Program-made: the position numbers and the translations under genes
Shown here: positions 1 to 55,384 of the stretch, in pieces
How positions within the stretch are numbered: position 1 is the first letter of the stretch
Layout: every line of letters begins with the position of its first letter
Notes under the pieces: generated by a model
Told to the model about the DNA's origin: nothing
The model's input: the letters and a program-made list of their open reading frames with translations, nothing else
The model's database searches: none
NCBI GenBank assembly: GCA_041304605.1
Contig: JBFYNB010000002.1
Coordinates: forward strand, 1-55,384
Length of the DNA stretch: 55,384 nucleotides
Origin: Methanomassiliicoccales archaeon
GTDB lineage: Archaea; Thermoplasmatota; Thermoplasmata; Methanomassiliicoccales; UBA472
Reading direction: 5' to 3'

Positions 1-122
1 CGCGCCGCCTCCACCCCCTCCGGCGCGACCACAATCACGACCGTGGACATGACCATCAAGATCGCTAGCAATAGAGCGCTAGCCCTTCGGCTTAGAACAG
101 TAGCCCCCCCGCGAAATATCAT
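1..122 (-). CDS. N-terminal fragment (cut by window edge) of a third paralogous giant surface protein
   Basis: The reverse strand from the ATG at 122-120 reads MIFRGGATVLSRRASALLLAILMVMSTVVIVVAPEGVEAA. This has the same basic-stretch, hydrophobic-helix, acidic E-A motif layout as the N-termini of the two downstream giants (..KGASLLILFLMITSTFVLVPFTDEAEAKAP and ..KGISVLIVLFMIVSTLALLPGTEVVEARAP). It is too short to appear in the ORF track. Confidence 0.45.
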   Translation of the reverse strand, partial: MIFRGGATVLSRRASALLLAILMVMSTVVIVVAPEGVEAA

Positions 123-144
123 GCGGAATACATTTTTCGGAGGA

Positions 145-153
145 TTATATAAT
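145..153 (-). promoter_or_regulatory. TATA-box candidate for the truncated surface-protein gene
   Basis: TTATATAAT is centred about 27 nt upstream of the ATG at 122. Spacing and downstream CCGAAA-like motif match the other two surface-protein genes. This implies a leaderless or near-leaderless archaeal transcript. Confidence 0.4.
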
Positions 154-274
154 GACTTGACCTGGCGTGTAAAAAAAGAATGTCAAACGAAGGACAGAAC
201 CCGATCGTTCTTTCGATCCGTGGCATGATCGCTGCACTCGATGAAAGGAATAAGGAAAAGGTTTGGCCAATTGC

Positions 275-3200
275 TTATCTCTTCTTCCTCAGGACGAGGA
301 AGGCGACCCCGGCGACTACGGCTACCGCGATAATGGCGATGATGATGTAGAGCATGGTGCTGTCGCCATCATCGTCGTCTCCGCCCTCGGCCGTGGGCGT
401 CGCGTGCTCCACTTCCGAAGCCGATCCTTCGCCCACCGCGTTCACCGCCGTGACCTTGTAGTAATATGTCTGGCCGTTGATCACCGAATCGTCCATGAAG
501 TACGTCAGGTTCCCCCGTTCGAAGAACAGGACCAGGGCGTTCTCGGACGTACCCCGATAGATATTGTAGCCGATGATCGAAGCCCCTCCGTCATCATCAG
601 GCGGGCTCCATGTCAAGGATACCGTGCCGTTGTCCGCGTCGAGCTCTAGGTCCTGCGGGGCGCCGGGAACGGTGCTGGGGTTGGTCACGGTGACCGCCGC
701 CTCATTGCTAGCCTCTCCCGCCCCGGCCGCGTTGGCGGCCGATATGCGATAGTAGTAGGTATCCCCGCCCACGGTCGTGTCGGTGTACTCCAGCTCATCC
801 CCGATGATGGCGATCATGTTCCCGGTGCCCGGTTCGGTCCCCCTGTAGATGTGATAGGCGTTCACCTGGAACCCGTATTCGCGCGCCGGGGACTCCCAAC
901 TAAGCTCGACCGTTCCGTTGACCTCGGCGACCGTCAGGTTCAGGGGGGCGGTCGGTTCTGACCTCTCCACTGCGTAACGGAGATCATGGCTATCCATTTC
1001 GTAATAGCTCATGTGCATTCTACCGTTATCGTCCATGACGATGGACGCCGTGTCCCCGCAGTTGTCCCGGTCCACGAACCCGGTTTTCCACACCCGGTCG
1101 GACATTCTGGCGTACTTCAGGGCGGCGTTGGTCCAATCGTAATAGCCGATATGCACGGAGCCGCCGGGGCCGGCGGTGATGGCGGAGCGCATACCGACGC
1201 TGCCCTCTCCGTCCACTATGGACCACAGCCAGGACCCGCTGGAGTCCGTGGCATAGCGCAGATCGTTCGCATCAGCATCGTAGTAGGAGATGTGGACGTG
1301 ACCGTCCTCGTCCACGGCTATGGCCGTGTCTATGCCGACCGTGCCTCCAGAGTTCACGGTGGTGGAGGACCAGGATCCGCCGGTGTTGTTGGCGTACTTG
1401 AGGTCGTAGTTGGTGCTGTCGTAATAGGAAATGTGTGCGTTGCCCTCGGGGTCCGTCGCTATCGAGCAATAGGCACCGACATCACCGACACTGTCCACCA
1501 CCGCCAACACCCATGGCCCTTCGGTGTTGTTGATGTACCGGAGGTTCCTGTTGGTGAGGTCCCAATAGCTGATGTGCACCTTGTCGTTGACGTCGATGGC
1601 GATCGAGCAATCAAGACCCACGTCTCCGGAGCTGTCCAAAAGTTGAATCGCCCAGGAACCCCCGGCGTTCGTGATGTACTTGAGGTCCTTTTCGGAAGCC
1701 TCATAATAACAAATGTGCACCTTGCCGTTAGAGTCCAAGGCCAGGTCGTTGTATCCCCCGGACTGCATGTTGCGATCGAACCGCGTGACGTTCCAGAATC
1801 CTTCCGCGTTCGTGGCGTACTTGAGGTCCTTGTTGGTCGCGTCGTAATAGGAGACGTACGCATGTCCTTTGGAATCAATGGCCATGGAGCTGGACATTCC
1901 CACGTCATTGAGGTCGTCGACAGTCTGGAACCTCCAAGGGGAGTTGGTGGCGTACCTCAGCACCGATTGCGAACTGTCATAGTATGCGATATGAGCCATG
2001 CCCGCCGAGTCCAGGGCCAGCGAGGCGTGCAATCCGGTATTGCCAGGCGAGTCCACCCTGGACTTCACGTTCTGCGAGCCGGCGTTCGACATGTACTTCA
2101 GGTCGCCATTTGTGACGTCGTAATAGGCTATGCTGCCCATGGAATCCTCTTCCAGAACGTGGGACGCGTACCATCCCACATCGCCCTGCGTGTCAATGGC
2201 GACCGCGATCCAGAAGTCCTCCACCCCTAAAGCGTATTTCAGGTCGCCGCTGGTGATATCGTAGTAGGCGATGCTCACGAAACTGTCCCCTGTCCCCACC
2301 TGGATGGAGGTGTGGGTGCCGGTGATCCCGGCGGTGTCCACGGCGTGCACGAACCAGGAACCGTCCTTGTTGGTGGCGTACCTCAGCTCCATGTTCTGCG
2401 CGTCGTAGTAGCTCATGTGCACCTTATCGTTCGAGTCCAGGGCGATGTCGGAGTACTGCCCGGTGATGCCGTATTGATCGGCCGTCTCCACCGCCCAATC
2501 GCCTCCGGCGTTGGTGGCGTACCCTAGGTCGTCGCTCGAATCGATGCGGAAACTGATGTGCACCTTATCGTTCGAGTCCAGGACGATGGATGGAGCGCTC
2601 CCGCCGTTGTCCAAAGAGTAGACGACGGTGATCGCCCAATCACCGTCGGCGTTGGTGGCGTACCTCAGGTCGCCGGTGGTCTCGCTGTGATAGGCGATAT
2701 GCACCTTGCCCGTCGAGTCCACGGCGATGGAGGTCTCCGTACCGGTGTTCCAATCGAAGTCCACAGTATCGATGACCCATCGGCCCTCGGCGTTGGTGGC
2801 GTATTTCAGGTCTCCGTTGGTGCGGTCATAGTAGCTTATGTGTGCGTTCCCTTCGTGATCCAACGCCAGGGAGCAGTCCTCGCCCGCCCCCAGACCGGAG
2901 TCCACCGTCTCCTTGTACCAGAGGGCATTGGTGGCGTACCGCAGGTCGTACCGCGTTCCGTCGCAGTACGAGATGTGCGCGTTACCTTCGTGGTCTATCA
3001 CCAGGCTGGTCTGGATTATGGTACTTAGGTGGTCGACCTCGTGGACCGTCATCAACCCGTCGAACAGTGTGGCGTACTTGATAGCCTGCTTATTGGTGTC
3101 CGTGTAGGTGAAATGCAAGACCCCCCGAGAATCGATGGCCAGGGAAGCGTACTGGCCCACCCCCGTGCCGCTGTCCAAAACCGATGTCTCCCAGTTACCG

Positions 3201-4042
3201 CCGGAACGATTGGCGTGCTTGAGGTCCCAGTTGGTGTAATCGAAGTAGATTATGTGCGGATCACCTTCAGGGTCGAAAGCCAACGAGGCGTACAAGCCGA
3301 CCCAGTCCGAATCGTCCACGGTACTGGTGACCCAGGCGCCACCGGCGTTGGTGGCGTGCTTGAGGGCGGTGTTGTCCTTGTCATAATAGGCGATGTGCGC
3401 TTTTCCGTCGGGGTCCAGGGCTATGGAGGTGTATTCACCGACCGCTCCATCATCGTCCACCGTGACGTTGACCCAATCGCCCCCGGCGTTCGTGGCGTAC
3501 TTCAGGTGCTCGTGGAAATAATCGTAGTAGCTGATATGGACACCGTTGCTCCCGTCCACCGCGATGTCCGTGTACCAACCCACCCCCCAGACATCGACCA
3601 CTTCTCTCTCCCAGTGACCGTTGGCGTTCGTTATATGAAGCAGTTCACCGTTCACCAGGTAGCTGGCGTGCAACCTTCCGTTGGAGTCCAAGGCGATGGA
3701 GCAATGACTGCCACTGTTGGTCATGCCATCATCGTCTATGACCGAGGTGGTCCATCTCCCGCCCTGGTTGGTGGCGTACTTCAGATGATAGTTGATGAGG
3801 TCATAATAGACGATGTGAATGGAGCCCAGCCCGTCCAAGGCGATGGCGTTGTATTTCCCCACGCTGCCGGTCCCGTCCACCACCTCGACCCCCCAGCCGT
3901 CGTCGCTGCGTATCACCGGCGCCCTGGCCTCCACCACCTCCGTTCCCGGCAGGAGGGCCAGTGTCGAAACTATCATGAACAAAACGATCAGCACGGAGAT
4001 GCCCTTGCTAAGGGGGGCGGACGGTGGACCAGCCTGCACCAT
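275..4042 (-). CDS. Giant cell-surface protein A: signal/anchor helix, about 22 beta-propeller-like 45-aa repeats, 2 FN3 domains, C-terminal TM anchor
   Basis: Part of the 1269-aa ORF 275-4084. I place the start at the ATG at 4042 (MVQAGPPSAPLSKGISVLIV..) because the N-terminus and upstream DNA then align with paralogue B and a TATA box sits about 27 nt upstream. The repeat consensus is H(I/V)(S/A)YYD..N.DLKYATN.GG.W....VD..G.VG.Y.S.A.D..G. There are two FN3-like units (P.AP.NL..... W..P...GG..I.GY.IYRGT...YYY.V.A.N..GEG). The C-terminus is DDDDGDS plus a hydrophobic helix plus RKKR. Confidence 0.85.
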   Translation of the reverse strand: MVQAGPPSAPLSKGISVLIVLFMIVSTLALLPGTEVVEARAPVIRSDDGWGVEVVDGTGSVGKYNAIALDGLGSIHIVYYDLINYHLKYATNQGGRWTTSVIDDDGMTNSGSHCSIALDSNGRLHASYLVNGELLHITNANGHWEREVVDVWGVGWYTDIAVDGSNGVHISYYDYFHEHLKYATNAGGDWVNVTVDDDGAVGEYTSIALDPDGKAHIAYYDKDNTALKHATNAGGAWVTSTVDDSDWVGLYASLAFDPEGDPHIIYFDYTNWDLKHANRSGGNWETSVLDSGTGVGQYASLAIDSRGVLHFTYTDTNKQAIKYATLFDGLMTVHEVDHLSTIIQTSLVIDHEGNAHISYCDGTRYDLRYATNALWYKETVDSGLGAGEDCSLALDHEGNAHISYYDRTNGDLKYATNAEGRWVIDTVDFDWNTGTETSIAVDSTGKVHIAYHSETTGDLRYATNADGDWAITVVYSLDNGGSAPSIVLDSNDKVHISFRIDSSDDLGYATNAGGDWAVETADQYGITGQYSDIALDSNDKVHMSYYDAQNMELRYATNKDGSWFVHAVDTAGITGTHTSIQVGTGDSFVSIAYYDITSGDLKYALGVEDFWIAVAIDTQGDVGWYASHVLEEDSMGSIAYYDVTNGDLKYMSNAGSQNVKSRVDSPGNTGLHASLALDSAGMAHIAYYDSSQSVLRYATNSPWRFQTVDDLNDVGMSSSMAIDSKGHAYVSYYDATNKDLKYATNAEGFWNVTRFDRNMQSGGYNDLALDSNGKVHICYYEASEKDLKYITNAGGSWAIQLLDSSGDVGLDCSIAIDVNDKVHISYWDLTNRNLRYINNTEGPWVLAVVDSVGDVGAYCSIATDPEGNAHISYYDSTNYDLKYANNTGGSWSSTTVNSGGTVGIDTAIAVDEDGHVHISYYDADANDLRYATDSSGSWLWSIVDGEGSVGMRSAITAGPGGSVHIGYYDWTNAALKYARMSDRVWKTGFVDRDNCGDTASIVMDDNGRMHMSYYEMDSHDLRYAVERSEPTAPLNLTVAEVNGTVELSWESPAREYGFQVNAYHIYRGTEPGTGNMIAIIGDELEYTDTTVGGDTYYYRISAANAAGAGEASNEAAVTVTNPSTVPGAPQDLELDADNGTVSLTWSPPDDDGGASIIGYNIYRGTSENALVLFFERGNLTYFMDDSVINGQTYYYKVTAVNAVGEGSASEVEHATPTAEGGDDDDGDSTMLYIIIAIIAVAVVAGVAFLVLRKKR
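956..3890 (-). repeat. Coding tandem-repeat region (about 135-141 nt units) of surface protein A
   Basis: The YYD..LKYATN motif recurs about every 44-47 codons throughout. A 27-nt stretch is identical at 2415-2441 and 2556-2582 (141 nt apart). Boundaries are approximate. Confidence 0.7.
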
Positions 4043-4064
4043 GCTGTAATTACTTCCGGGTGGG

Positions 4065-4073
4065 GTAATAAAC
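4065..4073 (-). promoter_or_regulatory. TATA-box candidate for surface protein A
   Basis: The minus-sense sequence GTTTATTAC is centred about 27 nt upstream of the ATG at 4042. It is followed by ACCCGGAAGTAATTA, homologous to ACCCGAAAGTAATAA upstream of gene B. Confidence 0.4.
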
Positions 4074-4146
4074 ATGCCCACCACCTAGCCCTGTAACTTT
4101 CGATCTTGACCCTCGTGGAAAATATGGGTAAGGGGTTTGGACCGGC

Positions 4147-7100
4147 TCACTTCCTTTTCCGCAGGACAATGATGGCCACCGCGACCACGGCCGCCATGGC
4201 CAGGATGGCGATGACGATCAACAGCGTGATGTCGACCCCGTCAGCATCATGGCGGTCAGAGTTAGGAGTGACGTCCTCCGAGGCGGTCAGGGGGCCTTCG
4301 CCTAAGGCGTTCACCGCGCTCACCCGGTAGTGATAGGTCTGGCCGTTGATGACGTCGTCGTCAGTAAAGGTCAGAACATCGCCCAGGGTGGCCAGCAACG
4401 CTTCCGATCCTGCCGATGTTCCCCTATAGACCTTGTAGCCAGTTATGGGCCACCCGCCGTCGCTGGACGGGGATTGCCAGGTCAAGATCACCGTTCCGTT
4501 CCCGGCCACCGCGTCGAGGTCCCTAGGCGCCGAGGGAACGGACCCGGTGGTGACCGAGACCTCGTTGGAGAGAGCGCCTTCGCCCACGGAGTTCAGGGCC
4601 GAGACCTTGTAATGATACACCTGTCCGTCGGTGACGGTATCATCATCGTAGTTGGTCACATCACCCAATGTGGCCAACAGGGACAGGTTCCCGGAGGTGA
4701 CCCCGCGGTACACCTTGTAGCCGGTGATGGGAGGGCTTCCCAATAGAAGCGTCGGCTCCCAGACCAGTTCCACTGTTCGGTCATCGAGGTCGGCCGTCAG
4801 GTAAGGAGCGGCAGGAAGATCGGGATTGGACACCACCTCGTTGGAGAGCGAGCCTTCGCCGATCGAATTGAACGCGGACACCTGGAAGTAGTATGTGACA
4901 CCGGGCGTCATGGTCTGGTCGGTGTACGTCAGCGTGTTACCGATGGTGTCCAGCAGCGTGACGTCGCCTGAGGATGTGCCGCGATGAACGTAATAACCGA
5001 TTATCGCCGAGCCTCCGTCGTTAACGGGGGCTTCCCAGGACAGGTCGATGTCGTCGAACACCAGCACATAGCTGAGGTTGCGGGGTGCCGAAGGCACCGT
5101 GGCTGGCGTGGCGTGCACCTCCGCGGAAAGGGCGCTCTCCCCCAAGGAGTTGGACGCGCTCACCTGGTAGTAGTAGGTCTCCCCGTTGGTGAGGCCGGTG
5201 TCCGTGTACGTGGAGACGTTGCCTACGCTGGTCAGTTCCACCTCCCCTCCGGAAACCGTTCCGCGATAGACCTTGTAGCCGGTTATCGGCGATCCCCCGT
5301 CGTACGTGGGAGCGTTCCAAGTGAGTTCGACCGCTCCGTCGGAACCGGTCGCCGCGATGTTCAGTGGGGCGGTCGGGACCCCTTGCACGCTGACCGCCAC
5401 GGACCTCTCTTCGCTCAGTTCCCCGGAGCCTACGGCGTTCACCGCCGCCACCGCATAGTAGTACGTTCCGGAGATCGCCGGTAGGTCGGTGTGCGTGAGC
5501 ACGTTCCCGAGCGAGGCGACCCTGGCCCAAACGCCGGGGGTCGTGGCCCGGTAGAGGTTGTATCCGGTGACCTGGAACCCGTGTTCATATTTGGGCGCGG
5601 ACCAGTTTAGATCCACTTCGCCCTCTTCCTCGGCGACCGTTACGTTCAGCGGCGCCGAGGGCTCCGCCAGCTCGTAGGCATAGCGCAGGTCCAGATCGAC
5701 GTGGTCATAGTAGCTCACGTGGACCCTCCAGTCCTCATCGAAGGCCAGGGAGGGGAACCATCCCACGTTCCCGATGTCGATGTTGGCCTTGTTCCAGTAC
5801 GGTGAGTCGAACCAGGCGTACCTTATCGCCCCATTGCTGCCGTCATAGTAGACTATGTGCGGCCTCTCCTCTGGATCGAGGGCGATGGAGGAGTATTGCC
5901 CCACGTTGCCCACCGAATCCACGATGGTCGTGAAACCACTGATCCGGGCGTACTTGGAATCACTGTTAGTGTTATCCCAATAGCTAATGTGCGCGTTGCC
6001 ATGGGAGTCCACCGCGATGGAGGTGTACAGACCGACCTGCCCGTCCGTGTCCACCATCAACGAGCTCCAGTCACCCCCGCGGTTGGTGGCGTACCGCAGC
6101 TCATAGTTGGAACCGGCGTCATAGTAGCTTATGTGCGCGTACCCGTCGTCGTCCACCGCGATGTCGGTGTAATACCCGACATCGCTGAGATAGGCGACCC
6201 TGGTGGTGATCCAGGAGCCGCCGGTGTTGTTGGCGTACCACAGGTCCTTGTTCACGGCGTCGCTGTAGCTTATGTGCGCGTACCCGTCGTCGTCCAAGGC
6301 CAGGGCGCAATGTTCCCCGCGGTCGCCCACGCCGTCCACGGTGGTCTTCGACCACGTGCCGCCGGCGTTGGTTGCGTATTTGAGATCCTTGTTGGTGGCG
6401 TCGAAGTACGCGACGTGCAGTTTGCCGCCTTGGTCCATGGCCAGGGAGGCGTAGCCGCCCACCTCGCCTGTCCCGTCTATGATGGACGTCGCCCAGGAAC
6501 CACCAGCATTGGTGGCGTAGTCGAGGTCCTTGTTGGTGCTGTCGTAGTACGCAATATGCGCGGAACCGTTCCCGTCCACCACTAAGGAACTGTACATACC
6601 CCGATTGACGCCGAACCGACCATCGACCACCTGGAGGCGCCAGGGAGCCTCGGTGGCGTACTTCATGCGTGTGTTGTTCTCGTCGTAGTAGATGATATGA
6701 GCATAGCCGCCGTGGTCTGTGTCTAACCTGCTGAACTTTCCCACGTTGTAGACGCCGTCCAGGGTGGACGTGGTCCAGCCGGACACCCCTCCCCTTGCCA
6801 CTTTCAGAGAACAGTTGGTGTCATCGAAGTAGCTGATGATAGCGTTGCTGCCTACCATCCCTATCGAGGAGTATCTGCCTACATGACTGGAACCGTCAAC
6901 CGTGGTCTTGACCCAGCTCCCTGCGGCGTTGGTGGCGTACTTCAGGGCGGAGTGCGTCAGGTCCAGATAGCTGACATGTGCTTTGTTGTTGCGATCGAGG
7001 ACCATGGACAGATGGTCGCCGACCTGGTCGGCCGAATCCACCGTGTCCTTGACCCAGCTTCCTCCGGCGTTGGTCACGTACTTTAGATCGCCTCCCACGA

Positions 7101-8751
7101 CCTCGTAATACGCGATGTGCACCTTGCCGTTGGAATCAAGGGCCAGAGAGGATTGTATACCGGCGTTGCCGTCGGTGTCCAGCACGGTCTGCGCCCAGGT
7201 CCCGCCGGCGTTGGTTGCGTACAATAGATCCTGACCGGACCAGCGGATGAAGCTGAGGTGCACCTTGTAGTTGCTGTCCACGGCTATGGAGGGGTTGCCA
7301 CCAGTGCTGTCCGTTGAGAATATCGTGGTGGCCGACCAGGCCCCGGCCAGGTTGGTGGCGTACTTGAGGTCGGAGGTGTTCGAATCGTAATAGGCGATGT
7401 GCACCTTGCCCTCGGGGTCCAGGGCTATGCCGGGGCTCTGCGGGATCGCCCCGCTCATCTCTCTGGTGTCGACGATGGTGCGGGTCCAGCTGCCTCCTGC
7501 GTTATTGGCGTACACCAGCGCGGCAGGGAAATAATCTACGAATGCCAGATGCACGAACCCCTTGTCGTCCAGGACCATGTCGAAGGCGTCGCGGTTCTGC
7601 CCTAGGGCGTCGAGGGCCTCGATGGCCCAAACGTCGTCGGTGGCGTATTTCAGATCGTTATTGGCGGTCTCCTTGTAGCTGATGTGCACCTTTCCGTCAG
7701 CATCGAACGCCAGGGAGCAATCGCCGAAGTTGCCACCCTGGTCCACAACAATGCTGCCCCAGCAGTCGTTCGGCTTGCTAGCATACTTCAGGACCTTGTT
7801 CGTCCGGTCGGTGTACACTATGTGCGGCTGGCCGTCTGGGTCTATGGCCACTGAGGAGTGCTCCCCGGCCAGAGGCCCGGAGTCGATCACCGTGCTCGCC
7901 CCGGTGAGGCCGGACATGCGGAGGTACAACAGGTCATCGTTGGTCGCATAATAGCAGGTGAGGTGAACGATGCCGTCAGGACCTACGGCGAGGGAGCTGG
8001 TCTCCCCGATGTCGTTGGGGGATAGGAGCGTTATCACGGTCCACGCCCCATCGGCGTTGGTGGCGTATTTCAGATCAGAGTTCGTTACGTCGTAGAAGCT
8101 TATGTAGGCGTTTCCGTCGGAGTCCAAGGCGATGGATGAACCCCTTCCAACATCCCCCTCGGTGTCCAGGGCGAAGGTCTCCCACGAACCGTTGGCGTTG
8201 GTGGCGTACTTCAGGTCCTTATTGGTGGCATCGTAATAGCTGATGTGCGAGTACCCATCGCCATCCACGGCGATATCGGTGTCGTACACCATGCCGGACT
8301 GTACCGTTGCCTTGCTCCAGGCTCCCCCAGAATTAGTGATGTACAAGAGACTGGCCGGATCGCTGCTGTGATAATAGCTGGCATGGACAGATCCTTCGGA
8401 GTCCAGGACCATGGAGGCGTACATCCCCACATCACCGTCATCATCGATGACCGATGTGGACCACCTTCCCCCCAGGTCCGTGGCGTACTTCAGTTGCATG
8501 TTCGTCCCGTCCAAATAGATCACATGGGCCGTCCCGTCCGGCCCGACGCCGACGTTGTTGAACGAACCGACCGCCCCGGTTCGGTCCAGGACCTCGATGG
8601 CCCATCCCTCGGCGGTACGGAGCAAGGGCGCCTTCGCCTCCGCCTCGTCGGTGAACGGGACGAGGACGAACGTCGAGGTGATCATGAGAAAAAGGATCAG
8701 CAGCGATGCGCCTTTTCGGGCGAACGAGAACGCGGGGGCGACCTGCGCCAT
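4147..8751 (-). CDS. Giant cell-surface protein B: signal/anchor helix, about 24 beta-propeller-like 45-aa repeats, 5 FN3 domains, C-terminal TM anchor
   Basis: 1534-aa ORF with the same repeat family as A. There are five FN3-like units, each beginning P(S/T/A)AP and containing GY(K/N/Y)(V/L)(Y/H)RG and YY(Y/F/H).V.A.N. The C-terminus is a hydrophobic helix plus LRKRK. Confidence 0.88.
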   Translation of the reverse strand: MAQVAPAFSFARKGASLLILFLMITSTFVLVPFTDEAEAKAPLLRTAEGWAIEVLDRTGAVGSFNNVGVGPDGTAHVIYLDGTNMQLKYATDLGGRWSTSVIDDDGDVGMYASMVLDSEGSVHASYYHSSDPASLLYITNSGGAWSKATVQSGMVYDTDIAVDGDGYSHISYYDATNKDLKYATNANGSWETFALDTEGDVGRGSSIALDSDGNAYISFYDVTNSDLKYATNADGAWTVITLLSPNDIGETSSLAVGPDGIVHLTCYYATNDDLLYLRMSGLTGASTVIDSGPLAGEHSSVAIDPDGQPHIVYTDRTNKVLKYASKPNDCWGSIVVDQGGNFGDCSLAFDADGKVHISYKETANNDLKYATDDVWAIEALDALGQNRDAFDMVLDDKGFVHLAFVDYFPAALVYANNAGGSWTRTIVDTREMSGAIPQSPGIALDPEGKVHIAYYDSNTSDLKYATNLAGAWSATTIFSTDSTGGNPSIAVDSNYKVHLSFIRWSGQDLLYATNAGGTWAQTVLDTDGNAGIQSSLALDSNGKVHIAYYEVVGGDLKYVTNAGGSWVKDTVDSADQVGDHLSMVLDRNNKAHVSYLDLTHSALKYATNAAGSWVKTTVDGSSHVGRYSSIGMVGSNAIISYFDDTNCSLKVARGGVSGWTTSTLDGVYNVGKFSRLDTDHGGYAHIIYYDENNTRMKYATEAPWRLQVVDGRFGVNRGMYSSLVVDGNGSAHIAYYDSTNKDLDYATNAGGSWATSIIDGTGEVGGYASLAMDQGGKLHVAYFDATNKDLKYATNAGGTWSKTTVDGVGDRGEHCALALDDDGYAHISYSDAVNKDLWYANNTGGSWITTRVAYLSDVGYYTDIAVDDDGYAHISYYDAGSNYELRYATNRGGDWSSLMVDTDGQVGLYTSIAVDSHGNAHISYWDNTNSDSKYARISGFTTIVDSVGNVGQYSSIALDPEERPHIVYYDGSNGAIRYAWFDSPYWNKANIDIGNVGWFPSLAFDEDWRVHVSYYDHVDLDLRYAYELAEPSAPLNVTVAEEEGEVDLNWSAPKYEHGFQVTGYNLYRATTPGVWARVASLGNVLTHTDLPAISGTYYYAVAAVNAVGSGELSEERSVAVSVQGVPTAPLNIAATGSDGAVELTWNAPTYDGGSPITGYKVYRGTVSGGEVELTSVGNVSTYTDTGLTNGETYYYQVSASNSLGESALSAEVHATPATVPSAPRNLSYVLVFDDIDLSWEAPVNDGGSAIIGYYVHRGTSSGDVTLLDTIGNTLTYTDQTMTPGVTYYFQVSAFNSIGEGSLSNEVVSNPDLPAAPYLTADLDDRTVELVWEPTLLLGSPPITGYKVYRGVTSGNLSLLATLGDVTNYDDDTVTDGQVYHYKVSALNSVGEGALSNEVSVTTGSVPSAPRDLDAVAGNGTVILTWQSPSSDGGWPITGYKVYRGTSAGSEALLATLGDVLTFTDDDVINGQTYHYRVSAVNALGEGPLTASEDVTPNSDRHDADGVDITLLIVIAILAMAAVVAVAIIVLRKRK
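5663..8590 (-). repeat. Coding tandem-repeat region of surface protein B
   Basis: Periodic YYD..(L/M)KYATN..G.W motif about every 45 codons from near the N-terminus to RYAYELAE. The FN3 block starts at the CCC Pro codon near 5660. Boundaries are approximate. Confidence 0.7.
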
Positions 8752-8774
8752 GTTATTATTACTTTCGGGTTGAG

Positions 8775-8785
8775 TATATATAAAA
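8775..8785 (-). promoter_or_regulatory. TATA-box candidate for surface protein B
   Basis: The minus-sense sequence TTTTATATATA is centred about 29 nt upstream of the ATG at 8751 in an otherwise GC-rich region. Confidence 0.5.
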
Positions 8786-9019
8786 CGCTAGAGGACAGAG
8801 ATCGGGTGAAAAGAGGTGCGTCCTTTACCATCCAATTGTTCATTCATGGAGATGCCCCAGACGGTTCGTGATGGCCCATCATCCCCGATCTTCGTATTTC
8901 TCTTCCTCGCCACATTTCCCATCGTTGGCGGAATGCCCGTTCATTCTGCTCGCCCGAAGCTTGACCTGTTAGATTTTATACGGTAATACAGTTAACCCGC
9001 AAGCCACGGAAGCGGACAG

Positions 9020-10729
9020 ATGGCAGAGGAGATACCACCGACCGGCACCGGCAACCTGAGGGACCATCAGAAAGCATGCGAGGCTTTCAACTGGGCATCC
9101 CTTAACGGTGAGTTCGACTGGTCTCGGGGCGGTCCTTACAACGTGGCCGCGGAAGCGGTGGACCGCCACGCCAGGCAGAACCCGGAGAAGGTGGCCATTC
9201 ACTCCGTGCGCGCCAACGGGGAGGTGCAGTCCCTCACCTTCGGCGACATCTACCGTTCATCCTGCCGGTTCGCGGACGGCCTGCGCCAGCTGGGGATCGG
9301 GAGAGGGGACCGCGTCTTCGTTTACCTGGACCGCCGCTCCGAGCTGTTCATCTCCATCATTGGCATAGTCAAGCTGGGCGCCATCGCCTGCCCTTTGTTC
9401 TCCGCGCTAGGACCAGAGGCCGTCAAGGACCGCCTGCAGGACGGTTCCCCGTCGGCCATCATCACTTCTCCATATCTATTTGAGAGGATCTCCCCGGTGC
9501 TCAAGGACACCTCGCCCGCACCCGTGGTGGTGTGCGTCGGTGAGAGCTGCCCGCCGAACACTGTTCCCTATGACCGGCTGCTTGCCTCAGGGTCGCCGGA
9601 TCTCAAGACCGTGAACATGCGGCCGGACGAGCCGTACATCATCCATTACACCTCCGGTTCCACCGGAAAACCCAAAGGCGTGGTGCTGCCGCACCGGGCC
9701 ATGGTCCAGCAGCTGTCCGGCGCCAAGTACGTCTCCGATCTCCGAGAGGGGGACGTCTTCTGGTGCACCGCCGACCCTGGCTGGGTGACCGGGACCTCCA
9801 TGGGCATATTCGGGCCGTGGTATCTCGGGATAACCATAATCTCCTTCGAGGGTCGCTTCGACGCCCGTTCCTGGTACTCGCTCATAGACCGCTTCAAGGT
9901 CACCGTGTGGTTCACCGCCCCTACTGCGCTGAGGATGCTCATGAAGGCCGGGGACGAGGTGGTGAAGGAGTTCGATCTTTCCTCGCTCCGTCACATGTGC
10001 TCCGCCGGCGAGCCTCTGAACCCGCATGTCGTCCGCTGGGGAACGGAGGTGCTGAAGCGCCGCATCCACGACAACTGGTGGCAGACGGAGACGGGAGCGC
10101 CGTGCATAGCGAACCTCCCGTGCATGAACGTGCGGCCGGGCTCCATGGGGAAAGCGGTGCCCGGCGTCGTCGCCGCCATCGTGGACGAGAACGGGATGGA
10201 GCTGCCCTCGGGAAAGGAGGGGTTCCTGGCCCTGCGCCCCGGCTGGCCGTCCATGATGACCGGGATATGGGGTAACGTGACAAAGTACCGCGAGTACTTC
10301 TACGTCCCCGGCTGGTACGCTTCAGGCGACCAAGCGTACAAGGACGATGACGGCTACATCTGGTTCCTGGGCCGGGCGGACGACGTCATCAAGACGTCCG
10401 GAGAACGGCTCGGACCGTTCGAGGTCGAGTCGGCCCTCATCGAACACCCCGCGGTGGCCGAGTCGGCCGTCGTGGGTAAACCGGACGACCTACGCGGGGA
10501 GATCGTGAAAGCGTTCATAGTCCTCCGCCCAGGAAACGAACCCTCGGAGCGTTTGAGGGAGGACATAACCAACTTCGTCCGCGTGCGGTTGGCCTATTAT
10601 GCGTACCCGAGGGAGATAGAGTTCGTGGACTCCCTGCCTAAAACACGTTCTGGCAAGATCATGCGCCGGGTGCTCAAGGCCAAGGAGGGCGGGCATGACA
10701 CCGGCGACCTGTCCATGTTGGAGGACTAG
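9020..10729 (+). CDS. AMP-forming acyl-CoA/acetyl-CoA synthetase
   Basis: 569 aa with the AMP-binding motif YTSGSTGKPKG, the Acs-type WWQTETG motif, and the C-terminal ..PKTRSGKIMRR motif. An ATTTTATA element lies about 40 nt upstream. Confidence 0.9.
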   Translation: MAEEIPPTGTGNLRDHQKACEAFNWASLNGEFDWSRGGPYNVAAEAVDRHARQNPEKVAIHSVRANGEVQSLTFGDIYRSSCRFADGLRQLGIGRGDRVFVYLDRRSELFISIIGIVKLGAIACPLFSALGPEAVKDRLQDGSPSAIITSPYLFERISPVLKDTSPAPVVVCVGESCPPNTVPYDRLLASGSPDLKTVNMRPDEPYIIHYTSGSTGKPKGVVLPHRAMVQQLSGAKYVSDLREGDVFWCTADPGWVTGTSMGIFGPWYLGITIISFEGRFDARSWYSLIDRFKVTVWFTAPTALRMLMKAGDEVVKEFDLSSLRHMCSAGEPLNPHVVRWGTEVLKRRIHDNWWQTETGAPCIANLPCMNVRPGSMGKAVPGVVAAIVDENGMELPSGKEGFLALRPGWPSMMTGIWGNVTKYREYFYVPGWYASGDQAYKDDDGYIWFLGRADDVIKTSGERLGPFEVESALIEHPAVAESAVVGKPDDLRGEIVKAFIVLRPGNEPSERLREDITNFVRVRLAYYAYPREIEFVDSLPKTRSGKIMRRVLKAKEGGHDTGDLSMLED

Positions 10730-10783
10730 CGGGCGTCGCTCAGAACTTATTATTAACAAAGAAGGATTAATCCTCCCTCGAAC

Positions 10784-11842
10784 ATGAGACCGTCCCTCCG
10801 TCGCATAGACCGACTGGACCTGTGGGCGGCCATTCTGGCCGCGCCATTCCTTTGGCTTCTGCAGGTGGTCATCTCCGCCGCCTGGAACGAGGGAGCGGCC
10901 GCCTGGATGTCGGCCGCCTTCGGTATCGTGGTGGCCTTCCTTTTCCTGCACGGGGTGGCGGTGCTGCGCCGGGTCCGCAGGAAAGGAAGAGTGAGGTTCA
11001 GTAAAGTTCTCCTCTGGCTGCTGGCGCTGTCGCTGGTCTTCTCCCTGCTGCTCCTGCCGAGCATCTACCTCGGGGACGCCGAGCTGGTCCTGGAGGGAGC
11101 GGACCTCTACACCCCCCTGGGATTCGTGCTGGCGATCCTCGCGCTCTGGTTGGCGTTCTTCATCCTGGCCCTGGGAATGCTGTGCGCCGCCTGCAGCGCC
11201 ATGTGGTTCCTGGTCAAGGTCATGCGCTGGATCGTTCCCGGTTTCCTGAGCGACGTGAGAAGTGTCAAGTACAGCAAACGGGACGGACTTTTAGCCAGGG
11301 TGGAGGTGTGGGCGGTGGCGTTCCCCAGAGTGCTCGATCCGTCCACCCTGCGGCTGGAACCCCAGCCCCTGGACGACAAGGGGGCCAAGGACCGCTTCGT
11401 TCAGGCCATGGTCTGGCAGCTGGTCCTCGGAATGCTTCTGGCGGTGTATATCAGCCTGAACCCGGTGCTGCTGCAGACCATGACGTTCAGCCAGACCTTC
11501 GGACTGGTGTCCATAACCTCGATTCTGGTTCCTCTGCTCCTGCTGCCCTGGTCCACCCTGGAAGCGCTCGGTGGCCGGGTGGACGGAGTTAGAGAGGATT
11601 TCTATCTGCACAAAGGCGCCCGGACCAGGATGATGCAGACCGTGGTCGCCCTGGGCACCCTGTTCCTGATCTTGCGATTGGCGGTGCAGGAGATCGGCGC
11701 GGACGTGATATTCTGGCGCCTGGCCGGTTACTCGCTCACCCTGTTCATCGTTTCCGGCCTGGTCTCCTTCGCCTACTTCAACTACTTCGAGAGGGAGCTG
11801 GTCCAGGAATTGCGTGAACGGCTGACCAAGAAGGGGTTCTGA
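10784..11842 (+). CDS. Polytopic membrane protein of unknown function
   Basis: 352-aa ORF with about 8 hydrophobic segments. I recognise no motif. Coding is supported by length, codon bias and a T-rich tract directly downstream. Confidence 0.6.
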   Translation: MRPSLRRIDRLDLWAAILAAPFLWLLQVVISAAWNEGAAAWMSAAFGIVVAFLFLHGVAVLRRVRRKGRVRFSKVLLWLLALSLVFSLLLLPSIYLGDAELVLEGADLYTPLGFVLAILALWLAFFILALGMLCAACSAMWFLVKVMRWIVPGFLSDVRSVKYSKRDGLLARVEVWAVAFPRVLDPSTLRLEPQPLDDKGAKDRFVQAMVWQLVLGMLLAVYISLNPVLLQTMTFSQTFGLVSITSILVPLLLLPWSTLEALGGRVDGVREDFYLHKGARTRMMQTVVALGTLFLILRLAVQEIGADVIFWRLAGYSLTLFIVSGLVSFAYFNYFERELVQELRERLTKKGF

Positions 11843-11847
11843 CCGCG

Positions 11848-11860
11848 TTCTTGTTTTTGT
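11848..11860 (+). terminator. T-rich archaeal terminator candidate
   Basis: TTCTTGTTTTTGT lies 6 nt after the TGA stop at 11840-11842. Confidence 0.35.
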
Positions 11861-12124
11861 GAACGGCCATTGTCCCGTCAAGCACACATCGAGCATCTTG
11901 AACGAGCGAATCGAATTTCGAGCCGGACCTGCGCATCAAGGGCCTGGCATCCGTGACCGACCGCTCCCTGTCTCTTACGATCCCTGTGGTCAAAGGATGG
12001 AAATTATCAATAACCAATGAAGGAAATAGAATACACATCGCATCGGGGACGAACCGAAACGCATTCGAGGAGGTCGTCTGTCTTGATCCGGATGGCGTGG
12101 ACCGAAGGAGGTTCGAAGAGTTAC

Positions 12125-13123
12125 ATGGTGAGCCGAAGACGCCCAGAGACATTACCTATCGTTCTGGTCGCGATAATGGCGATCCTCTCTGTGGCCTTGG
12201 CAACGACCCCTCCCCTGGAGGCGGCACCTATGCCCACCATGGTGATCGACGGCACCATCTCTGACCTTGAATACTCACATCAGGCCTCCTTCGGGGGTGG
12301 TGACTTTATTCTGCACTGGACCGTCGATGGCGATGTCATCAACATCGCTATGGAGGCCCGGACCACCGGATGCGTCTCCATAGGCATCGATCCTGAAGCG
12401 GCCATGCTGAACGCGGACATGGTGGTGGGTTTCGTCACTTCCACCGGGGAGGTGGAGGTGGACGACCAATTTTCCACGGGAACCTTCGGACCGCATGTCT
12501 CGGACATTTCTCTAGGGGGTACCAATGACATACTCGCATCAAATGGCAGCGAGGCCGATGGGGTGACCATCATCGAGTTCCAAAGAGCCCTGGATACCGG
12601 TGACGCTTACGACCGGGCCATCCCCTCCAATGGTTCAGTGAAGATAATCTGGTCCATTTCCCAGGAGGATGATCATAGCGTTATCCATTCGCAAAGGGGT
12701 TCGGGAGAGATCGATTTTGGGAGCGGCGAGTCCTCTGAAGCTCTGGAGCTTTGGCCCTACCACGCCCTGGTCATGACCATTGGGACCGCCATCATGACGG
12801 CCAGCATCGCCATGATATACCTGAGGAAGAGGGCCAACGGATGGTACCGATGGCACAAGAGGCTGGGGTTCATCGGCGCGTCCCTGGTGATCATCGGTCT
12901 GGCCATAGCCGTCTACATGGTCGGCGGGGAACACCTTCGCGTGCTGCACTCCTATGTTGGGCTGGCGGCCCTGGTCCTTCTCCTGTTACCGGTGCCCTTG
13001 GGTATGGCTGTGTCCAAGGTCAAGGAACGGAAGCGAATGAGGTCCATTCACCTTTGGGTCTCCCGTGCGGCAGTGATCGCGGCCATAATAGCCATAGTCC
13101 TGGGCCTTCTAAGAGTTCTTTGA
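12125..13123 (+). CDS. DOMON-domain protein fused to a 4-helix cytochrome-b561-like membrane domain (four conserved His)
   Basis: Start chosen at the ATG at 12125 (MVSRRRPETLPIVLVAIMAILSVALA.. signal-like, GGAGG 14 nt upstream). The ORF track begins at 12017. The DOMON-like core is DFILHWTVDGDVINIAMEARTTGCVSIGIDP..MLNADMVVGFV. The C-terminus has 4 TM helices, each with one His (YHALV, WHKRLG, LHSYVG, IHLWVS). Confidence 0.7.
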   Translation: MVSRRRPETLPIVLVAIMAILSVALATTPPLEAAPMPTMVIDGTISDLEYSHQASFGGGDFILHWTVDGDVINIAMEARTTGCVSIGIDPEAAMLNADMVVGFVTSTGEVEVDDQFSTGTFGPHVSDISLGGTNDILASNGSEADGVTIIEFQRALDTGDAYDRAIPSNGSVKIIWSISQEDDHSVIHSQRGSGEIDFGSGESSEALELWPYHALVMTIGTAIMTASIAMIYLRKRANGWYRWHKRLGFIGASLVIIGLAIAVYMVGGEHLRVLHSYVGLAALVLLLLPVPLGMAVSKVKERKRMRSIHLWVSRAAVIAAIIAIVLGLLRVL

Positions 13124-13357
13124 GGGCATCCGGCCTGGAGACACTGGGTCGGAACAACCCCGCCATCCCTTGGGAAATGCTCCGCGACTTGAGACAGAAC
13201 GGCCGGACCTGGGCGGGTGATGAACCGGTCCTTAGCGGTGTGGTCTTCCAATTCTTATTGGGACTGGGTCGCCCCGCGGCCATAAATAGCTTTTATTAAC
13301 CGGCATCTTGCTAGCAACTAGCTGACCGTCCCTAGAGGATATGGTGGGGGACGGAGA

Positions 13358-14362
13358 ATGTACGCGGGAGGTGTGTGCCGTTTGAAAAGGCCGATCTGTG
13401 CAAGAACCCTGGTCGTGCTGGTGACGATCATCCTATTGGTCTCGCCTTTCCTTGACCTAGGTTCGGCGGCATCCGCGAACTCCTCCGCGCCCCCGGTCAT
13501 GGACGGCGAGATCGTCGAAGAAGAGTACGAACATGGCACCGACCTCTCCGGGGGCGACTTCCTTCTTCGATGGCAAGTTATTGACGATACCATCTTTTTC
13601 GCCATGAGCGCCATCACCGACGGATACCTGTCCCTCGGGTTCGACCCTGAGTTCCTGATGAAGGGCGCGGACCTGGTCGTCGGCTGGGTCAACGGTACGG
13701 GGAGCGCGTTTGTCGTTGACGCCTATTCCGCCGGTCAGTTCGGCCCGGTGGTCCGGGACATCGACCAGGGTGGGACCGATGACATTCTGGCATCGGCAGG
13801 GGCGGTTCGGGAGGGCTGGACGGTCATCGAGTTCAGCAGGGCGCTCTGCACCGGTGACCTGTACGACAAGGAGATCCCCCTGGTCGGTGAGCTCGTGGTC
13901 ATGTGGGCCATCGGCGGGGTCTTCGACCCGGCGACCATGCCGGACGACGGAGGCATGGTCACCATCTCCATCTCCTCCGGCGCGTCGTCCGAGAGTGAGC
14001 CGGCCTATTCGTACCTGGTCTTCCTTGCGCCTGTTGCCTTGTCCGCATCTATCGCCGCCTTGCTGGCGCTGCTGGGTCCGGCCAGGTTCCGGAAGACCGG
14101 CCACCTGTGGCTGGGAGTGGTTGCCGCAGGACTGGTTTCATGCGCCGCTCTCGTCGTGGTCCTTTTCGGCGTGAAGGAGACCCCTCCCGGACTGGCATGG
14201 CCAGTGCTGGTCGCCACGGCATTTGTTGTCTCCACCGTTCTGATAGGTGCGGCCGCCCTGCGCATCGGACGGTGCCCTTGGCTTAAAAAGGGGCATGCCT
14301 TGTCCGGCGCGGCGGCAATGGTCGGCCTGGTCTGGTGTACGCTGTCCTTATTTTGGTTATGA
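13358..14362 (+). CDS. DOMON-domain membrane protein, paralogue of 12125-13123 with only two TM histidines
   Basis: A signal-like N-terminus is followed by DFLLRWQVIDDTIFFAMSAITDGYLSLGFDP..MKGADLVVGWV. There are 4 C-terminal TM helices, with His only in GHLWLG and GHALSG. GGAG lies just upstream of the ATG. Confidence 0.7.
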   Translation: MYAGGVCRLKRPICARTLVVLVTIILLVSPFLDLGSAASANSSAPPVMDGEIVEEEYEHGTDLSGGDFLLRWQVIDDTIFFAMSAITDGYLSLGFDPEFLMKGADLVVGWVNGTGSAFVVDAYSAGQFGPVVRDIDQGGTDDILASAGAVREGWTVIEFSRALCTGDLYDKEIPLVGELVVMWAIGGVFDPATMPDDGGMVTISISSGASSESEPAYSYLVFLAPVALSASIAALLALLGPARFRKTGHLWLGVVAAGLVSCAALVVVLFGVKETPPGLAWPVLVATAFVVSTVLIGAAALRIGRCPWLKKGHALSGAAAMVGLVWCTLSLFWL

Positions 14363-14516
14363 ATCAAGTCAGATCGGACAATGTGCCATCAAAGATCCTG
14401 ACTAGTGGCCCAGCCCCACCGAGCCGCTGACGAAAGGACCAGAGCATGCCAGGTGCCATCGACCTGCCGGTCGATCACGGCATGCCACACCTGATCCCTG
14501 CACGCTTAGCCTCGAT

Positions 14517-15194
14517 ATGTGGGACCGCAACCTGCTAATAACCTGGTTGAGAATCTCCGAACCAATGGGATTGCTCGACAAGGACCCTTGCTGGGCCCGC
14601 AGGACCGCCGGCGCCCTGATCATGGTGGCCGCCTTCATCGTACTGATGGGAATAATCACCGGGGAGGCTCTTTACCCAGGCTATCATACCGGGGAAGATG
14701 ACATCAGCGACCTGGCCTGGAGGGAACCCTCGGCCACCATATTCAACGCGGCCATGATAGTGGGCGGGGTCATGTACTCCTTGACGGCCATCCTCCTTCG
14801 CCATGCGGGGCTGACCCGATGGGTCACCGTTCCCGCTTTTCTCATGGGCGTGGGCGGTGTTGGCGTGGGCCTTTTTCCAGTCTACACGGGAACGCCTCAC
14901 TACATAGCCGCCCTGATGGCCTTCGGCGGTGGCGCCATAACAGCCCTCATGGCCGGAAGGACCGCCGATTCCCCGTTCAAGTACATTTCCCTGTTCCTGG
15001 GGACCATCAGCCTGGTCTCCCTGGTGCTGTTCTCCATAGTATGGAGCAACGGACCGTTCGGACCCCTGGGCGAGGGGGGGATGGAGAGGTGGGTGGCCTA
15101 CGCCAACATGGTCTGGGCCATAGGTTTCGGCGGATACCTGATGAACAGCGGGCCGGACCGTTCCAGGTCGCGGATGTCCTGCAATCGCCCCTGA
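14517..15194 (+). CDS. DUF998-family membrane protein
   Basis: The hydrophobic 6-TM protein contains a ..YPGYHTGEDDISDLAW..IFNAAMIVGG.. pattern typical of DUF998. The start is uncertain (14517 or the ATG at 14565). Confidence 0.6.
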   Translation: MWDRNLLITWLRISEPMGLLDKDPCWARRTAGALIMVAAFIVLMGIITGEALYPGYHTGEDDISDLAWREPSATIFNAAMIVGGVMYSLTAILLRHAGLTRWVTVPAFLMGVGGVGVGLFPVYTGTPHYIAALMAFGGGAITALMAGRTADSPFKYISLFLGTISLVSLVLFSIVWSNGPFGPLGEGGMERWVAYANMVWAIGFGGYLMNSGPDRSRSRMSCNRP

Positions 15195-15248
15195 TCTGCT
15201 GCGCAACGAAAGGTAGATTACCCGATACCCGCTAGTAATGAGCAGAGG

Positions 15249-15647
15249 GTGGTTCCTGTGGAACTCGACCAAGCCATACAGATATGCCGGTCGTCCAGAA
15301 GGGATTTGCGGAGACTGATGACCGCCCTGGATATGAAGAGCTTCTACGACATCGGTCACGAAGTAGGCCATGCCGCGGCGATGGGCGTGGCCTTCAAGAA
15401 CATGGACAAGGAGCTGGTGTGGCTGGAGCAGCTCATGACCGTGGGGAACCTGAAAGCGATAAGGGGACAGAACTGGATGATCTACGATCTGGTGAACTAT
15501 TACGATCGTCTCATCGACATGATCAGGGGGAAGGCCATACCGATCGGGAAGGCTCCGCCGGTGGCGGACTCCATTCACCTATGGAGGGAGAACGCCGGGA
15601 AGCTGGCCCAGATTGTATGCCAGCTAGAGGATGACGAATCTCCCTGA
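15249..15647 (+). CDS. Hypothetical soluble protein (helical)
   Basis: 132-aa ORF with a GTG start and no recognisable motif. It is kept because its composition is protein-like, unlike the R/G/P/H-rich antisense ORF 14535-15578. Confidence 0.4.
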   Translation: MVPVELDQAIQICRSSRRDLRRLMTALDMKSFYDIGHEVGHAAAMGVAFKNMDKELVWLEQLMTVGNLKAIRGQNWMIYDLVNYYDRLIDMIRGKAIPIGKAPPVADSIHLWRENAGKLAQIVCQLEDDESP

Positions 15648-15685
15648 TGGGCAATGATGAATAGGCGCGGGATCATACGTTACAG

Positions 15686-16144
15686 GTGCAAATGAAAGAG
15701 ATCAGGCTTCGTCACCATCATCTGCTGTGCACCCGCACCTTCGGCGGCCGCGGTTACGATTACCGTTTCGTGGCCAATATGGAGGAGGTCGTTTCCGAAC
15801 TAAGCTCCCCGGACCAATTGCTGGTGCGTCTGGAGATCGGCTGCGACGACATATGTGCGCAATGCCCCAACGCCGTACGAGGCATGTGCAAGGACCACGA
15901 TTCGGTGCTGGAGAAGGACCGCTCGGCCGCGCTGTTTCTGAGCTTGCCGGAAAAAGGAACCTTCCCGGCTGGCCCCCTTCTGAAGATGGTCGAGGAACGT
16001 TTGCGGGGGTTGGACGACATAGGCCTGGTGTGCGGGGAATGCGAATGGGCGGAGCTCTGCAACGAGTGGCTTAGTGCGAACAGAGGGGCCGATGGTGGAT
16101 CGGACAGAGCACAACAAACCTTTAGTAACAAGCCCATTTTCTGA
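15686..16144 (+). CDS. DUF1284-family Cys-rich protein
   Basis: The N-terminal LRHHHLLCTRTFGGRGYDYRFV plus CDDICAQCPN and CGECEWAELC match the DUF1284 pattern. The start is the GTG at 15686 or the ATG at 15692. Confidence 0.6.
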   Translation: MQMKEIRLRHHHLLCTRTFGGRGYDYRFVANMEEVVSELSSPDQLLVRLEIGCDDICAQCPNAVRGMCKDHDSVLEKDRSAALFLSLPEKGTFPAGPLLKMVEERLRGLDDIGLVCGECEWAELCNEWLSANRGADGGSDRAQQTFSNKPIF

Positions 16145-16149
16145 TTAGC

Positions 16150-17919
16150 ATGGACGCCGAGCTTAGGATCGTTCTGGACATGACCTTGCTGATGGTCATC
16201 TCCGGCGTCTGTTCCATAATCTTCGTGCGGATCAAGATGCCTCCGATCCTGGGCTACCTGACCGCCGGCATCATCCTTGGCCCCACCATGTTCCCTCAGC
16301 TCTGGGTGGAGCAGACCACGGTGATGATCCTCTCCAACATAGGGATCGTTCTGCTCATGTTCTGGATAGGAATGGAGCAGAGCGCCTCCAAGCTTCGCCG
16401 GGTGGGCTCGCGGCTGATATTCATCGTCACCCTGGAAATGACCCTGATGGTGGTGGTGGGATACCTGGCCGGCATGGCCTTGGGATTGGGAACCACCGCC
16501 TCGATATTCCTGGGAGCCATAATATCCGGTACCAGCACCGCGGTGGTGGTGGGGGTGCTCCATAACGTCAAGGGCATCAGCGGGGAACAGGCCACCGCCA
16601 TCATGAGCATAACCGTCTTCGAGGACGTAGGCCAGGTCATCATCCTCTCCTTGGCCGCACCCCTGCTGGCCGGCGACTCTCCGGCCATGGGCTCCACCAT
16701 CAACATGGTTATCGGACTCATGATCTTCTTTGGTCTCACCATAATGCTGGGGATCGCCGTCATCCCCAAGCTAGTGGACCGCCTGGGGGACCGTTACCCC
16801 TCGGAGATCGTCTTCATAGTGGCGGTGGGGATGGCGTTCACAATGGCCCTGCTCTCCTCCTCCATCGGGCTTTCCATCGCCATCGGGCCGTTCCTGATAG
16901 GGCTCATCGTGTCCGTATCCCTTTACAACGAGCGGATCAAGGCCAAGGTCATCCCGGTCAAGGAGCTCTTCATGGCGGTTTTCTTTATTTCCATCGGCCT
17001 GCAGATCGACCCGCGGCTCATCTTGGACAACATACTGCTGGTACTGGCGATCGCTGGGGTGTTCATACTCGGCAAGACGGTTGCCGTCGCCCTCAGCACC
17101 TATCTGTTCGGGTTCAAGGCCAGGGACGGTTTCATCATAGCCACCTCTCTGATCGCCATGGGGGAGTTCGCCTTCATCATCGCCAAAATAGCATTGGACG
17201 CTGGTCTCCTGACCCAGGACATTTACTCATCCGTCATAGGGGCGGCGCTGATAACCATGGTGGCCCTTCCCCTCTTTTCCAAGGTGCAGAAGCGGACCTT
17301 CGATGGCATGGTGAACCTGCTGCCAAGAAGGGCAATGGCCGCCTTGGCCCGCATCGATACCGTGAAGCAGGCCGCCTCGTCCAACAACCTACTGGGCAAG
17401 GACCGGAACGTGCTGAGCGGTTTGATGGCTCGCATCTTTGTGGACTACTTGCTGATCGTCCTCGTCCTACTGATCTTCAATCTGGCGAGCGAGGTCGAGA
17501 ACACAGCTACCGGGCTTGCCGGCGATCTGGGACTGGTGCCGGACGCCGTGCTCCTGTTCTTGATGCTGCTGGCGATATCCCCGGCCGTGGCCAGCATATT
17601 CTTGTATGCCCGGAAGATCTCCAAGGTCCTCACCGACCGGGCCATGCTGAGCGGGAAGATCGCCGAAGGGGACCGCCGGAACGTCTACCGCATGATAATC
17701 GACCTGAACGAGATCGCCATGCTCATGTTGGTGTTGGTCCTGATAATCCCATTCATACCGCCGGTGCTGATAGGCTCGACCTGGGTGTTCCTGGCCGTGG
17801 TCATATTGGCCGGACTAGCGGCCATCCTGTTGTGGGATGCCCTTCGGAACTCCTACGTGCACTTCGTGAACGCAGTGACCGGTTCCAACCGCTCTGACCG
17901 TGATAAGGATGATTCTTGA
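16150..17919 (+). CDS. Cation:proton antiporter (CPA2/Kef-like Na_H exchanger family)
   Basis: 589 aa and about 13 TM helices. The N-terminal ..KMPPILGYLTAGIILGP.. motif is typical of CPA2. It has an extra C-terminal membrane extension rather than a TrkA-N domain. Confidence 0.8.
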   Translation: MDAELRIVLDMTLLMVISGVCSIIFVRIKMPPILGYLTAGIILGPTMFPQLWVEQTTVMILSNIGIVLLMFWIGMEQSASKLRRVGSRLIFIVTLEMTLMVVVGYLAGMALGLGTTASIFLGAIISGTSTAVVVGVLHNVKGISGEQATAIMSITVFEDVGQVIILSLAAPLLAGDSPAMGSTINMVIGLMIFFGLTIMLGIAVIPKLVDRLGDRYPSEIVFIVAVGMAFTMALLSSSIGLSIAIGPFLIGLIVSVSLYNERIKAKVIPVKELFMAVFFISIGLQIDPRLILDNILLVLAIAGVFILGKTVAVALSTYLFGFKARDGFIIATSLIAMGEFAFIIAKIALDAGLLTQDIYSSVIGAALITMVALPLFSKVQKRTFDGMVNLLPRRAMAALARIDTVKQAASSNNLLGKDRNVLSGLMARIFVDYLLIVLVLLIFNLASEVENTATGLAGDLGLVPDAVLLFLMLLAISPAVASIFLYARKISKVLTDRAMLSGKIAEGDRRNVYRMIIDLNEIAMLMLVLVLIIPFIPPVLIGSTWVFLAVVILAGLAAILLWDALRNSYVHFVNAVTGSNRSDRDKDDS

Positions 17920-18026
17920 TCGCGAAGAACATGTCCCGTACCTGTCCTAGACCGTGGCGAGGGCGCGGTCGACAGCATTATATGCATTGAACTGACAACT
18001 TGTTAACAAACCTCAGGGTTGTCAAT

Positions 18027-18491
18027 ATGGCCGAACTACACCCGTCGAAAGTGCATGTCCGATACCTCAACGATGACGGTCCTTCCGATTTTTCACTGCC
18101 GCGGCGTTACACCCTTACCCATTCGGACCGCACCGGGGACAGGTTCCTGACCATAGGCAGGGACTTTGACCTAGAGCAGATCTCGGGCGGTTATACGCGT
18201 TTCATGCGGGATGAGGTCATGGCGGAATGGCTGGACGATTCGGGGCCGAGATTGAACGTTTACTTCCATGTCAGCGGAGGACTGGTCTTCGGCCATGCTG
18301 GCCTCCGTTGCCGGATATTCCGGTCGTGTCAGCGGTCCGTTCTGCAGGCCCTTCGTCACGGGGACGAGGGACTGTACAGGACGAGGCCTGAGCTGGACGA
18401 GCGGCCGGCTCTGGTCCATTACCGTTCCAACAAGGCTCGCTACAATTTTGTCGAGGAGAGCGGGCCTCTGAAAGAGTACCGTCTGATATGA
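18027..18491 (+). CDS. Staygreen (SGR, Mg-dechelatase family) homologue
   Basis: LPRRYTLTHSD, RDEVMAEW, NVYFHVSGG, LRHGDEGL and RPELDE..LVHYRSN align with plant SGR motifs as I recall them (LPRTYTLTHSD, RDEVVAEW, HVHCHISGG, FVHGDGNL, YPELQEALVWVYFHSN). The ATG at 18027 is preferred over the TTG at 18000. Confidence 0.75.
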   Translation: MAELHPSKVHVRYLNDDGPSDFSLPRRYTLTHSDRTGDRFLTIGRDFDLEQISGGYTRFMRDEVMAEWLDDSGPRLNVYFHVSGGLVFGHAGLRCRIFRSCQRSVLQALRHGDEGLYRTRPELDERPALVHYRSNKARYNFVEESGPLKEYRLI

Positions 18492-18517
18492 TGCCCCTAG
18501 GATTACTTGGTCATGAC

Positions 18518-18802
18518 CTACCCAAGGGACCTGATGAACTCATCGACGGGTATCGTGGCCATGGTAACGGTCTCCATGGTCCCTCTGGACGCCAGGGATA
18601 CCATGACCCTGCTCACCGTCTCCAGGTCCGGAGCCTCGAGGATGCTTATGAAATCGTACTTCCCCAGCAGGGCGTACTGATCCAGCACCTTAGCCCCCAT
18701 CCTGGTGATCTCGTTGTTCACCTCTTTCAGCCTTTCCGGCCTGCTCTTCAAGGTCTTCCAACCCTCCTGGGTCAGCTTGGATAACACGATGTATATGCCC
18801 AT
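18518..18802 (-). CDS. GYD-domain protein
   Basis: 94 aa with the family pattern ..LSKLTQEG......PERLKEVNNEI..MGAKVLDQYALLGKYDFISILEAPD.. Confidence 0.75.
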   Translation of the reverse strand: MGIYIVLSKLTQEGWKTLKSRPERLKEVNNEITRMGAKVLDQYALLGKYDFISILEAPDLETVSRVMVSLASRGTMETVTMATIPVDEFIRSLG

Positions 18803-18854
18803 GGTTGCCCCCGTTCATATCTTGACCTTGTCAGGAAATATAACTTTGCCTCGG

Positions 18855-20120
18855 TCAGAGAGAGGGTTCCTCGTGCACCTTGACATTCCGGAAGTTGAAC
18901 CAGAAGGCGGTTACCGCCCCTAGGTATATCAGGGCGGCCAGAACGAACGGCAGGGCGAAATAACCGGCGGCCAGCATGGCCCCTCCGATCACGGTGGTGA
19001 CGCTGTTCGGGACCCTCCACACTATGGAGTTTATGGCGCTCGCCAGTCCACGGTCCTCCTTGTCCACTATGCCCATGAGGTAGGAGTCCATGATGGGCCC
19101 GGCCATGTTCATCATGGCCGAACGGATGAGGTACACCGCACCGGCCCAGATGGCCCCGGGCATGAAGGGTATGGCCAGCATGAATATGGTGGAGAAGCCC
19201 TGGGTCATCACGATGGCCGGGACCTGCCCGTAGCGATGGGCCAGGCGGGGGCTGAATATGGCCGCCACGCCGATGGAGAGGGAGGATAGAGCGAGCAACG
19301 GCCCGGAATAGGAGTCCGGGATGCCATATCGAAGGAAGAACCAGGTGGGTATCAGAGGAATGATCAACCCGGCCCCCAGACCTATGAGCGTGTTGTTCAC
19401 CGAGAAGCGTAGCAGGGTCTTCTTGCTCCTCTCCTTGAGAAAGGTCCCCCGGCGCAGTCTGGCCGAGGGCGCGGTGTCGTGATAATCCCTGAGCAGACGG
19501 TGAACTGTCACCGGCGATATCAGCGTGACGAAGCCCAGGAGCACGAAGGCCCAGGAGTGCATCTGCTCCGACGTCCATCCGCCGACGTCCATGAGGAAGG
19601 GGAAGGAAAAGGGAAGTGCGAACCCCAGTCCTACCAGCGCACCGTTGACTATGAAGGACATGGAGAAGGCCATCTCCCGGTTGTCCACCGTGGTCTGGTC
19701 GGCGATCATGGCGTTCCACGTGGAGAGGATCGCGCCTTCGGCCACCCCGGAGATGATGGCCGCCGCCAGGTAAAGCCGGGGGTCCACGGAGAAGGAGCAG
19801 ATGAACATGGAGAACGGCAGGAGCGCAAGCCCGGCCAGCAAGAGCCTCTTCCTCCCTAGCCGATCGGACATCAGCCCGAACGGGATGGCGCTGATGATCA
19901 TCGCCAATCCCGAAAGGCCAATGATCAGGCCGACCTGCCCCGAATCCACGCCCTGCTCCGGAAGGTAGGCGGCGATGACGGTGGTCAGGTAACCATAGCC
20001 GATGGAGCTGAAGGAGGTCAGCAGGATCAGCCATTTGACCTGGGAGGGGACCTTGACCCCTTTCTTCCCGCTGAACTTGGAACCTGCGCTCATCCTCTCA
20101 CCTCCCACTTCCCCTGACAT
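18855..20120 (-). CDS. MFS transporter
   Basis: 421 aa with 12 predicted TM helices and the MFS loop motif SDRLGRKRLLL between TM2 and TM3. The alternative start is the ATG at 20093. Confidence 0.8.
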   Translation of the reverse strand: MSGEVGGERMSAGSKFSGKKGVKVPSQVKWLILLTSFSSIGYGYLTTVIAAYLPEQGVDSGQVGLIIGLSGLAMIISAIPFGLMSDRLGRKRLLLAGLALLPFSMFICSFSVDPRLYLAAAIISGVAEGAILSTWNAMIADQTTVDNREMAFSMSFIVNGALVGLGFALPFSFPFLMDVGGWTSEQMHSWAFVLLGFVTLISPVTVHRLLRDYHDTAPSARLRRGTFLKERSKKTLLRFSVNNTLIGLGAGLIIPLIPTWFFLRYGIPDSYSGPLLALSSLSIGVAAIFSPRLAHRYGQVPAIVMTQGFSTIFMLAIPFMPGAIWAGAVYLIRSAMMNMAGPIMDSYLMGIVDKEDRGLASAINSIVWRVPNSVTTVIGGAMLAAGYFALPFVLAALIYLGAVTAFWFNFRNVKVHEEPSL

Positions 20121-20148
20121 ACGTTAGGGCCTGAACGCCGAATTAGGT

Positions 20149-20160
20149 TCTGATATCAGA
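20149..20160. promoter_or_regulatory. Perfect 12-bp palindrome TCTGATATCAGA in a divergent promoter region
   Basis: Lies between the MFS gene (minus) and the hemerythrin-rubredoxin gene (plus). Its half-site TTCTGA/TCAGA is the same as in the inverted repeat upstream of the hgc operon at 31855-31870. Confidence 0.35.
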
Positions 20161-20224
20161 TACTTGCGGTCTTCTTTTCACGACATATTATTATCTCAGC
20201 GTTGCGTATTTTCGCCGAACGAAC

Positions 20225-20944
20225 ATGCTACCCATCGCCCCCCTGATGATAGAACACCGCTTGATCGAGAGCATGGCCGCCGTCATGAAGGACCATGCGG
20301 AGAGGCTGCACACCGGGCAGGAACTGGACCCGCGCTTCATCCCTGAGGTCGTGGATTTCATGCGGACCTACGCGGACCGCACCCATCACGGCAAGGAAGA
20401 GGACATACTTTTCAAGGTCCTGAAGGGCAAGGGACTGAGCGAGGAGCACCGGCGGGTCCTGGAGAAGCTGGAGATGGACCACGTCAAGGCCCGGGATATG
20501 GTCGGCAAGCTCTCCGCCCTGGGCGAGGAGCACTTGAAGGGAAGTCCCAGCGCGGCCTACCAGGCGTCGATGCTCATGAAGGACCTGGTGGCGCTCTACC
20601 ATGCCCACATCGAGCTGGAGGACCAGGGCTTCTTCGTGCCGGTGATGGAATATCTATCGAACGAGGAACGCCGGGCGATGCTCGAGGAGTTCAGGGACTT
20701 CGATTCCCGGATGGTGCACGAGCGCTATGCCAAGACCGTGCAGCGGTTGGGAGGAACTAAGGAAGTGCACCTGGCCCGAGAGGAGGGAGACCGCTGGCGG
20801 TGCCGGGTGTGCGGATATATCTACGATCCCAAGGAGGGCGACCGGGAGAACGGAGTGCCGGCCGGGACGGCGTTCGCGGACGTGCCCGATGACTGGGTGT
20901 GCCCAGTGTGCGGGGCAGGGAAGGACGCTTTCGAGCACCTCTGA
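20225..20944 (+). CDS. Hemerythrin-like domain fused to C-terminal rubredoxin
   Basis: HHE-type ligand pattern ([26 protein letters not shown]) plus the rubredoxin knuckles [10 protein letters not shown] ... [13 protein letters not shown]. Confidence 0.85.
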
Positions 20945-20983
20945 GGGAAACGATTATCTTCAACGGCCTTCCATCATAAATGC

Positions 20984-21712
20984 ATGAGCGATGAGCCGGG
21001 ACGCGTTTTTCAGATGGAGACCAAGCATCGCCGGGACCGCTTGGTCGGCCGCTACATGGACTGGGAGCGGAAGCCGGATACCTACAAGGAGTACCCGGAC
21101 CGGCCGAGGATCCCACTTCCGGAGCCGAATCGCCCGGCGGTATCGTTGGACGATGTGCTGAGGAACCGACGAAGCGTGCGCCGTTTTTCCGAATCTCCCG
21201 TGTCTCTAGAGGACCTGTCCTACCTGCTCTGGGCCAACGACGGCATCACCAGAAGGGAGAAGGGATACGAGTTCCGCACCGCTCCCTCCGCCGGAGCGCT
21301 GTACCCGGTGGAGACCTATGTCGCCGTGAACGATGTGATGGGGGTGGCACCAGGCGTCTATCATTACTCGGTCAAGCACCACGCGCTGGAGCTGATCAGG
21401 AAAGGCCATCTGGGAGAGGAGGTGGCCCGCGCCGCCCTGGACCAGGGCATGTGCGCCTCGGCTCCAGTAGTGCTTATGTGGACGGCGATGTTCGAACGCA
21501 GCCGCTGGAAGTATGGGGAAAGGGCCTACCGCTACGTATACCTGGACGCCGGACACATGGCTCAGAACCTGGCCCTGGCCGCGGTATCGCTGGGCCTGGG
21601 AACCTGCCAGATCGCCGCTACCTACGATGATGAGGTCAACGAACTGCTGGGCGTGGACGGAGAGGAGGAGAGCGTGCTTTACATGACCGTGGTGGGGCGC
21701 CCGAAAGAGTAG
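20984..21712 (+). CDS. SagB-type dehydrogenase / nitroreductase-family protein
   Basis: YKEYPD..LP.P, RRSVRRF, RTAPSAGALYPVETYV and GVYHY..H.L are typical of the SagB-type nitroreductase subfamily. Confidence 0.8.
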   Translation: MSDEPGRVFQMETKHRRDRLVGRYMDWERKPDTYKEYPDRPRIPLPEPNRPAVSLDDVLRNRRSVRRFSESPVSLEDLSYLLWANDGITRREKGYEFRTAPSAGALYPVETYVAVNDVMGVAPGVYHYSVKHHALELIRKGHLGEEVARAALDQGMCASAPVVLMWTAMFERSRWKYGERAYRYVYLDAGHMAQNLALAAVSLGLGTCQIAATYDDEVNELLGVDGEEESVLYMTVVGRPKE

Positions 21713-21749
21713 CGCAAACGCTTAATCGTCCTCCTCCATTCATATCCCG

Positions 21750-23192
21750 ATGCTCTGCCCCAACTGCGGAAACCATCCCTCGCCTGAAGACAAGTTCTGC
21801 ATGGAATGCGGCTCACCCAAGGCCGTCTTCGTTGACGATAGAGTTCCCCCTGCCCAGGCACCCAGCCCGCCGCAGCCGGAACCTCCCAAGGATGTCCCGC
21901 AACCGCCCGTGACGGTAACGCCCACGCCTATGGAGCCTTCAGGGCAGCAACCTCCGCAGGAGCCTCCGGTCTCTCAACCTCAGCCGCAGTATGCACCGCA
22001 ACAGGCACCACCATTCGCTCCACCGGAGAAGAGGTCGATGGACCAGCCGCCGCAGCCACAGGGGCCTCCCGTTTACGCCCAGCAACCGCAGTACCAGCCG
22101 CCAAATCAGCAACCTTATCAACAGCCCTATCAGCCGACGCGGCCGGTGGCACCTCCTCAATACCAGCAACCGTATCCTCCGCAGGCGCAACCGCTCCCGC
22201 AGATGATCCCCTACCAGAGATCCAGCAACGAGATGACCCCCTCGGGCAACAACCAGATCGGACAGTACCAGGCCTACGTGCCGCCCAAGGCCCCCAAGGC
22301 CGATATCCAACTTCCCCCTGCCCCCGTTCCTCCGGTTCAGGCACCTCCGATGCCGGCCCCGCAGCCTTATGCACCTCCGCAACCTCAGCAGGCGCCACCG
22401 GTCCCGCAACCGCAGCCGGTACAGCAGCCATACCAGCCTGCGCCTCCAGCGGCAGCTCCGACGCAACCCCAGCCCGGTCCCTGGGCCAGTCAGCAGCCCC
22501 CGGCGCAGCCGCCCGCACAACCATATCGACCTGCCCAGCAGCAGCCGGTGCCCCCCACCTACCGACCCTATCCGCCGGCCGTTCAGCAGTCATCGAGCGC
22601 GCCCCCGTACCAGGCGCCTCAGCCGCAGTACCATCAGCCGTATCAACAGCCCAATGTGCAGCCGCAGCCTGTGCAGCAGCCTTATCAGCCTTATTCACAG
22701 CCGCAACCGCCGCAGGCGCCACCGCAACCCTACGGGCCGCAGCCGATGGGAGCGTCGCCGGGCGTCGTTATGCTCATGCCCCAGGTCGCCTCGGCCGCCA
22801 TGCTGCGTCCGAACGAACGGGCGGTGCAGGCCTGGAGGGCGGGGTTGGAGCAGGACATTTACGATCCGGAGGAGGGCGAGCACGGCACCTTCAACATCAG
22901 CGGGGTGCTCATCGCCACCGATCAGCGCCTGATATTCGTGCAGGAGAAGGGAGTGTTTGGAAAGAGCTACAGGCCCCTGGAAAGCGTGGAGTACCGGGAG
23001 ATAGTCAACTGGAAGCTTGGACAGACCATGCGCACTAGGTCGCTGCAGGTCGACGTGGCCCAGGGACGTAACAGGCGCAAGGTGTTCAACAACATCAACG
23101 AGGTGGACCCCGCGACCCTGAACGTTCTGACGCCCTGGACCCTGGACCAGGTAAAAGATCTGCTGGGAAGGCTGAAGAGCGCCGCTCCCTGA
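21750..23192 (+). CDS. Zinc-ribbon protein with about 300-aa Pro/Gln-rich low-complexity region and C-terminal PH-like (bPH/YokE-like) domain
   Basis: The N-terminal CPNCG..(12)..CMECG zinc ribbon is followed by residues about 30-335 made almost only of P, Q, A, Y and V. These include reiterated PQPQPVQQPYQP units. The C-terminal 140 aa (..GVLIATDQRLIFVQEKG.....ESVEYREI..) resemble bacterial PH domains (tentative). Confidence 0.65.
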   Translation: MLCPNCGNHPSPEDKFCMECGSPKAVFVDDRVPPAQAPSPPQPEPPKDVPQPPVTVTPTPMEPSGQQPPQEPPVSQPQPQYAPQQAPPFAPPEKRSMDQPPQPQGPPVYAQQPQYQPPNQQPYQQPYQPTRPVAPPQYQQPYPPQAQPLPQMIPYQRSSNEMTPSGNNQIGQYQAYVPPKAPKADIQLPPAPVPPVQAPPMPAPQPYAPPQPQQAPPVPQPQPVQQPYQPAPPAAAPTQPQPGPWASQQPPAQPPAQPYRPAQQQPVPPTYRPYPPAVQQSSSAPPYQAPQPQYHQPYQQPNVQPQPVQQPYQPYSQPQPPQAPPQPYGPQPMGASPGVVMLMPQVASAAMLRPNERAVQAWRAGLEQDIYDPEEGEHGTFNISGVLIATDQRLIFVQEKGVFGKSYRPLESVEYREIVNWKLGQTMRTRSLQVDVAQGRNRRKVFNNINEVDPATLNVLTPWTLDQVKDLLGRLKSAAP

Positions 23193-23198
23193 TCCTGG

Positions 23199-24029
23199 TC
23201 AGGGATCTATGTCCTTCAGCAAGCGCTTCCTGACCTCGGCGTGCTTGGCCAGGGTCCTTTCCATGACCATATCGAAGACCGCCGGCAGTTCGGCCTCCAG
23301 CACCTGCAGCCCCTGCTCGGTTATGCCCCCTTTGGTCGCCACCTTCTCCTTCAACGATGCCGCCGACTCTCCCGACGCTAACGCCAGAGCAGCCCCCTGC
23401 ATCGTCTCCAGGACCATCTCCCAGGCGTCCTTCCTATCGATCCCGTGGCGTACGCCCGCTTCAGCGAACTGATGCATCATCTCGGCGATCAGGGCGGGTC
23501 CGCAGCTGGTGAGGTCCGTGGCCACGTCCATGCGGTCCTCTGGCACGACCATGACCCTCGAGGCCCGAGCGAGCGATTTCTCCAACGAGCCTGATCGCGA
23601 CCTCGATACGGACGGGCCGTGAGAGATCAGCGAAACGCCGCGACCGCGCTCCATGGTCACCGAGGGGATCAGCTTGCTCACCGGACCCTTGCACACGTCT
23701 TCCAGGCGGGAAAGAGGCAACGCCCCGTTGACCACCACGACGTGGACCTCGTTCTCTGCGGACGAGATCTCCTTCAGAACGCCCAACAGCTGGTCAGTGC
23801 GGACGGTCACGAAGAGCGTGTCGCACCTCTCGGCGACCTCCAGATTGCTCTCGGCCACGGTAACGCCAGGGAAGCGCCTGGCTAACGATTCGGCCTTGCC
23901 CAGGCTGCGGTTGGCGACCAGTGCGCTTTCCGGAGAGATCGCTCCGCTCTCCAGCAGTCCCGCGGCGAGCGACGAGCCCATGTTCCCCAGGCCTATGAAA
24001 CCTATTTTCAAATCAAGACCGTCCGGCAC
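23199..24029 (-). CDS. proC: Pyrroline-5-carboxylate reductase
   Basis: Rossmann motif IGFIGLGNMG, ..SCGPALIAE.. and KVATKGGITEQG motifs. Confidence 0.85.
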   Translation of the reverse strand: MPDGLDLKIGFIGLGNMGSSLAAGLLESGAISPESALVANRSLGKAESLARRFPGVTVAESNLEVAERCDTLFVTVRTDQLLGVLKEISSAENEVHVVVVNGALPLSRLEDVCKGPVSKLIPSVTMERGRGVSLISHGPSVSRSRSGSLEKSLARASRVMVVPEDRMDVATDLTSCGPALIAEMMHQFAEAGVRHGIDRKDAWEMVLETMQGAALALASGESAASLKEKVATKGGITEQGLQVLEAELPAVFDMVMERTLAKHAEVRKRLLKDIDP

Positions 24030-24065
24030 CGGTGAGGCGCCGCGGCGATAAAAGAATAACGATGC

Positions 24066-24614
24066 CTAGAGGCCTAGCTCGTCCGCCCGCAGCTTCATTC
24101 CCTCTAGCGCCACCGACAGGAACTCGTCCCTAGGTATCCCCAGCTGCTCGCAGACCATTATCCTGTCCCGGTCCACGCCGCGGGCGAAATCCTTGTTGCC
24201 GAACTTCTTGGCGATGGAGCTGACCTTGACGTCGACCAGCTTCTTTGACGGAAGGACCAGGGCGCAGGCGATTACGAGACCGGAGACGGCGTCCGCGGCC
24301 AACAGGGCCCTCTTGAACTGGTTGTCCACCGGGACCCCGGTCGCTTCATGATTGTGAGCGAGTATCGCCTGGACCATCTCGTCGGGCACCATGCCCTGCA
24401 GAAGGTCCCTGGTGATCAGGGCGTGGTCCTGCATGCCGTGGCACTCCTCGAAGTCCAGGTCGTGCAGGATGCCGGTGACCTCCCATTGCTCCGGGTCCTG
24501 GCCTAAGCGCAAGGCGGCCTGCCTCATCACCGCACCGACGGCCACCATGTGCTTGATGTTGCTCTCCTTGCACACGTGACCTTTGACCAGCTCCAGCGCC
24601 TCTGCTCTATTCAT
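24066..24614 (-). CDS. HD-domain phosphohydrolase
   Basis: 182 aa with H..(VAVG) ... GILHDLD ... the HD signature. Confidence 0.75.
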   Translation of the reverse strand: MNRAEALELVKGHVCKESNIKHMVAVGAVMRQAALRLGQDPEQWEVTGILHDLDFEECHGMQDHALITRDLLQGMVPDEMVQAILAHNHEATGVPVDNQFKRALLAADAVSGLVIACALVLPSKKLVDVKVSSIAKKFGNKDFARGVDRDRIMVCEQLGIPRDEFLSVALEGMKLRADELGL

Positions 24615-24653
24615 TTCGCCCTCACCTTGAATGGACCGACCCGGATCGCCAGT

Positions 24654-25067
24654 TCAGACTATCAGTTTTCCGGCGGAGGGACCCCACATGGCGTCATAGA
24701 CCGCCTCCACCTTGACCACCACCGCGGCCTTGGCCGGAAGCTTGGGGTTCACCCCGTGCACCCATTTGCGCATCTCGTCGAACATTGGACCGGCCTTGTG
24801 AATCTTGGCGGAACCCTTGATCTGGTAGGACTTCTTGGTATCGGTATCGTAGCACAGAACCGATATGCGCGGGTTCTCGGAGAGATTGGCGGCGGTCTTC
24901 AGGAAGAAGTTGTCGGCCAGTAACAGGGTCTCGTCGTCCAGGACCTTCATCAGCCCGATGAAGACCACGTTAGGCGTCCCGTCCTTGGTGGCGGTGGCGA
25001 TCGGAATGGGCTTTTGCTTGAGCAGCGCTTCCTTGACCTCGGTCGGCATCTTGACCATTTTTATCAC
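24654..25067 (-). CDS. Pyridoxamine 5'-phosphate oxidase-like FMN-binding protein
   Basis: 137 aa with a split-barrel family pattern (..IATATKDGTPNVVFIG......LLLADNFF.KT..NL..NPRISV). The track start is the GTG at 25067; ATG alternatives lie 3 and 6 codons downstream. Confidence 0.7.
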   Translation of the reverse strand: MIKMVKMPTEVKEALLKQKPIPIATATKDGTPNVVFIGLMKVLDDETLLLADNFFLKTAANLSENPRISVLCYDTDTKKSYQIKGSAKIHKAGPMFDEMRKWVHGVNPKLPAKAAVVVKVEAVYDAMWGPSAGKLIV

Positions 25068-25075
25068 CGTGATAA
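25061..25075. promoter_or_regulatory. Perfect 15-bp palindrome TTATCACCGTGATAA
   Basis: 7-bp arms around a central C. It overlaps the putative GTG start of the PNPOx-like gene, at the edge of the divergent intergenic region shared with the DUF2148 gene. Confidence 0.3.
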
Positions 25076-25174
25076 GAACTATTTACTTGCCTAATAAAGT
25101 TAAGCACCGCCCATTCGTCTAACGAAGAAGGGCGGAGTGAAAGGGTCATATGAACGGCCAACAATCACTGCTGC

Positions 25175-25705
25175 ATGAGCAACAAGGAGGCCGTGATCAT
25201 GGTGGGCCGTCTGATGGAGCTGGCGGCCCGGACCGCGCCCAAGGCCATGGGCAAGGATTTCATCGAGACAGCGCTGCTCACGGACGAGCAGAGGGTGAAG
25301 CTTGGCGAGGACCTCATCGCGGTCGGTAAGGAGAGAGGGATCCCCGGTTACCAGAGGGACGGGCAGAACGTTCTGGACTCTGACGCCGTCGTCCTTATCG
25401 GATTGTTGCCGCACCTCGGCGTGGGGCTGGATTGCGGCGCCTGCGGCGTCTCGGGATGCGCGGAGTTCAACCTGCTGTCGGCAAGCAAGGACTTTCAGGG
25501 ACCGAACTGCGCCCTACGGCTATTAGACATGGGCATAGCTCTAGGTTCCGCGGCGAAGGTCGCGTCCGACCACAACGTGGACAACCGCATTATGTACCGT
25601 ATAGGCGTGTCGGCGATACGCCTCGGCTACTCCCGTTCCAACATCTGCCACGGCATACCGTTGTCGGCCACCGGCAAGAACATCTTCTTCGACCGGGGGA
25701 AGTGA
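25175..25705 (+). CDS. DUF2148 ferredoxin-domain protein
   Basis: 176 aa with the Cys motif DCGACGVSGCAEF ... GPNCA and overall similarity to the DUF2148 family. Confidence 0.65.
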   Translation: MSNKEAVIMVGRLMELAARTAPKAMGKDFIETALLTDEQRVKLGEDLIAVGKERGIPGYQRDGQNVLDSDAVVLIGLLPHLGVGLDCGACGVSGCAEFNLLSASKDFQGPNCALRLLDMGIALGSAAKVASDHNVDNRIMYRIGVSAIRLGYSRSNICHGIPLSATGKNIFFDRGK

Positions 25706-26272
25706 TCACTTCGGCCGGAAGTCCTTTCCGACCTTGAAGGCCTCGGCCACGGTCCTGCCTTTGGTGAAGTAGAGCGCTCCGGAGCTGAGGTACATCAGCA
25801 GCTGTAACTTGTCCACGTCCGGAACCCCGTTGGTCAGCCCGCTCTCGTCCACGTACACCTCCTCCACCTCTCCGATGACAATGTCGGTACCTTCCCGCTC
25901 GATGATCTCGTCCAGAGTTAGCTCGACGTTCACCGGGCACTCCCTGGCCATGGGCGCGGTGAGCGTCTTCCCGAAGAACACGTCGAACACGCCGGACTTG
26001 TCCTGCTTATGACCGGACACCAGCCCGCAATGGTCAGCTGCGGCCACCTGGTCCGCCCCAGGCAGGTTGATGCTGAAGGTCTTGTTCTCCAGGATGCCGT
26101 CCTTGGTGCGGCGGTCCTTGCCCATCACCACCGCCATACTCGGCGGCTCGTCGTCGATCATGGTGGCCCAGGCGACCGTGCAGAAGTTGACCTTGCCCTG
26201 AACCTTCGCTCCCACGACCACCACCGGCAATCCCATCATGGGCAGCGTCCTGCCCAGCGTCCTCTTTGACAT
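25706..26272 (-). CDS. Flavin reductase-like (FMN-binding split barrel) protein
   Basis: 188 aa with ..PVVVVGAKV.GKVNFCTVAWATMI...PP...V.......T...I..NK.FSINL.. typical of the flavin reductase family. Confidence 0.75.
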   Translation of the reverse strand: MSKRTLGRTLPMMGLPVVVVGAKVQGKVNFCTVAWATMIDDEPPSMAVVMGKDRRTKDGILENKTFSINLPGADQVAAADHCGLVSGHKQDKSGVFDVFFGKTLTAPMARECPVNVELTLDEIIEREGTDIVIGEVEEVYVDESGLTNGVPDVDKLQLLMYLSSGALYFTKGRTVAEAFKVGKDFRPK

Positions 26273-26365
26273 TTAGATCACCTGGACATCGCGTTTTAGG
26301 GATATCAAAAGTGTTGCGTCCGTTCTCGTTCCCGGTTCGGACTGCATAACACATAAATACTTCCA

Positions 26366-26385
26366 TGCTATGACATGACATAGCA
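26366..26385. promoter_or_regulatory. Inverted repeat TGCTATG-N6-CATAGCA downstream of a TATA-like ACATAAATAC
   Basis: Lies in the divergent intergenic region between the flavin reductase gene (minus, start 26272) and the gene at 26420 (plus). Confidence 0.25.
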
Positions 26386-26419
26386 CGGTAACAGTGCTTA
26401 AGAACAAGGAGGAAAGGAA

Positions 26420-33474: not shown

Positions 33475-35148
33475 TTAAGTGAGAGCCTTCTTCCAGGTGA
33501 ACCATCCGGAAGGCGCCCTGATCACGAACTTGGCGCCCTTCCCAGCCTCTCCCTCCTCGGTTATGGTGAAGCCGGTGGTGGCCAGGACCTCCCTTGCCAG
33601 GTACAGCCCGAGACCGGTGTTGTCTCCGTAGCCCTTATCGAAGATCTTCTCCTTCTTGTCCGCCGGCACCCCGATGCCGTCGTCCTCCCAGATTATGGAG
33701 ATGCCGGTCTCGATGTTCTCCCCCCGGATGACCACCTTGGTGGCGTTCCTCCCGTGACGCGCCGTGTTATCGGCCAAAGTATGGAAGACGTTCTCCAGCA
33801 GCGGATCGGCCAGCAGCCTTATTCCTTGCACGCGAGAATCCACGATCATCCCATTCAGGTCCACCTTTCCCAGGACCTTGTCCACGGTCGATTGGACGTC
33901 CTGCCAGGCGGTGGCGCCCATTCCCGGCTTAGGCTGCGCGTTGGCGAACTCCAGATGGCCGTCGGCGCTACGGGCCCGCTCCATCAGCTTACCGACCAGG
34001 TGCTTCTGCCGATCGTTCATCTCCGTTATTTCCAGCAGCTCCAGGTAACCCCAGATGGCCGTAAGGTCGTTCCTCATGTCGTGCCTGAGTATCTGGTTGA
34101 GCGTGCTCATGCTTTGGTTGGCCCGCCGGAGGTCCTCCTCCAGTGCCTTGCGGTTGCTTATGTCGTGAAGGGTAAGCACCACTCCGACCGGCTTTCCCTC
34201 CCGGAATATGTCAGAAGTGGTGAGGACGAAATGCCTGGCATCTCCGTCGATGACCATGGCCGTCTCCCACTTGTTGGAGCCGGCGGGGACCTTCAGTCCG
34301 CGGGCCTTCATCCTCTCCCACATGTATTCCGAGTTCTGGTCCAGGACCTTCCTGCCTGACTTGTTGGCGTGGACCACCTGCAGGGAGGAGTCCAGGATGA
34401 TCACCGCGTCGTCCATTCCTCCGACCGCTTCCCTAAAACGGATTATTTCCAAGCTAGCGAAGTCCGAGCGCCTTTCCCCGATGAAAACGATGAGGGCGGT
34501 GAGGCCGAAGCCGATGGACAGAATGTCCACCGTGGGATCGTCACGGGCGCTGAGCACGTACAGCAGGCCCGTGATCAAAATGGTCATGGTGGCCAGCATC
34601 AGCGTGCCCAGTCCCGCCCGCCGCTCGGGGGAGGTCTCCAGCAGTGTCCTGACCAGCAAGATGTTGGTGGTCAGGATCACCAGGAAGAAATAGGCGATCC
34701 AGATGGCGAAGAAGGGGCCGTAGTCGGCTTCGAACATGTAGAACCCATGGCTCTGGACGATGATCACATCGTCATAGAAGAAGTGGTGCAGGCCGTTGGT
34801 AACGTTCAGCAGAACGGTTACGATGGCCGGGGAGGCGATGAGCAGGATGTTCCGTTTGGTTATGTACCTTCCAAACCCGATGTACTGCATGACGAACGTG
34901 AGCAGGGATATCAGGATCACGGACTCGAATACGTACTCCAGGGCGACGACGGCCAACGCCAGGTTCATGTCGCCTATCATCTTCTCCGCCAGTAGCACCA
35001 GCGCGTTCAGGGAGACGAAGGCGAAGCATATGGCCATGGCCATTCGGTGCTCGGTCTCCTTTCCGGTCAGGACCTTGTATGCCACCCAGGCGGTGAATGC
35101 CGCCGCTAGAACGTTGGGTACGATGACGATAGCCCCGTAATAGTCCAT
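33475..35148 (-). CDS. Sensor histidine kinase (N-terminal 7TM domain, PAS, HisKA, HATPase_c)
   Basis: About 7 TM helices in the first 220 aa or so, followed by a PAS-like segment. The phospho-acceptor box is ILRHDMRNDL. The N, G1 and G2 boxes are DNTARHG, EDDGIGV and GLGLYL. There is no response regulator in the window. Confidence 0.85.
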   Translation of the reverse strand: MDYYGAIVIVPNVLAAAFTAWVAYKVLTGKETEHRMAMAICFAFVSLNALVLLAEKMIGDMNLALAVVALEYVFESVILISLLTFVMQYIGFGRYITKRNILLIASPAIVTVLLNVTNGLHHFFYDDVIIVQSHGFYMFEADYGPFFAIWIAYFFLVILTTNILLVRTLLETSPERRAGLGTLMLATMTILITGLLYVLSARDDPTVDILSIGFGLTALIVFIGERRSDFASLEIIRFREAVGGMDDAVIILDSSLQVVHANKSGRKVLDQNSEYMWERMKARGLKVPAGSNKWETAMVIDGDARHFVLTTSDIFREGKPVGVVLTLHDISNRKALEEDLRRANQSMSTLNQILRHDMRNDLTAIWGYLELLEITEMNDRQKHLVGKLMERARSADGHLEFANAQPKPGMGATAWQDVQSTVDKVLGKVDLNGMIVDSRVQGIRLLADPLLENVFHTLADNTARHGRNATKVVIRGENIETGISIIWEDDGIGVPADKKEKIFDKGYGDNTGLGLYLAREVLATTGFTITEEGEAGKGAKFVIRAPSGWFTWKKALT

Positions 35149-35247
35149 GGTCGACCTGACGGGGGCGAATATACCTGGAACCGATATAAGTGATATGGGG
35201 GACGGTTATCGGACGGGGAGACCATCTGGTCATACCGACCGACCGCC

Positions 35248-36534
35248 CTACTCCTTCTGTTGGGCGTCCCTGGCCGACCCCTTCATGATCTGGTCCTCGA
35301 TGCGCATCACCGATCTGGAAGCCGAGTAGGCCAGCGTCAGGAATACCATCGGGACCCCGGCCACCAGGTACCAGATGCGGACTCCGAAAGCGTCCGCCAG
35401 AGGTCCGGCCAGCAACAACCCGGCCGGCATCATGGCCGTGGCTCCGGCGCTTATGAGGGCGAACACCCTCCCCTGCATGGCGAAGGGAACGGACGCCTGC
35501 ATCATGGCCATCATGGAACCGTTGACCAAGGATAAGCTGAGACCGACCGACGCCGAGAGCCCGAAGGCCAGAAGCAGAAGCTCGGCCGGGACGATTCCCA
35601 GGGCGGCGATGGCCAAGCTCAAAACCATGGTGGAGACCAGCATGGTTACTATCTTGCGCTTACCTCCGCCCCACACTCCCAGGAGCACCCCTCCGATCAG
35701 CATCCCGATGCCTGCTAACGCCTCCATGGCCGCGTACTCCCCCGCGCCACCCTGGAAGTGGTCGATCACCAGCAAAGGAAGAAGTGCGAAGGCCGGGCTC
35801 AGCAGGAGGTTGGCGACCATGAACAGGACGATTATGGAAAGCGCGCCGTGCCAGCTCTTCAGGAAGGCCAGCCCTTCCCTCATCTCGTTCCTCAGGGACG
35901 GTTTCCTCTCGGTATCCCTTTCGGGCTCGGGCACGGGGATGAAGAGCAAGGGAACGATGGCGATGACCGCGGTCATCAGATCGACCGACAGGACCGCCCA
36001 CATTGGGAACAGCGCTATCATCACCGCTCCGGCCGGAGCGGCTATCACGCTCGACAGCCCGAACATGGCCTGGTTCAACCCGCCGACCCGCCCCAGGTGC
36101 CGTTCGGGGACCATCAGGGACGTGGCGGCCTGCATGGCCGGCCAATGGAAACCGGATACGGTCGCCCGGCCGAACATGGCCAGCAGCACCATCCACACCT
36201 CGGCGCTTCCGGCCAAAAAGGCCAGCATGAGCAGCAGGGCCATGAAGGAGATCACGGAATCGGCCACGATCATCGTGCGCCGGCGGTTCCAACGGTCCAC
36301 ATAGGCTCCGGCCCAGGGAGCTATCAGTATCTGAGGGAGCACACCCATGAGAGTTCCCAGGGCCAGCACGGTCGCCGAGCCGGTCTCCACTGTCAGCCAC
36401 CAGACCAGGGCGAACTGAACCAGGGCGCTCCCGACCAGCGAGAAGGACTGGCCTCCCCATATGGTAAAGAAGTTCCTCTTCCAAGTAGCCCTCTCGCCGC
36501 TCGTCAGCATCATGCACCTGTTATCAGTGGACAC
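35248..36534 (-). CDS. MFS transporter (EntS/macrolide-efflux-like)
   Basis: 428 aa with 12 TM helices and the G.YVDRWNRRR loop motif. Confidence 0.8.
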   Translation of the reverse strand: MSTDNRCMMLTSGERATWKRNFFTIWGGQSFSLVGSALVQFALVWWLTVETGSATVLALGTLMGVLPQILIAPWAGAYVDRWNRRRTMIVADSVISFMALLLMLAFLAGSAEVWMVLLAMFGRATVSGFHWPAMQAATSLMVPERHLGRVGGLNQAMFGLSSVIAAPAGAVMIALFPMWAVLSVDLMTAVIAIVPLLFIPVPEPERDTERKPSLRNEMREGLAFLKSWHGALSIIVLFMVANLLLSPAFALLPLLVIDHFQGGAGEYAAMEALAGIGMLIGGVLLGVWGGGKRKIVTMLVSTMVLSLAIAALGIVPAELLLLAFGLSASVGLSLSLVNGSMMAMMQASVPFAMQGRVFALISAGATAMMPAGLLLAGPLADAFGVRIWYLVAGVPMVFLTLAYSASRSVMRIEDQIMKGSARDAQQKE

Positions 36535-36710
36535 CGACCATCAACCGCGTGGACAGAAGTGGCCGGCTCCTCCGCTCCCCACCAGGGGCGAGAATCCCCT
36601 TCATGGCATATAATGATTGATTGACCATTTGTTGCCGCCGTAGCGGAACGACATTTCTCCCCCTGCCTCACTTCATTTATTTAGATGATAAATCAATCGT
36701 CTGGACGGTT

Positions 36711-37484
36711 ATGACCTTGCGCCTGCTGTGTTGGAACGTGAACGGGATCAGGGCGGCTTACAAGAAGGGGCTGGACGGCCTGCTGAGGCAGGACGGGGCG
36801 GACATAATATGCCTTCAGGAGACCAAGGCCTCCCCGGACCAGCTGCCTGACGGATTGCTGAACCCGCCTGGATACCATGCCTATTTCGTATCGCCCGAGG
36901 AGAAGAAGGGGTACAGCGGGGTGTGCATCTATTCCAAAACGAAACCGAACAAGGTCATACCTGGCTTTGGCCAGAAGCGCTTCGATTCTGAAGGGCGGAC
37001 CCAAGTGGTCCATTACGACGATTTCGTTCTCTTCAACATCTACTTCCCGAACGGGAAGGCCTCCCCGGAACGGCTGCGGTACAAGATGGAGTTCTACCAG
37101 GAGTTCCTGGAGGTGGCCAGGAGGACCGTGGAGGGAGGCAAGCACGTAATCGTGTGCGGGGACGTGAACACCGCGCATCAGGAGATCGATCTGGCCCGCC
37201 CCAAGGAGAACGCCAAGATCTCCGGGTTCCTGCCCCAGGAGCGAAAATGGATAGACGAGTTCCTGGCCGCCGGCTTCGTGGACACCTTCCGATTGTTCGA
37301 CCAGAGCCCGGAACGGTACACCTGGTGGGACATGAAGACCAGGGCCAGAGAGCGGAACGTGGGCTGGCGCATCGATTACTTCTTCGTGGACGAGGGGCTG
37401 CGGTCCAAGTGCCGCAACGCCTTCATCATGCCCGAGGTGCAGGGATCGGACCACTGCCCCATCGGTCTGGAGCTCGAGGTATGA
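36711..37484 (+). CDS. xth: Exodeoxyribonuclease III (AP endonuclease)
   Basis: Starts MTLRLLCWNVNGIRA. Also has QETK, NIYFPNG, CGDVNTAH, WWD and GSDHCP motifs. The start is set at the ATG at 36711, not the track start at 36621. Confidence 0.9.
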   Translation: MTLRLLCWNVNGIRAAYKKGLDGLLRQDGADIICLQETKASPDQLPDGLLNPPGYHAYFVSPEEKKGYSGVCIYSKTKPNKVIPGFGQKRFDSEGRTQVVHYDDFVLFNIYFPNGKASPERLRYKMEFYQEFLEVARRTVEGGKHVIVCGDVNTAHQEIDLARPKENAKISGFLPQERKWIDEFLAAGFVDTFRLFDQSPERYTWWDMKTRARERNVGWRIDYFFVDEGLRSKCRNAFIMPEVQGSDHCPIGLELEV

Positions 37485-37915
37485 GCGTCGTGGTCCGCCG
37501 GATGCGCCCGGAGGATTACCCTGAAGTGGCCGACATCTGGGTGCGGTCCGGTCTCCCTTACCAGCCGCTAGGAAGGGACGGCGAGGAGCGCATATTGGAG
37601 CAGCTGGACAGGGATTCGTCGATCTACCTGGTGGCCGTAGAACGCGGAAAGGTCGTCGGGGTGGTGCTGGTCACGCACGATCTGCGCAAGGGATGGCTGA
37701 ACCGTCTGGCCGTTCCGCCGGAGGAGCAGGGGAAGGGTATCGCCAGAACGCTGGTGCGCCGGGCGGAGGAGGAGCTGTCCGCCCTGGGCGTCAACATCTT
37801 CGCCGTGCAGGTCCACCAGCACAACCATAGGTCGAGGAAGCTCTTCGCTGAGCTTGGATATCGCGAGCATGACGATATCGTCTACTGTTCCAAAAGGTCC
37901 GGACCTGAAGAGTGA
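37481..37915 (+). CDS. GNAT family N-acetyltransferase
   Basis: Its ATG overlaps the xth stop (ATGA). The product is MSVVVRRMRPEDY... with the motif A NRLAVPPEEQGKGIARTLV. The upstream part of track ORF 37154-37915 is out of frame inside xth. Confidence 0.8.
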   Translation: MSVVVRRMRPEDYPEVADIWVRSGLPYQPLGRDGEERILEQLDRDSSIYLVAVERGKVVGVVLVTHDLRKGWLNRLAVPPEEQGKGIARTLVRRAEEELSALGVNIFAVQVHQHNHRSRKLFAELGYREHDDIVYCSKRSGPEE

Positions 37916-37974
37916 ATGGTGGCATTGACAATATTATATCCTGGCGAAGCACATTCGAGGACAGAAGGGACAAA

Positions 37975-38364
37975 ATGAGCGTTGTTCTGGCTACCGACGG
38001 CAGGGCGCACACCTCCAAAGCGGTCGAATATGCTTTGGAGTACGCGCGGCTGCACCGTGAAGCGCTGTACGTTGTTTTTGTGATAGGTCCGAGGCATGAG
38101 GAGAACCGGGAGGGCACCGTGGGGGACGCTAAAAAGCACCTTGAGGAGATCAAGGTGAGGGCGACACAGCAGGGAGTGGAGACCACCACTCTGCTGGAGA
38201 CCGGCGCTCCCGCCGAGTCCGCCATCGCCGTGGCCGAGAGGGTCAACGCCTCGGCGATAATCGTTGGAACATCTGGAAAGACCGTCCTGGACAGGGTGCT
38301 CATCGGCAGCGTCTCGGAGCACGTGGTGCGCAACTCGCCCTGCACCGTGATCGTCGTCAAGTGA
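37975..38364 (+). CDS. Universal stress protein (UspA family)
   Basis: MSVVLATDGRAHTSKAVEYAL ... IIVGTSGKT.L.R.LIGSVSE.V...SPCTVIVV. Confidence 0.85.
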   Translation: MSVVLATDGRAHTSKAVEYALEYARLHREALYVVFVIGPRHEENREGTVGDAKKHLEEIKVRATQQGVETTTLLETGAPAESAIAVAERVNASAIIVGTSGKTVLDRVLIGSVSEHVVRNSPCTVIVVK

Positions 38365-38365
38365 T

Positions 38366-39109
38366 CTAGAGCCGGCCGAGCGCCTCCAGAAGCGCCAGCA
38401 CCACCGTGCGCGGATGCGGCGGGCAGCCTGGGATGTAGATGTCCACCGGCAGAGCTTCGGCCACCCCGTTCCCTGCGGCGAACGTTCCGCCGAACGGCCC
38501 TCCGGATATGGCGCAGGTGCCCATGGCCGCCACCAGGCGCGGCTCCGGCGTGGCGTTGTAGGTCTTCATGAGCGCGGGCAGCATGTTGCGGGTCACCGGA
38601 CCGGTGACCAGGAGCATATCGGCATGCCTGGGAGAGGCCACTATCTTGATGCCGAAGCGTTCCAGGTCGTACATCGGGTTCGAGAGGGAGTTCACCTCCA
38701 CCTCGCAGCCGTTGCAGGATCCGGCGTCCACCTCGCGTATGGCCAGGGACCTTCCGAGAACCTTGCGCGCCTCGTCCCGCAGTTGAAGTTTCAGCTGGGG
38801 CAGCGGGACGTTGCGGCGGAGGACCAGTGATGAACGTTCAGATACCGCCGGCACCTCGACCGAGAACGTTATGGCATCCCTCGGGCAGGCCGGGAGGCAA
38901 TCGCCGCAGAACAGGCACTTTCCGACGTCCACGCTCCAATCCCCTTCGATGGAAATGGCTGAAGTGGGGCATGCTGGAACGCATTCCCCGCACCTATCGC
39001 AGCGGGAATCGGCCATGGGGGCCAGGGCGCGGCCTTGCCGCTGCAACAGCTGCAGCGGCTCGGTGACCACTTTTTTATCCCGGACCCTCCTCTCGATCAT
39101 TTCTAGCAT
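38366..39109 (-). CDS. Fused 2[4Fe-4S] ferredoxin (HycF/NuoI-like) plus NuoB/HycG-like small subunit of the Ehr-type complex
   Basis: The N-terminus has CDRCGECVPACP and CLFCGDCLPACP. The C-terminus has DAGSCNGCEVE, GTCAISGGPF and IPGCPPHP, so the four Cys of the proximal cluster are retained. Confidence 0.85.
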   Translation of the reverse strand: MLEMIERRVRDKKVVTEPLQLLQRQGRALAPMADSRCDRCGECVPACPTSAISIEGDWSVDVGKCLFCGDCLPACPRDAITFSVEVPAVSERSSLVLRRNVPLPQLKLQLRDEARKVLGRSLAIREVDAGSCNGCEVEVNSLSNPMYDLERFGIKIVASPRHADMLLVTGPVTRNMLPALMKTYNATPEPRLVAAMGTCAISGGPFGGTFAAGNGVAEALPVDIYIPGCPPHPRTVVLALLEALGRL

Positions 39110-39118
39110 GGTAACCCC

Positions 39119-40651
39119 CTATAGATCGTTCCCCGCGTACGACAGGTTGTAGCTCTTGTTGATCAGCGGGAAATCAGGCACGATGTTGCCTAGCACCGCT
39201 CTCTCCATGGTCGGCCAGTTGCAGAAGGACGGGTCGCGCACCTTGTACCTTGTGATCCTTCCATCTTGGAAGTGAACGCAATGCGCCAGCTCTCCGCGGG
39301 GCGCCTCCACCAGACCTAGGCCGAAGCCCTCCGGCGCCGGCATCTCGGAGCAGAGCTCCCCGTCGTGCAGGTGGTCCAGGCATTGCTTGACCATGCTGAT
39401 CGACTCGCGAACCTCCTCGACCTTCACGTTGAGCCGGGCCAGAACGTCGCCCTCCCGGCGCACCGGCACCAGGAACCCCAGCCGCTCGTAGGCGCCGTAC
39501 GGGAAGTCCCGGCGAGTGTCGCGGTCCCATCCCGATGCGCGGGCCACCGGACCGGTCGCCCGCAGGTCCTTGGCCATGGGCAATGAGAGCGCGCCGGTCG
39601 TCTCCGCCCGGTCCAGGAAGGACGGGGATCCATTGATGGAGTCCACCAGGGGCTCGAAGGCCAGGCCGAGGTCGACCATGGCGCCTTCCAGCAGGTCCTT
39701 CCGTTCCTGGTCCAGGTCCCGGGCCGCCCCGCCGATGGCGACGGAGCCCCAGAGCAGCCGGTGACCGGTGAGCTTGGCGTTCAATCGGAGCATGCGCTCC
39801 CTGAGCACCGAGGCTTCCGCGGCCGGCACGGCAAAGGCCACGTCGGTGGCCATTCCGCCTATGTCACCCAGGTGGTTGTAGATGCGCTCCATCTCAGCGA
39901 ATATGGCGCGCAGCAACTGCGCCCTTTCCGGGACGGGGCTGGACATCTCCACCGCCTGGCAGAAGGCCAGGGCGTGCGCTACGCCGTTGTCTCCGGAGAT
40001 CCTCTCGACCAGACGCAGCGCGCGGTTGAACGCGCAGCCTTCCAGAGCCTTCTCGACCCCCCGGTGCACGTACCCCAGCCTTATTTCCAGGTTCAATATC
40101 GGCTCGCCGGCCGTGGAGAACCGGAAGTGCCCCGGTTCGATGACCCCGGCGTGCACCGGTCCGACCGGGATCTCCAGTATGCCGTCCCCCTCCACCCTTC
40201 GGAAGTGATGGGCCTCGCCGGTGTAAGGGACCTTGGTCGTTCTGTCGAACGCGGAGGAAAGAGGATGAACATGCCGCGGCCACTCGTGCAGATGCAGCGG
40301 CCGTGGGTCGGGATGGTCCAAGGGCATGATGCCGCTCATCTCCATCATCTCCCTCTCGTACCAGTTGGCGGCCGGGACCTCGGCGGTCAGGGAAGGATAG
40401 CCCTCCCCCTCCAGCTCGCTCTCCAGGACCACGATGCCGTGGCGGGGGACCAATACCAACGCCATCACCTTGTTCTCGTTCGGAACGTAGTAAAGGCTGG
40501 AGAGCTCGCCCTCCTCCTTGCGCACCAGATGGGAGACCAGCGGACGCAGCAGGTCGTCGGGAACGGCCAGGTGCAAACGCCCGTTCCTCTCCTCGTACCC
40601 GAACGGCGGGAAGGGCAGTGAATCCAGAAGCTCGACGTTGTAATACCTCAC
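39119..40651 (-). CDS. NuoC-NuoD/HycE-like large subunit lacking all four NiFe cysteine ligands
   Basis: The NuoC part has ANWYEREMMEMSGIMPLDHPDPRPL. The HycE-like core has GPVHAGVIEPGHFRF and LGYVHRGVEK. The L1 motif reads ERISGDNGVAH (nt 39974-40006) where hydrogenases have R.CG.C..AH. The C-terminus reads PLINKSYNLSYAGNDL-stop (nt 39119-39148) where hydrogenases have S.DPC.SC.DR. Confidence 0.85.
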   Translation of the reverse strand: MRYYNVELLDSLPFPPFGYEERNGRLHLAVPDDLLRPLVSHLVRKEEGELSSLYYVPNENKVMALVLVPRHGIVVLESELEGEGYPSLTAEVPAANWYEREMMEMSGIMPLDHPDPRPLHLHEWPRHVHPLSSAFDRTTKVPYTGEAHHFRRVEGDGILEIPVGPVHAGVIEPGHFRFSTAGEPILNLEIRLGYVHRGVEKALEGCAFNRALRLVERISGDNGVAHALAFCQAVEMSSPVPERAQLLRAIFAEMERIYNHLGDIGGMATDVAFAVPAAEASVLRERMLRLNAKLTGHRLLWGSVAIGGAARDLDQERKDLLEGAMVDLGLAFEPLVDSINGSPSFLDRAETTGALSLPMAKDLRATGPVARASGWDRDTRRDFPYGAYERLGFLVPVRREGDVLARLNVKVEEVRESISMVKQCLDHLHDGELCSEMPAPEGFGLGLVEAPRGELAHCVHFQDGRITRYKVRDPSFCNWPTMERAVLGNIVPDFPLINKSYNLSYAGNDL

Positions 40652-42105
40652 GCGCTCACCCCGAACAGCTTGACGACCGCGTCCATGGCGTCCGAGACGG
40701 CCTCCGGAAGGAACAGCCCCAGCACCAGTATCGCCGAGGCCAATACGATCATAGGCAGCAGGCGAATTTTTCCTATCTCTCCCTCGGGCAGGCCTTCCTG
40801 CGGTTTCCCGGAGACCATGCCGAGGACGCGGTAGTTCATCCCGGCGAAGATCACGACGATGAGGGCGATGAAGATCCCGGCCACAAGGTACTCGCCCTGG
40901 GCCAAGGCCCCGGTGATTATGAACAGCTCGCCGATGAATATGGCGAACGGCGGTGATCCGGCTATGGCCGCTCCCCCCAGCACCAGCAGGGCGGCGGTGG
41001 CCGGCATGGTCTTTCCCAGCCCCTTGATGTCCTTCATCTCCCGGGTGCGGTACTTCTGGATCACGTTACCCGCGCCGAAGAACATGAGCGTCTTGGTGAG
41101 AGAATGCGCCAGCACGTGGAACACCGCCCCGAATACGGCGAGCGGGCCGCCCAGACCGAAGCCGAGCGCGATTATGCCCATGTGCTCCACGCTGGAGAAG
41201 GCCAGGAACCGCTTGAGGTCCCTCGAGGTAAGTATGAAGGCCGTGGCGATGGCCAGCGAGAAAAGGCCGAAGAACAACAGCAGCGAGGAGGAGAAGCCGG
41301 GCACGGCCTCGCTGGCCAGTATGTGCACCCTGAGCACGCCGTACATGGCGCAGTTCAGCAGGACGGCGGAGAGCAGGGCGCTGATGGGAGTGGGCGCCTG
41401 GCTGTGGGCGTCCGGGAGCCAGGTGTGCATGGGAGCCAGCCCGGCCTTGGTGCCTAGCCCCACTAGGATGAAGATGAACGATACCTTCAGCAGGGCGGGG
41501 TCCAGCTGCCCGGCGACCGAACGCAGGACGGACCAGTCCAAGGTGTCGGCGTTCTCGCCCAGGGCGTCCACCGATGAGGCGTACAGCAGGATGATGCCCA
41601 GAAGGGCCAGGGTTATTCCCACGGAACATATTATGAGGTACTTCCAGGAGGCCTCCATGGCCTCGCTCTTCTTGTAGAAGCCGACCAGGAACGCCGAGAC
41701 CAGGGTGGTGCCTTCCACGGCGATCCACATCAGTCCGAGGGAGTCCACCACGACCACCATCAGCATGCTGAAGGCGAAGAGGTGCAGCAGCACGTGGTAG
41801 TAGCGCAGGTCCCGGAGGTTGGCCTCCCCCTCCTTCCGGTCATGATCCAGGTACTCCACCGAGTACAGGCTGACCAGGGCGGTTATGACCACGATCACGG
41901 CCATGAAGAGGCCGGACAGCGGGTCCAGGTACCACAGACCGGAATCTACCGGACCTTCGAAGAAGGCCTGGTAGCAGTAGGGCATCGCCACCAGGGCGGC
42001 GACCAGGGACCCGGCCACGCTGAAGACGTATATGGCCCTCTCGCTGCGGGATATGCCGCAGAGCAAGGCGGTCACCAGTGGGACCAGCAGCAGTAGCTCG
42101 ACCAT
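40648..42105 (-). CDS. NuoN/NuoM/HyfF-like antiporter-type membrane subunit
   Basis: 485 aa and about 14 TM helices, with proton-pump family motifs (..WLPDAH..APTP.SALLS..). Its stop overlaps the next gene's start by 4 nt. Confidence 0.8.
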   Translation of the reverse strand: MVELLLLVPLVTALLCGISRSERAIYVFSVAGSLVAALVAMPYCYQAFFEGPVDSGLWYLDPLSGLFMAVIVVITALVSLYSVEYLDHDRKEGEANLRDLRYYHVLLHLFAFSMLMVVVVDSLGLMWIAVEGTTLVSAFLVGFYKKSEAMEASWKYLIICSVGITLALLGIILLYASSVDALGENADTLDWSVLRSVAGQLDPALLKVSFIFILVGLGTKAGLAPMHTWLPDAHSQAPTPISALLSAVLLNCAMYGVLRVHILASEAVPGFSSSLLLFFGLFSLAIATAFILTSRDLKRFLAFSSVEHMGIIALGFGLGGPLAVFGAVFHVLAHSLTKTLMFFGAGNVIQKYRTREMKDIKGLGKTMPATAALLVLGGAAIAGSPPFAIFIGELFIITGALAQGEYLVAGIFIALIVVIFAGMNYRVLGMVSGKPQEGLPEGEIGKIRLLPMIVLASAILVLGLFLPEAVSDAMDAVVKLFGVSA

Positions 42106-42106
42106 G

Positions 42107-42766
42107 TTAACCCCTCAGCCTCCTCAGGAAGGTGGTGTCCAGGGTCTCGAAGGTCTGGTTGATGCGGTAGGCGAATATGCCCATGATCAGCACGGCCATG
42201 AAAACGTCGAAGAATATGCCTATCTCCACGATGAGGGGCATGCCATACGTCGTGGAGATAATACCCAGGAACAGCCCGTTCTCCATCATCAGCAGCCCCA
42301 CCATCTGGGTCATGGCCTTGCGGCGGCTGATCATCATGAACATGCCGATGAACACCACGGCCAGGGATATGGCCAGGCAGTTGCGGGTGACCGCTTCCGC
42401 CGAGGATATCAGCGGTTCGGTGACGTAATAGGCCACGATGACCAGCCCGCCGGAGATGAGCAGGGAGGCGGGTATGCCCACCAGGGGCTCGATCTCCCGG
42501 CGCACCTTGAGGCGATCGATGGAGTACATCAGGAAGCGCGGGATGATGATGCCCTTGACCACCAGGGTTAGCGCGGCCACGATGTATATGTGCTCGGAAC
42601 CGGTGTAATGCGCCAGCACCGCCGAGATGGCCGCCAGCATGATGGACTGGAAGGCGAAGGAGCGGACCAGCTGCCCCATGCGGGTGCTGGCCATGACCAG
42701 CAAAGACACCAGCAATATGGCCGCGGCCAGGAAGTTGATGGTGTCGATGCTCAGCAGGTCGGCCAT
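42107..42766 (-). CDS. HyfE-like small membrane subunit
   Basis: 219 aa and about 7 TM helices. Size, position and pattern (..VKG.IIPRFL......L.VRREIEP..) resemble hydrogenase-4 component E. Confidence 0.65.
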   Translation of the reverse strand: MADLLSIDTINFLAAAILLVSLLVMASTRMGQLVRSFAFQSIMLAAISAVLAHYTGSEHIYIVAALTLVVKGIIIPRFLMYSIDRLKVRREIEPLVGIPASLLISGGLVIVAYYVTEPLISSAEAVTRNCLAISLAVVFIGMFMMISRRKAMTQMVGLLMMENGLFLGIISTTYGMPLIVEIGIFFDVFMAVLIMGIFAYRINQTFETLDTTFLRRLRG

Positions 42767-42775
42767 TGGATCACC

Positions 42776-43717
42776 TCACAGAATGTAATAGGACATCACC
42801 GCCAGCAGGGACAACGTGAATGAGATGGTCAGAAGGTTGGGCAGACGGAACAGGCGCATCTTGGCCATGACCGACTCCACTAACGCCACGCTGATCGACA
42901 GCGCCAGTAGCTTCAGGGCAATGGACCCGACGCCGATGGCCAGCTCGCCCGCCCCCGTGCCCAGGGCGATGCCCCAGGGGAAGAAGACGTTGCTCAGGAT
43001 TACCATGAACATGGTGAGCCGGACGTAGGAGGCCATCTCCATCAGCGCCAGCTCCCTTCCCGAATACTCGAGCAGCATGCCCTCGTGGACCATGGTCAGC
43101 TCCAGGTGGGTGGCCGGATTGTCGAACGGCACCCGGGAGTTCTCCGCCATGAGCGAGATGAATATGGCGGCCGAGGCCAGGAACAGCGTGGGCGAAAGAC
43201 CGTTAAGCCCGAGCCCGGCGAAGTGATCGGATATCGCCGACAGATCGGTGGTGCCCGATATCGCGGCGACCGAGAATATGGACAGGAGCAATGTTGGTTC
43301 CACAATGGCCGATATCATCATCTCCCGGCTGCTGCCCATGCCCCCGAAGGAGCTTCCCCCCTCGAGGCCGCCGAGGACCATCATGAAGCGGAAGAGGCCG
43401 AGGACGTAGATCACCGCCACCATGTCCCCCACGCCGCCGGAGGGCCCGGTGGCGAACACCGGCACCATCACGGCCAGGCAGACCATGGCCCCCAGGCACA
43501 CGTAGGGAATGACCAGGAACAGCCAGGAGGCCTCCCTGGAGGCCACGGTGGACTTGCGCAACAGTTTCCACAGGTCACGGTACGGCTGCAGGACGCTCGG
43601 TCCCTGCCGGCACTGCATCCAGGACTTGACCTTTCTGATGAAGCCGGTGAGCAAAGGCGACAGCAGGAGGATGAACAGCACCTCCGTCAGGGTCAGCAGG
43701 AGATCGATCAGCTGCAT
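42776..43717 (-). CDS. NuoH/HycD/HyfC-like membrane subunit
   Basis: 313 aa and 8 TM helices, with ..R.GPS.LQPY.DL.KL..K.. near the N-terminus and ..RVPFD..E.E.E.V.G...EYSG.. in the conserved loop. Confidence 0.8.
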   Translation of the reverse strand: MQLIDLLLTLTEVLFILLLSPLLTGFIRKVKSWMQCRQGPSVLQPYRDLWKLLRKSTVASREASWLFLVIPYVCLGAMVCLAVMVPVFATGPSGGVGDMVAVIYVLGLFRFMMVLGGLEGGSSFGGMGSSREMMISAIVEPTLLLSIFSVAAISGTTDLSAISDHFAGLGLNGLSPTLFLASAAIFISLMAENSRVPFDNPATHLELTMVHEGMLLEYSGRELALMEMASYVRLTMFMVILSNVFFPWGIALGTGAGELAIGVGSIALKLLALSISVALVESVMAKMRLFRLPNLLTISFTLSLLAVMSYYIL

Positions 43718-43721
43718 GGCC

Positions 43722-45710
43722 TCACCTCAGCACCACCAGGAGGATTATCAGGGTGATCATCAGGTAGGCCAGGTAGGCCTGTATGCTTCCGCTCTGCATC
43801 CGCTTCACGCGCATGGCCACGGCGAGCGTGGCGTTGACCGAGGGCCGATAGAGGTAGGTTGTGAATATCTCGGGAAGCACCTGCTCGAAGCGCACCGTCC
43901 GGATGTATAGGGAGGGCCGCGGTTCCTCCTTGACCTCGGTGTGCGGGCGGTAGACCTGCTCGAACACCCTCAGCAACGGCTGGGAGAAACCGGTCGGGGT
44001 GTACTGGGTCCGGCGGTCCAGTGGCGTTCCGCAATCCCAGGTGTCGCTCCGCACCACCTTTCTTTTTCCGGTCGCCCGCAGGACCAGGAACACGATCAAT
44101 ATCGCGGAAGCCAGGAGGGCGCTCAGGCCCAGGGGGTTCAACCCGCCCTGGTGCAGGAAGTTGATGCTGAACCCTTCGATCACCTGGACGCCGGCGGCTC
44201 CGACCAACGGGGAGACCGCGGACGTCAGTTCTTCGAGCAGCGGGAACGATGCCACGCCCAGCAGGAGGCAAAGTGCGGCCAACGGTACCAGGGGGAACAG
44301 CTCGGCCCGCTCCAGCGGCCGCGGCTGGCAAGCCCCTTTGGACCGCGGGCGGCCCAGGAAGGTGAAGCCGAAGAGGCGCAGGTAGGCCGCGGCGGCTATT
44401 GCCGTACATAGAGCCATGACCGCTATAGCCAGCGGCAACGCGATCCGCATCAAAGGATCGGTTATCGGCTCGGCGTGCATCAGGGACTTGAACATCGCCC
44501 ATTCCGAGACGAAGCCCGAGAAGGGCGGGAGGGCGGCCACGGCAAGCGTTCCGAACAGGAAGGCGGCGGAGAGGCCGGGCATCGTTCGCGCTAGTCCGCC
44601 AAGCTTCTCCAGGTCCCACTCTCCGGCCGCCCGGCGTACCGTTCCAACGCCCATCAGCAACAGCGCCTTGAACACGGTGTGGTTGACAAGATGGAACATG
44701 GCGGCCATTATGGCGAAGGCCGCCGGCTCCGCCGCCCCGTAGGACTGGAAGAGCATGGCCGCGCCGACGGTGAGCAGGATCAGGCCCATGTTCTCCATGC
44801 TGGAGAACGCCAGAACGCGCGAGCCGTCCCTTTGCACCAGGGCCTGCCAGGCGGCCCAGAGGGCGGTCATGGCCGCCAGCCCCATCACCAGCAGCGAGAG
44901 GAGGTGCTGCTCTCCCACCCCGACCATGTCGAAGATGATGCGGACCAGCACGAGCACGGCCACGTTGGAGGCGGCCGTGGAGAGCAGGGCGGTGACGGTG
45001 GAAGGGGAGCGGCTGTACAGGTCAGGCATCCAGATGTGGAAGGGCAACAGTCCCAGCTTGCTCCCGAAACCCAGGAACACCATGATGATGACGACGGCGG
45101 ACGAGACGGCGCCAAGCGATGCCGACAGACCGTGCATCTCGCTCAGACGGACCTCGCCGGATGATACGGACAGGAAAGCCAGAGCGGCGATGATCAGGGC
45201 CGCCCCGAAGTGGGTTATCGCCAGATACTTCCAGCCGGCGGCGGTGTCCTGGTCCTCGCGGGAGCCCCAGGCCCCTAGGAAGGAGGTCAGGGACATGGCC
45301 TCCCAGGCCACCAGGAGCAGGAGCACGTGGTCGGCCACCATGGCCAGCAGGACCGAGAGCATGAACAGGTTGAAAAGCGAGGCCCCCCGGGAGGTTATCC
45401 CTTCCCTGGAGAAGAGCGAGTACATGGCCACGCAGGCGAAGGTGAGCGAGGTTATGAGAAGCACCAACGCGCCCAATGCGTCGAGGCGGATGGCGTAATT
45501 TCCCATGGCCGATGGGACATCCAATACGAAAGTGGACGTTCCGTTAACAAGGACCAGCACTGACCAGAAGGCAGCGCTTACGGCCGAGACCGCCGAGCAC
45601 AGGTAGCTGTACACCCGGTACTTTTCGCTCCCCAACAGGAGCGCCAGAGCTGCGCCAAGTAATGGCAGGAACAGCATCAGGGCGGGCAATACGGCTGATA
45701 ACATTGGCAA
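43722..45710 (-). CDS. NuoL/HyfB/MnhA-like antiporter-type membrane subunit
   Basis: About 660 aa and more than 15 TM helices, with motifs ..WE.MSLTSF.L.. and ..H.WMPD.Y...P..V.ALLS.. The start is the TTG at 45710 or the ATG at 45704. This is the first gene of the six-gene operon. Confidence 0.8.
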   Translation of the reverse strand: MPMLSAVLPALMLFLPLLGAALALLLGSEKYRVYSYLCSAVSAVSAAFWSVLVLVNGTSTFVLDVPSAMGNYAIRLDALGALVLLITSLTFACVAMYSLFSREGITSRGASLFNLFMLSVLLAMVADHVLLLLVAWEAMSLTSFLGAWGSREDQDTAAGWKYLAITHFGAALIIAALAFLSVSSGEVRLSEMHGLSASLGAVSSAVVIIMVFLGFGSKLGLLPFHIWMPDLYSRSPSTVTALLSTAASNVAVLVLVRIIFDMVGVGEQHLLSLLVMGLAAMTALWAAWQALVQRDGSRVLAFSSMENMGLILLTVGAAMLFQSYGAAEPAAFAIMAAMFHLVNHTVFKALLLMGVGTVRRAAGEWDLEKLGGLARTMPGLSAAFLFGTLAVAALPPFSGFVSEWAMFKSLMHAEPITDPLMRIALPLAIAVMALCTAIAAAAYLRLFGFTFLGRPRSKGACQPRPLERAELFPLVPLAALCLLLGVASFPLLEELTSAVSPLVGAAGVQVIEGFSINFLHQGGLNPLGLSALLASAILIVFLVLRATGKRKVVRSDTWDCGTPLDRRTQYTPTGFSQPLLRVFEQVYRPHTEVKEEPRPSLYIRTVRFEQVLPEIFTTYLYRPSVNATLAVAMRVKRMQSGSIQAYLAYLMITLIILLVVLR

Positions 45711-45894
45711 GGCCTCAATGAGCTAAGGACGAGAAGGAAATGGACATCATCGCCTCTTAAGGTGCTCGATGGGCGGCGCACTCTAGGATGTATCTTAAAT
45801 ATTTCTATTTGACCAAAAAATCTTTAACGGTCGGTGCGAAGGAGCTGGCAAAAGCATTATCAGACCTGTCCGCCATTTTCTGACCGGGAGAAAG

Positions 45895-46404
45895 ATGACG
45901 GATAACGTGGACGTCCTGGGCATTTTGGCGGCGGCGCGGCAGATAGAGCTGTTCGGAATAGAGTTCTATCGCCGGTTCAGCGAGTGCGTCAGCGACGAGA
46001 ACGGGGCCGCTCTGCTCAGGGGATTGGGAAGGGACGAGGAGCAGCACAAGGAGCACGTGGAGAGGGAGATGCGCCGCGTAGCTCCGGACAAGGACCCGAA
46101 GGACGTGAGCCCGGGCCGCTCTCTGCTCGGCATAGTGCCGGAGAAGGCGTTCCCCTTCCCACCGGACCGCTGCATGACGCTGGAGGATGAGATCAAGGCC
46201 CTGGAGGTGGGCATCCAGGTCGAGATATCGTCGGCCAAGATGTACCGCGGCGCCGCAATGATGGTCGAGGAGCCGGGGGTGAAGCGGCTTCTGCAGAAGT
46301 TAACGGAGATAGAGGACGGGCACCGAAAACTGTTGGAGGATAGCATGCAGTTGCTGCGCGACAAGGGCGCCTGGTACGGATACTCCCCGATATTGGAAGG
46401 TTGA
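45895..46404 (+). CDS. Ferritin-like diiron protein (rubrerythrin family)
   Basis: 169 aa with two E...ExxH diiron half-sites (QIELFGIEFY ... RDEEQHKEH and LEVGIQVEISS ... IEDGHRKL). Confidence 0.7.
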   Translation: MTDNVDVLGILAAARQIELFGIEFYRRFSECVSDENGAALLRGLGRDEEQHKEHVEREMRRVAPDKDPKDVSPGRSLLGIVPEKAFPFPPDRCMTLEDEIKALEVGIQVEISSAKMYRGAAMMVEEPGVKRLLQKLTEIEDGHRKLLEDSMQLLRDKGAWYGYSPILEG

Positions 46405-46437
46405 TCGTCGGGGGCTGATGGTCCATCGTATTAATTT

Positions 46438-46456
46438 AAAATAAAATATTTTTATT
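46438..46456. promoter_or_regulatory. AT-only palindrome AAATAAAA-TAT-TTTTATTT (terminator T-run and/or TATA element)
   Basis: Lies 34 nt after the ferritin-like gene stop and about 130 nt before hdrD. A second small IR, CCATCC-CGAT-GGATGG, lies at 46472-46487. Confidence 0.35.
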
Positions 46457-46586
46457 TCTGACCCCCTTTGGCCATCCCGATGGATGGGCTGAAAAAACTT
46501 TAATACCCGTTGGACATCCATAGAGCACAATCTAAACGGGGTTGGGCATCCGTCCACCCCCCTCACTTGGGCTCAGAGGTATCGCA

Positions 46587-47771
46587 ATGGTCAAATTACC
46601 GAACATCGACAGAGAGGTTCAAGCTTGCCTTCAATGCGGCTACTGCATTCGCACCTGCGAGACGTGGAGGCAGACGCCTTGGGAGTCCGTTACCCCCAGG
46701 GGTAAGGTATTTTACATCTCACAATTGGGCAAGCGCACCGCCATAGACAAGCTGCTGGGCCGCAAGGTCGAGATCGACGATGAGTTCGTCGAGGCGCTGT
46801 TCATGTGCACCACCTGCGCCGCTTGCTCCACCGTTTGCCACGTGGGCATCGACTTCGCCGAGTTCTGGGAGAAGGTCAGGGAGTGGTGCATCGACAACGG
46901 TCACGGCCCCATGCCCGCCCACATCAAGATCAAGGAGCGACTGGAGGAAGGCAGGAACCCGTACGGGGAGCCGATGGAGAAGAGGGGCGCCTGGTATCCG
47001 GCGGTCCCCAAGGCCGACAACCCGGACGTGGTGTTCTTCGCCGGCTGCACCGCCTCCTACCGCATGCAGAACCTGGCCAAGGCCAGCGTCATATTCCTCA
47101 ACCGCTGCGGCGTTTCGACCAACATCATGGAGGGCGACGAGTGGTGCTGCACCTCTCCCGCGCTGAGGACCGGGCAGACCGGGCTTACCTACCGCTTCGC
47201 CGAGCACACCATCGGCACCGTCGAGCACATGGGGGCCAAGGCCATGGTCACCGCCTGCGCCGGCTGCTACAAGACCACCGTGCACGACTACGGCAAGTTC
47301 TACTCCCACCCGACCTTCGAGGTGTTCCACTTCGCCCAGTACGCCAACAAGCTGCTGAAGGAGAAGAAGGTCAAGTTCACCAAGGAGATCAAGGCCAAGG
47401 TCACCTACCATGACCCGTGCCATCTCGGACGCCACGCCAAGGTGTACGACGAGCCGCGCGAGGTCATAAAGTCCATACCGGGAGTGGAGTTCGTGGAGAT
47501 GAAGAACATCCGCGAGAAGTCCCGGTGCTGCGGGGCCGGCGGCGGCTACAAGAGCCAGTACAACGAAATGGCCACGGCGATAGCGGTAGAAAGGGTCAAG
47601 GAGGCCATAGAAACAGGAGCGGACATCCTGGCCACCACCTGCCCGTTCTGCGTGCTCAACATGCAGCAGGCGGCCAAGAAGATCGGGGCCAAGATCAAGG
47701 TCTTGGACGTCTCCGAGATGCTGGCCATGGCCACCGAGCCAGAGGCCCCGGCCGAGCCGGCGAAGCAGTGA
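46587..47771 (+). CDS. hdrD: HdrD-like heterodisulfide reductase subunit (2x[4Fe-4S] plus two CCG domains)
   Basis: CLQCGYCIRTC and CTTCAACSTVC ferredoxin motifs. The two CCG-type Cys clusters are FFAGC..(n)..WCC..(n)..ACAGC and HDPCH..(n)..RCCGAGGG..(n)..TCPFC. The ATG at 46587 has AGAGGT 7 nt upstream; the track start at 46542 is less likely. Confidence 0.8.
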   Translation: MVKLPNIDREVQACLQCGYCIRTCETWRQTPWESVTPRGKVFYISQLGKRTAIDKLLGRKVEIDDEFVEALFMCTTCAACSTVCHVGIDFAEFWEKVREWCIDNGHGPMPAHIKIKERLEEGRNPYGEPMEKRGAWYPAVPKADNPDVVFFAGCTASYRMQNLAKASVIFLNRCGVSTNIMEGDEWCCTSPALRTGQTGLTYRFAEHTIGTVEHMGAKAMVTACAGCYKTTVHDYGKFYSHPTFEVFHFAQYANKLLKEKKVKFTKEIKAKVTYHDPCHLGRHAKVYDEPREVIKSIPGVEFVEMKNIREKSRCCGAGGGYKSQYNEMATAIAVERVKEAIETGADILATTCPFCVLNMQQAAKKIGAKIKVLDVSEMLAMATEPEAPAEPAKQ

Positions 47772-47796
47772 ACCCTTTAATCAAATCCCTTCCCGA

Positions 47797-47808
47797 TTTT
47801 TCATTTTT
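47797..47808 (+). terminator. Double T5 run after hdrD
   Basis: TTTTTCATTTTT lies 26 nt after the hdrD stop. Confidence 0.35.
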
Positions 47809-47834
47809 CAGGGTGCCGACAGGCCAGGTGCCAC

Positions 47835-49547
47835 ATGGAACCGGATGAGCCCGCGGCGAGCCGCGCCGCCCAGTATCTCAGGCGGGGATATCAGGGATTG
47901 GTCACCGAGGACTTCCGGGACTACCTTAAGAAATGGATCCCGCTGTCCGTGCTCATCGGCCTGTTCGCAGGCCTGGGCGCCATGGCCTTCCAGTGGCTGC
48001 TGATGGGCATCTGGCACGCTTCGTACGACGCCACGGACCTGCCCTGGTACGTCCGTTTCCTCCTGCCGGCCGCGGGTGGGCTGCTGGCCGGTGTGATCAT
48101 CTCCAGGCTGTCCCCGGAATCGGCCGGGGGCGGCACGGGGTACGTCATTGAGGCCATACACCACCGGGGAGGCAAGGTCCCCCCACGCTCTGGACTGTAC
48201 AAGATAGTGGTCTCCGCCCTGACCATCGGGACCGGGGGGAGCGGCGGGCGGGAAGGCCCTATCATGCACATCGGGGCGGCGGTGGCCTCCTTCTTCGGAG
48301 GACGGTTGAAATTGAGGAAGGGGGACATGCGCACCTTCGCCATCGCCGGAGCGGCGGCCGGCCTGTCGGCAGTGTTCCGGGCTCCCCTGGGCGCGGCGAT
48401 CTATGCCATCGAGGTGCCGTACAAGAACGACCTGGAGCCGGGGGCGGCCATTCCATCCATGATCGCCAGCGTGGTGTCCTATCTGGTCTTCGTTTCCTTC
48501 AATGGCTACGAGCCGCTCTTCAAGGTTCCGGCCATAATCATGGACCTCGACCTGGTCATCGTCCTGGCGATCGTGCTGCTGGGGGCGGCCATCGGCCTGG
48601 CGGGTCGGCTGTTCATATTCACCATGCACACCACGGAAAGGCTGACCAAGCGCAGCCGCCAGCCCCTGGCCTCCAAGATAATGTACGGAGGGCTGCTGGT
48701 GGGATGCATCGGGCTCTTCGTCCCGGAGGTCCTGGGTCTGGCGGAGGACGACATCGCCAGGCTCGTCGAGGGCTCGGCCGCCTCGGTGGCCTTTCTACTC
48801 GTTATGTTCTTGGCCAAGATGCTGGCCACCAGTTTTACCGTGGGGACCGGCGGCAGCGGGGGGGTGTTCTTCCCCTCGCTGATGATGGGCGGGGCGTTGG
48901 GAACCGCATTCGCCATTATGCTTGACCTAACCCCCGTTCCGTTGTTCGCCATCGCCGGCATGGGGGCCATGATGTCCGGCGTTTCCAAGACCCCCATCGC
49001 CGCCTCGGTGCTCATGGCCGAGGTCGTCGGGGGTTACACGATATTGATCCCGGTCATGCTCGCTTCCGTCATCGCCTACATCGTGACCGGCGACCAAACT
49101 CTCTTTAAGAACCAGGTGGCCAGGCGCCCGTTCGTTTACGACCCCGCCGCCCTGGACGAGGTCCCGGTGGAAAAGGTAATGAGGGGGGACCCTATCACCC
49201 TGACCCCCGAGATGAGCGTGGCGGACGCGCGGAAGGGGACCGCCTGCGAAACTCATTACCTCTATCCAGTAGTTGACGCCGGAGGAAAGGTCCTGGGCGT
49301 GGTGCTCAGGGAACAGCTCGAGGGACACAAGGAACCAGAGGCCCGGGTGGATACGCTCATGGTCACACATTTCGAGAAGGTGCAGGCCGGCACCTCGGCC
49401 TACCAGGCGTTCGAGGACATGAACGCCAAGCAGATCTCGCGCATGCTGGTGGTAGGGCATGACGACGGGATACTGCTGGGCACCCTGACCCGCATCGACC
49501 TTATGGAGTACCTAGAGCACAAAGATGAGGAACATCAGCTATATTGA
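47835..49547 (+). CDS. ClC-type chloride channel/antiporter with two C-terminal CBS domains
   Basis: GREGPIMHIGAA and GGSGGVFFPS selectivity motifs, about 10 TM helices, and a CBS pair in the last 130 aa or so. Confidence 0.88.
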   Translation: MEPDEPAASRAAQYLRRGYQGLVTEDFRDYLKKWIPLSVLIGLFAGLGAMAFQWLLMGIWHASYDATDLPWYVRFLLPAAGGLLAGVIISRLSPESAGGGTGYVIEAIHHRGGKVPPRSGLYKIVVSALTIGTGGSGGREGPIMHIGAAVASFFGGRLKLRKGDMRTFAIAGAAAGLSAVFRAPLGAAIYAIEVPYKNDLEPGAAIPSMIASVVSYLVFVSFNGYEPLFKVPAIIMDLDLVIVLAIVLLGAAIGLAGRLFIFTMHTTERLTKRSRQPLASKIMYGGLLVGCIGLFVPEVLGLAEDDIARLVEGSAASVAFLLVMFLAKMLATSFTVGTGGSGGVFFPSLMMGGALGTAFAIMLDLTPVPLFAIAGMGAMMSGVSKTPIAASVLMAEVVGGYTILIPVMLASVIAYIVTGDQTLFKNQVARRPFVYDPAALDEVPVEKVMRGDPITLTPEMSVADARKGTACETHYLYPVVDAGGKVLGVVLREQLEGHKEPEARVDTLMVTHFEKVQAGTSAYQAFEDMNAKQISRMLVVGHDDGILLGTLTRIDLMEYLEHKDEEHQLY

Positions 49548-49558
49548 ACGGTAAGGAC

Positions 49559-52300
49559 ATGGTATTCGAACTGCTGGACCCCCGCATCCGCAAGGTGCTG
49601 GAGGACAAGGACATCAACGAGCCGACCGGGGCTCAGAGCGAGGCGATACCCCCGGTGCTGGCCGGAGAGAACGTGCTCCTGGTGGCCCCGACCGGCATCG
49701 GCAAGACCGAGGCGGCCATGCTGCCCCTTCTCCACCAGCTGATCAACACCCCCGGGAAGGGCGTCCGGCTGCTGTACATCACCCCATTGCGCGCCCTCAA
49801 CCGGGACATGCTCAAGCGCTTGGAGGAGTTCGGGGAAGCTTTGGACCTGAGGGTGGCCGTGAGACACGGGGACACCTCCCAGTCCGAACGCCAAAGACAG
49901 TCCAAGTTCGCTCCTGACATTTTGATCACCACGCCGGAGACGCTGCAGATCATGTTCACCGGCAAGAACCTCCGGGCGCATCTGGCCAACGTCCGCTACG
50001 TGGTGGTGGACGAGATACACGAGCTGGCCAACGACGAAAGGGGAGCGCAGCTGTCCATAGCCCTGGAGCGCGTGGTCGAACTGGCCGGCGAGTTCCAGCG
50101 CGTTGGTCTTTCGGCCACCGTCGGTTCGCATCAGGAAGTGGCGAACTATCTCGGCGGGGTCGGCCGCAAGGTGCGCATCATCCGGGCCAAGGTCACCAAG
50201 GAGATGAGCATAAGCGTGCAGTCCCCGGAGGTCGTGGAGAAGGACAAGGACCTGGCTGGAACGTTGCAGAGCGATCCGCAGCTGATAGCCTGCATGAGAC
50301 GGGCCAAGGACCTCATCGAGAAGCACAACTCCACCCTGCTGTTCGTCAATACCCGGGATACGGCGGAAGCGCTCGCCGCCCGCTATCACATCTGGGACGA
50401 GAACTTCAGCGTGGGAGTCCACCACGGCTCGCTGAGCAAGGAGACCAGGGTGGAGATGGAGGATGATTTCAAGAACGAGCGGCTGAAGGGGCTCATATGC
50501 ACGTCCTCCCTGGAGCTCGGGATAGACATCGGTTCCTCAGATTTCGCCATCCAGTACAACTCCCCGCGCCAGGTCTCCCGTCTGGTGCAGCGCATGGGCC
50601 GGGCCGGGCACAAGATCGGCCGCCGGTCGGAGGGGGCGATAATCGCATCCACGCCGGACGAGATCGCGGAAAGCCTGGTCGTCACCAGGATGGCCATGGC
50701 CGAGATGTTCGAGCCGTTGCTGGTGAGGCAGGACCCCCTGACAGTGCTGGCCAACCAGCTGGTGGCCATGGCCTCCGCCGGGCCGGTGCTCATCGAGAAG
50801 GCTTACGCCATCGTCCGGCGGTCCTACCCGTTCCGGGAGCTGAGCAGGCAGAAGTTCGACACCGTGCTCAAGCAGATCGCGGAGATCGGGCTGGTCTTCA
50901 TCAACGAGAACGAGTACAAGCGCTCCGGGCGCGGCCGGAAGTACTTCTACGACAACATTTCCATGATCCCGGACGAGCGCACCTACCGCATAAGGGATAT
51001 AGGCTCTCGGAAGATCGTAGGCACGTTGGACGAAAGTTTCGTTATCTCCTTCGCGGAACCCTTCGCCACCTTCATCACCCGCGGACGGTCCTGGCGGATC
51101 GTGGAGATGATCGACGACGAACTGCTCGTGGAGCAGGTCAAGGAGATCGGCTCGATCCCGTCGTGGGTGGGCGAGGACATACCGGTACCGTTCGAGGTGG
51201 CGCAGGAGGTGGGCCGCATGCGCCGCAGTTACGACCGCGCGGCGTATCACGGCGACGCCGTCACCTACAAGGCCCTGGACGATTACATCGGCGAGCACAG
51301 GGAAAAGTTCCCCATGCCCACCGACCAGCGCATCACCCTGGAGATCGGCAAGAAGCTGGCCATACTGAACATGTGCTTCGGCAGCAAGGTGAACGAGACG
51401 CTGTCCAAGATGATCTCCGTGCTCCTATCGGCCCGTCTGGGGGAGAGCGTGGCGGTGACCACCGACCCGTACCGGGTCATCATCGACCTGCCTAGGGACA
51501 TCGCACCGTCCACCATCTTGGATACGTTGCGCTCGATAAACGCCTCGGCCGTGGAGAGCCTGATCCGCCTGGTCATGAAGAACTCCAGCCACATGCGCTG
51601 GCGTTTCGTCTTCGTGGCCAAGAAGTTCGGGGCGGTGGAGAGGGATGCCGATTACCGGAACGTCAGCTTCGCCCGTTTGGTCGAAGCGTACGAGAACTCC
51701 CCGCTCATGCAGGAGACCATAGACAAGGTGCTCTGGGAGGACTTTGATGTGCGGCGGACGGTTCAGGTCATCCAGGCCATCGAGTCGGGGGAGATGGAGA
51801 TAACCATCTGCGGCCTCTCGCCCATTGGCCGGGCCGGCCTTTCGCAGTCCAAGGAGCTGATCACGCCGCAGCGTGCCGACCATTCCATACTCATGGCGTT
51901 AAAGAAGCGCTTGGAGGAGGAAAGTATGCACATGTCCTGCCTGAACTGCGGCACGCAGTGGAGGCTGAAGGCCAGAGAGGCCGGGAGGTTCATCGTCTGC
52001 CACAGCTGCGGGGGACAGATGATCGCCGCCCTGAACGGCTACAACCGGGACACCATCCGCCTGATCAAGAAGAAGGACCTCAAGGAAGAGGAGGAGAAGG
52101 AGGTGCGGCGGCTGTTCAAGAACGCCTCCCTGGTGCAGAGCAGCGGGAAGAAGGCCATGATGGCCCTCGCCGGGCGCGGCATAGGTGCGGACACCGCCGC
52201 CCGCATACTGTCCAGCTTCGGGAACAACGAGGACGACCTTCTGCGGGACATCCTGAGCGCCGAGATAAATTACGCTCGAACGAAGCGTTTCTGGGACTAG
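49559..52300 (+). CDS. lhr: Lhr-family (archaeal Lhr2-like) DEXH-box ATP-dependent helicase with C-terminal zinc ribbon
   Basis: APTGIGKTEAAMLP (motif I), VVDEIHEL (II), SATV (III), TSSLELGIDIG (V) and QRMGRAGH (VI). An Lhr-type WH/DEAD-associated region follows, with CLNCG..(17)..CHSCG near the C-terminus. The ATG at 49559 is preferred over the TTG at 49544, which overlaps the ClC stop. Confidence 0.85.
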   Translation: MVFELLDPRIRKVLEDKDINEPTGAQSEAIPPVLAGENVLLVAPTGIGKTEAAMLPLLHQLINTPGKGVRLLYITPLRALNRDMLKRLEEFGEALDLRVAVRHGDTSQSERQRQSKFAPDILITTPETLQIMFTGKNLRAHLANVRYVVVDEIHELANDERGAQLSIALERVVELAGEFQRVGLSATVGSHQEVANYLGGVGRKVRIIRAKVTKEMSISVQSPEVVEKDKDLAGTLQSDPQLIACMRRAKDLIEKHNSTLLFVNTRDTAEALAARYHIWDENFSVGVHHGSLSKETRVEMEDDFKNERLKGLICTSSLELGIDIGSSDFAIQYNSPRQVSRLVQRMGRAGHKIGRRSEGAIIASTPDEIAESLVVTRMAMAEMFEPLLVRQDPLTVLANQLVAMASAGPVLIEKAYAIVRRSYPFRELSRQKFDTVLKQIAEIGLVFINENEYKRSGRGRKYFYDNISMIPDERTYRIRDIGSRKIVGTLDESFVISFAEPFATFITRGRSWRIVEMIDDELLVEQVKEIGSIPSWVGEDIPVPFEVAQEVGRMRRSYDRAAYHGDAVTYKALDDYIGEHREKFPMPTDQRITLEIGKKLAILNMCFGSKVNETLSKMISVLLSARLGESVAVTTDPYRVIIDLPRDIAPSTILDTLRSINASAVESLIRLVMKNSSHMRWRFVFVAKKFGAVERDADYRNVSFARLVEAYENSPLMQETIDKVLWEDFDVRRTVQVIQAIESGEMEITICGLSPIGRAGLSQSKELITPQRADHSILMALKKRLEEESMHMSCLNCGTQWRLKAREAGRFIVCHSCGGQMIAALNGYNRDTIRLIKKKDLKEEEEKEVRRLFKNASLVQSSGKKAMMALAGRGIGADTAARILSSFGNNEDDLLRDILSAEINYARTKRFWD

Positions 52301-52923
52301 CGCGCCCGAACGGGATTGCGCAGCTTCCCGACGCCAGGCACGACCGCTTCCACCACGTCCCCGGGCTGAAGCGGGCCGACGCCGCTGGGCGTCCCGGTGG
52401 CGATCACGTCGCCTGCTTCCAGGGTCATGAACCTGGATATGTAGGAGATCAGCCGCTCCGGCGGGAATATCATCTGGGCGGTGTTGCCCTTCTGCCTCAG
52501 CTCGCCGTTCACCCGCAGCTCCAGGTCCAGGGAATGAAGGTCCGGGACCTGGTCCAAGGCGATCTGCGCGCCTAACGGAGCGAAGGTGTCCATTCCCTTC
52601 GCTAGAGCCCAGGGCAGCCCGGCCTTGCGCGCCGCCGTCTGCACGTCGCGGGCGGTGACATCGTTGAAGGCGGCGACGTGGGAGATATGGGATAGCGCGC
52701 CCTTCTCCGGGATGTCCTTCCCGCCCTTTCCTACGATCAGGGCCAGCTCCACCTCGTGGTGCACCATGCCGATGCCCTCGGGAACGAGTATCGCCTCGCC
52801 GTCCGATATCAAGGAAGTGGACGGTTTGAGGAAGAGCACCGGCTCGGCCGGTTCGTCGGACCGCATCTCCCGGATGTGCTCCCGGTAGTTCTGGCCGACG
52901 CAGACGATCTTGCCGCAGCGCAT
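52297..52923 (-). CDS. Fumarylacetoacetate hydrolase (FAH) family protein
   Basis: Starts MRCGKIVCVGQNYREH. Also has ..EPVLFLKP.., HHEVELA..IG, and ..GDVI.TGTP.GVG.. motifs. The upstream part of track ORF 52297-53049 overlaps the preceding gene. Confidence 0.85.
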   Translation of the reverse strand: MRCGKIVCVGQNYREHIREMRSDEPAEPVLFLKPSTSLISDGEAILVPEGIGMVHHEVELALIVGKGGKDIPEKGALSHISHVAAFNDVTARDVQTAARKAGLPWALAKGMDTFAPLGAQIALDQVPDLHSLDLELRVNGELRQKGNTAQMIFPPERLISYISRFMTLEAGDVIATGTPSGVGPLQPGDVVEAVVPGVGKLRNPVRAR

Positions 52924-52925
52924 GA

Positions 52926-53186
52926 TCAGCACGGATCGTTGGCCTCGGCCACGGTCTCCAGCTTGAATATCGCGCCAGTTCCCTTCAGGGTGAGGTAGAC
53001 GCGGTCCGCCAGATAGATGGCGTCGTCCAGGGTGGCCTTCTTGTCCCACTTGTACACGCCGTCGTAGTTCCCGGTGGTCGGCTCGAACCCCATGTTGTGC
53101 AGGGCGTCGAATATCTCGGATGGCCGGCGCCCGTCGGAGTTGAACATTATGGTGATGTAGGTCAGCATCACCTCAGCCATGGCCAT
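52926..53186 (-). CDS. Small hypothetical protein (86 aa) between rlmE and the FAH gene
   Basis: Same strand, with 15-nt and 2-nt gaps to its neighbours. Composition is protein-like and I recognise no motif. Confidence 0.45.
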   Translation of the reverse strand: MAMAEVMLTYITIMFNSDGRRPSEIFDALHNMGFEPTTGNYDGVYKWDKKATLDDAIYLADRVYLTLKGTGAIFKLETVAEANDPC

Positions 53187-53201
53187 GGCGGAATAAAAAG
53201 C

Positions 53202-53825
53202 TTAGCCGCTCTGGCCCTGCGTGCCTTTCCCGAAGCCCTTGGCGACGACGTATATCTCCGAGCTTGCGGATCGCGAAGCCTCCGGCGAATAGCGCTTCAC
53301 CGTTTCGAAGTGCTTCTGCACCTCGGCGAGCAGGTCCCGGCTCATGTCCCCCTCGAACATCTTGAAGACCAGCTTGCCGTTCCGGGAGAGCGTGGTCAGA
53401 GCGAACGACAGCGCCATCTCGCAAAGCTCGATGGAGCGGGCGTGGTCCATGGAATAGCTGCCGGTGATGTTCGGGGACATGTCCGAGAGGACGACGTCCA
53501 CCTTACCGCCGGTTAGGGCCAGGAGCTCGTCCATAACCTCCTGCTTTCGGATATCGCCCTTTATCGTCTGCACGCCCTCGATGGGCTCGATAGGCTGCAG
53601 GTCCACGCCGATGACCTTGCCCTTGGGACCGACACGCTCCGCCACCACCTGCAGCCAGCCGCCCGGGGCCGCCCCCAGGTCGACCACGGTCATGCCAGGC
53701 TTGAAAAGGTTGAAGCGGTCGTTGAGCTGGATCAGCTTGAAGGAGGCCCGGCTGCGGTAGTCCAGCTGCTTGGCCTTCCTGTAATAGTAGTCGCGCCTGC
53801 GCTCCTGCATCCAGTTCTTGGACAT
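53202..53825 (-). CDS. rlmE: 23S rRNA (uridine-2'-O)-methyltransferase RlmE/FtsJ
   Basis: YYRKAK...YRSRA.FKL.QL...F.L...G..VVDLGAAPGGW.QV, DVVLSDM and KGDIR motifs. Confidence 0.9.
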   Translation of the reverse strand: MSKNWMQERRRDYYYRKAKQLDYRSRASFKLIQLNDRFNLFKPGMTVVDLGAAPGGWLQVVAERVGPKGKVIGVDLQPIEPIEGVQTIKGDIRKQEVMDELLALTGGKVDVVLSDMSPNITGSYSMDHARSIELCEMALSFALTTLSRNGKLVFKMFEGDMSRDLLAEVQKHFETVKRYSPEASRSASSEIYVVAKGFGKGTQGQSG

Positions 53826-53915
53826 GCTAATGCGCTCAATCCCTTGCAGGATAAAAAACCATTGCCCGACCGATGATATTTTATCGGCAGGGGGGATTCA
53901 GCTTTGGGTACGGAC

Positions 53916-54941
53916 ATGCAAGAGAAGGAGTGGACCTATGCCAAGGCCGGAGTGGACATCGACCGGAAATCGCAGGCCATATCAGCCCTGGTAGGCCATC
54001 TCAAGTACCGGCGCTCTGGACGGGGAACCATGATCGACCTTCCCGGCCAGTTCACCGGGCTCATCGACATGGGAGATCACATTCTTACATTGGCTACCGA
54101 CGGGGTCGGCACGAAGCTGCTGGTGGCCGAGGCGCTGAACAAGTGGGACACCGTGGGCATTGACTGCATGGCCATGAACGTCAATGACACCATATGCGTC
54201 GGCGCGGAGCCGATCGCCTTCGTTGATTACATAGCGATCGACGAACCGAACCCGGAGATCACGGACCAGATCGGAAAGGGGCTGAACGCGGCAGCGGAGA
54301 TGGCCAACGTGGACCTGGTAGGCGGGGAGGTCGCCGTCCTACCTGAAATGGTGAAGGGAGTGGACCTTTCCGGCACCGCCCTCGGGCTTCTGGACAAGAA
54401 AAAGATGGTAACAGGCGCGGATATCGAGGAGGGCGACGCCATCATCGGCCTCATCTCATCAGGGGTGCACTCCAACGGAATGACCCTGGCCCGAAAGGTC
54501 CTGTCCTCGGCCGGGATATCGTTGCAGGACGAGGTGGACGGGCTCGAGGGAAGCGTGGGCATGGAGCTGCTCACTCCGACCCACATCTACGTCCGCGATG
54601 TGCTCAAGGTCGTCGACGCGGTCAAGGTCACCGGAATGGTGGACGTGACCGGCGGGGGCCTGAAGAACTTCGTCCGTTTGAAGAAAGGCTTGGAGTACCG
54701 CATCACCGACCCCATCGAACCGCAACCGATATTCCAGGCCATTCAGCGCATAGGCGGCGTTACGGACCACGAGATGTACAAGACCTTCAACATGGGCATG
54801 GGCTACGGCATAGTTCTGAGGCCGGAGGGGGTCGAGGAAGCGCTTTCCATCCTCAAAGGAAAAGCAGAGGTGGTCGGCAAGGTCGTGAAGGGATCTGGCT
54901 GCGGGGTCCCCCGGCTAAAAGTGCACTACGACACCTATTAG
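53916..54941 (+). CDS. purM: Phosphoribosylformylglycinamidine cyclo-ligase (AIR synthase)
   Basis: TYAKAGVDID, ATDGVGTKL and DCMAMNVNDTICVGAEP motifs. The ATG at 53916 is preferred over the TTG at 53904. Confidence 0.9.
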   Translation: MQEKEWTYAKAGVDIDRKSQAISALVGHLKYRRSGRGTMIDLPGQFTGLIDMGDHILTLATDGVGTKLLVAEALNKWDTVGIDCMAMNVNDTICVGAEPIAFVDYIAIDEPNPEITDQIGKGLNAAAEMANVDLVGGEVAVLPEMVKGVDLSGTALGLLDKKKMVTGADIEEGDAIIGLISSGVHSNGMTLARKVLSSAGISLQDEVDGLEGSVGMELLTPTHIYVRDVLKVVDAVKVTGMVDVTGGGLKNFVRLKKGLEYRITDPIEPQPIFQAIQRIGGVTDHEMYKTFNMGMGYGIVLRPEGVEEALSILKGKAEVVGKVVKGSGCGVPRLKVHYDTY

Positions 54942-55384
54942 CGCAGCAGATAGGGAAGCCCCAGCAGCAGCATCGGCAGTCCCAGGAAGGTTATCAGGAA
55001 CAGCGCCCCCGGGGAGCTCTTGGTCTTTACCTTCTGTTTCCTGTAGGGATGCAGGCGGCGATCGTAGGACATGCCCCAGAACAGGGCCGCTGCCAGGCCA
55101 GCGGCCAACGCGCCCTGCAGGGACCAGAGATAGTTGTAAGACAGCAGGAACCCGACCATGAGCACTGCCGCGAGGGCCACGGCGTACGCGGTACGGTTGG
55201 TGCGGGAAGGGTCGATCAGCGCGATGGCCGTCCAGGTCAGCGATGTTAGGGCTATAGCGGCGAACGATATCGCCGGCACCAGTCCGTTGCCGGCCTCCCA
55301 TACCAGGCCGGACACCTCCTCTATCGGGAGCAGCAGCGAGAAGATCTCCGCGGCCGCCAGGTTGACCAAGGATACGGGAATGGA
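54938..55384 (-). CDS. Membrane protein of unknown function, possibly truncated by the window end
   Basis: The hydrophobic ORF has 4 or more TM helices. The track start at 55369 is a non-ATG codon and the frame stays open to the window edge. Its stop overlaps the purM stop (TTAG). Confidence 0.5.
   Translation of the reverse strand, partial: SIPVSLVNLAAAEIFSLLLPIEEVSGLVWEAGNGLVPAISFAAIALTSLTWTAIALIDPSRTNRTAYAVALAAVLMVGFLLSYNYLWSLQGALAAGLAAALFWGMSYDRRLHPYRKQKVKTKSSPGALFLITFLGLPMLLLGLPYLLR

What the first reader, a model, noticed from the sequence alone, without database searches (positions are those of the whole stretch)
12125..14362. Paired DOMON plus cytochrome-b561-like membrane proteins in a lineage usually described as cytochrome-free
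Two adjacent paralogues each combine a secreted DOMON-type beta-sandwich (..L.W.V.....I.F.M.A...G..S.G.DP..M..AD.VVG(F/W)V) with four C-terminal TM helices. In the first, every helix carries one His (YHALV, WHKRLG, LHSYVG, IHLWVS). This is the arrangement expected for two bis-His b-haems spanning the membrane, as in cytochrome b561. The second retains only two of these His. DOMON-b561 fusions (CYBDOM) are known mainly from eukaryotes and move electrons across membranes. The rest of the window suggests a Methanomassiliicoccales-type methanogen (inference), and that group is generally described as lacking cytochromes. A trans-membrane haem wire facing the outside would therefore be unexpected. 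It might serve extracellular electron exchange or surface redox chemistry.
Basis: partly seen in the sequence, partly recalled or inferred. Interest (0 to 1): 0.65.

Follow-up and report, generated by a model that had tools for sequence, protein, structure and literature searches.

The report
Archaeal DOMON–cytochrome b561 gene pair
Two neighbouring genes in a Methanomassiliicoccales-type archaeon encode a surface domain joined to a four-helix membrane domain; the first has every residue needed to carry haem groups that pass electrons across the membrane, which is unexpected in an order described as lacking cytochromes, while the second is a conserved copy that has lost most of those residues.

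Summary
Gene 1 (12125-13123) passes Pfam's cut-offs for both DOMON and cytochrome b561. Its four TM histidines align with the known haem ligands of human Dcytb and Arabidopsis b561, and its model matches b561 crystal structures. A Met/His pair in the DOMON sits where plant CYBDOM proteins are modelled to bind a third haem. Gene 2 (13358-14362) arose by duplication within this clade. It keeps only the cytoplasmic-side histidine pair, is under purifying selection, and is the copy that most related genomes retain.

Gene 1 belongs to a large, uncharacterised prokaryotic family, with at least 103 clusters sharing this architecture. These include Thermoplasmatota proteins with 5-7 ligand-complete DOMON repeats and planctomycete fusions to cytochrome P460.

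The best reading is a minimal prokaryotic CYBDOM-type trans-membrane b-haem electron conduit. Haem binding, haem supply, electron partners and direction of flow are all untested. The order-level lineage is supported, but methanogenesis is not shown in the window. NCBI already names a homologue "cytochrome and DOMON domain-containing protein", so this is a new variant of a known kind and of moderate interest.

The parts
12125..13123 (+). Gene 1: DOMON plus four-helix cytochrome b561-type core (332 aa; alternative TTG start at 12083 gives the 346-aa database entry P0001)
   Evidence: ORF. Pfam DOMON 85 bits and Cytochrom_B561 31 bits, both above cut-off. SD-like AAGGAGGT lies 12 nt upstream of the ATG. 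dN/dS 0.24 against the orthologue in L082.
12125..12202 (+). N-terminal signal or anchor segment of gene 1 (MVSRRRPETLPIVLVAIMAILSVALA)
   Evidence: Basic N-terminus followed by a hydrophobic stretch at residues 6-33 and a helix at 10-26 in the model. This places the DOMON outside the cell (inference from the positive-inside rule).
12236..12718 (+). DOMON beta-sandwich of gene 1 (about residues 38-198), with candidate haem ligands M94 (12404-12406) and H188 (12686-12688) and conserved H124 (12494-12496)
   Evidence: Pfam. Strands at 52-197 in the model. Foldseek matches the DBH DOMON, the CDH cytochrome domain, EBDH gamma and NXR-C. M94 is kept in 92%, H188 in 89% and H124 in 84% of 103 full-length representatives.
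12737..13120 (+). Four-helix b561-type core of gene 1, with H213 (12761-12763) and H275 (12947-12949) on the outer side, H244 (12854-12856) and H309 (13049-13051) on the cytoplasmic side, and conserved outer-loop H270 (12932-12934)
   Evidence: Pfam b561 at residues 212-329. The His residues align with the Dcytb and Arabidopsis b561 ligands. Foldseek 4o7g/4o6y TMt 0.53, rmsd 2.8-2.9 A. Each His is 94-96% conserved and H270 86%. Codons checked.
13281..13300 (+). AT-rich TATA-like element (ATAAATAGCTTTTATTAA) upstream of gene 2, suggesting it has its own promoter
   Evidence: Read directly from the sequence. No promoter tool for archaea was available, so this is an inference.
13358..14362 (+). 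Gene 2: paralogue with a DOMON plus four TM helices. It keeps M101 (13658-13660) and the cytoplasmic-side pair H249 (14102-14104) and H313 (14294-14296). It has lost the equivalents of H124, H188, H213, H270 and H275.
   Evidence: ORF. Pfam DOMON only. In alignment A4, H249 and H313 are invariant across five gene-2-type and three gene-1-type sequences. Helices at 218-239, 248-271, 277-303 and 307-333. dN/dS 0.33-0.40. No b561 structure among the top 50 Foldseek matches.

Best explanation
Gene 1 encodes a minimal prokaryotic counterpart of the eukaryotic CYBDOM proteins, that is, a single-polypeptide trans-membrane electron conduit.

A signal/anchor segment places the DOMON beta-sandwich on the outer face of the membrane. 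Four helices follow and form the b561 core. H213 and H275 would ligate a b-haem near the outer face, and H244 and H309 a second b-haem near the cytoplasmic face. M94 and H188 of the DOMON probably ligate a third, solvent-exposed b-haem.

Electrons would hop between a cytoplasmic-side partner, which faces a strongly basic surface, and an extracellular partner such as a metal, a humic substance, a redox protein, an oxidant or a partner cell. The direction of flow and both partners are unknown.

Gene 2 is a duplicate that arose within this clade. It has kept only the cytoplasmic-side His pair, so it could hold one haem at most, and its DOMON has lost the His ligand. It is maintained by selection and does not depend on gene 1, because most related genomes carry it alone.

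Shown: the domain architecture, ligand alignment and conservation, fold match, duplication history and purifying selection. Inferred: the topology, actual haem binding, the third haem and the physiological role.
For: - Pfam DOMON and Cytochrom_B561 both score above their curated cut-offs.
- A profile of ten homologues hits only Dcytb (5zle) and Arabidopsis b561 (4o6y) in the PDB, with all four His aligned to the known axial ligands.
- The AF2 model shows a beta-sandwich plus four helices. Its TM part matches b561 crystal structures (TMt 0.47-0.53, rmsd 2.8-3.4 A, probability 1.0). Its DOMON matches the haem-binding CDH cytochrome domain, EBDH gamma and NXR-C.
- In 103 full-length representatives that are at most 50% identical to one another, the ligand residues are 89-96% conserved.
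- Ligand positions parallel those modelled for the plant CYBDOM HYP1, whose apical His pair was also tested by mutation: M90/H174, H211-H278 and H245-H314 there, against M94/H188, H213-H275 and H244-H309 here (PMC10784544).
- Thermoplasmatota relatives carry 5-7 DOMON repeats, nearly all with the full Met/His/His set, ahead of a complete b561 core. Kuenenia and another planctomycete fuse the same module to the redox enzyme domain cytochrome P460. Both point to a modular electron-transfer unit.
- Basic inner loops (RKRANGWYRWH, KERKRMRSIH) fit the proposed topology.
- Gene 1 is under purifying selection (dN/dS 0.24). Gene 2 lost five outer-side residues in the same lineage, which shows that the constraint on gene 1 is active.
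- M. luminyensis has been reported to take up extracellular electrons with no known conduit (bioRxiv 10.1101/2024.03.29.587405).
Against: - No haem biosynthesis or uptake gene lies in the window, and the rest of the genome could not be searched.
- Published surveys found AhbABCD in only 1 of 12 Methanomassiliicoccales genomes (PMC8351635). None of the seven in the Ahb-NirDH alignment of PMC9478090 had a siroheme decarboxylase.
- Close relatives have dropped gene 1 and kept only the His-poor gene 2, so the full conduit is dispensable in this clade.
- DOMON-only homologues with the same Met/His/His set occur in Thermococcus and in several methanogen orders. I believe some of these lack haem synthesis (my own knowledge), so the DOMON ligand may not be haem.
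- No conserved redox partner gene lies next to the gene in any lineage.
- No expression data could be obtained.
Confidence: 0.65

Rival explanations
1. Only the membrane core binds haem (two b-haems). The DOMON binds something else: a metal such as copper or iron through the Met/His/His set, or a cell-surface glycan. It would act as the substrate-binding or docking site of a ferric/cupric-reductase-like enzyme, not as a third haem station.
For: Three residues (M94, H124, H188) are conserved, not two. A Met plus two His set resembles known copper sites (my own knowledge). The top structural match of the DOMON is the non-haem DOMON of dopamine beta-hydroxylase. DOMON-only homologues occur in lineages I believe lack haem synthesis. 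An outer-loop His (H270) is conserved near the outer haem, as Dcytb has a metal-binding His near its apical haem (the Dcytb point is my own knowledge).
Against: The CDH cytochrome domain, EBDH gamma and NXR-C, all haem-binding DOMON-type folds, also match with probability 1.0. Pfam CDH-cyt and EB_dh give weak hits on homologous repeats. The Met-to-His spacing of 94 residues is like the ligand spacing in HYP1 (84). DBH has Leu where this family has Met. Long DOMON arrays make more sense as a haem chain.
Confidence: 0.15
2. The pair is a decaying relic in a haem-free organism. Gene 1 is made as an apo-protein or not expressed. Both genes now serve a non-redox role such as surface or S-layer anchoring, or have no role.
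For: The order is described as cytochrome-free, and Ahb genes are rare in it (PMC10804542, PMC8351635). Gene 2 has already lost five ligand residues, and relatives have lost gene 1 altogether. GC3 of gene 1 (0.69) is below that of its neighbours (about 0.83).
Against: Gene 1 keeps all eight conserved Met/His positions, while its paralogue in the same lineage lost five. Its dN/dS is 0.24 overall and 0.34 in the TM core. It has an SD-like sequence and an intact ORF in three genomes. Gene 2 also evolves under constraint (dN/dS 0.33-0.40) and keeps the H249/H313 pair invariant down to 38% identity.
Confidence: 0.1
3. Gene 1 is a haem conduit, but its role is protective and not bioenergetic. It would deliver cytoplasmic reducing power to the cell surface to quench oxidants or repair oxidised envelope components, by analogy with E. 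coli CybB (superoxide oxidase) or MsrQ.
For: The window is rich in oxidative-stress genes: a hemerythrin-rubredoxin fusion, rubrerythrin, nitroreductase and flavin reductase. A rubredoxin and a nitroreductase are retained in the syntenic relatives. The gene stands alone, with no respiratory partner. It is dispensable in relatives.
Against: The linkage to stress genes is loose (several kb, separate transcription units) and is seen only within this clade. Multi-DOMON arrays and P460 fusions in relatives suggest longer-range or catabolic electron transfer. There is no direct evidence either way.
Confidence: 0.1

Closest known systems
Eukaryotic CYBDOM proteins (Arabidopsis HYP1 and CRR; animal SDR2/FRRS1)
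   Same: They have an N-terminal secreted DOMON followed by a b561 core. Four His lie on four consecutive helices as two pairs, one pair near each membrane face, and the DOMON carries a Met/His pair. Ligand positions are almost superimposable with HYP1: M90/H174, H211-H278 and H245-H314 (PMC10784544).
   Different: This protein has only four TM helices after the DOMON, where b561 has six (my own knowledge). The host is an anaerobic archaeon not known to make ascorbate, the eukaryotic electron donor. The ALLVYR-type ascorbate motif was not recognised. Sequence similarity to solved b561 proteins is marginal (E about 4e-3). Homologues form tandem multi-DOMON arrays and P460 fusions, which to my knowledge have not been described for eukaryotes.
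Cytochrome b561 (CYB561 family, Dcytb; PDB 5zle, 4o6y)
   Same: The same four-helix di-haem core. The LHS(Y/W) motif around the third His is kept (VLHSYVG against LHSWVG). There are basic residues on the cytoplasmic face.
   Different: The flanking helices TM1 and TM6 are absent, and a DOMON is fused. The donor and acceptor are unknown.
Haem-binding DOMON-type domains: AIR12, the cellobiose dehydrogenase cytochrome domain, ethylbenzene dehydrogenase gamma and nitrite oxidoreductase gamma
   Same: The same beta-sandwich fold (Foldseek probability 1.0 to 1pl3/1d7b, 2ivf_C and 7b04_C). The conserved Met and His have a spacing like the CDH and HYP1 ligands.
   Different: There was no significant sequence match to these in the PDB. 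Haem binding is not shown here. Those proteins are soluble or are subunits of larger enzymes, not fused to a membrane di-haem core.
Prokaryotic di-haem membrane cytochromes b (E. coli CybB / PF01292, MsrQ, HdrE, VhtC)
   Same: The functional analogy: bis-His b-haems stacked across the membrane move electrons between its two faces.
   Different: These are different Pfam families. Those proteins react with quinone or methanophenazine and usually sit beside a partner enzyme gene. Neither holds here.
Multihaem c-type cytochrome conduits of methanogens and ANME (for example MmcA of Methanosarcina)
   Same: The proposed role in extracellular electron transfer, and the chain-of-haems logic, which is especially clear in the multi-DOMON relatives.
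   Different: Here the haems would be non-covalent b-type held in repeated beta-sandwich domains. No CXXCH motifs are involved and no cytochrome c maturation system would be needed.

Membership tests
DOMON domain (PF03351) | Match to the family profile above the curated cut-off | tested here: met
   Gene 1 scores 85.3 bits and gene 2 scores 66.9 bits against a cut-off of 32.7.
DOMON domain (PF03351) | Beta-sandwich fold like solved DOMON or CDH-cytochrome domains | tested here: met
   Foldseek: 4zel E 4e-8; 1pl3 and 1d7b E 2e-5 to 6e-5; 2ivf_C E 2e-4. Gene 2: 4zel E 4e-8.
Haem-binding subclass of DOMON (AIR12 / CDH / CYBDOM type) | Conserved Met and His axial ligands at the equivalent positions | tested here: inconclusive
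   In gene 1, M94 and H188 are 92% and 89% conserved, with a spacing like HYP1 M90/H174. Equivalence was not shown by a residue-level alignment or by model geometry. Gene 2 has the Met but lacks the His.
Cytochrome b561 (PF03188) | Match to the family profile above the curated cut-off | tested here: met
   Gene 1 scores 31.0 bits against a cut-off of 23, covering residues 212-329 and profile positions 1-131 of 137. Gene 2 has no match, so this feature is not met for gene 2.
Cytochrome b561 (PF03188) | Four His on four consecutive TM helices, aligned with the known axial ligands | tested here: met
   The profile alignment places the four His on Dcytb H50/H86/H120/H159 and on the Arabidopsis ligands. 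Each is 94-96% conserved in 103 homologues. Gene 2 keeps only the H244/H309 equivalents.
Cytochrome b561 (PF03188) | Four-helix core superimposable on solved b561 structures | tested here: met
   Gene 1: 4o7g and 4o6y TMt 0.53, rmsd 2.8-2.9 A; 5zle TMt 0.47; probability 1.0. Gene 2: no b561 structure among the top 50 matches.
Cytochrome b561 (PF03188) | Six TM helices, the core flanked by TM1 and TM6 | tested here: not met
   Only four helices follow the DOMON. The N-terminal signal/anchor segment is the only other hydrophobic stretch.
Cytochrome b561 (PF03188) | Binds two b-haems and gives a b561-type spectrum | not testable with these tools
   This needs expression and spectroscopy.
CYBDOM (DOMON plus b561 fusion) | A secreted N-terminal DOMON followed by a b561 core on one polypeptide | tested here: met
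   NCBI names the 73%-identical homologue 'cytochrome and DOMON domain-containing protein'.
CYBDOM (DOMON plus b561 fusion) | Ascorbate-dependent trans-membrane ferric or cupric reduction | not testable with these tools
   A basic cytoplasmic face is present. No ascorbate motif was recognised, and ascorbate is not expected in this host (my own knowledge).
Methanomassiliicoccales (host lineage) | Closest relatives of window genes belong to the order | tested here: met
   The HdrD best named hits are all Methanomassiliicoccales, 63-69% identical. The syntenic loci L052 and L082 carry Methanomassiliicoccales labels.
Methanomassiliicoccales (host lineage) | Methanogen markers (mcr, methyltransferases, pyl genes) | tested here: not met
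   None lies in the 55-kb window. The rest of the genome was not available, so this says nothing about the organism as a whole.

The most novel reading that the evidence does not exclude
DOMON-b561 proteins are a widespread, unrecognised class of b-haem extracellular electron conduits in anaerobic archaea and bacteria. They would range from the three-haem unit seen here to chains of up to about nine haems in the Thermoplasmatota proteins with 5-7 DOMON repeats. In that case some Methanomassiliicoccales lineages are not cytochrome-free, and use this protein to exchange electrons with minerals, electrodes or partner cells. The presence of the full architecture in a Heimdallarchaeota MAG would further suggest that eukaryotic CYBDOM and b561 proteins descend from an archaeal ancestor.
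Probability: 0.25. Interest if true: 0.8.

Novelty: new variant of a known kind. Interest (0 to 1): 0.55.

Why it matters
Methanomassiliicoccales are treated as the model for methyl-reducing methanogens without cytochromes. Their energy metabolism is drawn without any membrane haem protein. A 2024 preprint nevertheless reports that M. luminyensis takes electrons from cathodes and partner bacteria with no known conduit.

A ligand-complete, selectively maintained DOMON-b561 gene in members of this order gives a concrete and easily testable candidate. It also shows that the phrase "lack cytochromes" does not hold at gene level for the whole order.

More broadly, this single gene opens onto a large uncharacterised prokaryotic family. 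Its multi-DOMON arrays could be b-haem counterparts of multihaem c-type cytochrome wires. Its Asgard members bear on the origin of eukaryotic b561 and CYBDOM proteins.

The naturally occurring "half-wire" paralogue (gene 2) is a ready-made control for dissecting which haem sites are needed.

Tried and rejected
1. Haem pathway of this genome. I looked for usable Ahb query sequences in the supplements of PMC9478090. The alignments are trimmed, hold no Methanomassiliicoccales siroheme decarboxylase, and their NirJ-like radical-SAM entries also occur in haem-free methanogens. I did not pursue this further.
2. Conserved gene neighbours as a clue to partners. I clustered ORFs within 6 kb in 35 loci. 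This gave only lineage-level synteny (FtsK, SLT, BacA and sugar ABC transporter in spirochaetes; a PAS/GAF regulator and Ig-repeat proteins in three Thermoplasmata).
3. Sequence link between the DOMON and solved haem-DOMON structures. A DOMON-only profile found only a weak DBH match (E 0.14) and a spurious alginate lyase.
4. A b561 fold for gene 2. It was not recovered. The many pentameric ligand-gated channel matches have rmsd of 15-20 A, and I rejected them as a generic 'beta-sandwich plus four helices' resemblance.
5. Expression and habitat from sequencing runs.
6. Literature on prokaryotic DOMON-b561 proteins. None was found in the held library. Iyer et al. 2007 and Preger et al. 2009 are not held.
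7. TAG stop usage as a test of a Pyl-decoding lifestyle. Ten of 37 genes end in TAG. This is uninformative, because Borrel et al. describe contrasting TAG usage within the order.
8. tRNA and Rfam scan for pylT or other markers. This gave only a tRNA-Ser call inside the Lhr ORF with no Rfam support.
9. Measuring His-His distances. Model coordinates are not exposed.
Full report
**What is there.** The region holds two same-strand ORFs separated by about 235 nt. Gene 1 runs from 12125 to 13123, 332 aa from an ATG preceded by AAGGAGGT. A gene caller used TTG at 12083, which gives the 346-aa entry P0001. Gene 2 runs from 13358 to 14362 (334 aa), with an AT-rich TATA-like element about 60 nt upstream. 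The two are paralogues (40.5% identity over 259 aa, E 2e-49).

**Domain identity of gene 1.** Pfam gives DOMON at 85.3 bits (cut-off 32.7) and Cytochrom_B561 at 31.0 bits (cut-off 23), with a sub-threshold hit to the related DUF4079. A profile built from gene 1 and nine full-length homologues (A2) finds only two distinct sequences in the whole PDB: human Dcytb (5zle, E 0.0037) and Arabidopsis b561 (4o6y, E 0.0044). In both alignments the four family His fall on the known axial ligands. These are Dcytb H50, H86, H120 and H159, and Arabidopsis H51, H84 and the two following ligand His.

The AlphaFold2 model has mean pLDDT 73. It shows a beta-sandwich at residues 52-197 and four helices at 210-233, 238-266, 274-296 and 302-331. 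Foldseek matches the sandwich to the DBH DOMON, the haem-binding cytochrome domain of cellobiose dehydrogenase, ethylbenzene dehydrogenase gamma and nitrite oxidoreductase gamma. It matches the helices to b561 crystal structures (TMt 0.47-0.53, rmsd 2.8-3.4 A, probability 1.0).

**Topology and haem sites.** This part is inference from the sequence. A basic N-terminus and a hydrophobic segment put the DOMON outside the cell. The loops RKRANGWYRWH and KERKRMRSIH are strongly basic and therefore cytoplasmic. On that topology H213 and H275 lie at the outer ends of helices A and C, and H244 and H309 at the inner ends of helices B and D. This is the b561 pairing.

In the DOMON, M94 and H188 are conserved. 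Their spacing is like that of the Met/His pair modelled as the third haem site of the plant CYBDOM HYP1. HYP1 has M90/H174, H211-H278 and H245-H314, which nearly matches M94/H188, H213-H275 and H244-H309 here (PMC10784544). I could not measure distances, because model coordinates are not exposed.

**The family.** An exhaustive profile search of 1.84 billion representatives gave 7620 hits at E<1e-3 and 516 at E<1e-30. Among the sequences in hand, 103 representatives at most 50% identical to one another have the full DOMON plus b561 architecture. In these, conservation is M94 92%, H188 89%, H213 94%, H244 96%, H275 94% and H309 96%. Two further His are conserved, H124 (84%) and outer-loop H270 (86%).

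In species-representative genomes, full-length relatives occur in Thermoplasmata and Methanomassiliicoccales-labelled MAGs, many Spirochaetota MAGs, Kuenenia and another planctomycete. A Thermococcaceae locus also gave a near-full-length tblastn match, but the ORF recovered there covers only the DOMON. DOMON-only relatives occur in Asgard archaea, Caldiserica, Chloroflexota and several methanogen orders. One full-length member comes from a Heimdallarchaeota MAG.

Several Thermoplasmatota proteins carry five to seven DOMON repeats, nearly all with the Met/His/His set, ahead of a complete core. The planctomycete versions carry an N-terminal cytochrome P460 domain. Others carry Ig-like or fn3 spacers. 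No gene neighbour is conserved across lineages. Together these facts describe a self-contained, modular trans-membrane electron-transfer unit that evolution attaches to different extracytoplasmic modules.

**Gene 2.** Pfam sees only the DOMON. Its model (pLDDT 78) has four helices, but no b561 structure appears among the top 50 structural matches. Three close homologues (69-79% identity) and a 38%-identical one in MAG AnMBR.bin351 define a gene-2 type. Across these and the gene-1 sequences, exactly two TM His are invariant. H249 and H313 of gene 2 are equivalent to H244 and H309 of gene 1, the cytoplasmic-side pair. The equivalents of H213, H275, H270, H188 and H124 are all replaced, and the Met is kept. 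Gene 2 has only three His in total.

A neighbour-joining tree of the DOMON region places the gene-1 and gene-2 clades of this lineage as sisters, apart from all other homologues. This indicates a duplication inside the clade followed by loss of ligands (a rough tree). Both genes evolve under purifying selection: dN/dS is 0.24 for gene 1 and 0.33-0.40 for gene 2, with the TM part of gene 2 at 0.26-0.41.

The syntenic slot (AMP-ligase, 352-aa membrane protein, [slot], DUF998) holds both genes in the window. It holds gene 1 alone in GCA_054813335.1. It holds gene 2 alone in GCA_054813355.1, in three metagenome contigs and, in diverged form, in AnMBR.bin351. Gene 2 is therefore neither a pseudogene nor an obligate partner of gene 1. 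At most it could hold one haem near the cytoplasmic face, and its function is unknown.

**Lineage.** The window's HdrD is 63% identical to that of Ca. Methanomassiliicoccus intestinalis and 65-69% identical to Methanomassiliicoccales MAG proteins. All named top hits belong to the order. A group-4 [NiFe]-hydrogenase-like cluster lies next to it. The syntenic relatives carry the same order label.

The window has no mcr, methyltransferase or pyl gene, so methanogenesis is inferred and not shown. The literature does describe the order as lacking cytochromes (PMC10804542; PMC4153887). AhbABCD homologues were reported in one of twelve genomes (PMC8351635).

**Haem supply.** This is the main open point. 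I could not search the rest of the assembly, and the window itself holds no haem gene. A methanogen already makes sirohydrochlorin for F430 and corrinoids, so only the Ahb steps would be needed (established pathway knowledge). Scavenging is also conceivable. The strict retention of all ligand residues in gene 1, set against their loss in gene 2 within the same lineage, argues that gene 1 still binds its cofactors. This is indirect evidence.

**Function.** I commit to a trans-membrane b-haem conduit as the mechanism (confidence about 0.65). The physiological role is open. One option is exchange of electrons with extracellular acceptors or donors. This is attractive because M. luminyensis is reported to perform cathode- and partner-driven methanogenesis with no known conduit (bioRxiv 10.1101/2024.03.29.587405). 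Another is a protective role at the cell surface, given the many oxidative-stress genes nearby. The P460 fusions show that in some relatives electrons probably enter from the outside. The cytoplasmic partner cannot be ascorbate as in eukaryotes and remains unknown.

**Novelty.** The architecture is catalogued: Pfam domains are precomputed for the homologues, and NCBI names one 'cytochrome and DOMON domain-containing protein'. I found no paper on any prokaryotic member in the held library. Compared with eukaryotic CYBDOM proteins, this is a four-helix minimal form in an anaerobic archaeon, with a naturally degenerate paralogue. I rate it a new variant of a known kind with moderate interest. The wider family, especially the multi-DOMON arrays and the Asgard members, is the more striking lead.

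Noticed in passing
L009 5277-9704; L015 5322-9584; L025 1928-6088; L012 6159-9686: Thermoplasmatota proteins of 1175-1475 aa carry five to seven tandem DOMON repeats, nearly all with the Met/His/His set, and end in a b561 core with all five conserved His. These are possible chains of up to about nine b-haems reaching out from the membrane.
   Followed up: partly
L030 7065-8894 (Ca. Kuenenia stuttgartiensis MAG); L022 804-2393 (Planctomycetota MAG): A cytochrome P460 domain (about 100 bits) is fused N-terminally to the same DOMON plus four-helix core. This domain fusion links the module to an extracytoplasmic redox enzyme.
   Followed up: partly
P0074 (MBD3190630.1, Candidatus Heimdallarchaeota archaeon); L033, L034, L037, L040, L041, L048, L055, L056: A full-length DOMON-b561 occurs in a Heimdallarchaeota MAG, and DOMON-only relatives occur in Heimdall-, Hod- and Hermod-archaeota. 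This may bear on the origin of eukaryotic b561 and CYBDOM proteins.
   Followed up: no
window 12125-14362 compared with L082, L083, L084, L085, L086 and L052: The syntenic slot is polymorphic among close relatives: both genes (window), gene 1 only (L082), gene 2 only (L083-L086), or a diverged gene 2 with an inserted aminopeptidase-like gene and a glycosyltransferase-like gene (L052).
   Followed up: yes
window 10784-11842: A 352-aa multi-pass membrane protein with no Pfam or NCBIfam match lies immediately upstream of the DOMON gene(s) in all seven syntenic loci (68-91% identical where measured, in L052 and L082). Its function is unknown.
   Followed up: partly
window 18000-18491: A Staygreen-family protein (PF12638, 120 bits), the family of plant chlorophyll Mg-dechelatases, is present in an archaeon. 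It is also present in L052, L084 and L085 but absent from L082 and L083.
   Followed up: no
window 275-4084 and 4147-8751 (- strand): Two adjacent giant paralogous proteins (1269 and 1534 aa, about 43% identical) have internal repeats and C-terminal fibronectin type III domains. They are probably cell-surface proteins.
   Followed up: no
window 38366-47771: A six-gene group-4 [NiFe]-hydrogenase-like (Ech/Mbh-type) membrane complex on the - strand is followed by rubrerythrin and a stand-alone HdrD. This fits Methanomassiliicoccales-type energy metabolism.
   Followed up: partly
window 20225-20944: A fusion of a hemerythrin HHE domain with a C-terminal rubredoxin, followed by a nitroreductase (20984-21712). 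This is part of a loose cluster of oxidative-stress-type genes.
   Followed up: no
window 21750-23192: The 22-24 kb bin has the highest G+C (0.647) and a strongly negative GC skew (-0.14). A 480-aa ORF in it matches only a zinc-ribbon at its N-terminus. Whether the ORF is a real gene is unclear.
   Followed up: no
window 51157-51248: ARAGORN calls a tRNA-Ser(CGA) inside the Lhr helicase ORF. No Rfam family reaches threshold anywhere in the window, so this is probably a false positive.
   Followed up: partly
whole window: Ten of 37 confident genes end in TAG (22 in TGA, 5 in TAA), so amber is not avoided as a stop codon in this stretch.
   Followed up: partly

What the first reader, a model, noticed from the sequence alone, without database searches (positions are those of the whole stretch)
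38366..45710. Six-gene Hyf/complex-I-like membrane module whose catalytic subunit has lost all four NiFe cysteines (Ehr-type complex)
The operon order is HyfB/NuoL-like, HyfC/NuoH-like, HyfE-like, HyfF/NuoN-like, fused NuoC-NuoD/HycE-like, then a ferredoxin-NuoB fusion, with overlaps or gaps of 10 nt or less. This mirrors group-4 membrane-bound hydrogenases. In the large subunit the N-terminal ligand motif R.CG.C..AH reads ERISGDNGVAH (Cys->Ser and Cys->Asn, nt 39974-40006). The C-terminal DPC.SC.DR reads NLSYAGNDL followed directly by the stop (Cys->Ser and Cys->Gly, nt 39119-39148). There is no C-terminal maturation extension and no hyp genes are nearby. The NuoB-like subunit keeps all four Cys of its [4Fe-4S] cluster, and two antiporter-like subunits are intact. 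It therefore cannot be a NiFe hydrogenase. It is probably still a redox-driven ion pump with an unknown electron acceptor site. Cysteine-less relatives have been grouped as energy-converting hydrogenase-related (Ehr) complexes in comparative analyses, and none has a demonstrated function to my knowledge. In a methanogen whose accepted energy-conserving module is an Fpo-like complex, a second module of this kind is unexplained.
Basis: partly seen in the sequence, partly recalled or inferred. Interest (0 to 1): 0.8.

Follow-up and report, generated by a model that had tools for sequence, protein, structure and literature searches.

The report
Hydrogenase-like membrane complex without nickel-iron site
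This is an intact, conserved six-gene relative of membrane-bound hydrogenases and complex I that has lost its metal catalytic site (an "Ehr" complex); the type is already known, also in this order of methanogens, but what it does is still unknown.

Summary
Six co-directional minus-strand genes (38366-45710) encode HyfB-, HycD/NuoH-, HyfE-, HyfF-, NuoC-NuoD/HycE- and ferredoxin-NuoB-like proteins. Aligned to E. coli HycE, all four NiFe cysteines are replaced (S219, N222, S504, G507). The small subunit keeps its [4Fe-4S] cysteines.

It is not decay. dN/dS is 0.03-0.24 for all six genes. The replacement motifs (ER[IV]SGD..., ...NLSY[AS]GND[LM]-stop) occur in all 120 best homologues. The proton-path, E-channel and antiporter residues of FHL are largely retained.

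The window comes from a Methanomassiliicoccales archaeon. The family also occurs in M. luminyensis, Methanoperedens and ANME-2. It belongs to a large Cys-less radiation beside group 4a/4f hydrogenases.

This is the known Ehr class (Coppi 2005; Marreiros 2013). An ehr complex was already reported in a Methanomassiliicoccales MAG (Speth & Orphan 2018), so this is a new member of a known kind. Its function is still unknown.

My best guess is a ferredoxin-oxidising ion pump with a non-proton acceptor. The divergently encoded HdrD-like protein is only a candidate partner. Two additions from this work:
- The M. luminyensis orthologue is transcribed.
- A family-specific Asp sits in the former metal site.

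The parts
43722..45710 (-). HyfB/HycC/NuoL-like antiporter-like subunit (EhrA-type). 662 aa from the TTG at 45710. The likely true start is the ATG at 45704 (660 aa). It carries the C-terminal ND3-type loop with the conserved Cys (W-D-C-G).
   Evidence: NCBIfam NF005086 1.5e-138. The best PDB match is HycC 7z0s_C, 2.8e-43. HycC E135, E294, H328, H332, K336, E391 and C537 are conserved. The TM7 Lys is present in GFGSKLGLLPFH.
42776..43717 (-). HycD/HyfC/NuoH-like membrane anchor subunit (313 aa).
   Evidence: Pfam NADHdh 7.6e-46. The best PDB match is HycD 7z0s_D, 3.8e-44. E-channel residues Y102, R108, F122, E130, E138, E189 and E206 of HycD are conserved.
42107..42766 (-). HyfE-like small membrane subunit (219 aa; NuoK/ND4L-related C-terminal half).
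   Evidence: NCBIfam NF008556 'hydrogenase 4 membrane subunit' 1.7e-36, full length. Pfam Oxidored_q2 gives a weak match. This is the most conserved gene of the operon (dN/dS 0.03-0.14).
40648..42105 (-). HyfF/NuoN/MbhH-like antiporter-like subunit (485 aa).
   Evidence: NCBIfam NF005044 1.1e-142. The best PDB match is MbhH 6cfw_H, 2.3e-45, with the TM5 Glu (AVEGTT), TM7 Lys (GTKAGLAPMHTWLPDAH) and TM12 Lys (HSLTKTLMFF) aligned.
39119..40651 (-). EhrL: fused NuoC-NuoD / HycE-like large subunit (510 aa) without any of the four NiFe cysteines.
   Evidence: Pfam PF00329 + PF00346 + a PF00374 fragment. HycE 7z0s_E matches at 2.9e-72 by sequence. The AF2 model has pLDDT 84.9 and pTM 0.89, and its best structural match is 7z0s_E with TM 0.91.
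39974..40006 (-). Former L1 NiFe motif: ERISGDNGVAH (residues 216-226). HycE C241 becomes S219 and C244 becomes N222. It contains the family-specific Asp221.
   Evidence: S219, G220, D221 and H226 are invariant in 121/121 close homologues. Position 221 is Asp in 86/112 Cys-less cluster representatives but A/V/I/G in the Cys-bearing ones.
39119..39148 (-). Former L2 NiFe motif plus stop: NLSYAGNDL* (residues 502-510). HycE D529 becomes N502, C531 becomes S504 and C534 becomes G507. There is no C-terminal extension.
   Evidence: L503, S504, Y505, G507 and D509 are invariant in the 49-sequence alignment A1 and near-invariant in the 121-sequence set.
38366..39109 (-). EhrS: fusion of a HycF/NuoI-like 2x[4Fe-4S] ferredoxin domain (about residues 30-90) with a NuoB/HycG/MbhJ-like [4Fe-4S] small subunit (about residues 113-247).
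   Evidence: Pfam Fer4 domains + Oxidored_q6 2.9e-32. MbhJ matches at 4.5e-36 and HycG at 5.3e-36, with all four cluster Cys aligned (hydrogenase-type CxxC, not the complex-I CC). The two parts are separate genes in M. luminyensis, Methanoperedens and ANME-2. They are fused in L001-L007, L017 and L018.
37912..38364 (+). Universal stress protein gene, tail-to-tail with the operon (1 nt between the stop codons). It is a conserved neighbour; its role is unknown.
   Evidence: Pfam Usp 1.1e-23. A Usp gene lies directly after the small-subunit gene in every Methanomassiliicoccales locus examined. In Methanoperedens and ANME-2 it is co-directional and overlaps the NuoB-like gene. It is absent in L020.
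45895..46404 (+). Rubrerythrin/ferritin-like di-iron protein gene, divergent from the operon. It is a conserved neighbour within Methanomassiliicoccales.
   Evidence: Pfam Rubrerythrin 6.8e-10. It is present in the same position in L003-L007, L012, L017, L019 and L021.
46542..47771 (+). HdrD/TfrB-like protein (two CCG domains plus a 2x[4Fe-4S] domain). It is a candidate partner only; the link is inferred, not shown.
   Evidence: Pfam CCG 1.5e-35 and Fer4_8. NCBIfam TfrB scores 238 bits, below its cut-off. Its M. luminyensis counterpart lies seven accession numbers before EhrL (WP_019178467), where 'hdrD1' (WP_019178460) of Borrel 2014 Table 6 is expected. The current accession of that gene is WP_201798809.

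Best explanation
The six genes encode an Ehr-type (energy-converting-hydrogenase-related) complex. This is a complete, selectively maintained descendant of the Hyf/FHL branch of membrane-bound [NiFe] hydrogenases in which the metal site is gone.

Shown:
- The peripheral arm has three [4Fe-4S] clusters. Two sit in a HycF/NuoI-like domain that is fused here to the NuoB-like subunit, which carries the proximal cluster.
- A NuoC-NuoD/HycE-like large subunit has the HycE fold.
- The membrane arm has a HycD/NuoH-like anchor, HyfE and two antiporter-like subunits.
- The four NiFe cysteines are replaced by a conserved polar pocket: S219-G-D221-N222 and N502-L-S504-Y505-A-G507-N-D509-L-COOH.
- The residues that FHL and complex I are proposed to use to couple active-site charge to the membrane are kept. 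These are beta1-beta2 loop H167/E172, canopy R452, proton path H260/R371/E413, the E-channel residues, the ND3-type loop Cys and the antiporter Glu/Lys/His residues.

Inferred:
- The complex oxidises reduced ferredoxin. Electrons pass over the three clusters to the remodelled pocket and leave to an acceptor that is not H+.
- The charge or protonation change around E172/D221 drives ion translocation through HyfC, HyfB and HyfF, as proposed for FHL, MBH and complex I.
- In Methanomassiliicoccales the only obvious sink is the CoM-S-S-CoB heterodisulfide. The leading candidate is therefore the HdrD-like protein encoded divergently next to the operon. A lipid-soluble carrier is the alternative.

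Sub-probabilities:
- Ehr-type, non-hydrogenase, functional complex: about 0.95.
- Ferredoxin-oxidising ion pump: about 0.5.
- HdrD as the acceptor: about 0.15-0.2.
For: The structural model is (HycE TM 0.91).

Loss of the Cys and conservation of the substitutes: 121/121 close homologues and 112 Cys-less cluster representatives.

Retained coupling residues were mapped through a validated HycE/HycD/HycC alignment, using the residue lists in PMC9474812. They are conserved in 93-107 of 112 Cys-less representatives (103-107 for all but the loop His), about as strictly as in the 26 Cys-bearing ones.

Purifying selection: dN/dS is 0.03-0.24 for all six genes against three orthologues, with no internal stops.

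Expression of the orthologue: M. luminyensis CZDD1 WYS_RS12245-12265 are at 8-275 FPKM across the three conditions. EhrL is at 79-275 (27 in the single electrochemical culture) against FpoD at 127-723 in the same RNA-seq tables (bioRxiv 10.1101/2024.03.29.587405, Dataset S2).

The HdrD-Rbr / Ehr / Usp arrangement is kept in Methanomassiliicoccales lineages down to about 52% EhrL identity, while the far side changes: Ech in Methanomassiliicoccus, GNAT-ExoIII-MFS here.

The family occurs in organisms that must re-oxidise ferredoxin: methyl-reducing methanogens, Methanoperedens and ANME-2.
Against: No acceptor site or partner was identified.

- The canonical quinone ligands of complex I are absent. 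Nqo4 H38 aligns to Ile and Y87 to Gly.
- The 'canopy' Asp, reported as strictly conserved in hydrogenases and complex I, is Asn or Ser here.
- The HdrD adjacency may be plain vertical synteny. The RlmE - FAA hydrolase - Lhr - HdrD flank is also conserved between the window and M. luminyensis.
- hdrD1 exists in genomes that apparently lack Ehr. By accession numbering it sits next to echA1 in 'Ca. M. intestinalis'.
- Methanoperedens, ANME-2 and L020 have no HdrD next to Ehr.
- The proximal cluster is buried at the NuoB/NuoD interface, so direct electron transfer to a soluble HdrD is not obviously possible.
- Transcript levels of the orthologue are modest. For the membrane subunits they are about 0.13-0.15 of the Fpo-like counterparts.
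- No experiment on any Ehr complex was found.
Confidence: 0.5

Rival explanations
1. It reduces a membrane-soluble carrier (a quinone- or methanophenazine-like lipid) in the way complex I, Fpo or Fqo do. That would make it a ferredoxin:lipid-carrier oxidoreductase.
For: The module has the complex-I-like architecture with a NuoH-like subunit. Family members occur in Methanoperedens and ANME-2, which from general knowledge use menaquinone or methanophenazine. Borrel 2014 reports genes for a liposoluble carrier in Methanomassiliicoccales (PMC4153887). The canopy Arg and the H260/R371/E413 path are shared with complex I.
Against: Both canonical quinone head-group ligands are missing: Nqo4 H38 aligns to Ile171 and Y87 to Gly220. 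The beta1-beta2 loop is of the hydrogenase type (IEPGHFRF). The small subunit has the hydrogenase CxxC, not the complex-I tandem CC. All subunits are closest to FHL, where the corresponding HycD cavity is hydrophilic (PMC9474812).
Confidence: 0.17
2. It does not catalyse net electron transfer at the large subunit. Either it is a redox-gated cation/proton antiporter, with the Fe-S clusters acting as a sensor of the ferredoxin pool, or it runs in reverse and uses the ion gradient to push electrons onto ferredoxin for biosynthesis.
For: No acceptor site can be recognised. The antiporter-like subunits and HyfE are the best-conserved part. Usp and rubrerythrin-like stress-type genes are conserved neighbours. 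From general knowledge, Ech and Eha run in reverse for anabolic ferredoxin reduction.
Against: The proton-path and canopy residues that serve active-site chemistry are as conserved as in true hydrogenases, which is hard to explain for a mere sensor. Reverse operation still needs an electron donor at the same unidentified site. There is no direct evidence either way.
Confidence: 0.15
3. It is a functional [NiFe] hydrogenase of the Hyf/FHL-2 type whose ligands were missed through misalignment.
For: All subunits match Hyf/Hyc families best. Public annotations call relatives 'Ni,Fe-hydrogenase III large subunit' or 'hydrogenase large subunit'.
Against: The alignment to HycE was validated at 12 named residues. 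All four Cys positions are S/N/S/G, here and in 120/120 close homologues. There are no alternative CxxC pairs. No hyp or hycI genes were found among the scanned ORFs of the window. No NCBIfam hydrogenase equivalog reaches its cut-off.
Confidence: 0.01
4. It is a decaying remnant of a hydrogenase operon (a pseudogene set).
For: The catalytic ligands are lost. Expression of the M. luminyensis and Methanoperedens counterparts is low.
Against: All six ORFs are intact in every complete, well-assembled locus examined. The only split gene is HyfB in L020, possibly an assembly error. dN/dS is 0.03-0.24. The replacement residues themselves are invariant across lineages as distant as Methanomassiliicoccales and ANME-2. 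Transcripts are detected in M. luminyensis.
Confidence: 0.02

Closest known systems
Ehr (Ech-/energy-converting-hydrogenase-related) complexes, first described in Geobacter sulfurreducens (GSU0739-0745; Coppi 2005) and defined as a group by Marreiros et al. 2013. An ehr complex was also reported in the Methanomassiliicoccales MAG 'MALP' (Speth & Orphan 2018).
   Same: The subunit set matches: NuoL-like EhrA, HyfE-like EhrC, large subunit EhrL, small subunit EhrS, plus NuoH-like and further antiporter-like subunits (PMC7894505). The NiFe CxxC motifs are lost while the small-subunit cluster is retained. The group lies close to group 4f hydrogenases (PMC10284858; my tree). Function is unknown.
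   Different: Here the 2x[4Fe-4S] domain is fused to the small subunit. The neighbours are HdrD-like, rubrerythrin-like and Usp genes, rather than the formate dehydrogenase / NuoEF proposed for some bacterial Ehr (PMC6349859).
E. coli formate hydrogenlyase (Hyd-3, HycCDEFG; PDB 7Z0S) and hydrogenase-4 / FHL-2 (HyfBCEFGHI)
   Same: FHL is the best sequence match for the large subunit and for the HyfB- and HyfC-like subunits. HycG is about equal with MbhJ for the small subunit, and MbhH is the best match for HyfF. FHL is also the best structural match of the large subunit (TM 0.91). The gene order and the HyfE/HyfF subunits are as in hyf. The proton path, E-channel and ND3-type loop residues are conserved.
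   Different: It has no NiFe cysteines, no C-terminal maturation peptide and no HycI/Hyp genes nearby. There is no HycB/HyfA or FdhF electron-input module. HycE D192 is Ile and the canopy D529 is Asn.
Group 4f-like [NiFe] hydrogenases (the nearest Cys-bearing relatives found)
   Same: They share about 45% identity, the ...NKSF[NE]L.Y...D[RL] C-terminus without an extension, and the IEPGH loop.
   Different: Those proteins keep C-G-x-C and L-C-Y-x-C. In an NJ tree of 137 cluster representatives, the 26 four-Cys sequences and two three-Cys variants form one clade. The Cys-less ones form a separate, larger radiation. This is an NJ tree without support values.
Pyrococcus furiosus MBS/MBX (PDB 6U8Y) and MBH (6CFW)
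   Same: They are hydrogenase-derived, ferredoxin-oxidising, ion-translocating complexes. MBS is the precedent for a relative that reduces something other than protons.
   Different: Similarity is much weaker (MbsL 2.6e-22 against HycE 2.9e-72). There are no Mrp-type MbsA-G/MbhA-G subunits, and the membrane arm is organised differently.
Fpo-like complex of Methanomassiliicoccales / respiratory complex I
   Same: It is a modular complex-I superfamily machine, presumed to be ferredoxin-driven in this order, and it co-exists in the same genomes (M. luminyensis has fpoABCDHIJKLMN, PMC4153887).
   Different: There are no separate NuoA/J genes. The NuoB cluster motif is CxxC instead of CC. The quinone ligands H38/Y87 are absent. 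By analogy with FHL, the antiporter-like subunit is expected to be attached in the FHL/MBH orientation. FpoD and NuoD NCBIfam models score far below their cut-offs.

Membership tests
Ehr complex (energy-converting hydrogenase-related) | The large subunit is homologous to group 4 [NiFe] hydrogenase large subunits / NuoD. | tested here: met
   PF00346 9.9e-44 and a PF00374 fragment. HycE matches at 2.9e-72. Structural TM 0.91 to 7z0s_E.
Ehr complex (energy-converting hydrogenase-related) | The large subunit lacks the L1/L2 CxxC NiFe-binding motifs. | tested here: met
   HycE C241/C244/C531/C534 correspond to S219/N222/S504/G507. The same holds in 120/120 closest homologues.
Ehr complex (energy-converting hydrogenase-related) | The small subunit (NuoB-like) keeps the four Cys of the proximal [4Fe-4S] cluster. 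| tested here: met
   GSCNGC ... GTC ... PGCPP aligns with MbhJ and HycG.
Ehr complex (energy-converting hydrogenase-related) | Membrane subunits are present: NuoH-like plus NuoL/M/N-type antiporter-like subunit(s), and HyfE-like EhrC. | tested here: met
   The Geobacter Ehr subunit list is in PMC7894505.
Ehr complex (energy-converting hydrogenase-related) | No hydrogenase activity; redox-coupled ion translocation. | not testable with these tools
   This needs biochemistry. Only indirect evidence is available: conserved coupling residues.
Group 4a [NiFe] hydrogenase (Hyf / FHL-2) | Four Cys ligands of the NiFe centre in the large subunit. | tested here: not met
Group 4a [NiFe] hydrogenase (Hyf / FHL-2) | A C-terminal maturation peptide cleaved by a HycI/HyfK protease, with Hyp maturation genes. 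| tested here: not met
   The protein ends at ...GNDL, aligned to ...C.DR. None of the window ORFs scanned matched a Hyp or HycI family. The rest of the genome could not be checked.
Group 4a [NiFe] hydrogenase (Hyf / FHL-2) | An electron-input module: HycB/HyfA polyferredoxin and formate dehydrogenase H. | tested here: not met
   The operon has six genes only, and no such genes flank it.
Respiratory complex I / Fpo-type quinone or phenazine reductase | Quinone head-group ligands: the beta1-beta2 loop His (Nqo4 H38) and the Tyr (Nqo4 Y87). | tested here: not met
   They align to Ile171 and Gly220 (Nqo4 alignment).
Respiratory complex I / Fpo-type quinone or phenazine reductase | Tandem-Cys ligation of cluster N2 in NuoB, and separate NuoA/J/K subunits. 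| tested here: not met
   The cluster motif is CNGC, the hydrogenase type (the contrast is described in PMC9474812). There are no NuoA or NuoJ genes. HyfE only partly resembles NuoK.
MBS/MBX-type sulfane-reducing complex | An Mrp-derived multi-subunit Na+/H+ module (MbsA-G) joined to the MbsJKLMN core. | tested here: not met
   Only HyfB/C/E/F-type membrane genes are present. MbsL similarity is weak (2.6e-22).

The most novel reading that the evidence does not exclude
The Ehr complex, together with the adjacent HdrD1-type protein, may be a second energy-converting ferredoxin:heterodisulfide oxidoreductase of Methanomassiliicoccaceae, or a condition-specific one. Part of the membrane-bound ferredoxin:heterodisulfide activity now credited to 'Fpo-like + HdrD' would then belong to it. 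Mechanistically, the invariant carboxylate pocket (D221/E172 with S219, N222, S504, Y505) that replaces the NiFe centre would serve as a metal-free, redox-linked proton-loading site next to the proximal cluster. This would show that the complex-I superfamily coupling mechanism needs neither a metal site nor a quinone.
Probability: 0.12. Interest if true: 0.75.

Novelty: new member of a known kind. Interest (0 to 1): 0.4.

Why it matters
Ehr complexes are widespread. Of the 137 cluster representatives (50% identity) among the best 150 matches that cover both motifs, 111 lack the full Cys set. They sit at the evolutionary joint between membrane-bound hydrogenases and complex I, and no function has been shown for any of them.

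In H2-dependent methyl-reducing methanogens, energy conservation rests on how reduced ferredoxin is re-oxidised. A further complex-I-type module is therefore relevant to the bioenergetic models of Methanomassiliicoccales, Methanoperedens and ANME-2. In Methanoperedens the equivalent cluster appears to have been counted as an 'Ech hydrogenase'.

The practical value of this re-examination is threefold. It points to a cultured organism, M. luminyensis, that carries a transcribed orthologue. It gives a defined set of conserved pocket residues to mutate. It names one candidate partner, HdrD1, to test. The locus itself is not a new kind of system.

Tried and rejected
- **Misalignment of the Cys motifs:** rejected. 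The HycE mapping reproduces 12 named residues exactly.
- **Pseudogenisation:** rejected by dN/dS.
- **HypE nearby:** the AIRS-domain gene at 53904-54941 is PurM (TIGR00878, 347 bits).
- **HdrD adjacency as proof of function:** downgraded. It is conserved within Methanomassiliicoccales, but so is a block of unrelated genes on the same side (RlmE, FAA hydrolase, Lhr). It is absent in Methanoperedens, ANME-2 and L020.
- **Context of distant relatives:** uninformative. L008 is labelled Saccharibacteria, contains a masked stretch, and has no small-subunit gene after EhrL; its neighbours are GDH, PGI, ROK and TGT. L009 (a betaproteobacterium) is another Cys-less variant (FAATT...SAAEND). L010 and L011 are true hydrogenases.
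- **Genome-wide scan:** Phyletic co-occurrence with Fpo, HdrD or quinone biosynthesis could not be computed.
- **Structure:** the tool returns no coordinates, so the pocket or cavity geometry could not be examined. The beta1-beta2 loop region (158-184) and the last five residues are modelled with low confidence.
- **Promoter and terminator scan:** the sigma-70 and intrinsic-terminator scan is not meaningful for an archaeon and gave nothing above chance.
- **RNA families:** Rfam found nothing in the window.

Full report
**1. What is there**

The minus strand between 38366 and 45710 carries six tightly packed ORFs (junctions +4, +9, +1, -4 and +9 nt). Pfam and NCBIfam identify them as follows:
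- HyfB/NuoL-like antiporter-like subunit: 662 aa, NF005086 1.5e-138.
- NuoH/HycD-like anchor: 313 aa.
- HyfE: 219 aa, NF008556 1.7e-36.
- HyfF: 485 aa, NF005044 1.1e-142.
- Fused NuoC-NuoD/HycE-like large subunit: 510 aa.
- A 247-aa protein with two 4Fe-4S ferredoxin motifs in front of a NuoB-type domain.

No NCBIfam equivalog reaches its curated cut-off for the five larger proteins. The family is therefore related to these enzymes but distinct from them. The more probable start of the first gene is the ATG at 45704, which has GAGG 8 nt upstream and is where orthologue alignments begin at residue 2-3.

**2. The missing metal ligands**

phmmer against the PDB puts E. coli HycE (7z0s_E) first, at 2.9e-72. 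Its printed alignment shows two replacements:
- RVCGICGFAH becomes RISGDNGVAH.
- ...SLDPCYS becomes ...SYNLSYA, followed by GNDL and the stop.

I transcribed this alignment and checked it against twelve residues named in the FHL structure paper (PMC9474812). All twelve fall on the expected HycE letters, so the register is right. The four Cys (C241, C244, C531, C534) are S219, N222, S504 and G507.

The small subunit keeps C-x2-C, GTC and GCPP aligned to MbhJ and HycG. That is the hydrogenase-type ligation, not the tandem Cys of complex I. The eight Cys of the N-terminal ferredoxin domain are present.

**3. Not chance, not decay**

- **Close homologues.** All 120 best homologues from the 5.8-billion-protein search lack the Cys. 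They carry ER[IV]SGD[NST]..H and NKS[FYL][NS]LSY[AS]GND[LM]-stop. In a 49-sequence alignment, S219, G220, D221, H226, L503, S504, Y505, G507 and D509 are invariant.
- **Selection.** Against three orthologous loci (91, 79 and 72% EhrL identity), dN/dS is 0.03-0.24 for each of the six genes. There are no internal stops.
- **Fold.** An AlphaFold2 model of the large subunit is confident (pLDDT 84.9, pTM 0.89). Its best PDB match is HycE (TM 0.91).

**4. What is kept**

Using the residue lists of the FHL paper, the following are conserved in the window proteins:
- beta1-beta2 loop His188 and Glu193.
- Canopy Arg478.
- The His284-Arg395-Glu437 proton path.
- HycD Y102, R108, F122, E130, E138, E189 and E206.
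- HycC E135, E294, H328, H332, K336, E391 and the ND3-type loop Cys537.

Across 112 Cys-less cluster representatives, the large-subunit positions are conserved in 93-107 cases. That is about as well as in 26 Cys-bearing relatives.

The changes are the four Cys, the canopy Asp (D529 becomes Asn or Ser) and HycE D192 (Ile). There is also one gain: an Asp at position 221. It is invariant in the close family and present in 86/112 Cys-less representatives, but never in the 26 four-Cys representatives. The complex-I quinone ligands are not present either (Nqo4 H38 aligns to Ile, Y87 to Gly).

**5. Who has it, and the neighbourhood**

The best genomic matches are Methanomassiliicoccales MAGs (95% to Methanomassiliicoccaceae UBA472). 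The same family is found in:
- M. luminyensis (WP_019178467, 52% identity).
- Methanoperedens and ANME-2.
- Other, unidentified metagenomic contigs (for example L020).

In Methanomassiliicoccales the arrangement is HdrD-like / rubrerythrin-like, divergent from HyfB-C-E-F-EhrL-(Fd)(NuoB), followed by a convergent Usp. This is kept down to about 52% identity. In the genus Methanomassiliicoccus a true Ech (CGIC...DPCICCTDR) follows.

The M. luminyensis HdrD-like gene lies where 'hdrD1' (WP_019178460) of Borrel et al. 2014 is expected from the accession numbering. Its current accession is WP_201798809.

In Methanoperedens and ANME-2 there is an extra HyfB paralogue. The ferredoxin and NuoB parts are separate genes, Usp is co-directional and overlapping, and no HdrD is adjacent. 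The ferredoxin-NuoB fusion is specific to the lineage of the window.

The HdrD link must be read with care, for two reasons:
- The flank RlmE - FAA hydrolase - Lhr - HdrD is also syntenic between the window and M. luminyensis.
- By accession numbering, hdrD1 sits next to echA1 in 'Ca. M. intestinalis', which appears to lack Ehr.

**6. Place in the superfamily**

A search of 1.84 billion cluster representatives gave 1033 hits at E<=1e-30. Of the 137 best representatives that cover both motifs, 26 have all four Cys. In a neighbour-joining tree, these 26 form one clade together with two three-Cys variants. This clade includes E. coli-type HycE/HyfG with DPC..C and a C-terminal extension. It also includes a type ending NKSF.LCY.C.DR without extension, which I take to be group 4f-like.

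The other 111 lack at least one Cys and form a larger, diverse radiation. The query lies in an 'S-N-S-G' subclade. The tree is NJ without support values, so the single-loss reading is tentative. It agrees with published trees that place Ehr next to group 4f (PMC10284858).

**7. What is known**

- Ehr complexes were named in G. sulfurreducens and defined as a class by Marreiros et al. 2013, as cited in PMC6147122, PMC6349859 and PMC7894505.
- Speth & Orphan 2018 already noted an ehr complex in a Methanomassiliicoccales MAG and called its function unknown.
- Arshad et al. 2015 described an 'Ech hydrogenase lacking EchD' in Methanoperedens with low expression (RPKM 52-80). I infer from the fused NuoC-NuoD gene that this is most likely the same complex; accessions were not compared.
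- In Geobacter, Ehr subunits are abundant on formate.
- I found no functional study of any Ehr.

**8. Expression of the orthologue**

In the RNA-seq tables of M. luminyensis CZDD1 (bioRxiv 10.1101/2024.03.29.587405, Dataset S2), the cluster WYS_RS12245-12265 is transcribed at 19-275 FPKM in the co-culture and H2 cultures. Individual genes fall to 8-27 FPKM in the single electrochemical culture.

Levels are about 2.3-fold higher in the DIET co-culture than under H2 (log2 -1.1 to -1.4). Comparison values in the same tables:
- EhrL: 79-275 FPKM.
- FpoD: 127-723 FPKM.
- mcrA: about 2,000-26,000 FPKM.
- The adjacent HdrD-like gene RS12230: 186-1094 FPKM.

The complex is therefore expressed at a modest level in a cultured relative.

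**9. Interpretation**

The identification as an Ehr-type complex that is not a hydrogenase and is functional is secure.

The mechanism is inferred. Ferredoxin-derived electrons cross three [4Fe-4S] clusters to a remodelled, carboxylate-containing pocket. Charge or protonation changes there drive the conserved E-channel and antiporter machinery.

The acceptor is unknown. A heterodisulfide route through HdrD1 and a lipid carrier are the two candidates. A non-catalytic (redox-gated antiporter) or reverse mode cannot be excluded.

**10. Verdict**

The system belongs to a described class that has already been seen in this order, so it is a new member of a known kind. It is of moderate interest because the function of the class is a real open question. 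The cultured M. luminyensis offers a way to test it.

Noticed in passing
window 32176-33156 (+) and about 33159-33467 (+): There is an hgcA-hgcB mercury-methylation gene pair. HgcA matches NCBIfam NF040863 at 385.6 bits (cut-off 275). A small 2x[4Fe-4S] ferredoxin ending in ...CGEDCCR follows directly. The same pair lies in the syntenic locus L017.
   Followed up: partly
window 12017-13123 (+) and 13358-14362 (+): A DOMON + cytochrome b561-domain membrane protein is followed by a second DOMON protein. This is a possible haem-b membrane redox protein in an order usually described as lacking cytochromes.
   Followed up: no
L012 13195-18348 (M. luminyensis), L019 10865-15849, L021 11426-16458: In the genus Methanomassiliicoccus, a true six-gene Ech hydrogenase (EchE with CGIC and DPCICCTDR) lies directly after the Ehr-Usp block. 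A Cys-less and a Cys-bearing complex-I-type module are therefore neighbours. The window lineage has GNAT-ExoIII-MFS there instead.
   Followed up: partly
L014 2341-4368, L015 2093-4120, L016 2710-4737: Methanoperedens and ANME-2 versions of the cluster carry an additional HyfB-like antiporter subunit gene upstream. An acetyl-CoA synthetase gene lies close by, on opposite sides in the two lineages. Their Usp gene overlaps the end of the NuoB-like gene, which suggests co-translation.
   Followed up: no
window 275-4084 (-) and 4147-8751 (-): Two very large ORFs (1269 and 1534 aa) contain fibronectin type III repeats. They are presumably surface proteins.
   Followed up: no
window 20225-20944 (+) and 20984-21712 (+); also 45895-46404 (+), 37912-38364 (+): The window holds several oxidative-stress-type genes: a hemerythrin-rubredoxin fusion, a nitroreductase, a rubrerythrin-like protein and Usp. 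The last two flank the Ehr operon and are conserved there.
   Followed up: partly
window 51157-51248 (+): ARAGORN calls a tRNA-Ser(CGA) inside the 918-aa Lhr-type helicase ORF (49544-52300). This is probably a false call, or the ORF boundaries need checking.
   Followed up: no
representative proteins P0225, P0238, P0242, P0249, P0253, P0265, P0201, P0232 and others: Some branches of the Cys-less radiation keep one Cys of the L1 motif (ER.CGD...) or have a Cys at other pocket positions (NLSYCG, LCNKS). This suggests several different remodelled sites rather than one.
   Followed up: no
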